Shown piece by piece: positions 1 to 64,000 of a DNA stretch of 64,000 nucleotides; the first letter of the stretch is position 1; the number at the start of each line of letters is the position of its first letter. The notes under the pieces are model-generated. The model worked only from the letters and a program-made list of their open reading frames with translations. It was not told where the DNA came from and searched no databases. This DNA is from Anthoceros angustus (taxonomy: Eukaryota > Plantae > Anthocerotophyta): assembly GCA_010909165.1 (NCBI GenBank), contig MU008159.1, positions 1,612,001 to 1,676,000 of the forward strand. Direction: 5' to 3'. Position numbers and translations under genes: made by a program.

Positions 1-3000
1 GTAGATTTTCTTAGACTTCTCACTTGTGACGCCCTTAGACCGAAATGCAGCCATTAGCCTGTAGTGGCGAGACATGGAAGTATTAGCACTGGTACTGCCA
101 TGCCTCGTGTACTCAAGTGAGATTGCATCGACATCTCAGAAAAAGAGCACCTGACATCGGAAACCCCATCAAGTTCCTGCAGCAAAGCAGATCCAGCGCT
201 GACAGATAGCCCAAGCCCCTTCAGAACATCCAGCTTTGTATTAATCAACAGAGCTGATAAACCTGTAGACAATGCATTCATGTGAATCAGCTAGGGGCAT
301 AAATTTGAACAGCAGGCAGAGAGGATACGTTAAAGCACGGAAGCTGTAGGGACCATCAGACTGCTGTGATATACCTGCTCTACTGACTCTGATATCTTTG
401 CTTCTGACGAAGCCTACAGCTTGCATCTCTGACAAGAGGGAAAACCTCTTTCCACCTCCGATCTCAAGCCACGCCATCGAAGAATCCTCCGTCCATGTGG
501 ATGTTGGGGGGTTGGAGTCCATGAACCCAGGGATTAAAAGCTCCAGATATTGACCATACAATGCTCCCCACACATTCTCTCCATCAACATTTGCAAGCAA
601 TGAAAGCAACTGTATGCCTGCATCCACTACCATCTTGTGCAGTTCCACTCGCAGAACATCTTTGTGGCTCTTTGGTGAAACCAGTGTTACCAGTGGAGTT
701 GTGCTTGCTGAGATAAGGCTCCAACCCAAATCCGCAGCAGTCCCACCATGCAAGGCAGTAAGGACTGTTTCCAGTATAAATTCAACCGTAGCATTATATT
801 TTAAAGGGCCGGGTACAGCCTGACTATCTTCGTAGTCTGAACACAAGCAAGTGGCCAATAATCTCCGCTGAACCACCAGGACAGATACACAACAAGTTAA
901 GGACATGCATGGCGGCAAGCATGCTGAATGCTTCTGCAAAAAGTTCAGGTAGGCTATCATCTGCAACAAAAAAGGAAACAGAAAAGTGTTCAGTATCCAA
1001 GGCAACCCAGGCTGCTATTATTTAATCGTGGTGTAAAATTGAACTCAGGCAATAAGAAGTCATACCACTTGCACTGAGCTCTCTGTCTGGAATGCCAGCT
1101 GTAAGGAAGGCGCCAATGCTGCAACCAAACTAGCCTTTGTGGGGACCTCACTTATGGACTGGAGCCAGTCACAGCTATCCCGACCACTTGATCCACATGC
1201 AACCCCAGCATCTGACAACCCATCTACACAGACATGCTCTAAACTTGGTTCAGAAAGAACCTCAGCGAATAGAAGTGTAAAACACCTCCGTGCGCAAGAA
1301 CGGGCAAGACTACTTCTGGAAGCCAGCTTTTTGGCGAGGAACCCCACTATCATTTTGACATCACTGTCACCCAGTTGACTGTCTGCTGTTAAGATCTTAT
1401 GAAGGTTGGAAATAACTCCAGATACATCAACCAGATGTGTTTCACAGGTGACTGGTGATCCCTCGTGCATGTACAGTAGCTCACACTGTATAGGCCAACA
1501 GAAAAAAGTTAGTTAGTGAATCCACTCAAGACCACTGAGAGCAAGCTCAACGGAAATTACAATGCAGGAAAGTCCCTACCTGCCACAAACAAGGTAGAGC
1601 TGTCATCGCATCTGGATCCGAGAGTAATATTTTCTCCAGCCAAGGCCAAGCTTGTCGCAATGTCTGCAGTTAAGATTTTAAGTCACCTGTGTGTTTCCAT
1701 TTTAGCACCTGAAGGACTCAGCATCAAACCTACTTTCAAAACTTAGCAGGCATCACTGGTGGGATAGTGACACCCTGGAAGACATCTTAAAAAGCCAAAG
1801 AGTTCACCACCAATCCATCACCTCACGACGAATTTTTAATGCACAGTGAAACCAGATACTTGTCCACACCTGGCAGCTTGTAACATGTCCAAAGAAATTG
1901 GGGCTTCTGCACTTCCGCAGCATGCGACCCAGCTGATACATGTCATTAATGTGATCCACCTGCTGAAGTACAGAGGTAGGGGGTTGTCTGGTTGGCCCTT
2001 CTTGATTAAGTACCATCACATTCCCCTTCCACTCCTCTCCTTTAAAAGGCCACAGAACAGGAGTCTTTGTTTCACTCGCAGCTTGAGCAAAGAATGCTGA
2101 TATTGCTTCCTCAGCTTTGATGTCCCTCTGAACAGCTTCAGTTTCGAGTTTCTCAGCTTCAGTTTCGAGTTTCTCAGCTTCAGTTTCGAGTTTCTCAGCT
2201 TCAAATTTGTTTACTCCATCCCCACTGCACACATACAAAAAAAGAGGAAAAAACAAAATCAAGCATATGACACACAGCAGTTTATAAAGCATCGTCACAT
2301 CGAACTACCTTAACCACTTCACTTACTGATGAAATGAAAGGCCTTTCCTGCCTGTAAGAAGAACTTCCATGAAGAACCGCATACTAGGATAGTTGAGCCA
2401 AACAAACTGACCAATGGTTGTCGGATTGCACACAGCTATAATCAGAACAACCAGTGAAGCCCGCCAGTATATATCCTTCAACTGCAGAAATCCAGAACAA
2501 CGAACCAGTTAGGCGTGATCCACAGACAAGCCAGCACTAGAAAAACAATGGATCACACGACGTCTCCCGACCAACAAGAAGATGAAGAGGGCACCGGTTA
2601 AACATTACAACAAACTGCAGCCGAGAGTTGGCTTGTAGATGTACAGTTGCAAGCTTGAATATAGCTGCAGGAAGCTGCAACACTCTACAAAAGTCAACAC
2701 AGCAGAATATATCCTTAAATGCAAACAAACCAGAGCAATACTTCACAGAAGAAATGACTACGTGTTGACTAACCTGCTCACTTTTTGCAATGAGTGAACC
2801 ATCTATGAGGTTTTGTAGCTTTGCTGCTCTCCATACCAGACCTTCGATTATATTTACGGCTTCAGCTTGAGTCATAGGAGACGTCTGTCAGAGAAGAAAA
2901 CCAACACTTGGTTTTGGACACTTGGGTTTGGACAAACACAACCGATAAAATTTTCCCGAAGAAGTGGGACATAGAACAGTTGAAAACATAGAAGCTTCCT

Positions 3001-6000
3001 TGTAAAAAGTTGCTAACGGTAAAAGCACAACGCTCACTGATAATCCCATCAAAATCAGACGAGCCAATATGTCTTCGGGTGCCCGAATACAAGATGTCAG
3101 TAACTTGTAAGAAAGCATATCAAGGTCCCCAGCATTATCTGGGTTGATGAAATACACCTGATTTCATGAACAACACAGAAAATGCACGCAGCTTAGGCTG
3201 TTAAAATACTTGCACATATGAATCACAACCTTTCTGAGCCAAGAACTGGGATCGGGAAGCACATGGAACTTACTTCTGGGCCTTCCAGAAACAGAAACTG
3301 TCGTACAATCTGCGAGAACTCATTTTCTTGAATGTGAGGAAGGTACACAGCAAGCACTTCAGTGCACCACGCCATAGCATCTTCCTGAGTCAAAAAGATT
3401 TTTATGTGTCAACCTGGGCTCCAGAGTTCCAGTAATACAGGAACATTGCTTTCAAAAGTTCTCATATTGGACTAACCAGAGGACCAATTGTGTATCCTAC
3501 CCAACCTGAAGATTTGCAGTGTCAATGCTGAATTTTTCCATTAGCGCAAGCTTCTCTCTGACTGATGAGACGCTTGAACCTAAAGGATGAGACTGATTTC
3601 CAGGTCCAGCTGCTGGAGGAGTTGAAGGCGAGGTGATAGCAACTACTAATCCATCGTCAGCTGTATAGACAGCGACGGCATGCAGCAACAGCTGACAGAC
3701 GAGATCGACGATCTATGGGAAATGCTAGTGTGTGAGTTCAGATTGTCGGATCTGTATCCAAAAGAGTAAAAGGAAAGAACGTACAGGACATTGAGCTGTA
3801 CAGCAGAAGGGTGGGCATGAAAAACCTGCTTAAGCCATGTCTGCTTCAAGACCTCAGCCTGCTCTTCCATAGCAGGCCAAGGCTGCATCAGCCCATGACA
3901 AAATGCATGCACATTTATATCTGTGCCCACTTGTCTCATAATCCTGTAGAACAAAGACAGTCACTACAATATTTGTAGGAGAAAGAGAAACTACAGAGAA
4001 TGAAAATAAGCATCATAACAGACCTTCGAACAAGGTCCCTTAGTTGCTGTCGTGACTCATCATTAGCAGCAAGATCCTACAAAAGAGAAAGCATTAATAA
4101 TAATGACAGCAGACACCACAGCCTCAGCTGCTTGCCAACCCACATATGTGAACGACTATCAAGAGATGCAGCCATCGCCAACTACCAGAGAACTCACTTG
4201 AAATATCAAAGCCAACTCGTGCTCAGGAGGAGGATGGTCGGGCATGGCCTTCAAAACAGTGGCAATGCTTTTCACATTGTGTGCATTCCTGTTGTTCATC
4301 TCTGCAGTCACAAATGTCTGGAGGAGATTCCAATTAAGTACTCATGGACACGCCAGCCATGTACTATACTTCTAAAACAGGCAACTCCTTCAAAGCTAGA
4401 AATGGACACCTTCAATGCTAGTGTTGCATACTCAGGCCTCCTCCGCACCAGCTGAGTAACCATGTCTGCGAAAATATTCCCATGGGGCGCCTTCATCTAA
4501 CAAACGACTCGTGCATCAGGAAACATAGACCATCCAATCACTGAGACAAACTATACATTGAAGTGCTGTAATGGATTCCGATCAGCTGGTCAGCACCTAA
4601 TGCAATCAAGCCCCGAGGCAGACCTGGCCAGGGACTTGCAGTGATGGCACTCTCAAAGCTAACAGATTAGCCACAGTATTGAAATCGTTTTCAGAAGTAG
4701 AATGTGTATGTTTCACAATGCGGTCCAGAAGAGCCTTCGCGGAACGCACATGGACAGTATTGTTTAGCCAGCCCTCCAGCATGCTTGAGCCCACAACCCG
4801 TACCTCCTCATACCCAGCCCCTTGCATTAATAATCTGCACGAATCAGGAGACCGATTATTGTATGGCGGAAGTACATCGACAGTACACCCACAACAGGCA
4901 GCATAAACACAACCGGAAACGACAACGATAAAGTGACACGAGTATGAACCCAGCAAATTCACCAACAATGGCTTGCTGGCACACCTCAAGAGAGTGCGAG
5001 GATTTTCCTTTGCCACATTAGCTGTCAGCAGCTGGTTCAAGGCTGATAAGAACTTTGTCCGGACCTGTTGCCGTACTTCATCTCCAGGGTACCTATTTCG
5101 AAATGCAGGCTGAAACATGGGCCCAGTCATCTGGTCAGCTATGAAATTTACCCGTCCACCCACTCACTTCCATCTCAGCTTGATAACCCCCACAGTCTAA
5201 AACTGAAGGTCTAAGTACAGGCTAGTGCACAGTATAAGATGAAAGACGTTCATGTACTGATACCTGGGATGCAGGTCCATGAGCCGATTCTGCAGTTCTG
5301 CAAGATCACAGCGACCTGGTTACTCAAACAGTCAACACAAAGCACATCAAGGTGATAGAACGTCAGCTTCATACATCACATGCCACAAGACGACCAGACA
5401 CTCACCCGTGAGAGTCAGGCCTGCTTGTGTCTTCTGAAGGTCCCACTCCATCCTGACAGCCCCAGTTGTCAGGGCAACAGAAACGAACGATTCCACCATT
5501 ACTATGGATCACACGATAACAGGGTTCAGAATAGGTGTCACAGGTCTCACCAGACTGGCATCTGGGAAAGCTGTAAGAACGTTTGTGACAAACTCTTTAC
5601 ACCCTTCATGTTCTATCCACGAGCGAGCTCCGGTAGCATCCTCTAGATAGTGCTGCAAAATCCGAAAACAGAACGCAGCACTTTCTTCATGAATGCTCTT
5701 CACGTGTACAGAGCCACAAAGGAACGACCTTCAGCTGTTGACTGCTCTCACCTCCACGAAATCTAATGGCCACACAGCATCAGCTGCGAAAGCTCTATGG
5801 AGCAGTTTGCATGCCACAAGGGGCAGCACAAGCGGTCTCTTGGTGGGAGGCTGGCTCTTGCCCAAACCGAAGAAGCTGAGCAACACCTGAGGCAGACAAC
5901 AGCCAGCAGTGAAACCCAGTGTTTTACCAAATGCAAAACGCACGACGCCGACAGCAGCCATAACAACGAACCTGGAATGTCCTGGGTAGTCGAAAAGACT

Positions 6001-6908
6001 CAGGAAACTTCTTCGACACGTACAAGCAACTGAGAAGGTGATATTTACTAGGACTGGTCACGTTCTTCGCCAGCTCTTCACAAGCGTCTGCGAGCACAGC
6101 ATCCAGAGCCTCCACATTCGCTCCTTGAAGGGCACCCCATGCAGCCCGCAGAATATCAAGATCTGCAAGCCACGGCCACATCATCCATCAGCCTCCTTGC
6201 ACACAGCCACATCAACCTGGCCTGCTCACACCTCAAGTGCAAAGGGCAGCGAATTCCACCTTCCTCGATCCCCAGGGCTGCCATCTGAATTCCAACGGTG
6301 AAGGAACACAACATGCCAGAACTAACACGCTGACAAAAATTCTACCCCAAACAAATTCAACCCGCACTCTCCACAGGATACACTCTCCACCTGCCGGGCC
6401 AGCAGCGGTGCCACCGCAGCCGACGGCCTAACATCTTCCTGCTCCACCGGAGCCTCCAAACCCACGTCTTCATTCACAGTGCCCCCGCCCCCGGCCTCCT
6501 CAGCCCCCTGACCGGCCTCAACTCCAGAATCCGGAGCTGCGGACACCGGTTCGGGCAGCGGCTGCAATTTCTCCGCCACTGCCTCCTGCTGCGCAACCGG
6601 AGCAGGGGCCTCACCCAGCCATCCAGCGCCCTCCTGCAAACCTCCTCCTCCGCCACAGGCGCATTCAGATCAAACCCTCGCGGAGTAGCATTCAGATCCA
6701 GCTCCGGCGTCGGGGCCGGGGCCGGGGCCGGGGCCGGAGCCGGAGCCGGAGCCGGAGCGGGGGCCGGAGCCGGGGCCAGAGCCGGGGCCACAGCCACAGC
6801 CGGCGCCGGGGCCTCATCCTCGTCCGCGCTCCGGTTGTCCACGAGTCGACGAATTTTCCTCCGCGACCCCGTGGGATTCTTGGAAGCTCCACCCCCATGC
6901 AGTGGCCG
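1..6908 (-). CDS. INTS1: Integrator complex subunit 1 homologue, multi-exon; 3' part continues beyond window start; first exon (6391-6908) tentative
   Basis: Spliced exons give LLSCLYVSKKFPESF...LPLVACKLLHRAFAADAVWPLDFVE|HYLEDATGARSWIEHEGCKEFVTNVLTAFP and YEEVRVVGSSMLEGWLNNTVHVRSAKALLDRIVKHTHSTSENDFNTVANLLALR. These resemble the N-terminal blocks of animal INTS1 as I recall them (WPEIFVKVYIEDSLGERIWVD..CKTFVDNIQTAF; EVR...LEMWLQN). Many GT-AG introns. Confidence 0.8.
2137..2202 (-). repeat. 21-bp coding tandem repeat x3 (EAEKLET) in an INTS1 exon
   Basis: GAAGCTGAGAAACTCGAAACT occurs three times in frame on the minus strand. Confidence 0.9.
6705..6812 (-). repeat. Hexamer repeat (GCCCCG/GCTCCG) encoding a Pro-Ala tract
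   Basis: (gccggg/gccgga)n on the + strand; translates as APAPAPAP in ORF 6474..6923. Confidence 0.9.
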
Positions 6909-7880
6909 CTGCACCGCCCGCAATCAAGCACACACCCAGTGAGGCACAGATTTGGCAAAACCCATCTCCCCTCCGATTCAATTCAGCAACACCCTCACCT
7001 TCATCTCGGCTTGCGTCTCATCTAGTGCTTCGAATTCCAATTCCCCTCCGCGCCCAGCAAGGCCTTCACATTATTGCACCCCGGTGCCGCCCACATCGCC
7101 CGCTTCCCGTCCAATACTTTTTTCTCCCCCACAAAAAATTGCAGCCTTCTCTGCCCTCAATTCCCGGTCCCAGCTCCGCTGCCGTCTCTCCTGCTGTACC
7201 TGAACCGTCCACGGCAAAGCGAAGGGGAGGCTCGTCACTCGAAAGTGCAGCAAGGAAAGCGTCTTTCCAGCTGTATTAGTAGTAATTTAGTACCTGAAGC
7301 AAATTTGAGACACCTAATCCAACTCCACACAAATTTGACAAATCGTGCCTCGTGCCTACGCAGTATCTACATACACAATGTTCTCAATCCAGACAAAACG
7401 ATCTCGCACTCAGCAGGCGGGCTCCACTCCACGTCTTTCGCTTTTCTCTGCCACAAAAAAGCAATACACGCCCTCCTCTCCACTCACCACTGTCCACTCT
7501 CACACTCACGTCTTTTATCTTATAAATGGACACACATTTATAGGATAAAAGCATCTGCGCTTGGATGAGTAGTAGCTTAGTCACCCCACGGTACAAGTTG
7601 TCAAAGTTGAAGTCCCGTGGTAATGGGCTCTTTATTATTCCAGACTACTACATCTTGGGGGCAGTAAATAGTTTCAAGGCTCTCGTGACATAGGTAGGCC
7701 CTTCCTTCATCCCTGACCACGAGATTCTTGGTGCGGCGATCGCGGGGCTAGTATGGAATACCGATCTCCGTCACGCAGCATCCGCATTTTTTTAGGGTTG
7801 TGGACAGAAAGAAATCGTAGTCGCATACGGCGGAACTATTTCGGCACGTCATGCATGACCACATCGGTTGGGGCTGCGAC

Positions 7881-10800
7881 CAGGATGTCATTTTGACCAA
7901 GTACTATCTCAGTCCCCGAGACCGCCTAGCCTGGCTACGCTTGGTCCCGGACCGAGCAGGGACCGTGCCTATTTGGTATATTCTATCATCGGGGCTGGTC
8001 TTTCCAAGCTTTAAAAATACCATTCCAATCTATCTCCTTACCAGGCGGACCATTGATGGATATACTCATCAATGCATCAAGGGTCAAAATATTAAGATTA
8101 GTTCTCATGTTATTCATCACAAGGTTTTGTTTAGAAAATCCCCGCTCACATATAGCAGTACTACAAGGTATGACCAAACATAATTCCCAAAGACGTAATA
8201 TAAAGGGTGTCAGTACTACCCACTCCCGAGTTGTTGAGTATATTTTGTAAGCTGCTAACATACTCAATCCAGCACAAGAAGACTTCAAGATGGACACAAA
8301 TGTTAGCAACTCAGCTTAACACACTTCATCAACTACAAAAGGGTCGACAACATTAAAATTTGCATCCAAAGAGTTAGTTCCAAACTTTTTCAACAATACC
8401 TCTAACAAACTATTAACTAATGTATCGCTCATGCATCTTGAGGATAAAATTTAGGATGAATAGACGACAAGCATGCAACACACAAAGATCGAAACTTATT
8501 ATTCATTGCATCAACAACAGCTAAAGCATATTTGTTAGCACTAGCAATGCAAGAACTTAGTTCACTTTCAAAGTAGTCAGATATTACAAAACCCTCATAC
8601 ACTCCATGTCTTTTTTTCAAGTTTTTAATGAAAGAGAAAAGCTTTCTACTTCCCATACTCACCCTATCAACTTTATACATACTTTTCACCTGTTCAACAA
8701 CAAAATCTATGAGGGGAGCTATGATAACTAGCTCCAGATAATCACGTTGAAAGTTAGTATTCAAGGAATTAAGGACCTCTAAAATATCTGATAAAAAGTG
8801 AAATGAAAACACGACCTTAGTAGTTAGTAAAGCTTGGAAGACAGTCTTCCCCTACAAAGAAGAAGAACTACTTGGACCATTAATGACTTTTGGCCAATTT
8901 AGGCTCTCATCCTCGTGAGCAAATTTAAGTAAAGCTGGTAAAAGACAAACTATTCTACTCATGGCTTGACCTCTAGACAACCAACGGACATCATGAATTC
9001 CTGATACAGTTAAGACTTGCATTTCTAATTGCACTTGCAATTCACGCAAAGCCGTAGTCTTCTTACTTGAATGATGAAGAGCAACGTACAATTTCTTGAC
9101 AATCTTGTCCGCCACCTCAAAGTCGGGAACCTTGGATGCTGCCTCTGCAGCTGCAAGCGCCGTGCGGTGAGCAACACAATGAGTTTGAGCAAAATACGGA
9201 TTCACATTCCGCAGAAACTTCACAACATTGTGATCTCCTTGGCCTTGCCAATCATGACTGATGCTCCATCGCTTGCAAATCCACTCATTTTTTTGATGTC
9301 CAGATCAAAGAGTTGCAATTACTCAACCAAGGCGTTGAAGATCGTTTCCGCACATGCACTTTTTATGTTGGCTAGCTTCAAAAACTCCGTTTGTACCGTC
9401 TCATTATGCAAAAAATACACATAAATAATTATGTGTTGCACCATCGCCTTGTCTATCCCCTCATCTATGAATATCCCCATACCATGGACTTGCACGCAAC
9501 CTCTCCTTACATTGTTCGTAAAAATTGGCTATGAGAACCACATGCTCCTTGCAAGCACTATCTAAGATATGAACCATATGTCTTCACCTGGAATGCCTTC
9601 CACTCCAATATCCCCCATGAACTCACAAAGGTCCTCGTACATATGGAAACTCAAATCCTTCTTAGCAATGAAATAAGCGAACTTCAACAAGTTGAGAATC
9701 TCCTTATCCTTTTGGAAAAATGCATTTCCAAAGTTCGTTGCATGGTTGGTTGTTGAGCCTTGGCTTGGGCTTGCTCCATCTTGATGGCTAAATGATATGT
9801 ACTCCTTGCATGGTCCTCCAATGCACTCTTGAAAGTTCGACCAACTTTTACCCAAGCTTGAGTCATGACCTTAGCTTGTCCCACTACACCATGACCATGT
9901 TTTTCACAAAACAACACAAAACATTCGATTCTCTCCATTGATTGAGCGCAACTCCACCAAATGAAATGTAACCTTCCATTCTTCCTTGAAGACTCTTGCC
10001 TTTGCACCTTTTGTCTTTTGACTCGGTTGGCTTGTTTGGCTATTGTCGCCACTCCTTCTTTGGTCATCATGTGGAGCTCCTCAAAAAAACCCGGATGCTG
10101 AACTTTGAGAAAAATGAGCCATCTTTACCAGCAAATGTTTTAAAAAAATTAATATAGCAAATGAAGAGCCAAAAAACAAAGCTTTAAAAGAGAAGAGCTT
10201 AAAAAGAGATGAGCTCAAACACAAATGAACTCTAAACCTAAAGAGCTCAAAAAGAGATGAGCTCTAAAAAAGAAGAGCCCTTACCAAGAAAGAACAACAA
10301 GGAGTAAGGAAGAAGAATAAGAAGCAAGAAAGAAGAACAACAAGCATACCACAATGAGGAGAGCAACAATGAGTGATGCTCCAAATTCTAGTGTTGTGGC
10401 GTTATGTACTCTTGAAGGGTGTCTATTCATAGCATGATAGGATAAAAGTCCTATGTAAGCCTATGGTTGAGATACTATATCTTAGTCCATCTTCATGGAT
10501 GAGCGTGCATATCAACAAATTATTGTATAAATTAATAACTACGTTCAAAGCAAAATATTACATATCTACTTTTTATAGATGTATCAAAATAAGCTAATAA
10601 AATCTCATAGAATAAAGGCCCTATTAATAGGCCATGGATGGTATTAGATAAATAAAGTCATAGCCCATAGATCCATGGTAAGTGTCTTTATGACCATACC
10701 AATTATAAGATGGGTCCATGTGTCTATAATATATATAAATCTTTGGATATAAAATTAAGTAATTTAGTAATTTTAAACCGGACCTTTTATGAACCCTCGG

Positions 10801-10924
10801 TCCCCGAAAAAAATAGGGGACCGAATGTGGGGATCGGACTCCTGAAGAACCTCCGGTCCCATATTTTTTTTAACACATGCTGGGACCGAGACTGAGCTTG
10901 GGACGGGGTCAAATTGACACCCTG
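7881..10924 (-). mobile_element. hAT-superfamily DNA transposon with decayed ZNF862-like transposase
   Basis: 18-bp TIRs: CAGGATGTCATTTTGACC (7881-7898) versus reverse complement of 10907-10924, CAGGGTGTCAATTTGACC. 8-bp TSD GCTGCGAC (7873-7880) / GCTGCGGC (10925-10932). Internal hAT motifs. Confidence 0.92.
7986..10070 (-). pseudogene. hAT transposase, frameshifted and interrupted by stops
   Basis: DGASVMIG, HCVAHRTALA (CxxH), DVRWLSR and the C-terminal dimerisation motif IPCSTAICERGFSKQN are split across at least five ORF fragments. Confidence 0.88.
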
Positions 10925-11875
10925 GCTGCGGCCCCCCGGTGTCCCGATGTGGTCAACCTATCTCATGATACACGAAATGATTCCACAACACGCACATAAA
11001 CTTTTCTTCTTTTGGGGTTAGGGTTGCGTTGAGCTCATTTGCGTTGCTGCGCCATTGCGGCACGCAATATGCCATGTCCGCGACCGCGGCATCCACAATT
11101 TGTTAGGGTTGTCAGCGGTTGCGTTAGCGCTGCGCTTACGGTATGCAATGGCGTTTGCGTTGCAGTCATCGTCTGTGTTTGTGGCGCGGCTGAGTGCGTT
11201 TGCCCTTACGTGCAAGGCTGCAGTGTTTGGCACTGGCTGCATACAGGGCTGCAACGTTTCCTAGGCCTGCTGCCTACGGGGGTGCAGTTTCACATAGCAC
11301 CAACTACCCCGAAACAAGCTTGTACCAGAAGAACCAACAGAGAAGGGCTTCCATGAAAACAGTCGCACACATACAATGCTTGCACCCAAAAAAGCCTGCA
11401 GTGCACAAGTGTACAGTTCAAAGGGCCTGCTGGACTACATGACCTGTCCATGCCATCAGATGCCGCTGCCGAATCTGTCACGATTGTGAGTATGCATATT
11501 CTACCGATGGTCGCACCAGACAGATGCGAGAGCGAGAGCGCCAAGACAGATGCGAGAGCGAGAGCGAGCCGAAAGCGAGACCGCGAGATCGAGGCCTTGA
11601 GCAAATGGGAACTGTGCATATGGGCCATACTTGCGAACTAAAATTTGTTGATGTATAGACGTCTTGCCCGCATGTGTAACATGTATGTGTGTTGATGGGA
11701 CCGAAACCCTAAAGAAAACATCTGCATGACACAATCAGGCCTATGATGTGGTACGTATTATACGTGTATTGTATGCAAGTATCTAAAAGATGCCGTGGCA
11801 TATTCCCGTAGCGTACACCCCGAAAAAAAAGAAAGTCACACACACGCTCCCGTGTGACCAGATCGGTATTCCATA

Positions 11876-12412
11876 GGCTAGTCCCCTTGGCCTGGTGCCC
11901 TTACGTGGATTTTTCTCCTTATTAGGGTAGATGGGATTTCTCCATCTCTTTTTCTACAATAAAGTCTCCAAGGTTGGATATTTTCAAGGTAGACAATTGC
12001 GCGGACCCTCTTTAGTGGGTTCTTCTGCCACTCCCTTGGTGCACATGGGACTTCTGTGGTAAGTAGGACTTTTCTTTCTTATTGTTATCAAACTTCGACA
12101 TCTTGGGATAGTTAATAATTTTAGGTGAACCATTGTAGGGACTAGTCCCTTGGCCCAGGGCCCTACGTTGGTTCTTCCCCACTCCCTCCGTTTGTGATAA
12201 ATAGGCCCTTTTTTATTCCAGACTGCATTTGGGGACAATAGGTAGGTAAACAATCGCAAGACTAGTCCCTTGGCCCAGGCCCTTTAAGTGGGGGAAGGGC
12301 AATAGGTAGGTGAATAATCGTGGGACTAGTCCCTTGGCCTAGGCCCTTTTAAGTGGGTTTTTCCCGCCTCGGGGCATATGGGATTTCCCATCTCAGCATA
12401 TCCATAAAGTCT
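11876..12412 (+). repeat. Cluster of modular dispersed-repeat units (CTAGTCCCTTGGCC core x4)
   Basis: Core motif at about 11878, 12141, 12261 and 12325, with shared flanking modules (AATAGGTAGGTRAAYAATCG; ATGGGATTT..CCATCTC; ATAAAGTCT). Related copies at about 7625, 16560, 32460 and 38113. Confidence 0.8.
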
Positions 12413-12646
12413 TCCCATTCTTGTTTACAAGTCCATGAACAGAAATTCGTTCTCAGTGGACTTCAATAAGTATAGGTAGAGATTCGGATGACGTGACTAT
12501 CACTTATTATGCCGAGATACGTACGTATAACATGGAGAATTATTTAATGAATATATGGACCGCCTCCATATATTTATAAGCAGCACCATTCCTTTCTGTC
12601 TTCTCGTGAATTATTGCTGTTAGTTCCGGCGAGGAGGGAGAGCAGG

Positions 12647-14760
<2,114 letters not shown>

Positions 14761-15390
14761 ACTTGTCTGCACCTCACTTTCCAGTGCCTGAGCTGCAGGC
14801 CAGGACGTGGAAAAGACAGGACCAAAGCTCCATCTATGCATGTATTATGTAGGGTCCGACAACTGTCCAGTGGCAGGGGGGCCTTTACGGTTAGAAGACG
14901 AACTACGTAGGCCTTGAACGGGGTTACAGTTGTCTCACGAGTATGTCGGTACCTTCACTTATTTTTAAAGTCTCTTGATGTCAGATGACATCTGGAATTG
15001 TATATAGGCGGCAGGTCTGTCACATTCCTCTGAACTTTGTGGCCACATGTTTGCAAAGGGATTGTTCGTGAATGGCCTCCACGAGGATATTCGCATACGT
15101 GGCACACATTCGCGTATGTTCCAAAAATTGCAGACAGTACGTTTCCAAGCTGCCTTGTTGCAGCGACCCTAAGCAGTCTTTTCTTGAAGGCGAGACACTA
15201 GAGATCATATATCTTTTGCAGGCGACCCTAAGCGATCCTTTTTTGAAGGTTATCTCTATTTTGATGCTTCTAGAAGGCGAGACAGAAGAGATCATATTCT
15301 TCTCTAGCAGGTGACCCTAAGCTGCCTTCTTTGCAAGCAAAGCAACAAAGATCATGACATTCGGCTTTGCACAGCCCCAGGACGCCTAAC

Positions 15391-16383
15391 AAGGCAAGTA
15401 TGGCATACCGTTTGGGACATCCAAAAGTTCCCCTTTTTTTTTTTGTGATATCATGCTTGACACTCTAACTGGTTGTGTCTACCGACTTAAAACTCTAGCT
15501 TGGCAAACGCAGCCAGCTGGAGCGCCAACACGGCAGGGTGACCGGCAGTTTATGATCGAGGGCCACGAAGGCCCGATCGGCTGCTGAGCTTGCTGATCTG
15601 GTCCCATGAGCATGCTCAAAGCACAGTCTCCCGGCTGTAGACACACCAAAACCTTCCTCAGGCTGTATGTATTCCGGAGGAGGCAAAATAGGTCCGTTGT
15701 TGGCCGACTTGCCCGAGTCCTCCTCCGCGAAGGTGTAGAGGCCATTCTCCCTCGTACGCCTGGAAGATCTTGCCATTAGGATAATCATCAATGGAGAAGT
15801 CGAGCCCTTTGTTGAAATCGGTATGACACTCCGCCCAAAAGGAATTGGTATAGGAAGGCTGTTGAGCAACCTCATCACCTTCAGCCTGGAAGGAATCATT
15901 GTAGGAAGGTTGCTGAGCAGCTTGTCATCGAAGGCGGTGTAGAACTACTCAGAGTGGTGATGGTCGAATTACCCGTTGATGGCTTTGATGGGCGAATTTG
16001 AGCCATTGGGCTCCAGACGATCGTCTGCTGTCTTCGGAACCCGATCTAGAGTGCTTTGAAGGATTTAAAGCGGCCAGATGGTAGCTATGGATCATATCCC
16101 AAGTCGGCGGGCGCGAGCCCGGTGACATCGCTGCCGAGTCGCCATGCCGCCAGCTTGAGCAAGCCAGCCTCCCCGCCCGCAGCCGCCTCCTCCTGGTTGC
16201 GTGCTCTGGTCACCCTACCGAGCTGGCACGCCATATCGTGTCCGCTTGCGCTGAGTTTAAAGTGGGTGGATGCAGCGACTTGGAGTATCGAGGACATCAC
16301 CTAAAAAAACAAAAGGAGGATCGAGGAGGGACGTCACAAAAAAAAAAAGGATGAAACTTCTGAATGTCCCAAACGGCATGCTA
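15391..16383. mobile_element. Non-autonomous TIR element of about 1 kb, TA-flanked (Tc1/mariner-like), no transposase
   Basis: Imperfect TIRs of about 55 bp: TGGCATACCGTTTGGGACATCCAAAAGTT...T-run..GTGA versus reverse complement of the right end TAGCATGCCGTTTGGGACATTCAGAAGTT...T-run..GTGA. TA on both outer sides. Confidence 0.7.
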
Positions 16384-16454
16384 TAGGCGAGACTCAAGAC
16401 AGGGCTTGACCACCCTAATGGTGCCCTTTTGCAAGCAAAGTAGCAAAGATCACA

Positions 16455-17071
16455 TGTAAATTTATGCAGTCCCCATAGGCCTTACGACACGGCTACCAAG
16501 GGCTTCACAATTAAGCACGCATCTCTCAGGGCTAAGAGTAATAATCGAAAAAGAGAAATGGAGACTTTATTATGAAAAAGAGATGGGTAAAACATCTACC
16601 CCAAGCCAAGGGGAAACAACCCTTAGGAGGGCACGAGACCATGGGAACTAACCCCCGAGAATAATAATCTAGATGGATGGGTCCCACCATTATATTCAAA
16701 TATAAAATACTAGGCTTTAGACATGTAGAAAAGTACTACCGGGACCGGTAGTATTGCACCGAGATTGAAGTCGGTCCCATCCGATCGAGGACAACCAGTT
16801 CCTCGTCAAGGCCGGTGACCGATCTCGGGCCCACCAGCCTTGCCGGTCAAATAACACCCAGGTTCCCACTCGGGTAGTGGGTGATCTCCGGGGTTGCAAT
16901 GAAGTTGTAACTACCATGTCACTCCCCTCAAGGGAGGACATCCCTTGTTCTTCTTGTCATGGGTAGTGGGTGATCTCCCGGGGTTGCAATGAAGTTGTAA
17001 CTACCATGTCACTCCTCAAGGGAGGACATCCCTTGTTCTTCTTGTCATGCTGCTCCAATCGAGGCATGACA
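16455..17071 (-). mobile_element. Possible solo-LTR-like remnant containing an ~89-bp tandem duplication
   Basis: Minus strand runs TGTCATG...TTTACA with an AT-rich TATA-like segment and AATAAAGTCTCC. Duplication 16872-16960 / 16961-17048. No matching TSD. Confidence 0.4.
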
Positions 17072-17133
17072 AAATAGTGAAATTTCAAACGTCTCCACTC
17101 ACACCAACTTACACTCATATATCACCTAAAAGA

Positions 17134-17198
17134 CTACAGCTACAGTAACAGCAATAGCAACAGCAACAGCAACAATAACAATAGCTACAGCAACAGCA
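17134..17198 (+). repeat. Degenerate CAG/CAA microsatellite
   Basis: ctacagctacagtaacagcaatagcaacagcaacagcaacaataacaatagctacagcaacagca. Confidence 0.8.
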
Positions 17199-18780
17199 TG
17201 TAGGGAGAGGAATCTTTGATATTTATATGTTTTTAGTTTCGGTTCTCACTATGTACATACATATGTGTCCACAGGAAGCAAACGCAAAAAATATCCCTTC
17301 ATCCAGGTTGTATTGTATGGACTACCTACGTATGGGGTCGCAGCACGCAACAAATCCACAAATCCGGCGCACGAAGCAGGTGCTTCAGCAGCTTCCACCT
17401 GTCCGATCTCCTTTGTCCATTATCTCGAGGATATTATAAGGCTAGCGGATGCGGAGCAAAGTGGCAGACTCCATGCCGTCAGGGCAGCGAAGCCGCCCAC
17501 CCACTGCTCACCGGCCTCCACCTCGCGTGAAGGCTGTCGCGGTGCCGCCATCGCAGGATCCAAGAAAACTACGTCTTGACGCTGTGGATGCTGGAACGAG
17601 TCAGCCTCTCTTTCGCGCTGCACCAATAACGGCTCCGGGACGGCAGCGGCAGTGGGAGTGGCAGCGCTGATCCAGGCCCCACGATGGCCGCGCCGTTCTG
17701 CAGCTCTCGCTTGGGAATTTCGGGGCAGGAATCGCGTTCCCTCCCCGCCTGCTGACCCACTGCCTTTCAACACACACCTGGTGTGTCGTCAATCACATTG
17801 GAAGCTCCCGGAATCCTCATCGTCGGTGGAGCTTCCGACGGTGCGGCACCGGAGAGCTTTTTCTGAAATCGGAATTTCGGGAGCTTCTGCCGGAAGCGCA
17901 TCGGCGGGACAGGAACCTGTCGTTTGTGGAGGGATTGAAGGCAGCGCTGCATCTGGAGATCAAAATTGAAAAGGAACGTTAACGCTGGCGCGCCACGCCT
18001 GTGGGGATGCTCCAACTCCGGGACCATCGGATCTTTCCGGCAGGTGTCTGATCGCTGGTAATGGCATTTTCTTGACAAAGAACGTTCCAAAGCGTCGCTG
18101 CAAGAATGGAGCAGGCCTAGGAGACGTAGAGTCGATTTCTTGGTTTTGTTGGATGCTCCAGGAGCAAGGATTTCACTGCAGCGTTCTTCGTAACGGCCAC
18201 CTTTGATGGAATGGAGTGCCCTAGCATGTGGCCGATGCTCCCGGAGTGTGATTCCTGAACGCTTGTTTGTGTGTGATCACTGTGATAAGAATCGCATAGG
18301 AAGATCCCTGTTGCTTGAATTTAGTGTGCTAGAGCGAGCGGAACATATATGTAATTCGAGCTCCTGTTAAAAGGTTGGCGTTAACAGCGCCGCAAGCTCT
18401 GGAGGCAGAAAGCGGTACAATCTTTGGTTCCACGTCACCGCGGATAGCTGATTATGCACAAGCTATTCTGGCTGGATGCGTGATGCTGCCTGGAACCAAT
18501 GTTAGGGAATGAAGTCTAGAGGACTGCTGGATTGCGGGTGTGGAGCTGCACTGCGCAATAATTCTGCGACTAGTCTTTCGCCTGGGCATCGAATGCGACT
18601 CGGCGATGAGAGCTTGGACTGTGGATGATGCAGACGGTGTGGTTTCTATGGTATGTTCACACAAATTCTGGTCTTGATGCAGGCTTGTTTTCTGGCACTT
18701 GAACAAGGACTTGCACATCGCATCGACAATGTTGTCCTGTAAGTCCATTATGCATATCGTTTTCTTGTCCGCTCGCATTA

Positions 18781-21700
18781 ATGCTGGCTCCTCGAGTGCT
18801 AGGTAGTGCCTCCTGTGAGATTAACCTGCAACTGAATCTCCATCTTTTGGTTGTTGCATAGTGGAATGGTCACGCTTCTGCAGCACCCCCGGAGGATCTG
18901 CTGGTGGCAATTGCGTGGGAGGGAGCTGCTCTCCTCATCAACAATCAGCTCCTGTGTCATCATGCCAGGAAGCGCTGCATCTGGCCCCCTGCAGCCTGCA
19001 AGCTCTTGTTACTGGAGCGCAAGTCATTTTCCTTGCGTCCTTTCTATTTCTCTGTGTGATGAGCTTCAATGCTTTATGGCGACAACGTTTTGGTACAAGG
19101 GATTTGCTAAGAACTAGGCAGGCCCCGTCCACTCTCCGCCGAGTTGTTGCCTGTTTGGCTCTGTGCGTGGGTATTGCAAGTTTTGGTGTTGGAGGTTGGC
19201 AGCTTCTTTCGAGTTGGGATGCTTCGGCTGAGCCTACGTACCAGGGGGTCGGATTGCTCGTTAAAGGCTTGGCATGGATTGTGCTGTCCCTGACTCTGGG
19301 CATATCTGCCCCGCCATCGATGATCACTTTCCTTGAGATATGGTGGGTAGTTACTTTTCTTCTGGAAGGTATTGCTGCCATCACAGCTGCATTGGACATA
19401 TTAGTCCATGCGCAAAACTTGTGTGCTGAATACGTAGTGGATTTCGCAACCTCATCTGTGTCCTTCTTGTTGCTTATTTGCCTTTGCAAGAGGGAAAAAA
19501 TGGATATCATAAGGGACTCATATACAGAGCCTCTTCTGAACGGGAATCGGTTCAAGCAGGACTCTGATGCGGCAGACCCGTTACTGGCCGAGGATGCAGA
19601 ATGGCCAGACAGGCATGGCGAGGACTACATTGTGACACCTTTTGAAAGGGCTGGAGTCTTTAGTCGTTTATCCTTCCTATGGCTGACTCCACTCATGTCT
19701 TTGGGGTACACCAGACCACTTGAGCAAACAGATTTACCTCAACTTGGTACATCGGATAAAGCAATTACTGCATACAACCTGTTCAGAGCAGCTTGGCAGC
19801 GCCAGCAAGTTGAAACGCCCTCAAAGGCTCCATCCTTGGAGAAGGTGTTTGCAATGTGCCATTGGAGGGATCTTGCCAAAAATGGCGTGTTTGCATTACT
19901 CAAAGCAACGACTTTGTCGGCTTCACCTATTATCCTGAACCTTTTCATAGGCTTCGTCGGAGGAAAGAAAGTGTTTAAATACGAAGGGTATCTCCTTGTG
20001 CTGGGACTATTTTTGGCAAAAATAACAGAATCTCTGTCACAGCGCCAGTGGTACTTTGGTAGTCGAAGGGTGGGCCTGCATCTGAGATCGTCCCTTATTG
20101 CAGCTGTGTATAACAAGGAGCTAGCACTGTCAAATGCTGGGAGGCAACAACATGCAGCAGGAGAGGTCGTGAACTACATGGCAGTGGATGCATACAGGAT
20201 CGGAGAGTTCCCTTTCTGGTTTCACCTTCTCTGGACGACTCCTTTGCAGATTGTCATAGCTTTAATCATTCTGTTCTCAACAGTTGGACTGGGCACCGTG
20301 GCGGGATTGGCTATACTTCTGGGTGTTATGATTCTCAATTCTCCTTTGGCAAAAGCACAACAGAGATATCAGACGGCACTGATGGATGCACAAGATGCTA
20401 GACTGAGAGCAACAACTGAAGCATTGCGCAACATGAGAATCCTCAAGCTTCAAGCTTGGGAGGTCAAGTTTAAAGAGAAAGTTGAAAGCCTTAGACAAGA
20501 GGAATGGAAATGGTTGTCAGCTGTTCAGTACAAGAAGGCTTATAACTCAATGCTGTTTTGGGTGTCTCCCATTTTCATGGCAACAGCAACTTTTGTAACA
20601 GCTGGGTTTCTTGGAACACCTCTAACTGCTAGCAGAGTTTTCACGGCTCTTGCAACTCTGAGAATCATACAGGAACCTATACGACTGATACCTGAACTAA
20701 TTGCTGTACTGATACAGTTCAGAGTGTCGACTGGTCGTGTTGCAAAATTCCTAGAAGAGAAAGAGCTTGACATGGGTGCTGTTGAGAGAGTCACAAGGAA
20801 CAGCACGAATAATGCGGTTGAGATTCATGACGGTGTCTTCAGCTGGGAATCTAATCCAGAGATTACTGTATTAAAGGACATCACGGTTCAGATTGGACAT
20901 GGTGATCGAGTTGCTGTGGTTGGCGAGGTTGGAGCTGGAAAGTCCTCACTCCTATGTGCCATCATTGGAGAGACTCCAAAACTGTCTGGCGTGGTAAGTT
21001 ACACAAGGCTTTCAGTATGCCAGAGATGGCTTATCTTTGAAGCTGTGGAGGAAAGTCCCGACAGCTTGTGTTTGCAGATAATACTTTATTAATAGTCTTT
21101 GCCAGCGACTTGACAGCCATTCTTGTTGCAGGTGAACGTTGCTGGCAGTACAGCTTACGTACCGCAGACTGCATGGATTCAGAGTGGTACGGTGAGGGAC
21201 AACATATTGTTTGGGCTTCCCATGGATGAATCTCGTTACAACGCATGCATTAAAGCATGTGCTTTGGACAAGGACATACAGGGGTTTGCATATGGGGACG
21301 AGACAGAAATAGGTGAGAGGGGCATCAACATGAGTGGAGGGCAAAAGCAGCGGATTCAATTGGCCCGGGCAGTCTACCAGGATGCAGATATCTATCTGTT
21401 GGATGACCCATTTAGTGCTGTAGATGCTCACACTGCCTCGAGTCTCTTTACAGTAAACGCCACTTCCTTGCTGTGTTCATTTATCCTAGTGCACTTGTGT
21501 TTGATTGTATTTGTTTCCTGCTCTTTGGACTCATGCTTTGAGTTTTATTCCAGGACTGTGTGATGGGAATCCTTGCACAGAAAACTGTTATCCTCGTGAC
21601 TCACCAAGTGGAGTTCCTTCCAGCCCTTGACATGATCCTGGTATGGCGAAAACTCTTTTCTGACTGAACGCTGCTCAGCGTCAGTGACTTGATAGCTGTG

Positions 21701-24576
21701 TGGTACCCAAACTAAGTCATGCCTCCTCAACTTGCTTGTCACTGAATCAACCTTTGCAGCTTATGGAAGACGGGGAGATTCGTAAGAAGGGAGGCTTTGA
21801 TGAGTTGCTGGAGTCAAGCAGCGTGTTCGGAGATCTTGTGAATGCTCACCAACAAACCATGGGCCTCGCCAGCGGCAATGAGGAACCGGATGATGCAATC
21901 GACTCTAGCAAAGTTGCGGTGCCAGTTAGCAAAATTGAACATGTGGAAAGGAGACAAGGAAGAGAATTGAAAACATCAATTAACCCGGGGTTGCCAGTTG
22001 ACGGGCATCAACTGACAAAGAAAGAGGAAAGAAAATTTGGGAGTCCAGGTTTCTCGACATATAGTGACTATCTCTGGCAAAATGGTGGATATTTATTCTG
22101 TCTGGGTTGCACCGGTTCGCACCTTATGTTCGTAGTGGGGCAAATTGCAAGCAATTGGTGGATGGCGTCCGAGACCGGAAATCCCGAGATTTCTGTCAAA
22201 AACCTCGTTGGTGTATATGCAGGCTTTGGATTATTGTCTGGTTTTTTTGTGTTCATGAGGTCAATCTTCATTGTGTGGATGGGCTTGGCAAGCTCATCCT
22301 CCTTCTTTTCTGGAATTATGGATTCTGTGTTCCGTTCTCCTATGGCTTTCTTTGATTCAACTCCCACAGGACGGATTCTTAGTCGGGTAATAACCTTATC
22401 TCGTCGCGCAGGGGAGGGCGCTTGTAGGACGAAACCCGTTTTTGGTGGCTGAAAAGTTTGTGAGGTACTGGGCAAGGGTCTAACACCGATTTTTTGTGCA
22501 GGTCTCCTCTGACATGAGCATAATGGATCTCGATGTTCCATTCAACCTCGGGTTTTCCATTGGAGCGACTTTGAATGCTTGGAGCTCCTTGTTAGTAACT
22601 GTAGCAGTCACATGGCAAGTTGTCATCTTGATTCTTCCTGTGCTATGCTTCAATGGTTGGCTGCAGGTATGAAAGTAGCATCTGGTGTTTCCATGAGATG
22701 TAGTGCTCTTACATGAGGTCGTGATCTCTACAGGCCATGTCGGCCCGTGTGATACAACTGTGGCTAATGTTTTCTTGTTGCTGTGAAACAGAGATACTAC
22801 TTGGCGTCTGCTCGGGAAATCATGAGAATGAACGGGACCACAAAAGCACCACTAGTGAACCACTTCGGGGAGGCCTGTGCTGGGGCAGTTATTATTCGAG
22901 CATTTCGAGTAGAAGAACGTTTCAAGAGGAAAAATTTGAAACTGATTGACGACAATGCGTCTGCTGTGTTCCACAGCTTTACAGCCAACGAATGGCTGAT
23001 TCAGCGACTGGAATTTATGTCCAGTTTGGTACTGACAGCTTCAGCTCTTCTGATTGTATTATTGCCAGCGGGACAGATTGATCCTGGTACGTTGTTGTTT
23101 GAAGCTGTCGGCATCGGGAGGTTTCGCTGGTTGATGTGCCACAGCGCAGAAATGGACCTGACTAATTCAGCCACGGATTCGTGTCATTCTCTCCTCCGTT
23201 CTCCTTGATGCAGGTTTCGTGGGACTTGCGCTTACGTACGGACTGACCTTGAATGTGTCGATGGTATACAGTGTGCAAAATCAGTGCACACTTGACAACA
23301 ATATTATATCCGTGGAGAGAATCAAACAATTCATGAGGTTACCAAGCGAAGCACCTCCTGTCGTCGAAACCAACAGACCTCCCGTTCACTGGCCTAGCAT
23401 AGGCAAAGTGGAGTTGCAGAATTTACAGGTTGGCGTTCAATCTCTGGGTTTTAGGATATTTGCGGTCTTGATAAGTTTATTATGGTATTAACGTAGTGGT
23501 CACCTGGACAGATCAGGTACCAGCCAAATTCTCCGCTGGTGCTACGGGGAGTGTCATGCACATTCGAAGGAGGGCAGCGAGTCGGTGTTGTTGGTCGCAC
23601 AGGGAGTGGAAAGACAACACTGATCAGTGTTTTGTTCCGACTTGTGGAACCCGCCGGTGGCAAAGTTCTAATCGATGACTTAGACATTACCACCATTGGG
23701 TTGCATGATCTGCGATCAAGACTGAGTATAATTCCTCAGGAACCGACCATGTTCCGTGGCACGGTCCGATTCAATATGGATCCACTGGAGCAGCATTCGG
23801 ACCATCTCATTTGGGAGGTAACGTCGACCAACTGGTGTTATTAGTAGACAATGCAGTGCCTGGATATGCCTGGAATTTGTGTCTGGAGTTCAATGTTGTT
23901 AAAAAAGAAGTTGTGGTGCAGGCCCTTGACAAATGCCAGCTCGGAGATGTGATACGGGAAAAGCCAGAAGGGTTGGATTCTCCAGGTGCCGCTATACTTC
24001 AACTTTTGCCTTGCCAGTAGTATTACATTGCACCGGGGGGAATGAGATGCCAACCTATTTTGCTTGTTCTTGTGGGTATGCAGTCGGGGATGATGGCGAG
24101 AACTGGAGCGCGGGGCAGAGGCAACTCTTCTGTCTGGGTAGAGTTTTGCTGAGGCACAGCCGTATTCTGGTTCTGGATGAGGCCACGGCGTCAATAGACA
24201 ATGCCACGGACTCCCTCCTTCAGAAAACAATTCGGAAGGAATTCTCAAACTGCACAGTCATAACAGTGGCGCACAGAATCCCGACCGTGGTGGACAGCGA
24301 CATGGTTTTAGCACTACACGACGGTGCAACGCTTTCCCGCTCTGGATTCGCACTACTGCTACTATTTTCTTACATGTGCCCGCTTGCCTGCCAGGCAGTG
24401 GATATTCAGTACTGATCGCTTTGTTCCTACTTGTGGATGTAGGTGAAGTCGCCGAGTTTGATCAGCCATTCAAGCTGCTGGAAGATAGCACATCCCTGTT
24501 TGCCAAACTGGTTGCGGAGTACTGGTCCCATGCCCAGCAGGTATCGGAAAGCGGTCATGTACTAGGCTTGTTATAA
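18781..24576 (+). CDS. ABCC: ABC transporter C family (MRP-type), full length with TMD0, multi-exon; start exon 18781-18802 tentative
   Basis: TMD0-L0-TMD1-NBD1 ([28 protein letters not shown])-TMD2 ([13 protein letters not shown])-NBD2 ([31 protein letters not shown]); ends at FAKLVAEYW. Confidence 0.95.
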
Positions 24577-25221
24577 GCCTGGAGTAAAGCGGCACAAAGT
24601 CGTCCGCCATACAAATTTAAGCGAACGACTAGGTGTGAAGACGAATCCGCGCAGAGAAACTCTGTGAGTGTGTCTGTCAAACTTTCACACGATGCCTTGA
24701 GTTCACAATGCCTTTCCTGACCGCGAGCGATTCTTCTCCTCGTCGTTGTGCTATAGGCCCCTGGTGAAGCTACCATCCTCGGTACTTATCTACCTTACTA
24801 GGGTTTGTAATATTGTATTGCCTTCCTTCTGCCAAAGAGCAGCCAGCATCCCAAGAGGTGTGGGATGCAACCGACATTGTGGCCCAGTGTAGCTAGGTAG
24901 TGCAAGCGGTTGTGTAGAGTGGGATTTGCTTTCCAACAAGCTACAAGAAAGCAAGTAGAAATATCATTATATTTCTCCAACTGGAGGGAGGCAGGTGGTG
25001 TGAAATCCTGTTGGGAAAGTGTGGATGTGGAAATGTTTGAGAAATGAAAGTCCCGTTGTCGGCGGCACAGACAAGATCCTGTGGGCACGAGGCTGCAGCT
25101 CTGGAGGCGAAGGTGATGCCATTGCTGGGAGCCGGAAACATCGGGTGGCTGGCCTGTTTCAGCATCTACCTACAAGGGGGCACGGGGGCAGGGGTCCCAT
25201 TGTGGGCCTGAAGGTCCGAGG

Positions 25222-28200
25222 ATGGGGAAGCTCGCAGAGCCGCTGCTGCAGCGGGAGCGGCGTGATGAAGGAGAGGAGCGCGCGCAGGCCTTCTCCAACG
25301 CGAGCGCTTGGAGCAGGCTCACCTTCGCGTGGCTGAAGCCGCTGCTGGCGCGAGGGTCACGGCGCGCCCTGGACGCCGCCGATTTGGCGGCGCTAGGGCC
25401 ACAGGACCAGGCGAGCACAGCTTTCCGCGCCCTCGAGCAGCAGGGGCAGCAGGGGCAGCAGGGGCAGCAGCAGGAAGAGCAGGAGACGGTGCTGTGGGCC
25501 TTGGCTCGGTGCTACTGGAAGGCCATGGTGTGGTCGGGAGGCTACGCTCTGCTCAAGAGCGTGAGCTCGTCGGCCAGCCCCGTGTTCGCCAGCTTCTTCA
25601 TCCGGTTCGCGGGCGGGCAGCGGGACTTCCCCCTGGAGGGCTACGCTCTGGCCGCGGCCATGTGCGTGGCCAAGCTCCTGGAGTCGGCCTCGGAGCGGCA
25701 GTGGTTCTTCCAGGCCCGGCGAACCGGGATGCAGGCGCGCGCGGGGGTGGTCGCCGCGCTGTACGCCAAGCTGCTGCGGCTGTCGAGCTCCGGGAGGAAG
25801 GCGCACCCGGCCGGGGAGCTGCTCAACTACGTGGCGGTGGACGCGTTCCGGGTGGGCGAGCTCCCGTACTGGGCGCACTTCGTGTGGGCGACGCCGGTGC
25901 AGATCGCGCTGGCCACCGCCATCCTCTTCTTCTGCGTGGGCTGGGCGACGCTGGCGGGGCTGGCCGTCATCCTGCTCACCGTGCTGGGCAACCAGCCCTT
26001 CGCCCAGCGGCAGCAGCGCGCGCAGACGCAGCTCATGGCGGCGCAGAGCCGGCGGCTGCGCGCCACCGCCGAGTTCCTGCGCAGCATCAAGATCCTCAAG
26101 CTGCAGGCCTGGGAGGAGCGCTTCATGGCCGCCGCGCAGGAGCTGCGGGACCAGGAGATGGGGTGGCTGTCCATCAACCAGTACATCCGCGCCGCGCACT
26201 CCGTGCTCTTCTGGACCTCGCCGGTGCTGGTGTCCGCCGCCACCTTCGCCGCCTGCGTGGCCCTGGGCCGCCCGCTGGACGCCGGCAACGTCTTCACCGC
26301 GCTGGCGGCGCTGCGGATCGTGCAGGAGCCCATCCGCGCCGTGCCCGACCTCATCTCCGCCCTCATCCAGACCAAGGTCTCCCTGGACCGCATCGACCGC
26401 TTCCTGCGGGCCGACCACCTGCAGGAGGACGCCGTGGACAGGAGCGAGCCCGACAGCGGCAGCAGCTCTGAATTCGCAGTGTCCATCGACGACGGCGTCT
26501 TCAGCTGGAACCCGGACGCGCCCGCAGCCACCCTCCGCAACATCCACCTCCGGGCCCGCCACGGCCAGATCGTCGCCGTCTGCGGCCAGGTGGGCGCCGG
26601 CAAGTCCAGCCTGCTCATGTGCGTGCTCGGGGAGATTCCCAAAATCTCGGGAACGGTGAGTTTGCTCGTTTGCTCGTTTGCTCTCGTCGCTTCTTTGATG
26701 CTCTGGGCGGCCTCTCATTTGCTGTGCGTGCTTCCCATCTGGCGGGCCAGGTGAAGGTTTCGGGCAGGAGCGTGGGCTACGTCTCCCAGACTGCGTGGAT
26801 CGAGAGCGGGACGATTCAGGACAATGTCCTGTTCGGGAAGGCTATGGATTATGACAAGTACCAGTCGGTGCTGCATGCCTGCGCACTGGAGCAGGACATC
26901 GAGGAGCTCCCGTATAAGGATCTTACGGAGATTGGAGAGAGGGGCCTCAACCTCAGTGGTGGGCAGAAGCAGAGAATTCAGCTGGCTCGTGCACTCTACC
27001 AGGACTGTGACATCTACCTCTTGGATGATCCCTTCAGTGCTGTGGATGCGCACACCGTTTCCAGTCTGTTCAAGGTGCGTGCCGTGCCGATGCCGTGCTG
27101 CCTTGTAACAGCCTCATGACACTGCTGTGACAGGATGTCACAATGCCATAACCCTTGCAGAACTGCGTGCTACGAGCCTTGGCTGGGAAGACCGTAATTC
27201 TTGTCACACACCAAGTGGAGTTTCTGCCTGCTGTGGATACTATTTTGGTGAGCCGGTCTAACACACATGCCTTCGTTTCTGCTCAAGCTCATTTGCTGCC
27301 AAGGACCCCAGCTCTTACTCATAAATATTCCTGTCTGCAGTTGCTGGAAGATGGACAGATCCGGCAGTCAGGCAACTACAGCCAAATCAACTACGAGGGA
27401 AGTGCGTTCGAGAAGCTTATCCTTGCCCACCAGGAGGCCATGGGCTTGGTTGATGATTCCTCCAAAGCTTCCACTCCTGCACCCTCTGCCCCGTTCTTAG
27501 CTCAACCTGAGCTCCCACAGAGCGGAAACGAAGTATCTAAGGGGGCATCTGGAGGAGTGCAACTGACAGCCGAGGAAGAAAAGGAGTCAGGAACCTCAAC
27601 CTGGAAAGCTATTTTCGACTACTTTGGGCAGGCAGATGGCTGGTACTACTACTCCATATCGGTCGCGAGCGCTGTCATCTTCACAGTGGGCCAACTTGCT
27701 AGCAACTTCTGGCTGGCCAGAGCGGTGAACAACCCGAACATTACCCCTGCTGTGCTCGTCGGAGTGTACGCAGCCGTGGGGATCTCTGCTTGTCTCTTCG
27801 TTTACATAAGAGGAAGAGTGATTGCAACTATGGGCCTCAAGGCCTCTGCTTCCTTCTTCACCGGAATGTCCACAGCCATTTTCCGAGCCCCCATGTCGTT
27901 CTTCGATTCTACTCCCACCGGCAGAATAATCACCAGGGTATATCACCATCATATGGCATTCTGCGTTTTCCGCTTACCGTTTTCTGACACCTGGTTGATC
28001 ATTTGCTTGACCAGTTCTCCTCCGATATGAGCTCCCTAGACACGGATGTCCCCTTCAGCCTGGGGCATTCTGCCTCTGCCAGCTTGAACTATCTTGGATG
28101 TCTGTTCATGACTGCTGTGGTGACATGGCCAGCTCTGGTAGTGGGCCTCCCTCTCATGTATGCATCTACAGAGTATCAGGTACGTGCAAGTAGCTACCGT

Positions 28201-30022
28201 GCAAAATGTGCATCACACGAGTTTTAGCTAGGCCAGAGGTGCCGGTGATTCACACGCTGGAGTGGCAGATGTACTACTTGAAGTCAGCCAGGGAGTTGAT
28301 CAGGATCGACGGCACTACCAAGGCCCCAATCATCCAGCACTACGGAGAGACCATAGCTGGTGCTACCACAATCCGGGCTTTCGGGAAGGAGGAGAGCTTC
28401 ATGCGAAGGACCCTGGAGCTGGTGGACGCCAACTCCAACACCTCCTTCCACAGCTTTTCTGCTCTGCAATGGCTCACACTCCGAGTCGAGTTTCTGTCAG
28501 CAGTTGTTGTACTGAGCTCTGCTCTGGCACTGGTGATCTTCATCGACCACATCGACCCAGGTAAGCCCTCTTCAGGCTTGCCGATTGCAAGGAGCCTGGC
28601 AACGAGACAGCACAGGTCGTGCCATGAATGGTTCTACCTAGTAAGTTCTGGCACTGCCCTGCACAGGAATGGCTGGACTGGCAGTGTCATACGCGCTGAG
28701 CATGGGTGGAATCCTAGTGTTCAGTGTGATGAATCAGTGCACAGCTGCAAACCAAGTAGTTGCCGTGGAGAGAATCCGACAGTACCTGAGCATTCCGAGC
28801 GAGGCTCCGGCCGTGATTCCAAACTCTGTGCCACACAACTGGCCGACGTCCGGTGAAGTTGTGCTGGAGAATCTACAGGTCTGCTGCATCTCCCGGTCAC
28901 TTGTTCCAGGCCTCCTCTCTTGCCCGTCAGACATCAAGTCCTGAGACAATCCAGCACTTCCTGCTGCTGCGCTGACAGGTTCGCTACCGACCCAACGCTC
29001 CCCTCATTCTGCACGGCATCTCCTGCACCCTGACGGGCGGGGAGCGGGTGGGTGTGGTGGGCCGCACCGGCAGCGGCAAGTCTACTCTCATCGCCGCTCT
29101 GTTCCGCCTGGTGGAAGCGACGGGCGGCAGAATCCTCATAGACGGGGTGGACATCGCCACCGTCGGCCTTCACGACCTCCGCTCCAGACTGGCCATCATC
29201 CCCCAAGACCCAGCTCTCTTCCGCGGCACAGTGCGCTTCAACCTGGACCCCCTCTCCCAGTACCAGGACGCGGAGCTGTGGCAGGTACCCAGTCTTTCCT
29301 GCCTGCTGCCCTGCCCTCCTCACGCATCACCTCCAACAGTGCTGACTTGCCTGTGTGAAAAACCCTTCTCAGGCCTTGGACGCATGCCAGCTCGGGGATA
29401 CCATCCGTGCCAAGCCCGGACTCCTGGATTCCGAAGGTGGGCCTGAGCTTGTGTGCCAACACCGTACACCACCGCCCGCAGCTGCAGCATCCTTTATGTT
29501 TCCAATCGGCACTGACGCCATGCCCGTCGCTTGTCTCACTCGCAGTTGGAGACGATGGTGAAAACTGGAGCGTGGGGCAGAGGCAACTCTTCTGCCTCGG
29601 CCGTGTGCTGCTCAGGCAGTGCCGCATTCTGGTGCTGGATGAAGCAACCGCATCCATCGACAACACCACCGACGCCATCCTCCAGAGGGTCATCCGCATG
29701 GCCTTCCGAGGCTGCACGGTGATCACAGTAGCCCACCGCATCCCCACCGTCGTGGACAGTGACAAGATCATGGCCTTGAGCGACGGTAGCCCAAAACATT
29801 CACAAGTTCGTTTTCGTTTGTTGCTTTACTGCTGAGACTGCCATGCTTACAGTTCTCACCGTGTCGTGAACAGGCAAACTGATGGAGTTGGACTCGCCCT
29901 CAAATCTTCTGGGCAGCGCCAAGGAGAGTTCGTTATTTGCGAGGCTCGTTGCAGAGTACTGGGCCAGCCACACACAAGGACATCCAAGCCATGATCCAAT
30001 TTCGTCAACACCTTCCTTGTGA
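25222..30022 (+). CDS. ABCC: ABC transporter C family, short form lacking TMD0; tandem paralogue of the upstream gene
   Basis: Starts MGKLAEPLL; same domain motifs ([38 protein letters not shown]) and same intron positions as the upstream copy; stop TGA at 30020-30022. Confidence 0.93.
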
Positions 30023-30392
30023 TAATGTCACTCAGATGCCACCTTTGGCCTTTGCCTGGCCTGGTGTTGATAGCTCAGCGGCAGTTCATCCATCTTCAAG
30101 GCTCTATAATTGTGTTCCAGTCAAGCCGCACTACAGTTCCCTGGTGAAGAAACGGCCACGCCAAAGTGCATGCACTGCGGCCTCACTTTTCTTGCGGAGA
30201 GGCGCTGTGTGGGATCTTTCAAACAGAGTGCCATCCTCATCCATCTCCATCTCTTTCCGGATTTCCTGACACATGATATTCTGTGGCAGACTTGGCTGAT
30301 ACGTAGCGTCGGTAATCGCAAGATCTGCGAAGCGCATAAAGTGAAACAGGCCGTTACCGTTGGCAAAGTCCCGGCCCTGTGAGTGCGGACGC

Positions 30393-31941
30393 ATGGCGAG
30401 CCTTGGGCAGCCCCTCCTCCCGCCCGCCCTGGACGACGACCATGCCCTCCTAAACCCCAACCCCTCCTTCCACAGCTCAGCTTCTCTGCAGTGGTTGATT
30501 CTGCGGGTGGAGCTTCTTTCACCACTTGTCCTTCTCAGGTCGGCTCTGACACTGATTGCTCGATCGACCACATCAGCCCTGGTGAGCCTTTCCTCCGGCT
30601 TTATTGAGCTGCACTGTGGAAAGAAGAAAATAATCCGAGCAAGATGTCACCGTGCTGCTCCACTGCGATCACGATACAGAGTTTGCATGCTCTTCTCCCT
30701 GTGCAGGAATGGCTGGAATGGCGATTTCCTATGCCCTGAGTCTGAACGGAGCTCAGGTATTCACTGTGATGAACCAGTGCGCAGCAGCAGACCAGATCGT
30801 TGCTGTGGAACGCATCCGGCAATACTAGCGCATCCCAAGCGAGGCCCCGGCTGTCATTCCACAGTCATTTTCGGAGCCTTGGCCACTGTCCGGTGAAGTT
30901 GTTCTGGAGAACCTACAGGTTTGCAAGCAACATCCTGTTCCCCACATGACTTCAAAGATTGTGCACCCATGGCCAACAAGGACGTGCCCTGTTGTGATTG
31001 CAGGTGCGGTACCGTCCCAAGGCTCCCCTCGTTCTGCACGGCATCAGCTGCACCTTCAAGGGGGGAGAAAGGGTGGGAATTGTAGGCCGCACAGGCAGCG
31101 GCAAATCCACTCTCATCAGCGCCCTGTTCCGGCTAGTGGAACCCGCCGGTGGCAGAATCCTCATCGACGGAGTCGACATCACCACCGTCGGCCTGCATGA
31201 CCTGCGATCCAGACTAGCCATCATCCCCCAAGACCCAGCTCTATTCCGTGGGACAGTGCGGTTCAACCTGGATCCTCTGCCCCAGTACAAAGACGTGGAG
31301 ATTTGGGAGGTACTCCACCACACACACCTTCCACTCAGAGACGAAGGATGTGTCAAGCAGTTTTGATGTAACTGTCGTGTGCACACCAGGCCCTCTACTA
31401 TCCGTGCGAAAGCGGGGCAACTGGACTCTGAAGGTGTGCAGCACGATGGAGAGAATTGGAGCGTGGGTAAGCGACAACTATTCTGCCTTGGCCGTGTGCT
31501 CCTCAGACACAGCCGAATCCTAGTCCTAGATGAAGCAACGGCATCCATTGACAACAACACCAACTCCATCCTTGAGAAGGACATCAGGAAGGCTTTCCAT
31601 GGCTGCACAGTCATCACCGTGGCCCATCGCATCCCCACCGTGGTGAACAGTGACAAAATCCTGGCCTCAAGTGACAGTAAGCTGCCAAAGCCATGCTTAA
31701 TATTCCTCTAAGCAAGATCTTCAGAGGCCATTGCTGAAGCTGTATCCTTGTTCTGATAACCCTGCGTCGCGTAGCTAGTCAGCTAATAGAATTCAACACG
31801 CCCTCGGAGCTGCTGCCCAAGAAAGACTCGTTGTTCGCCAGGCTAGTGGCAGCGTATTGGCCTGCCATACGTGATGTGCCTTATGACCATCACCCAATGA
31901 AATCTAAGCAAAGCTTAATTGGGAGTATCAACAATATCTAA
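30393..31941 (+). pseudogene. Internally deleted ABCC copy (N-terminal peptide fused to late TMD2 plus NBD2)
   Basis: MASLGQPLL... joins directly to SFHSSASLQWLILRVE. In-frame TAG at about 30826 where the paralogue continues (RQY-L). Degraded late exons. Confidence 0.85.
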
Positions 31942-32459
31942 TTGATGTATGCAACAAAACCCACAAAAGAGGGCTTCCTCCTCGGGGGACGAGAAAGCCC
32001 TCTTTGCCTTCTTGCTCCGTCTTTGCTTTTACAGCTGACGAGGCATCCTGGAGTCATAGAGAAGGGCGTATGTAGAATAAACCGAATCTCCTAGGAGCTG
32101 TAGCAAACCGCGCTTCCACAGTACAAACAAGAAAGGATTGTATTCCTACAAGGTACCAGTCTGGACAACATGCACGCACCCAAAATATGGTGTGCCTTTT
32201 AGCGCACACAGCATGCACGAGTCTCAAAAAACGTCCAAATGCCAAACTTCCCTTACCACGGAAATCAGATATACATCAAAGAAACGGATGATCGTCCTTG
32301 GTACCTTAGAAGGCAATCCTATGCACATACTTTCTGACTACATACATACCTAGGTCTGTGCATCGCCAAGCAAAATATGTAAAAACAGACGATCTGTACT
32401 GCACACACGCATACGGTGAATCATGGCCTTCTTTGGTACTAAACCCCCAAAGTTATCAT

Positions 32460-32655
32460 GGAGACGTGATAAAACATGCACAGACGGGAAGTCCCATCCC
32501 ATCTACACCGAGACTTTATAAAACAGGCACAGATGGGAAGTCCCATCTACAACGAGACTTTCTAAAACATGCAGAGATGGCAAGTCCCATCTATACCGAG
32601 GCGGTGGGGAATAACCCACCAGCGGGTCCCAGGCCAAGGGGAACTAGCCCCCGAA
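32460..32655 (-). repeat. Copy of the hairpin-rich dispersed repeat, with 3 tandem ~42-bp hairpin modules
   Basis: Minus strand: CTAGTTCCCCTTGGCCTGGGACCC, GGTGGG-TTATTC-CCCACC, then three copies of AGATGGGACTTCCCATCT-like...AAAGTCTC. Confidence 0.8.
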
Positions 32656-32782
32656 CTACCTAAGTACATATGAATGCAGGTAATAAGTTGGAACCATCAT
32701 CCGGTCACTAATTCAGAGAAGGACATAACTCCAGGGTGCATAGGGAGAGATGCTCGGCGGAGAGCGGGCACACCATGCCCTC

Positions 32783-33085
32783 CTAGCTGTCCAAGTAATT
32801 GGCTGCCATCATCAGCTCCAGAGTCATCTCCGGCTCGATGTGGAATTCTGTCTCCTTGCCAGCCGCATATTGTAGCGACCAGTAGAAATATTGGCAGACC
32901 TTCTCCAAAATGTGAGTGCTTATCTCCGGGAATCTCACTTCTCCCAGTTCTGTCTCGGTGAAGGCTCCAGCAGATGTTAACATGTTCTTGAGCGTGTTGG
33001 AGACCAGGGCTGCTTTTCTGTCGATCACGAACTCAAACCCCTCCGCGCTGATGAGCTTCACGGTGTCCGCTTTTTTGAGTGCCAT
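32783..33085 (-). CDS. ELOC: Elongin C (Skp1/BTB-like), intronless CDS, 100 aa
   Basis: VKLISAEGFEFVIDRKAALVSNTLKNML...FPEISTHILEKVCQYFYW...EFHIEPEMTLELMMAANYLDS. Confidence 0.96.
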   Translation of the reverse strand: MALKKADTVKLISAEGFEFVIDRKAALVSNTLKNMLTSAGAFTETELGEVRFPEISTHILEKVCQYFYWSLQYAAGKETEFHIEPEMTLELMMAANYLDS

Positions 33086-33834
33086 CTTCCGCGGTGACTC
33101 CAGGCAACCTTACAACAATCCGTTCCCTGCCATCCCACAGTTGCCAAAGCATCAGCGAAGGAAAAAAAACATCCCATCCTCCGAAAGCACAAACCCCCTC
33201 CCTCCGTCTAAAATCCCCGTCGGCCGCTACAAATCCCCGGCAACTTCATCAAAACCACCAGGCATAACGAGAGGCGATGTGCTCTGCCCCTGCCGTGCCT
33301 CTAACCTAACGATAGAGCCGCAAACAAGTCGCTCCGCAGACAGCGTCAGCAACAAGGATTGCACAATCAAAGTGACAGCTTACCAACCCGCGCTAAGACA
33401 GCCTCAAGCCTGATGAATTGCGGAGCGTGGTGAAGGAACGTTGCGTAGAACCGCAGGCGGATTCCACATGCCGGCAACCGGCCGCGCGGAGATGCAGAAA
33501 AACAGTAATTTAGAAGCCCAATAAGATGTTATATAGGTATGAATTGTACCGAAAAGAAACAGAATCGAGGGTCATTCATGGGACCGAGAACCCGGGTTGG
33601 AACTTGGCATATGGGACTCTTTTCTCGGTATAATATATACCGTTGCATCCTCATTATATATGGACCTATACAGTATGTCGACTAAGGGTTCCCGCCAAAT
33701 TACACTTTGGTTGCCGCACCAGCATCAAGTCCTCAAGGCTCAATGGCGGGCCGCAGAAGAAGCTGGCCCAGCGGTAGCCGCAGCCTCATGGCGACGTGAC
33801 CCCGCGGGGGGTGTGTCCAGGGAGCGCGTCGGTC

Positions 33835-37424
<3,590 letters not shown>

Positions 37425-38112
37425 ACGGTTATTATTCTTTGATGATGTACAGGTATGCCTGCACCTTGTCTTCTTTAGGGTGGACTCTAATATTCCCAGA
37501 ACGAAAACCCTCTTTGTTTTGACAAGAAGGTAGTAAAGGATAAGCCCTTTGCACTGTCTAACCCCAGACGCCCAAGATTCTGAATGGCATACTTTTAGAT
37601 CTTTGATGGGGTCTCCCCATCATCTCTCCTCCCTCTATGAAGTTTTCTTTCAGATGATGGATGATGGAGGCTTTCGCCACAGAAGGTTCACTTTTGCCAT
37701 CGCCGAGAATATCCCGTTCCAGAATTGCCCACCAAATCTTTTGTTGACAGCCATCGAGTCGTGCCTGCGTGGCCTACTCTGTGCCATCAGATCTCTGGTT
37801 CCTCCTTGTGCCTTGTGCCCTTGTGCCCTTGCGCGCCAGCTCGGGGTAAGGGCGGATTCGCATGTCACTTGGCACTCCACTTGGTCCGGTAACCGGGTAA
37901 TCACGGCTCGCATGACAGACGCCTTTTAGGGCGGCTTCGCATGCTTCCGTACTTCCGTATGCGGACGTGGCATCGGTCACCCGACAGCCAAGTTATGTAC
38001 CTTTTCGTATTCCTACCTGAAGATTAGGATTTCGTCCGCAAGAACGGGTAGGTGGCTTTCTTCAAGATACTTCCAACGCGGGGAACATAGCATCTTCACC
38101 TCTGGTTGTTAG

Positions 38113-38256
38113 CGGGCTCTTCCTTATTTCAGACTATAACATCTTGGGAGCCGGGAACGTTCGCAGGGCCTAGTCCCTTGGCCTGGGTCCTTAGAGGCTA
38201 TTTTTATGGATTTAATGTAGATAAGATTTTCTAATCTTTATATATTTATAAAGTCT
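38113..38256 (+). repeat. Decayed copy of the dispersed CTAGTCCCTTGGCC repeat family
   Basis: GGGCTCTTCCTTATTTCAGACTATAACATCTTGGG...CTAGTCCCTTGGCCTGGGTCC...GTAGAT...ATAAAGTCT; same module order as at 11.9-12.4 kb. Confidence 0.7.
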
Positions 38257-40595
38257 ATATACTCACATAAAAAATAATAAATAGTTTAAGTTTTATATGG
38301 ATTAAGAACTCACACAAGGTAATGACAATGACACACGCTACCCAACTCATACCTGATAATACCAACAAATTTTCTTCTCCGTATCAAAGAACTCGGAAAG
38401 AGTGCTACTAGATCATGGCAGGACTAAAAAAAGGTGATATAAATCCATTGAACCCACGGTCCAATGCATCTTTTCAAGAAATGAAACTTAATACAAATTC
38501 AATTATTTTGGTCCAACATACCTGATTTAGTACCAAGTCCAATGATGGAAATTATGTGCAAGTGGACTACAATAAAATTCTTCTTCTTCTATAAGTAAAA
38601 ACTAGAGAGTTCAGCTTATAAAACGAAGGTGTGTTTACACTGAACGTCTTGGGTATCACCCTAGGTTTCTACATAGAATTGTCCTACTTGGTAATGAATC
38701 ATTAACTACAAGACCTTAAAAATTATAATATAATACATAAAATATTAATATATATACAAAAACGAGTACATATTCTCAACACGATATATATGAGAGATAG
38801 AAACGATCTCATATTCATAATCTATGTACATACAAAGATGGATGAATTACTTATGTATATATACAACATATAATATTTTATTTTATAGAACATGATGTAT
38901 TAATACAAGTGTAATTCTATTCAATAAATGGGTAGTTTTGCGCAAAGAATCCCATTTGTTGACTTAGTGGGACAACATAAATTTCTAACATTCCCAATTC
39001 CAAGATGATGAAACAAGGTTTATAATCCTATGGGAGATAATCACCAAGTAGTTCAAGGACAATCATCCTGTATTCATAACTAAAGCATTGTACAAACTAG
39101 TATAAGTATGATATAGATCTAGGTTATCATAAATAATTATGTTTTAATAAGTACTATATAATTAAAAAAATTACCCCATTTGTTTGCGCTGCTGGACAAG
39201 CTTGCTGGAGCAGTAGCAGAAGGGCGGGCTTTAACCATGGTTTTAGAGTAAGTCAAATTTGCCCAAAACAGTTCTGGTTTATAGTTCACTAACTGCTTCA
39301 TGGCGCTTGCCGCTGTGATGGCGCTTGCCTCTGTGAGTAGACTGTAGGGTGCTTTACTTCCGCCGACAGCTGACTGTACATATATTTAGGCCAGCTGCCT
39401 ACAGCTGTCTCCTGCCGCAAAAGGAGGAGGCATCACTTGCACCTGACAGAGGCACTCGTGCACAAAAGTGACGACCCTGATGAGGGCCTGCTTCCGGGAA
39501 AGCAACGGAAAATGGGAGAGGTTCTCACTTCTCCCCCCTATGTGGAGAAAGCAGGTGATCGTCAGGCTTGCTTATCGTGCTAAACATTCACCTAGGTTAG
39601 TAGAGCTGGTTCATTGAACTCTCCAGTGCACACGAGGTTTGTAGACCGAGATCTGTAACCCTGCAGACTCTTCCTGAAGTCCTAAATCCTACAGATGAAC
39701 TATAGGCGGGGGCACGTAAGCCTGTTCAGGTCGTTAAGAGCTCGACTTGATCGGTACTGTGGCAGGCCATGCAGGCCAGTCCTGGTGTGGAAGCTGCTCC
39801 TGAAAGTGGCTCATGGTTTGTCTTGACTCTGCTTTCTCACAGATGCACAGTGGCAGGCTACGAAAGCCTGATCTGACTGTGGTATTGTGTGATTGCAGCT
39901 TCTTTCACTACAAATCAATTGAGTGCCTGGTGTCATGGCCCTTCCGAGGCATAGTGAGCGAACGAAACAAGTGTAACAGCCCTCCTGGTATTGTGCAATT
40001 TTAGCAGCTGGGTGTGCTCCTACTACCTGGTAGTGTGCAATTGTAGCTAGGTGTGACCAGGATCCTTGGAGACAGGGGCCAGCCTGGACGGCGCCCAAGT
40101 ACGTCATGCGAGTACCACGTCCTTGAACGGCCACTGTATTCCACCTCGTGATCCTCAAACCGGAGTTGGAGGGAGACCTTGCTTCCCCCGTAGGAGGCTA
40201 CAGTGATTCCCCACATCCCGGCACCCTCAGAGATTCAGACTTGCAAACCGCAGGAACGTGCTGATGAGATCCTCCACAGCTTCCAGAATGGCCAGAAGAC
40301 GCTCTGACTCTGGATAGCATACCCCAATTTTTGGGATTGCCTGGAGCGCAGGCAGCGGAGGTGGGTCCGCATTCTCCCAAAGCCCGGACCCCGGTCTGCT
40401 CGAGTCCTCGCCCTGGTCTCTGCGGCTCTCCGAGTCCTGACCCACGTCCAATGTCCTTAGTGCAGTAGCTCGCTTGCAGATATTTGGTGAGAGGGAGTCA
40501 GCCTTATCTCAGACTGCAAATTTCAAAATGTTAGAAAAGCATGAAAACACGAGAACAGAGTGCCTTACGCTTAGAAAAAAAGAGGAGTGCCCGCC

Positions 40596-40603
40596 CACGT
40601 GTC
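40596..40603 (+). promoter_or_regulatory. G-box/ABRE (CACGTGTC) upstream of the inferred LLP leader exons
   Basis: Motif match only; further CACGTG sites at about 41312 and 41466. Confidence 0.3.
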
Positions 40604-41807
40604 AGGAGACAGCCTTGCGAAGTCCCATAGATGCGATCCTGCCTGTGACCTGGCCCTCGGGAGACGGAAGCTGCGCTTGCGGAATTGCTTCCTTCTTGCT
40701 GCTTCCCAAGTGCTCTACATGTATGCTTTCTTCCTCCTGCCACTATCACGGCACCGCCGCGCTATCCAGGTAAGGCAAGGGAAGGGCAGGGAAGGGAAGG
40801 GAAAGGAAGCGAGGGGAAAGAGAGCGTTCTTTACTCAGGCTGGGATTCGTCTGCACTCCACGGCCGACCGCCTCCTTCGCCTTGCGCCGGTGATTCTTAT
40901 TGTCCATCATTCTGTCTGTGGTCCTGTCCTGTGAGCCTGTGTGCCTGTGTGCCTGTGTGCTAACAAACTGCCTCCGCCATCCCCCTTGGTAAACCAGCTC
41001 CCCCGTCAGCCCTGCTCCAAGTCCTGCTTGTGTGGCAGAGGCCTCTATAGTGGGGAGTCTCGGGTTCCCCTTGCAATGTATGTATGCGTGTTGGGCTGCG
41101 TGTTTGTCCGGCCAGGAGGCAGGCCAGGGCAGAGGCAGTTGGTGAGGTTTGTGGGTTCTGGTTTTATGTGGAAGCCATGGCATGTGGGCAGGGCACAGTC
41201 TGCTTGTGCTGCGGTGTCGGTGACTGCGCCTGGACGCGTGCTCAAGTTCTCTCTCCTCTCGGAAGCAGGAAATGGCGTCGCGGAGATGAAGCCTGTGTGA
41301 GCAAGGCGTAGCACGTGACGGAGGCAGAGGCAAAGGATCGATCCAGCACGAATCGGATTGCAGGCTACCAAGACGCGGCATTCGTTCAGGTAATTGTCTT
41401 GTCGCTGTCACCAAACTTCTTGCTGGCCGTCCGGTTGGGCGCGCGCTGGCGGCGCCAGCTGTGGGCACGTGGCCCGCGCTGGTCATGGCTGGGTGTGCGT
41501 ATGTAGCATGATTGAAGCTAATGGCGGGTCGTGACGCTGCTTTTGCGCAGGCCGTGAGGCGGGTGATGGACAAGGCCTCTAAGAGCTTATGTGTTGTGCC
41601 AAAGCAGGGGACGCATAACACGGTCGCTTGTCCTGTTCTGTTACGATTACTCTTACGCCTTACAGGATTCGGCGGCGATGCCATGTCCAGATGAATGAGC
41701 CTGCTGTTCTCCATGCCTGCCTGCTCTCCTGCTTCTCATCAGCTCACTCCGAAATTGTACACGAGGCCAGCTCGACGCAGCAGGTGTTGGAGGGCAGCAC
41801 TCGCCCT

Positions 41808-43007
41808 ATGATTTCCGGAGCAATGGTGGTCGACTCTCTCCGAATGTACAGCGGTGTTGTGATGGACGCATTGCAGCAGCACGACTCCAGCTTCTTCATC
41901 TCGGATCCCAGGCTGCCAGATCACCCCATCATCTACGCCAGCCAGGGCTTTTGTACCATGTCAGGCTTCCTGCATGATGAAGTGGTGGGTCACAAGTTCC
42001 CATTTCTGGACGGACCCGATACCGACAGGGTGACCATGTTGGAAATACGGGATGCCATCAGAGATGAGCAGCCATGCCAGGTCCGGATACTCAACTACAC
42101 CAAGCATGGCAAGCCCATCTCCAATATCTTCCATTTGGTGCCTTTGTATTCGAGACGAGACGGTACTCTTGTCCAGTTTGTGGGACTCTACAGTCCCGTG
42201 TCTCGGATTGCAGAGCGTGTGGATGATTCCCCACGTCTTGCTGGTATCGAGATGGCATTATGGTTGTTTAGTGGACTGTTGGACGACTCAGCTGTCCAGG
42301 AGCTGGACCACAAACGGGTGGAGGCAGGTGCCTGGATAGAGCCCTATCGGCCCTCGTCTCTGGAAGTATCTGCTGAAACAGACTCAGAGGTGCAGGAAGC
42401 AGAAGAAACCAGGGCTCGGAAAGCTGTTCAGTCCGTGATCAGGGAGCTTACAAGGTGTAGTGGAGGGAATGTATCAGAGAAGAGGGGGGTGTCCCTCGAC
42501 GTCAGTGCCGCCCTGGGAGTCGTATGTTCATCTCTGCTTCTGGCATTGAATCGCGTGAAGCAGAGTTTTGTGCTTGTGGATCCTCACTTACCCGACATGC
42601 CCATTGTGCATGCCAGCGAGCTCTTCATTGCTCTTACGGGCTACTCCAGGGCTGAAGTGCTCGGGAGAAACTGTCGGTTTCTGCAGGGTGCAGACACAGA
42701 TGCACTTGCCGTTCAGGAGATTCGGAACTCGGTGAAAGAACACCGGTCCTGTACCGTAGGACTTGTAAACTACAGGAAGGATGGGCAGGCTTTCGGGAAT
42801 CTGCTCCATATATGTCCAATCCGGAACTGCCTTGGAAAGATCGCCTTCTATGCAGGGGTGCAGCTGCCCCTCAATGAATCAGACTGGGAGGCCAGCAAGA
42901 GGAAGGGGCATACTGCTCATCTGAAGCAACTGGGAGCAGTGGGTGCAATCAAAGTTGCTGTTCGCAGTTTACACGGCTCTGGACTGCGACGTGCACGCAA
43001 TGTTTAA
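41808..43007 (+). CDS. PLP: PAS/LOV (LOV/LOV) blue-light photoreceptor, intronless CDS; alternative start 41691
   Basis: Two PAS/LOV domains and no effector domain. LOV1 FFISDPRLPDHPIIYASQGF...GHKFPFLDGPDT has no Cys; LOV2 SFVLVDPHLPDMPIVHAS...GRNCRFLQG is canonical. CSSLLLALNRVKQSF linker and C-terminal GAVGAIKVAVRSL are typical of plant LLP/PLP. Confidence 0.93.
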   Translation: MISGAMVVDSLRMYSGVVMDALQQHDSSFFISDPRLPDHPIIYASQGFCTMSGFLHDEVVGHKFPFLDGPDTDRVTMLEIRDAIRDEQPCQVRILNYTKHGKPISNIFHLVPLYSRRDGTLVQFVGLYSPVSRIAERVDDSPRLAGIEMALWLFSGLLDDSAVQELDHKRVEAGAWIEPYRPSSLEVSAETDSEVQEAEETRARKAVQSVIRELTRCSGGNVSEKRGVSLDVSAALGVVCSSLLLALNRVKQSFVLVDPHLPDMPIVHASELFIALTGYSRAEVLGRNCRFLQGADTDALAVQEIRNSVKEHRSCTVGLVNYRKDGQAFGNLLHICPIRNCLGKIAFYAGVQLPLNESDWEASKRKGHTAHLKQLGAVGAIKVAVRSLHGSGLRRARNV

Positions 43008-46000
43008 GATTTTGTGCCCTACGTACATAACATGTAAACAGCTGTGGTACCACGCACGCCCACTGCTCTTCCCGTATGCGGGTGCAGGACGTTTATGGTG
43101 GTATTTCCAGGCCTCTTTGACAAGCCACCACAGAACGGCAGTCCGCCTAGCAACCAAGATTTGGTTTACGAACCTCTCTTCAGCCCGATGGTGAGAACTA
43201 CAGCTGAAAGAAAGCCAAGTCTTCAGCGTGTGTGTCTTTTCGCATAGAGTCTTCTCTAGCGTGCATAAAAGGAAACGTCTATTTTAGTCCACGTGCATAG
43301 CATCCTCAATTTGGGCCTGCTTCCCACAACAGCAGATCAAGTTCTTGGTTATCAAGTGCAGCAACCTGGGTCTGTCAAAAGCGGGCAGAGACATAGATGG
43401 TTCTATCTGCAGTTTGGTTCCACGCATCTGCAGTTCCAAAGAATTGGTGCCTGATTACCCTGTGTTCTCCTAGTCCGGAGGTCACACGAATAGTCACTCC
43501 GGCTGCGTTAACTTTGCTAAACTGAGGGTGCGTACCATGCATTCTCAAGGCATGCTGAAGTCAGTCTCGTTTCAGCAGCAGCCAAGATAGCGGATACTGT
43601 GTGTCACTTGGAAGGATCTGCCTAAAGAAGGGATTAAAAACTTGCAATATCAGAATTGAGGGAAGACGTAGCCAGGGGAATCAGCAACAATCACTGGTGA
43701 TGGTTGCAAGCAACACGACCAGCTGTGAGAAGTACCTCCCGGCCACACTCCCCAGTCAGGCCAAGTGACCAAATTGATTGTCCACAGTTCAGCTGGCCTC
43801 AAAATATTCGAGGAGGAATTCACCGCACTTACGAGCCTGCCCTGGTAGCCTTGGACAAGGTCGCTTCTACTCTCCAGGACTTCGGAGCGGAAATGGATCG
43901 CAGCAACCAGAATCCGGAGGTGAAGCTGCAAACTGACGCCGCCTTCATCCCTTACTTTGCCCCGGCTGCGCCCTCAAGCAGGGTTGGTGGTGGTGTGGGG
44001 CACCCCGGGGCCATCACTGCTCGTGCTCCGCCTCCCAGCAAGCTTCTCTTCTCTTGTTACAATTCGAGGGTGAAATCAGCGGCTTCCCTGCGAAGGACGC
44101 AGCCAGGTTTCTCAGGACGAGGTCAGCCACAGCGGGACGAGTTGCATACGCAGGCTGGAGCATCGTTTGCAGGCTGAATTTGTGATGGAGGCGGCCAAGG
44201 ATGGGCTCTGCCTGCGTGCATTGCATGTGAAAATGCGGGATGGGGGGACCGGGAGAGGAGCAAATTGGCGGGAAGGGCAGATAGCGGAGAGAGTTGCGGC
44301 TCAGTGCAAAGGGGAATTATGGCGCCGGAGGCATGTGCTGTTGCTGCTTGGTAGCTTACGTGCATGAAGTGGAGTGGCACTTAGAGAGCCTTTGGCAGCA
44401 TTGCATGTCGGTTCGAGAGGAGATGGTGGGGATGGATATGCGGTGTTGCAGCCTTCATTGCCAACAGGGACACAGAGTTCAAGTGCTGGTGAGTTGTAAG
44501 CATGAGTGTGAGTCCTGGATTCTGCAATCTTCTGCCAGCTGCTTCAGTCCGCCTTGCATGTCTTTGTGGATTCTGGGAACTTTTGATAGCTGACAATCGC
44601 TTGCACTGCACGTTTTTTTGTAAATATGTCACAGCACTGCTTCTGCCTGGGCCCTTGAACTGGGGGCATATCGAATAAGACACAGTCTGGAGGCCACTGG
44701 GCACCAGAAGACAACTTGGAGTCTTCGGCACCCTTGCAGAATTCGCGGTAACAGGGTTGAGAGGACCAGGTCTCGAACTTTTTGCTTTGGGCGGAAGGGT
44801 AGAGGAGAGGCCGGCTTGCAGGTCTTAGTGAATCTGCTGTGTCTGCCCTGCTACTTGACGGCTAGCTCTCCCTTTCCGTTGTGCTGTTGCTAAGCTGGCT
44901 ATAGCCATTTAGCAGTGCCTGCCATGTTATCACATTCCTTGAGGGTGATCTGAAAAACTGGATAGCAAGGATGAAGAGACCAATGTTGGAAATGCTGAAA
45001 TCCCAGCCTTGGGAACTGCAATCAGCAGCCCTGGTTACGATACTGTGCCTCGATGTCAGCGATGGAGTAGGGGCGCTGGCTCCACAGAGATCTGCCTGGT
45101 TCCAGCGTCGTGTCCGGTGATGAAGTGAGCCATTCAGCAGAGCAACGCAGGGGAGCAAGTTGATTGTGGAGGCACTTGGTGATGAGGGCACACAGTTTGT
45201 CCCATGTATACATATATGGGTCGTTGCAGCTTCGGTGGGAAATGCTGAGGTGATTTCGGGACCTTGAATTGGAAATCCCTCGTCAATCTTCCTCTTTGCA
45301 CATAGGAAGTGCACCATTTTCCCACAGGTCAGCAGTACAGCAGGTGCTTGTCACACAAGTCGTCAACATTATCTATGGAATACAAGGAGGCTCCACGATT
45401 TTGACCTTAGTACCTTCTTGTATTCCATACGTGGAGTATAGAAAGGCGTTTCGGGGCGCGAGACTATCTTTAAATTCAGTTGCGTAGGTGTAAATGGGGC
45501 GGCAAACTAAGGGACTGCCTTTTTCTCTGGAAAGAGAATTTCATATTCATTTATACTCCGCGTGAGAGACCACCTAATGCTCACACCCTCTCACCCCTTA
45601 CAGGGGCATGTCGAGTCGTGGCTATGTCACGTCTTCATGGTCCAAGTTGAGTAGTTGCGTCGGCACAAAGCCAACATGCTAAACGAGGAAACCAAAACGA
45701 GATAAGGAAAAACATAATAAGAGGCAAATAATGCGAATAGAAACCATGCAAAGAAGGGCTTGGGCAAGAAGAATTGGTTTTTGCTTTTCAGGTTCTCAGC
45801 TTTTAATTTTCATCTTTCGAAAATCTCTACAGCAGACTTTGTCTTGTGTATGTTGTCCTCCCTTCAAAGAAGACATCATACATTTCCTCGTGTGAAATTT
45901 CTTTCATTACATTTCAGCATCGTAGTGTTTGAGCCATGGTACCAACTTATGATGCCAAAAGAAGTAGTTAGAACGTGGTAGAAGAGACAACTTCCATTAC

Positions 46001-46467
46001 CAACTTATAGATGAAGAGAAAAGTCTTTGTTGTGATACAACTCCGCCGGCCCATTCTATGTCCCCATGAAAAGGATAGGTTGGAAAAGGTATTGGGCTCA
46101 CGCAACCTAAGGCCTTAGTGAAATTGTATAATTATGTTGATCAACCAATGAGACAAGCTTGAAATCCAAGTGAAATGCTGAACAAGATTTGACAGACTTA
46201 AAGACATGAGATTTTTTTTAATCAAATAGGAGGAGCATTTGAAATATGAATAGTCTAATTGAGATATCTTGTTGTTTAAGAGAAAAATATATGCACAAAA
46301 TTAAGCATAGGTGCTCAACTTCATCAATCAATTGCCAAATAAATTTATACTTGCCTCATGGCCGTGGTTTCTTGCCTCATGGACCTTTCAATGGACTATG
46401 TCATGCTAGATTAAGTGTGTGCGATGGTTTGCATAGTTTGGCACATGTGACCTAGTGGTATTGTATA

Positions 46468-47003
46468 CAGTCCACCCCCCTAATTGGGACTAGTTCGGAG
46501 TGCCTTTAGAGGTCCCATTAAGGGAGGTGTCCCGATTATATTTTCCTATTTAAAAATAATAAAAATATTATAAACTTTAAAAATCAAAAAATACCCAAAA
46601 AAAAGAAAATTTTAAATTTTGATTGATATGTTTCACTAAAAATAAATTTTACCACTTCTCTATATAGTTGTTTGAAAACTAGCACTCTCTCCAAGCAACA
46701 TCAAAAAACCTCTACCTATCATAAAGGAAAAAGCTTAGCTTAAGAGTCTTCAATCACAACTAAAAGTCTATTGTGCTCTGAAATAATCGATTCTTTTTTT
46801 CTTTTTTTAATTTTTTTTAGTAAAAAAATTAGAAATCCCATTTAGGGAGGAGAAACTAACATGAATGTATGTTTCAAAAGGTCCCAATTATCATTTAGGA
46901 AAAAATCCCATTTATTACATTGTAAACTAAAGGGAGTAGGATGGGAGGTCCCATTTAGAGAGGAATCCCATTTATAGTATTCCCAATTAGGGGGGGCCGA
47001 CTG
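46468..47003. mobile_element. Tc1/mariner (pogo-like) MITE
   Basis: TIRs CAGTCCACCCCCCTAATTGGGA versus reverse complement CAGTCGGCCCCCCCTAATTGGGA; TA TSD; AT-rich core with repeated TCCCAT(T)TA subterminal motifs. It interrupts a ~46-bp tandem repeat (TAGTTTGGCACGTGTGACCTAGTGG). Confidence 0.9.
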
Positions 47004-47520
47004 TAGTTTGGCACGTGTGATCTAGTGGTATTGTGTGATGGTTTGCATAGTTTGGCACGTGTGACCTAGTGGCACTTTGCGAACTAGTGGCCCAACTCCA
47101 CCGGGATCCATGGTGGTCCCAATATCATTGTCATTGAATTGCTAGTGATCATCGTATCATGAGCATTAAATTAGTTGATTTCCTAATTGGAAAACATACA
47201 TGTTAGCTAATAATAAATATTTAAAATTACTTTTAAAAGAAATAATAATAAAGTAGCTGAACAAACCAAAAAAGATGTGGAGTACTTAATAAGCATCCCT
47301 TTCATTGCATGCATAATTCAATAATTCCATTAAATATTCACTTTAACCAATCATTTAATAGGTATTTATATACAGCATGTATGAAATCAAGGTAGCTGAC
47401 CAAATTTATGAGCTCATGTATATGAATAAGCATGTTGCAAGACAATAACTCACTAGATGATCTATATTTCAAATGCTAAGAGCATTCTAATATAGAAGCA
47501 CATGTAGATGGATGTCCAGT

Positions 47521-47570
47521 GAAGAAGAAGAAGAAGAAGAAGAAGAAGAAGAAGAAGAAGAAGAAGAAGA
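47521..47570 (+). repeat. (GAA)n microsatellite
   Basis: About 16-17 perfect units. Confidence 0.97.
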
Positions 47571-47687
47571 ATTTTTAGTCCATTGAGCTTTAAGGAACTG
47601 TTACTCAACTTAAGGATAATCAAAGCAAGTTCATTTCACAACGAATACATAGTTTTTAATCTATAATACGAGTAAATATTATTCAAG

Positions 47688-48179
47688 ATGAAACTAACGT
47701 TAATTATGTATATGTTATGGGGTCTTTATGGAGTGACAGAGGCTAATGTCAGACACACACCTCAAAAAGTAAATTGTGGAAACAAACCTATAGAAACAAG
47801 TTTGATTTATCAGCAAGTACTCATATCAGCAATGCAAAGATTAGCTTCCACTGGGTTTTCAAAGTGGGAGGAGCGTAGAGACACTGGCACTTGGAGAGGA
47901 AAACGACTTAAACTCTCAGGATTTTACACGGGAATAGATCTTACAGGGAAGTCATGCGGTGAAGCTGTCTTCTATAGAGGTGGTTGTAGAGAGTCAACAA
48001 CTTGCACATCGGGTACCGATTGCGCCTTGTGTCTCGCCCGACTTGCAGATGAACTCATATATGAACATTGTCCAGGATCAGCAATCGCTAATGGATACGC
48101 TCATGATTGTTTTGTGCGCTATAGAAATCAAGGCTACACAGATCCTCAAGAAAAGCCCGAGTGGCCCTATACCCCATAG
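47688..48179 (+). CDS. Secreted single-domain DUF26/Gnk2-like (cysteine-rich repeat secretory) protein, 163 aa
   Basis: Signal-peptide-like N-terminus; FYRGGC-x11-CALC...CPGSAIANGYAHDCFVRY matches the DUF26 cysteine pattern and the terminal C.(L/V)RY. Confidence 0.8.
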   Translation: MKLTLIMYMLWGLYGVTEANVRHTPQKVNCGNKPIETSLIYQQVLISAMQRLASTGFSKWEERRDTGTWRGKRLKLSGFYTGIDLTGKSCGEAVFYRGGCRESTTCTSGTDCALCLARLADELIYEHCPGSAIANGYAHDCFVRYRNQGYTDPQEKPEWPYTP

Positions 48180-48477
48180 CACTACGCATTCATCATAATT
48201 CCAACTCATACTTAAAACCTTGAAATATTTCAACAATCCCATGGAACATTCCATTCTTCACGTCTTCAAGGTTTTTAATCTTTCTTCACGAAGGAATATG
48301 ACTCTAATATTTGTTCTCATAATGGTCTCCATATTACAAGGATAAAATATATGTAAATATTGAAATGTAAATATTAAAAAAGAAATACAACAGGTCCAAG
48401 GAATTTATACTCCATCAACAACATTTTCATTCCATCGCTCTTCAATATGCGTCTATGTTAAGCTGAAAATGTATAAA

Positions 48478-48632
48478 CTTCTAATTACTTTAGCAATGTT
48501 ATATAGATATAATATTCTTCTAATTAATTTAGCAATTTTATATAGATATAATATTCTTCTAATTAATTTGGCAATTTTATATAGATATAATATTCTTCTC
48601 ATTAATTTAGAAATATTATATAGATCTAATAT
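48478..48632 (+). repeat. 39-bp AT-rich tandem repeat, about 4 units
   Basis: AATTAATTTAGCAATTTTATATAGATATAATATTCTTCT units. Confidence 0.9.
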
Positions 48633-49934
48633 TTATTCGTATCGATGTTCATACTGCATGATATGATATCCAGTCATTAGACTTGCTTTGTATTGAATTA
48701 TTCTTATAAAATAAGAAAATAATAATGAATAGTTTTTCAAAACAAGTTGTGGACTTTGGTGTACCGAGGCTCTCATAGCTAACCGGGCAAGTACATGGTG
48801 ATGAAGAGACGGGAGAGGAAAAGCGCGAGCGTGGACGAATCTTTGTTTGCCGCCCACACAAGATACAATCCCTGAAAATACTTTGTGGCCGGCATCGCAG
48901 TAGCAGTTGGTTGGTTGTGTTTGGAACAGGAAGAGCCTGGAAGAACGTGGCCGGTGGCATTCCCATGGCGTCACACCCAGTGCCACCCGTTGTGGGTGTG
49001 ATGCCATCGCCATAGCGATAGCCTAAAGCCCTTAAAGCCATTGCCATTGCCAGGGCCCTGCGGCCGCAGGAGCCCGGCAGGCACCTCGGGCCCGGCGTTT
49101 GTCGCATAGTGGAATGTGGCGATCTGGAGAAAGGTGAAGGCCGGGTGCAGAGAGCCTGGTCCTGCTCCTGCTCCTGTGCCCAGTCCCGGTCCTGGTCCTG
49201 GTCCCGTTGCCAGGAACATACATAGCGCATGACGGCATATACCATCGCCTACATGCGCATGCGCGCATGCCGGCCTCAGGCCCACAGGCGTGGCGTGGGC
49301 CACTCTCCGCGCCTAATTTCCTCTCCCACTCGTCGCTCCTCTCCAGCCTCCAGCCTCCAGTCGACCGCGTCACTGCGCCTTCCCTGCCTTCAACTTCCAC
49401 TCATCCCCGAGCCTCCCAGTCCGCTCCCGCGTTCCAACTTGGGTACAGGGTTAATAGTCTAACCCACCCCGAACCACCCGGGGTGGCCGCCAGTACCGAA
49501 CATTCCCGAGGAAGAAGCGGAAGCAGCCGCGCATCTGGAAGGTGAAGAGAACCATCCGCCCCTCGTCCCCGTCCGTGTCCTTGTCCTGGGTCTCCCGCTG
49601 CCCAGACACTCTCAGCCTCTGCATTTGCTTGTGTGCTCATCCTGTTCTCCCTGCCTCGCCTGTGTCCCCGAGGTCCCTCAACTCCCGGCCTTTCCCTCCG
49701 GGCCGCGGCCTTCGGTCGCTCCTTCCTGACCAGGGCCTTCCTTCCCTTCCCTTCCCTTCCCTCTCCTGCCTTCGTTTTCCTGCTCCCCTGCTCTGGCTCC
49801 TTGTCTTGTTTGTGGGCACTCGGGACCGTCTGCTGCGGCCGCTCCAGAGCTGGCCGTGCGGAGGCGGGAGCAGTGGCGCTCCAGAGCGGAGCAATCCTGG
49901 CAGACACCGGGAGGTGTTGCCAAATCGAGGCACC

Positions 49935-50183
49935 ACGGCTGCGTTAACCAGTCCTCGACTTCGCCTGCATCCTAGGTTCCACGCGCTGGGGCAACGGAAC
50001 TCTCACCTGCTCTTGAGCTCACCTTCGCTGCACGGGGGTCGGGGCGCCACCCCGTCCGAAGGCGGGTGTCCCTCCGATCTCACCTACTTGGCGGGCGGTG
50101 GTCGGCTGCGGAATTTGACGGCCGCGGGCTCTGCTGGGCTGCTGCCTGCAGACCTGACTGCTTGCGCTCTTCCGTTAGTGTGA
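49935..50183 (+). CDS. Conserved non-AUG (ACG) uORF peptide of GGP/VTC2, 82 aa
   Basis: CACC-ACG-GCT start context; contains HGGRGATPSEGGCPSDLTYLAGGG, matching the conserved GGP uORF core (HGGRGALPSEGGSPSDLLFLAGGG); stops 48 nt before the main ATG. Confidence 0.88.
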   Translation, partial: TAALTSPRLRLHPRFHALGQRNSHLLLSSPSLHGGRGATPSEGGCPSDLTYLAGGGRLRNLTAAGSAGLLPADLTACALPLV

Positions 50184-50231
50184 CTGGAGGCCGGGAGTGT
50201 GGGCTTGTTGCGTGACAAAAAATTTGCGAGG

Positions 50232-52189
50232 ATGGAGATGCTGACCATCAGGCGGGTTCCGACCGTGGTGTCGATGAACCAAGAGCTGGAGCACGGTGGT
50301 TGCGGGAAGGGGTGTTTGGGGGCGTGTTGCATTTCAGGTAGGGGTGGGTTTGGGTTGCAGAATGCGGTGGATGTGAGCACCTCTGTCTACTTGGGGCTGA
50401 TGAGGGTGTCGTTTGCTCTTGTGCAGCCTCCAAGCTGCCGTTGTATCGCTTCGGGAAGAAGACGGCCGAGAGGGTGGAGAGAAAGGGATCGAATGCAGTT
50501 CCTGATGCGCGAGGCTCGCCTCGGACTGTGCTCGACTCGGAGAACGTTTTTCTGGACACCGTTGTCCTAGGGCAGGTGTGTGATCTGGTGTCAGTAGTGA
50601 GTCTGGCCGGAACTTCCTGCATGTTCGCCCGGGATATGACCTACCCATGGTCTGCTGGGTTTTTTGCGGGGTGTTCTGCTTCTGAGTCTACTGCTGTTGT
50701 TCTTAACCGGTGCAGTGGGAGGAGCGAATGGCTCGTGGCCTTTTCCGCTATGATGTGACCGCCTGCGAGACCAAGGTAATTTTTGGAGGGGATGACTGAG
50801 AGCTTCAGGGTGTGATACGGAGCCTTGTCCTCAAGTCTGCAAGGTTGTTCAACTGTGAGTTTGAAATGTATTAACCCGGAGTGTCATCCACAGATTCTGC
50901 GTGGTCAATTGGGTTTCATTGCCCAACTCAATGAAGGCCGGCACTCGAAGAAGCGGCCCACAGAGTTTCGTGTGGACCAAGTGCTCCAGCCCTTTGACCC
51001 GAAGAAGTTCAATTTCACTAAAGTTGGTCTAGAAGAGGTCCTCTTCTGCTTCGAGGAGGGTGAGACGGACGAAAGTTCTTATTACGAACAAGCGGAGGTC
51101 AAGGGAAGCCCAAACGTGATCGCTATCAATGTAAGTTGCTGCATGACGGATTGGGCATTTTGCGGCACTGTAGTCTGTCTCTTGCAACCCTTGTTGACAT
51201 TCGTCCTTCACTGGCCTGTTGCAGGTGAGTCCTATAGACTATGGGCACATCCTCCTTGTTCCTAGGGTCCTTGACTGTTTACCTCAGAGAATTGACGAAG
51301 AAACTTTCCTTTTGGCGTTACAAATGGCGGTTGAAGCTGACAACGAGTACTTCCGGGTTGCTTACAACAGTCTGGGGGCTTTTGCGACCATCAATCATTT
51401 GCATTTCCAGGTAAGTGCGTCTGTCATTTGCTGGCAGAGTCTGTCGCTGTGGGCTGCACTGACTCTCCGTCATTGTGCAGGCATACTACAATGAGACACG
51501 TTTCCCTGTCGAACGGGCAGCCACTATGGAACTCCCAACTGTCGTGAGTCCTCCCAAGAGGACCGTGCTAGTATCTGAACTCTGTGATTATCCAGTGAAG
51601 GCCTTAGTGTTCGAATTGCGGGAGAGTCTTGAAGATCTTGCAAATGCTGTGGCCAAGTCTTGCATAGAATTGCAGGAGCGGAACATCCCTTTCAACCTGC
51701 TGATAAGTGACCGGGGGTGCAGAGTGTTTCTCTTCCCTCAGGTACGTCGCTTGTCGCCTTTCAAGATCTGAGTGCACTGTTTTGGTGCATTCGAATCTCA
51801 CCAGCATCATTCTTGTCCTACTGGAGCGTGTTCTACCCACTTTAATCTCGTCTTCTTTGGGTTTACAGTGCTTTGCTGAAAGGCAGGCTAAGGGCGAAGT
51901 TGATCAAGATATCTTAGATATGCAAGTGAATCCAGCTGCTTGGGAGATCAGTGGCCATATTGTCCTGAAGCGCTCGTCGGACTATGACTTGGTAACAGAG
52001 GAGCACGCCTGTAGGCTGCTGGCCGAGGTATCTCTTTCAAAAGAAGCATTTGAAGAAGTGAAGATGATCTGTATGACTGTTGCTGGAGGTATCGATGGGT
52101 TCGTGGTCCCTCCATTGCTAGATGTGTATGCAACTGCAGCCAGAGATGTGAAAACCGTTGGCAGTTTTCAACAGACGATAGCATGTTAG
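50232..52189 (+). CDS. VTC2: GDP-L-galactose phosphorylase (ascorbate synthesis), 7 exons
   Basis: MLTIRRVPTVVS...GCGKGCLGACC, WEERMARGLFRYDVTACETK, FIAQLNEGRHSKKRPTEF, NVSPIDYGHILLVP, HIT motif ATINHLHFQAYY, QVNPAAWEISGHIVLK. Confidence 0.97.
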
Positions 52190-52884
52190 AGCATATGCTG
52201 TTCGACGAGTAAACCTTCTCCCATAACGCTTGTTGACGTCCTATTTGGTTTCCATTATGTAACTTGATTATGTTTCATTCTTCGGATGTGTCTGCCCAAA
52301 TAGCAGAACTATCAGGAGTCTGTCCACAATTGGCTGCCTCCAGTAGACGCAAGCGCCTTACTACGGACTTGCTTTTGACACCTAGTGAGAATTGTAACGT
52401 TAGATCATGTGGAGTAACTATCCCCGTTCTTGCCGGTATGACTATCCCCATTCTTGCCGGTATGACTATCCGAACACGTGTTTGGCCAAAGCCAGATGGC
52501 CAATTATCGGCGGATAGGTTATCAAAGGTCGACAGCAAATGTCGTGGTACAATGACACTACTGTTCGCGTCACAGGCAATACTGTCACCAATCACTGCAT
52601 GACAAGTTGGAAGGTTGCAGAACAGAGATTTTCCTATCTTCAGATCTTTTCAACACGATACGAACTCATCAACCGCATTAGTAGGTTTGGGATGCAAAGA
52701 TATTCTAAAAACTTCTCCGATCCAAAGATTTTCCCATCTTGCATCCCAAAGTATCTGCTCCACTCACTTCGAACGGCATGGAATCCAAGAGACCCTACAC
52801 TGGTTAGTAAAATTGGGCATCAGTACAAGATAATGTTCTAATTTTCCTACGAAGCATCCGTTAAGAATACAGTCTTAAATTACC

Positions 52885-55182
52885 CTATAATCTCACATAG
52901 TCGTGCAGATTACATCCACTTGTCCTTTGCTTTAGCTTTCGCATAGCTTTCCCTTCTATCTGTCTAATCCGTTCTCTTGTGACATTGAAAACATTGCCAA
53001 TTTCCTCAAGAGTCCTTACTTTCCCATCCTCTAGCCCATACCTTAGCTTCAGAATCTCCCTCTCTCGCTGATCCAGAGTGTCTAGAAGAGAATTCACATG
53101 CTGCTTTTGAAATTCCTGGGAAATCGCGTCTTCTGCTGCAGATTCAACCTCGGTGGAACCCAGGATGTCCTGCAAAAGCAAGGGAGAGGCAGGTAAACTG
53201 GCAGTGAAAAGACAACTGTGGTTGGTCAGCCCGCATAAATTTCTGGGGATAATAAGAACACTTACTCCAAGGGTTCGGTCGTCATGGTCTTTTCCAATGG
53301 GTTTCTCCATCGACTGAGGCATCTTCGCAGATCTCGTTATCAGCTTAATCTTGTCTACACCCATACCCAGCATTTCAGCAACCTCCTCATCTCTAGGCGG
53401 CCTTTCGTAGTGCTGAGAAATGGTGCGCCTGGCTTTATTGATCCGAACAAGGACCTCATACATATGGACCTACACATCAAGCAATTCATGAGCTGCTCGA
53501 CTGCGACACAGGTGAGGTCCATCATATAGACAATACATGAGCAGCTGCAAGCAGAGAACAGCAGAAGCTCCGGTGATAGGAGCCCTTGCAAAAAGCTTAC
53601 CGGCAAACGAATTGTCCTCGATTGCTCAGAAACAGCTCTGTTTAAGGCCTGCCTGATCCACCAATGTGCATAGGTAGAAAACTTAAAACCTTTGCGGCAA
53701 TCAAATTTCTCAGCACCTCGAATAAGGCCCATGCTTCCTTCCTAGCACGCCAAGCAGCTAGAAAGGTTAAGCTTGAGAACCTCTAGTGCTACAGATGGCG
53801 ACTGAGAACTGAAAGCCGAGATAGCTAATATCAACCTCATGAGCAGGCCAGGAAGAGATGCTCAATTGCTACAGGCCGTGGTACCTGAATGAGATCCTGC
53901 AAGCACAAGCCCCGGCCCACATAGTTCCTCGCCATTGATACAACTAGACGGAGATTCGAAACAATCATTCTGTCCTTGCACTCTTGCCCATCCATTAACC
54001 GGGTCTCAAAAGCTGCAGGCTGCATGCCAGCGGCATTTGCCCATTCTTGCAGACTCGGCTCCCGTCCAAGCTGAGCAGTGACTTCTTTTTTGACAACATC
54101 TAAATGCATGAGATCCTGCACAAAGAAAGGTGCTTGTCAGATGACACCACCACGACCAGACACATGGAAGCACCAGCTGAGATATTGTATTCACTGAGGA
54201 ACAACTACCTGAATCCCTCGCGACAACTCGGCTTCCTCGTCCATTGTTAGAAGTCTTTTTTTGCACATATCCTTTATGCACCCACGCACTCGTTCACCTG
54301 CGTCCTCCCCTAAAGCGGACTTCCGCACTTTGGAGGAACCGGAACGTTTTCGAGACATCTCTGCTGCAAGTTTCTCTGCCTTCCCTTGAGCCCTCTCCCT
54401 CTTCCTCAGCCTCTCCTTCCGACGGGTAGATCTAACCACTACATTACCATCACTCTCAGGGGACCTCCCATTGGTATCCCTAGTTTCGTCTTTGGACAAA
54501 TGGATTCCATTCAATCCTTGCCCCAGGTCCGAAAAATGCCCCCTGGCTTCCTCGGAGAGCAGCTCCACATCTGTGCTGGCCTGTTCCATCTCGCGCAACC
54601 TAGCTCTCTCAAGCATCAGAAGATCCTTCTCCGATGGAAATTCCCCCATTTCTTGCTCATCGTCAACCCATGTGTCCGCAAGCAGCATTGCATCCTCGGC
54701 CGCTTTGGCAGCAGCTCTGGCCAGAGTCATTGCTTCCACTGCTGCTGCTGCCGCTAATGCTGCATCACTTGCTGTCCAGCTTTCTGTCAGAGTGGCTGCC
54801 ACTCCCTTGGGAACCTTCCTGGCTCTAATGCACCAGGAGGTATCAGTGTGTCCTCCGGGGTACGAGCGTGACAAGAGCCTGCAACACAAGGAGGGCACCT
54901 GTGAGACACTGAATCCTGACCAGCGTTGCATCACAACCAAGTTCCGACGTACCGAGCAAGCGGGTCGGTGAATGCGGAAGGTTGTGCTTGCAAGGCATCG
55001 GTTTCCTTGAGAGCAGCAGACGTGCGCCCGGGATTCTCCCCTCTCTGCAATAGCCTTGTGGAGGGTGATGCAGGAGTTGCCTGAACGGTGGTGAAACCAG
55101 CGGTGGAACCGAACGCCTGCTTGAGCTCGCAGCACTGTGACCGAAGCGCTCCTCGAGGCCATGCTGCCAACACCTCCGCCAT
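52885..55182 (-). CDS. Nuclear-encoded plastid sigma-70 factor (SIG2/SIGX-like), multi-exon; alternative start 55162
   Basis: Region 2 [45 protein letters not shown]; region 3 SRTIRLP; region 4 [28 protein letters not shown]; N-terminal [16 protein letters not shown] block. Confidence 0.93.
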
Positions 55183-55523
55183 TCTCACCGTGCTCACACT
55201 TATCAGCTCAAAGCCATCGAGCATCCATTCATAAAATTTCCTCACTGCCTCCACTGTCGTCTCTAGAGTCTAGAGACCGCAGTCCTACCAAAAACGTCGT
55301 CAGTGTTCCCGTAAAGTAATTTCATTTGCCTCCATACTTGTTTGGCTACTTAGACTACTCGTCCATAATCGAAGGGAGAACTATGTTGGTTGCTTGATTA
55401 TACCCCACCCACCATACAACCATACCATGCATTGGTGATGTTCTTCCTTTCGATGATTTTTTTTTCTATATACTTTATAATCATTTTTCCGTCTAGATTT
55501 TCACACGGGTTTCTTTTTCTACC

Positions 55524-56160
55524 GTGATGAGGTTCTACTTGGGCTTGGTCCAACCTCTAGCCTGTTCTCTCACGACCTGCAGTTGTGGTGCCCTTCTCAA
55601 CGACTCTAGGACCCACTTAGCTCGCTGTCCAATAAGTGGGCAGCGCTTTGCTACACTCGACACAGTCCGAGACCTCACGCTCTCATTGCCAGGGAGAGCA
55701 AATTCTTTCCTTTCAGAGAGCGCCCATATACTTTGTCTTATGGTGTATCTCTCAAAGCTGATCTATTTCTGACCGGGGGACTAGGTCTCTATTGCACATG
55801 TGGTTGTAACAGACCCTACTCGGGATACCGTATGCGAGCATGTCATCATCAACCCTCTGGGTTGGGTGGCGGAGGGAAGCGCTACAGTCAAGGTTCACAA
55901 ATACACCCCCATGCAGGAAGGCCATGATTTCATTCCCTTTGCTATTGAGACTCACGGGGCCATGGGCAAGGACTTCTCGAGGTTTATCAAGGCTTGTGCT
56001 AAAGCATACTACATCTGCAAGAATGAGGTAGGTCTCCCCCTTTCTTATGTGGTGGCTTTCTTCCGGCAACGAGTATCCGTTGCCTTGCAAAGGGCATTGG
56101 CAAACACAATTTTTAGGACAGCTTCGAGCGCGGGGAACGTAACATCTTTAGCTCCGGTGG
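55524..56160 (+). mobile_element. 3' fragment of an RLE-type non-LTR retrotransposon (CRE/NeSL/R2-like)
   Basis: CSCG..H..C zinc knuckle, then (frameshifted) KADL..VVVTDP..KVHKY..FIPFAIETHGAMG..RQRVSVALQR, the PD-(D/E)xK restriction-like endonuclease tail. Confidence 0.75.
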
Positions 56161-56164
56161 CTAG

Positions 56165-58300
56165 TGTAAAACTTTGCTAGAGAGCAAGGGTTTTCCAAAA
56201 CTGTGAATTGCTTAATTAATTACAAGTTGTACAAAGAGCGATTATAAAGTACATTGTCCAAGAGACGCAATTGTTAACTAGTTAACCCTTCGTTAAACCC
56301 TAAACTCTACACGAGTGAGCGAGTACGAGATCATGCTCATTCTTAACACTCCCTCTCGAGTGTGACGAGCCGGACAGGAGCGGTGTCCAATACCACCCTT
56401 CACGCGCCAAGGACTCCTTACGCTACCAAATCCCATAATTGCCTTAGTAGGCTCCAACTGCCGCCATGGCTGTTCATATAGCCACCTCTCTTGTTGTTCT
56501 GGAGCTCACCCTCTTTCTTGCCATCCAAAGCACACACCTAATTCTGAGATCAATCATGAAGACCAGGAGCGGGAAGGAGTACACAAGTCTACAAGCTGGT
56601 GGGCCGAGCCAGACGAAGAAAAAGCGCAGGAAATCCGAGCGGAATGGAGCCCCCGACCGCAACCCCGAAAGCAACCGAGAAAGGCTGTCTAGCGATTAGG
56701 AAGACCACGTCCACGTCGGGCAAGAGTTCATGTATGGGAGGCACAGGGTGAGCTTAAGCCTCAAAGTCAGCTGGCTTAGGCCTCATCCTAAAGAGGAACA
56801 AACGCCGCCTGCCCCTCTAACACTCGAGGAAGCACAAAAAGAAGCCAGCCTCATGGAATTGCTAGCTAACGCTAACAGACTGATGCATCCCCTAAGGTCT
56901 AGAGAGTAATTCAATCAATATGTCGGCAGCCAGGCAACTAGGTACTTGCTATGAGCTTCATCCGCCTGCTGCTGACTTCATCCACTTTCAGAGATACTAA
57001 CCCTCTTCTACGCTGTAGAGCACCACAAAGTCTAGCTGTCGGGGAGGAAGGGACAGAGATATGGCATCGACTTCATCATGCCACAACATGCTCCAACCTC
57101 CCAAACCCCCACCAAATAAGTTACTGCTCGAAGTAGGTTGTCAGGTCCTTCAACCCCAGCCCCTCCATATGATGATGGTGCTTATGTTTCGGCAGCGGTT
57201 TGGTTAGGATATCTGCTGTGTTCTATTATGTGTTCATGTAGCCAACCTTGATGACCCCTCTTTCCACAGCATCCCTAATGTAATGATGTTGTATCTCGAT
57301 ATGTTTAGTGCGAGCATAAAAACAAGGGTTAGCCATAAGGGCTAGTGCTGACATGTTATCACATAACAATGAGGTAGGTTCCTTTTGCTCATGACCCAAG
57401 TCCTTGAGAAAACTGCATTCCCATTCAACCTCCTTTGCTGCGTCTGTAAGCGACTTGTACTCAACCTCTATTGATGACATGGCTATGGACAACTATTTTT
57501 TACAGCTCCAGTTTACTACTGCAGAGGTGAACAGGAATCAATAACTCGATAGGCTTTTATGGGAATCTGAGTCGGAGGCCCAGTCGGCATCCGTGAAACC
57601 TCGCAAGGTAAGTTCCGAATCTCCACTTCCTCTGTACATCAAGCTATATTTGATCGTGCCCTTCAAACACCTAAATATCCTTTTCACAGCAACCTAGTGC
57701 ACTCGACCTGGGTTCTCTAAGAATTGTGATACTGTACAAAAAGCATATTGGATATCTGGTCTCATCCAGTTTGAAACGAAGATGAAACTGCCACTGCGTG
57801 CCTATAGGGCACGTCTCCATGTCCAGCTTATCTTCAACAAATTGCAGGCATTACAGTCTAGTCGACTTTACCCCCACTGCAGTAGGAGTAATAGCATGTC
57901 TGGCCTCATCCAGCTTGAACCTCTTGAGAATTTTTGTAACATACTTGTACTGTGGATCATGATAAGCATCTCGACCTATACGATCGGCTCTATGCACGAG
58001 CGAACGCAACTCTATGTCCTCCATTTTAATTCTTGTTCATCATTTGCTTGACTTTTGTGAGCCAACTTGTGTTGTTCGTCGCTGGAATAACATCGTTGAC
58101 GTACAACGCAAGAATCATGAAGGCATCTCCCTTGGTAAGCTTGTAGATGTTATATGCCTTAGCTTGTTCGCTATACCCTACGAAAAGTAGACTCTGTGCT
58201 CGAGGGTCTAATTTCCTCCTCTTTTTGGTTGGGATATAAGCGAAAGCTCGAGAGCCAAAGACCTGAAGGTGGAGATGTGAACTTGGATACCAGAGAGCAG
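56165..58300 (-). mobile_element. Ty1/copia remnant A (3' LTR 56165-56348, PPT, RNase H, internally deleted RT/integrase tail)
   Basis: PPT GAGAGGGAG followed by TGTTAAG; RNase H EVEY..CDNMSAL..RTKHIEIQHHYIRD; HLQVFGS..RKLDPRA..FVGYS fused to RT LALYVND. Confidence 0.9.
56466..56909 (+). pseudogene. Antisense extra ORF of copia A (TM helix + MKTRSG + basic patch), one in-frame TAG
   Basis: 148 codons with a TAG at 56697-56699 where the second copy has Trp. Confidence 0.65.
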
Positions 58301-59405
58301 ACTTCGTGGAAGAGGACAATTAACAATGAATAATGAATGTGCGAAATTGAGTAATAAGTCTTCTTATATACTACTATATATGTGACCTTCCATATATAAA
58401 TAACCCTAAACTAGATAAAGCCAGTCAAGTGTTGATTAACCTAATCTAACACCCCCCCTTAAGCTACACGAGCGGCATCATCAGGCTCTAAGCGCGTTCC
58501 TGTACAGGTGATCACGTTCTTAGTCACGAGGACCAGCTGCAAGTTATGCTCGGTGTGGTGCGCCACGGCAGCCAGCCTGCCTTTACGCCCAAGTGTGAAG
58601 TGCTTTAAGGAGATGGCCTTCCATCTAGCATTACATGTTGCCAACAGCTTCGCAATCCTCGAGCTTGCGCTGTTCCTGGTCATTCGATTGCTGCTGTGGG
58701 TCAACATGAGGACAAGGACCGGATGCGCCTATGCCCTTGAGGAGCCACTTGTGAAGCAAGCAAGAGGGAAGAAGAGAAAGCAAGCACCAAGCAAGAGAGT
58801 CGAAGATTGGGATGAGCAACACTCTGTCGGCGCCACATGTGTGTCTTGGTGGATACAAGATCAAGCTGTCCATCAAACTCCTTTGGAGAAAACCAAGGTC
58901 AGCAGAAGAAGCTGGAGAGGAGACACTCCAGGAGAATGCTGCAGATGAGGACACCCTCCTCATACCAATGAGGAAAAATGTCCAGATGCTTCAACGGCTT
59001 CGAGAGATGAGGGACCAGCAAATTTGATTAAAAAAAAATAGTTGTATCAGGTGATTAGAAAGTCGTGGAGCTTCATCCACCTATAACACCTGACCAGTCC
59101 TACCTACTGAGCTAATAGTATTGTGGTTGTGGTGTCCATGAAGAGCAGGAACAAATAATTCAAGACTTCCATCTTCACCCCCTCCCCCCAACACTCTCAC
59201 AGTAAGCGAGGTGTCTCCTAAGTAGCGTCTGTGAGCTTAGCCTTTAGATGGGGTTGATAATCTAACAGACCTAGACCTTCCATGTGTTTAAAGTGCTTGT
59301 CTTTGGGAAGTGTCTTGGTGAGGATGTGTGCTGTATTATCATCTGTGGGAACATATAAGATTTTGAGTATCCCCCTCTCAGCAGCATCTCTAACATCCCT
59401 ATTAG
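58301..59405 (-). mobile_element. Ty1/copia remnant B (truncated 3' LTR to 58451, PPT, RNase H C-terminus)
   Basis: PPT AAGGGGGGG followed by TGTTAG; VRDAAERGILKILYVPTDDNTAHILTKTLPKDKHFKHMEGLGL is homologous to the end of copia A. Confidence 0.85.
58613..59027 (+). pseudogene. Antisense extra ORF of copia B, one frameshift near 58840
   Basis: HVANSFAILELALFLVIRLLLWVNMRTRTG...KKRK...DWDEQHSVG / LGGYKIKLSIKLLWRKP aligns with the copia A antisense ORF. Confidence 0.65.
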
Positions 59406-59800
59406 AAAGGGCAGCCTATGTTACAGTCATTGTTGCAATTTATGTTACACTTCTAGATTGCAACATGCTTTGGAGGCTTGGTATTAAGTTGATCACTTTC
59501 TTTCTCATGTGGTGCCACCATCTTAACATGAACCTGGCTCTCTCTCCTACCACCTCGCCCTCATAATTACACCCCCTCTCTCACGAGCATTGTTTATGAT
59601 TTCCCGCATGCAATTACAACATGACTGCAACAAGGAGCCCCTTCTCTCTCCCCTATCATCCTCCTCTCTTTGTTACACCCCCTTTGGAGAACTATTTGTT
59701 TATGTTTCACCCTGCCCTTTTCATTACACCCTCTGTTGACAACTATTTGTTTATGTCGCCCATACCAAAACATCACTATAACATGGACTAGCAACTCTCA
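59406..59800 (-). mobile_element. Further LTR/PPT fragment with repeated PPT-like motifs
   Basis: Minus strand GAGAGAGGGGG-TGTAAT at about 59571-59582; repeated GGGTGTAA motifs and AACTATTTGTTTATGT direct repeats. Confidence 0.4.
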
Positions 59801-60376
59801 CATTTCCTTCCTACCTCATAACTTCACCATTGCTTTATCAATATTTTTACTTGACCATAGCTATTCAGGGGTTGAAGACTAATTTTTTTTGTTTCAACCA
59901 ATCCTACAATGATAATAAATGTGCATCCTTCCATTGTGCACTTATATCCATTATAAAGTACATGATATGTATATACTTATATGTAGATAAATATAGGGGA
60001 TACATATATGTAGATAAATATACATTATATTAATATTATTATATATTTATTATATAAAAAAATTAAGGTATAAATTACTTATTCATTCTAGCCACCAGCA
60101 TAACTTCTATCCCTTGCCCTAACCAAGTACTCCTATACGTATTCCATAATATTATGTTATAATGTATAATATTTTATTATTAATTACCTATTATATTAAG
60201 GTATAAATTACTTATCAATCGGGCCATCAATGCTGAACGTTAAAATTTAGGTTTAGCACCCATCAATACTCACTACTAGTGTAGACCGAGATCAAACCCT
60301 AAACTTCCTAGTTCTAAGAAATATCCCTTGACCAATCCACTATTTTAGTTGGAGCATTAAGATCCCGGGATTTATT

Positions 60377-63120
60377 TGTAAGAAATCTTTTGACCTAGAT
60401 ATAATATTATATCTAGGTCTTCTGCAAATAATATTATATCTAGGTCTTGACCTAGATATAATATTATTTGCCTATATCTAAGTTTGTGTGCGCAAGGAAG
60501 AGGAGGAGGAGGAGGAGGGAGAGAGGGAAAGAGAAAGAAAGAGGGGTGGGTAATCTCGAGTCCCAAATATGAGGAGGGCGAGAGGGAAGGAGGAGGAGAG
60601 AGGGAAAGAGAAAGAAAGAGGGGTGGGTAATCTCGAGTCCCAAATATGAGGAGGGCGAGAGGGAAGGAGGAGGAGGGGAAAAGCGGAAGGACAGTTGGGG
60701 GAGATTATAAGAAGTGTAAGGGTATTAAAGCCCAATGTACTTAGACTAATACACTTAGTCTAAGTTAGGTGTCAGTTAAGTATCATTAGTTTAGCTGAAG
60801 CTAATCACTAAGAAGCTTCTTGTGCTCCTTCCTAGTGGCTTCTTGTGGAGCTTTCTAGGGAACCCTGTTGGAGGGTATAAATACCCTCCAAGCCTTATCT
60901 CAATGTGAGAGAGTTACACTTCCCTCCTCCTCTCCTCGCCTCTTTCCACCATCATGTGCTGCCACAAGATCCTTCAACTGGTATCAGAGCCTTGGCTTGG
61001 TTGTGTTGTGATGTTAGAATTTTCTAGCTGCAGGGCTGGCAGCAGCTCGTGGAATTGCAGGTGATCCATATTGCGGCGAGGCCGCGCGGCGGCGCGGCGG
61101 CGAGGCCGTGGCGAGGCAAGGCCGCGGGCGCGAGCCCGTGTTCGCCGAGGCCTTGGCCGCGAGGCCGTGCGGACACGGGCGCGACGCGGGCGCGGGCAGC
61201 GGGGCCTTGGCCGCGGAGGCCGTGCGGACACGGGCGCGGGCAGCAGGCCGTGGCGAGGCCTGGCCGCGGAGGCCGTGCGGACAGCGAGGCCGTGGCGAGG
61301 CCGCGCGGCGCGGCAGCCGCGGCGGACACGGGCGCGGGCGCAGCAGGCGCGGCCGCGAGGCCTTGGCGCGGGCAGCGGGGCGCGGGCGTGGCGCGGCGCG
61401 GGCGCGTGGCGCGGCGCGGGGCGGGCGTGGCGCGCGCGACACCGGCCAGCGGGGCGCGGCGCGGGCGCGACGCGGGCGAGGCGCGGGGCGGCGCGACGCG
61501 GGCGCGACGCGGGCGCGACGCCGACGCGACGCGGGCGCGACGCGGGCAGCAGGCGCGGCGCGGCGTGGCGCGGGCGCGGCGCGGGCAGCGGGGCCATGGC
61601 GCGGGCGCGGGCGCGACGCGGGCGCGGGCGTGGCGCGGCGTGGCGCGGCGTGGCGCGGCGTGGCGCGGGCGCGGCGCGGGCAGCGGGCCGTGCGGACAGC
61701 GAGGCCGCGGGCGTGGCGCGGGCGTGGCGCGGGCGTGGCGCGCGAGCAGCCACCATGTGAGGACTCGTGCGGACAGCGAGGCCGTGCGGACAGCGAGGCC
61801 GCGCGGCGAGGTGAGCACGGGCGCGGAAGCGTCGCGGCGAGGCGCGGGCGCGGGGCGTCGCGGGCGCCCAAGAACCCGGCACCGAAATAATCGTGGGTGC
61901 CGAACGCCGGGCGGCGAGCAGAAAATTCGCCGAAATATTCAGCGGAATACTCCGGTGGAACAGTCAACGGCAAAATACACGGGCCGCACGGTGACTGTTT
62001 TCTTCTTTGACTTTTCTGACAAGGCGAGTCGAGTGTTTTATCTGTATCGATTTTTGAATCATGATGTCTTCATCATCAGAAAACGTCATGTTCAATATCG
62101 AGAAGTTAGATGGTACTAACTTCCCGTTCTGGAAAGAACAAGTGTATAATGTTCTAGTGCAGAAAAAGCAGATCAAGCCCATAAAGCTGTTAGGCGTCAA
62201 ACCGGATAGTATGACACAAGATGAGTGGAAGGACCTGGATGAGCTTGCTAGATCTACTATCATGCTAACATTGTCAAAAACAGTGTACTTCAATGTGAAA
62301 GATAAGACCACGAGTTCTGATGTGGCGGCATGTGACTGTATGAGAAGCAAAGTGCGGCTTCTCGGGTTTATTGGTTGAAAGTGGTGGACTTGAAGATGAA
62401 GGAAGGGACGAGGATGTCCGATCATCGAATGATTTCAATACCATTTTCAGACTCTCATCTCAAGGTATCACATTTCCAGTTAGTGAGAGCTATGTTTTGG
62501 TCACATTACGGAGAGTTGGGACACCTTTAAATGCACTCGAGTAATTACACTGCTAGTGGTCTTACCATTGTAAATGTAGAAGGTAGCACATTGGCGAGGA
62601 GGTGAGCAGGAAAAATATGGAACCTTCAAAAGGTTCCGGTGCCCTCATAGTGAGAGGGAGGTCCCTGCGAAGGGAAACAGCCGGACGAAGCTTTTCTCGT
62701 AGCAAATCTTGTAGTCGTAACAAGAATGTGGAGTGTCACTATTGTCACAAAGGGTCACTTCAAAAGAGAGTGCGAGAAGTTCAAAAGGACCAAGGAAAAG
62801 AGAAGCGGCGACAAGAAGGCGACTTGAATGTCGAGGTTGGAAGAGTTAAATTACATTGAGGACGGAGATGTCCTTATCTCTTCTTACTTGAATCTTTGCA
62901 CAATTAACGGTAGTGGATAGTCATTTATTACGCAATTGGATAATTGACTGCGGTGCATCTTTCCATGTTACTCCTCATAGAGTGGTTTAGCACGTATGAT
63001 GCTACAAGGAAAGGATGTGTTAGGCTTGGAAATAACTCGCATGCGGATCGCGGGCGTTGGTGATGTCTGACTCAAGTTTGACAACATGAGTCTTCCTTCA
63101 TCTTTGAAGGACATTAGAGC
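60377..63120 (+). mobile_element. Ty1/copia element (Tnt1/Tork-like), 5' part: LTR about 60377-60976, PBS, GC-rich leader, degraded gag-protease
   Basis: TGTAAG...TTCA LTR with TATAAATA; PBS TGGTATCAGAGC (tRNA-iMet) at 60979-60990; gag FNIEKLDGTNFPFWK..EWKDLDELARSTIML; zinc-knuckle remnant ECHYCHK; protease WIIDCGASFHVTP; truncated after LKDIR. Confidence 0.9.
61075..61870 (+). repeat. Extremely GC-rich low-complexity tract (CGCGG/CGTGG/GGCCG units) in the copia leader
   Basis: About 800 bp made almost entirely of G/C pentamer-like repeats. Confidence 0.9.
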
Positions 63121-64000
63121 AGCGTGCGAAGGGGTTTCTCCGAAACCCCTTTTGCTTCTGAGACGTTCGGACCCCTTTACGCACCGTCGGAAATCCGCAC
63201 TGGAATCAACCTTTTTGGTATTTCTCCCGACATGTCACCCGCAAACATTTCAATTATTGTTGCGATAAACGATATGTCACATTGTGCATCGGAATTACGA
63301 GGGAAAACCATCCAGAGACATTCACGATCAGCTTTTTCCTTCAGACTGGCCACGCTATTTGTGCACAAACTTGTGCGCGCACTCACATTTAAACAGTCTC
63401 CAACAGTTGACAACGGTCTATGTTTCTAGCTAGTTTGGCGAATGTTGTCTTTCCGTCCTCGGGACGACGATGTCATCGTTCTCTTGCAGCCGTTGCGGAT
63501 CGTAAATAGCAAGAGGAAGATATGGCGTTTCTCCACCTTGGGACTCGCCAAACCCAAACGTCTCCAGATGTTGGTTGTCCCAAGTAGGGTCGCTTTCTTC
63601 TGGTCTTAGCACTTCTTTCCTTCGGGTTCTTAGGGTTTTCGGACCTTTTTGCCATCTTTCTCCTTCTTCTTGGGGCCCCTGATTGACTCAAGTCTTGAAG
63701 GTCGATGGGTGCGCATGTTCCTTGAACCAAGTGTAGCGTTGCGGCCACAGGCTTAACCGATCTCCCTGCGCCATCTCTTTGGCAAAACCGGATGTCACGT
63801 TTGTGTGGTTTGGTGGTCAACTCTTCCTCGTCAGGAAACACTTCATGGCTGTAATACTGTTCGATGAATATTGTGCTCCTCTGTTCTTGGTCAACAATAC
63901 GGTTCCTCCCTTCGATAATGCATAAGTATTCCACTCCGCTTCCGAGCATCCATCTATAACCCATTCCCTCTTTACGTGAATAGGTCGTATAGCGGGACCA

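What the first reader, a model, noticed from the sequence alone, without database searches (positions are those of the whole stretch)
41808..52189. PLP photoreceptor gene sits about 7 kb from the gene of its target enzyme GGP/VTC2: candidate light-regulated ascorbate module
Seen: co-oriented PLP/LLP (41.8-43.0 kb) and GGP (50.2-52.2 kb), separated only by a MITE, repeats, short unassigned ORFs and one small DUF26 gene in an AT-rich island. Known: in Arabidopsis PLP binds VTC2/VTC5, and in tomato and Arabidopsis PLP inhibits GGP with relief by blue light; in Arabidopsis these genes are on different chromosomes. Inference: near-adjacency of two low-copy, physically interacting genes is unlikely by chance. 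It may be an ancestral or selected enzyme-inhibitor gene pair, combining uORF feedback and photoreceptor control at one locus.
Basis: partly seen in the sequence, partly recalled or inferred. Interest (0 to 1): 0.85.

Follow-up and report, generated by a model that had tools for sequence, protein, structure and literature searches.

The report
Hornwort vitamin C gene neighbours
In hornworts the gene for the enzyme that limits vitamin C synthesis lies about 7 kb from the gene for its blue-light-controlled inhibitor; the arrangement is real and old within hornworts, but it is absent from every other plant checked and is most likely a chance neighbourhood kept by slow genome reshuffling.

Summary
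Both genes are real, intact orthologues in an Anthoceros-type hornwort: PLP/LLP (CDS about 41691-43007; LOV2 intact, LOV1 without its cysteine) and a 7-exon GGP/VTC2 (50232-52189; HLHFQ motif, ACG-started uORF). The link is not a misassembly. A distant hornwort (probably Notothyladaceae; PLP 51% identical) has PLP 6.96 kb upstream of the GGP uORF in the same orientation, and contigs of a related species are collinear across 44-50 kb. But an unrelated sigma-factor gene is kept in the same block, and the genes between the pair differ. No GGP lies within 10 kb of PLP in Marchantia, Calypogeia, Physcomitrium, Ceratodon, Selaginella or Klebsormidium; Ceratodon, tomato and Arabidopsis carry them on different chromosomes. 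So 'land-plant ancestral pair' is unsupported. One named pair has odds near 1 in 4,000-6,000, but among thousands of known partner pairs one such neighbour is expected. Best reading: chance juxtaposition in a hornwort ancestor, kept by background synteny; the proteins probably act in trans as in seed plants (untested in hornworts). Selected linkage is not excluded (about 0.15). Side results: probable 2-kb spliced PLP 3' UTR; independent LOV1 decay in hornworts. No earlier scan note covered this pair.

The parts
40654..40769 (+). Possible first (non-coding) exon of PLP; inferred only
   Evidence: GT donor at 40770; length fits what is left of the 3,534-nt RNA contig of run X1.
41269..41389 (+). 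Probable 5' UTR exon of PLP, followed by an intron 41390-41665; inferred
41691..43007 (+). PLP/LLP coding sequence, single exon (438 aa from ATG 41691; true start unsure, 41808 is a downstream ATG)
41859..42197 (+). LOV1/PAS domain, degenerate: Cys replaced by Phe (codon 41997-41999), motif GHKFPFLDG, signalling Gln replaced by Tyr
   Evidence: alignment
42555..42866 (+). LOV2 domain with intact GRNCRFLQG (Cys codon 42672-42674), both Asn and the GVQ Gln; Trp of FWN replaced by Gly
   Evidence: E 6e-34 to phototropin LOV2 structures
43008..45106 (+). Probable long 3' UTR of PLP with an intron 44489-44634, 1.48 kb after the stop codon
   Evidence: spliced GT..AG joint in RNA contig X1 record 1, which has 2,771 further nt to the left of 44200; continuity with the CDS is inferred
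46468..47003 (.). MITE, 536 nt, about 25-nt terminal inverted repeats, TA target duplication; high copy; absent at this site in the related species X7
47521..47571 (.). (GAA)17 microsatellite; breaks short-read contigs here
47688..48179 (+). Single-domain DUF26 (PF01657) secreted-type gene, 163 aa, GC3 0.33; also present in related species X7, not in the distant hornwort contig; no RNA contig in X1
48478..48633 (.). 39-bp AT-rich tandem repeat, 4 copies
49487..50231 (+). GGP 5' leader, at least 745 nt, no ATG; transcribed without an intron over 49487-50171
49935..50183 (+). ACG-started conserved GGP uORF, 82 codons, core HGGRGATPSEGG
   Evidence: conserved in distant hornwort and in two mosses
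50232..52189 (+). GGP/VTC2 gene, exons 50232-50337, 50427-50575, 50716-50775, 50894-51130, 51225-51410, 51481-51741, 51869-52189; HLHFQ motif at 51396-51410
52885..54870 (-). Plastid sigma-70 factor gene, the control neighbour: also next to PLP in the distant hornwort, on the other side (5' end approximate)

Best explanation
Two ordinary orthologues, PLP/LLP and GGP/VTC2, came to lie near each other by a rearrangement in a hornwort ancestor (before Anthocerotaceae and Notothyladaceae split) and stayed there because hornwort gene order changes slowly, not because the linkage does anything. Each gene has its own promoter and transcript. Their products most likely act in trans as in seed plants: dark-state PLP binds and inhibits GGP; blue light forms the FMN-cysteine adduct in LOV2 and weakens the binding; the ACG uORF separately throttles GGP translation. 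Shown here: gene identity, intact LOV2, HLHFQ and uORF, linkage in two hornwort families, no linkage elsewhere. Inferred from orthology: binding, inhibition, light release and uORF feedback in hornworts (I put about 0.6 on the protein-level control being kept).
For: Linkage in a distant hornwort, with an unrelated sigma-factor gene retained too; one inversion of the PLP-GGP block explains the two orders. Intervening genes differ (PsbP-domain gene versus DUF26 plus MITE), and spacing is about 1.8 kb shorter in the related species X7, so the 6.93 versus 6.96 kb match is a coincidence. No GGP within 10 kb of PLP in Marchantia, Calypogeia, Physcomitrium (2 copies), Ceratodon (2 copies), Selaginella or Klebsormidium. 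Different chromosomes in Ceratodon (10 versus 3 and 12), tomato and Arabidopsis, and different records in Physcomitrium. In two mosses GGP keeps an unrelated methyltransferase neighbour, so lineage-wide GGP microsynteny arises without a functional partner. Anthoceros genomes are gene-dense and collinear with each other, with little collinearity to other bryophytes (PMC8075897). Expected number of partner pairs within two genes is 0.3-0.5 for 2,000 pairs and 1.6-2.7 for 10,000 (the pair counts are assumptions).
Against: The pair stayed together and co-oriented while the sequence between them was replaced and a flank was rearranged. Only one distant hornwort contig (13.8 kb) was available, so the background retention rate rests on very few genes (1 of 2 identifiable non-partner genes kept). 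PLP-GGP is a well-studied direct enzyme-inhibitor pair, and if only about 500 pairs are that notable the chance of one hit is about 0.1.
Confidence: 0.73

Rival explanations
1. Hornwort-specific selected linkage: the adjacency arose by chance but is now kept because shared chromatin or cis-elements, or co-inheritance of matched alleles in a haploid-dominant plant, keep the inhibitor-to-enzyme ratio right.
For: Retained across two hornwort families, same orientation, despite turnover of intervening genes. PLP:GGP stoichiometry is thought to matter (PMC10291033). Hornwort PLP has a long stem branch (0.66), which would fit lineage-specific co-adaptation.
Against: The sigma-factor gene is retained equally. 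Tandem layout with an AT-rich island, a recent MITE and a separate gene between them; no shared promoter; no conserved non-coding match between the two hornworts in the intergenic DNA. The control works in trans from different chromosomes in tomato and Arabidopsis.
Confidence: 0.16
2. Relic of a land-plant or streptophyte ancestral pair that survives only in hornworts.
For: Both gene families predate land plants (LLP in Klebsormidium and Coleochaete, GGP in Zygnematophyceae). Hornworts could keep old gene orders.
Against: Needs independent loss in liverworts, mosses, lycophytes and seed plants; absent in the algal outgroup Klebsormidium. No other neighbour is shared between the window and any non-hornwort PLP locus. 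No collinear segment is known across all three bryophyte lineages (PMC8075897).
Confidence: 0.07
3. The neighbourhood is an assembly artefact at the AT-rich repeat island.
For: A high-copy MITE and a microsatellite lie between the genes; no single short-read contig spans 44.2-50.2 kb.
Against: One 13.8-kb contig from an unrelated hornwort run holds both PLP and the GGP uORF in the same order. Two contigs of a related species abut at the GAA repeat and are collinear. Same-organism DNA covers all bins.
Confidence: 0.02

Closest known systems
PAS/LOV protein (PLP/LLP; At2g02710, Solyc05g007020) inhibition of GDP-L-galactose phosphorylase (VTC2/VTC5, SlGGP1/2), PMC10291033, PMC11066809
   Same: Orthologous genes; two LOV-type domains without an effector domain; LOV1 without cysteine and LOV2 intact; GGP with HLHFQ and ACG uORF.
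   Different: Genes are 7 kb apart rather than on different chromosomes; PLP coding sequence has no intron; LOV1 cysteine is replaced by Phe rather than Gly, independently; interaction untested in hornworts.
Bryophyte, lycophyte, fern and algal LOV/LOV proteins (PpLLP1/2, MpLLP)
   Same: Same family; hornwort sequences form one clade (100/100) among them.
   Different: These keep NCRFLQG in both domains; all hornwort LOV1 domains have lost the Asn, the motif Gln and the GVQ Gln, and the Anthoceros group has also lost the Cys. None of those checked is linked to GGP.
Plant functional gene clusters and linked pairs (biosynthetic clusters, head-to-head NLR sensor-helper pairs, S-locus type recognition pairs); from own knowledge
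   Same: Physical neighbours whose products act together (in seed plants).
   Different: No shared promoter or head-to-head layout, no allele-specific recognition known, an unrelated gene in between, no enrichment of other ascorbate-pathway genes seen among the ORFs scanned in the window, and retention no better than an unrelated neighbour.

Membership tests
PLP/LLP (PAS/LOV, TWIN LOV 1) | Two tandem LOV/PAS domains, short C-terminal helix, no kinase or F-box domain | tested here: met
PLP/LLP (PAS/LOV, TWIN LOV 1) | Closest relatives and tree position among named LLP/PLP proteins | tested here: met
   (50% to MpLLP; hornwort clade 100/100)
PLP/LLP (PAS/LOV, TWIN LOV 1) | Photoactive LOV2 residues (Cys, Arg, Gln, two Asn, terminal Gln) | tested here: met
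   alignment to phototropin LOV2
PLP/LLP (PAS/LOV, TWIN LOV 1) | FMN photocycle and light-dependent binding and inhibition of GGP | not testable with these tools
   needs spectroscopy and interaction or enzyme assays
GGP / VTC2 | Full-length homology to annotated GGP with conserved exon blocks and open frame | tested here: met
   (exon by exon)
GGP / VTC2 | HIT-like HLHFQ catalytic motif | tested here: met
GGP / VTC2 | Conserved ACG-initiated uORF in the 5' leader | tested here: met
GGP / VTC2 | GDP-L-galactose phosphorylase activity | not testable with these tools
   enzyme assay needed
Selected functional gene pair or cluster | Physical linkage that is real and conserved in relatives | tested here: met
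   (hornworts only)
Selected functional gene pair or cluster | Retention above the background synteny of unrelated neighbours | tested here: inconclusive
   sigma-factor gene equally retained, PsbP-domain and DUF26 genes not; one distant contig only
Selected functional gene pair or cluster | Linkage in deep or independent lineages | tested here: not met
Selected functional gene pair or cluster | Shared promoter or single transcript | tested here: not met
   tandem orientation; separate RNA contigs with no RNA cover over 47.2-49.0 kb in run X1; contigs show presence, not absence
Selected functional gene pair or cluster | Co-expression across light and dark conditions | not testable with these tools
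   only assembled contigs of one probable RNA run were available

The most novel reading that the evidence does not exclude
Hornworts keep the blue-light inhibitor and its target enzyme as a selected, co-regulated two-gene module, a primary-metabolism enzyme-inhibitor pair held together for well over 100 million years, with a PLP that has independently converged on the seed-plant one-active-LOV design.
Probability: 0.15. Interest if true: 0.65.

Novelty: new member of a known kind. Interest (0 to 1): 0.3.

Why it matters
The PLP-GGP switch is known only from flowering plants, and Marchantia ascorbate is reported not to respond to light. An intact hornwort PLP and GGP with uORF make Anthoceros a good place to ask when blue-light control of vitamin C synthesis arose. 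The linkage is unreported in the papers I could search. If it were selected it would be a rare plant example of a clustered enzyme-inhibitor pair in primary metabolism; if neutral it is a curiosity, with one practical use: both genes can be cloned or deleted as one 11-kb fragment, but cannot be separated by crossing.

Tried and rejected
A hidden protein gene at 43-45.5 kb: six-frame reading and Pfam gave nothing; RNA points to a UTR. Conserved spacing (6,927 versus 6,956 nt): rejected as coincidence because the related species is about 1.8 kb shorter. Two hornwort PLP paralogues: rejected as less likely; the two sequence types follow families and both sit by GGP. Metagenome scan with the PLP alignment gave only unrelated LOV loci, none with GGP. 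GGP homologue search seeded with a cotton protein returned only flowering plants. P0106 had no contig on record. Exon-level GGP proteins P0122 and P0126 led to a moss contig and short unidentified contigs, with no PLP. The Pfam copy used for direct scans did not hit single GGP exons. The Atlas could not type the sigma factor. The pan-hornwort genome paper (Schafran 2025) is not held; the Marchantia VTC2 chromosome was not found.

Full report
Source. The window comes from an Anthocerotaceae hornwort: its PLP is 92-93% identical to Anthoceros agrestis LLP. A genome of 1,972 windows on 266 pieces and 2019 runs would fit A. angustus (119 Mb, 14,629 genes; PMC7027989); that species name is my inference.

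The genes. The ORF ending at 43007 encodes two PAS/LOV domains and no effector domain. LOV2 keeps every flavin-contact residue I checked against phototropin LOV2 structures. LOV1 reads GHKFPFLDG and has Tyr for the signalling Gln. GGP has seven exons with GT..AG introns, no stops and 440 codons; its exons match annotated GGPs, it has HLHFQ, and its ATG-free 745-nt leader carries the ACG uORF at 49935-50183.

Between the genes. The MITE, repeats and DUF26 ORF are as described. A probable RNA run of the same organism has a 3,534-nt contig spliced GT..AG at 44489-44634 and ending at 45106; 2,771 nt of it lie left of the stretch I laid, which is what the PLP coding exon plus about 237 nt of leader would need. 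So 43-45 kb is probably a 2-kb PLP 3' UTR with an intron 1.48 kb after the stop. This is inferred: I did not lay that part, and a contig does not prove one transcript.

Assembly. Same-organism DNA contigs cover all 30 bins of 44.2-50.2 kb. In a related species (run X7), one 6.8-kb contig covers 44282-47452 without the MITE and runs 5.1 kb further left, another 8.4-kb contig covers 47674-50198 and runs 6 kb further right, and they meet at the GAA repeat. That the left contig holds PLP is likely from its length but not shown.

Linkage in hornworts. Contig L003 (13.8 kb, run SRR33208241) encodes a PLP 51% identical to the window's, placed with Paraphymatoceros and Phaeoceros (91/80). It ends in the GGP uORF, same strand, 6,956 nt after the PLP stop; the GGP coding part lies beyond the contig end. 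The linkage therefore predates the split of Anthocerotaceae from the Notothyladaceae side, older than the 117-million-year Anthoceros-type spore used as a fossil minimum. But the same contig carries the sigma-factor gene that follows GGP in the window, there upstream of PLP; one inversion of the PLP-GGP block converts one order into the other. The gene between the pair is a PsbP-domain gene there and DUF26 here, and no intergenic DNA is alignable. Of two identifiable non-partner genes on L003, one is still a neighbour, so retention of GGP is at most about twice as likely under selection as under background synteny.

Linkage elsewhere. No GGP exon or uORF lies within 10 kb of PLP in Marchantia (single VTC2 per PMC11066809), Calypogeia (48), Physcomitrium LLP1 and LLP2 (45, 46), Ceratodon (44), Selaginella (70) or Klebsormidium (47); checked by tblastn. 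Ceratodon has LLP on chromosome 10 and GGP on 3 and 12; the two Physcomitrium GGPs found are on other records than the LLPs (further paralogues not located). Tomato has PLP on 5 and 1, GGP on 6 and 2; Arabidopsis 2 versus 4 and 5 (PMC10291033). In two mosses GGP keeps a methyltransferase neighbour, a control showing that GGP microsynteny with an unrelated gene can be lineage-wide. Limits: a 10-kb flank says little in large genomes, and ferns, Lycopodiaceae and Zygnematophyceae were not tested.

Chance. For one named pair the chance of lying within two genes is 1.6-2.7e-4 with 15,000-25,000 genes. With 500, 2,000 or 10,000 recognisable partner pairs the chance of at least one hit is about 0.1, 0.3-0.4 or 0.8-0.9 (the pair counts are assumptions). 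The scan has flagged another such pair 148 kb away (FMN synthesis gene next to phototropin, unchecked), which illustrates the effect.

Mechanism. In tomato PLP is a non-competitive GGP inhibitor that blue light inactivates, the LOV domain is needed for binding, and stoichiometry is thought to matter (PMC10291033); the uORF limits translation (PMC11066809). The hornwort genes have the parts needed, so I expect the same trans-acting control (about 0.6), noting that Marchantia has an LLP yet its ascorbate is not light-responsive. Nothing in that mechanism needs linkage.

Side finding. All hornwort PLPs have a decayed LOV1, and the Anthoceros group has lost the cysteine, whereas the mosses, liverworts, lycophytes, ferns and algae in the tree keep it; seed plants lost it by other substitutions (PMC10291033 for Gly in Arabidopsis and tomato). 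This looks like independent convergence on one active LOV domain.

Verdict. Observation confirmed and extended to a hornwort-level conserved linkage; ancestral reading unsupported; selected reading possible but without positive evidence. Neutral synteny 0.73, hornwort-specific selection 0.16, deep relic 0.07, artefact 0.02. Interest 0.3.

Noticed in passing
window 41859-42197: LOV1 of hornwort PLPs has lost Asn, the motif Gln and the signalling Gln; the Anthoceros group also lost the Cys (to Phe), apparently independently of seed plants. Other seed-free plants in the tree keep the full motif.
   Followed up: partly
window 43008-45106: Probable 2-kb PLP 3' UTR with an intron 1.48 kb after the stop, plus several upstream ATGs in the inferred leader: features that usually mark a nonsense-mediated-decay target. 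Parts of this stretch are conserved in related species and some pieces (44394-44509, 44950-45100, 45270-45352) also occur elsewhere in their genomes.
   Followed up: partly
window 41691-41780: One-base difference against A. agrestis shifts the first codons of PLP, and the start Met of other hornworts reads ACG here; assembly error or natural change not resolved.
   Followed up: no
window 18861-24400 and 25222-29000: Two tandem ABCC-type transporter genes, 47% identical over 487 aa, with very different third-position GC (0.45 versus 0.93).
   Followed up: no
window 61000-61900: GC 80% block of short GGCGC-type tandem repeats with long stop-free frames on both strands.
   Followed up: no
window 47688-48179: AT-rich single-domain DUF26 gene inserted between PLP and GGP after the family split; kept in a related species at about 86% identity, not seen in the one RNA run.
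   Followed up: partly
protein P0002: A public LLP labelled Phaeoceros carolinianus falls inside the Anthoceros group (89% to the window), while another with the same label falls with Paraphymatoceros; probably a mislabelled sample.
   Followed up: no
L084:10001-17492: Ceratodon has two LLP genes in tandem on chromosome 10.
   Followed up: no
window 12614-13387 and 34357-35052: Exons of a class II DAHP synthase and of an SNF2 helicase; no other ascorbate-pathway gene among the long ORFs scanned.
   Followed up: no
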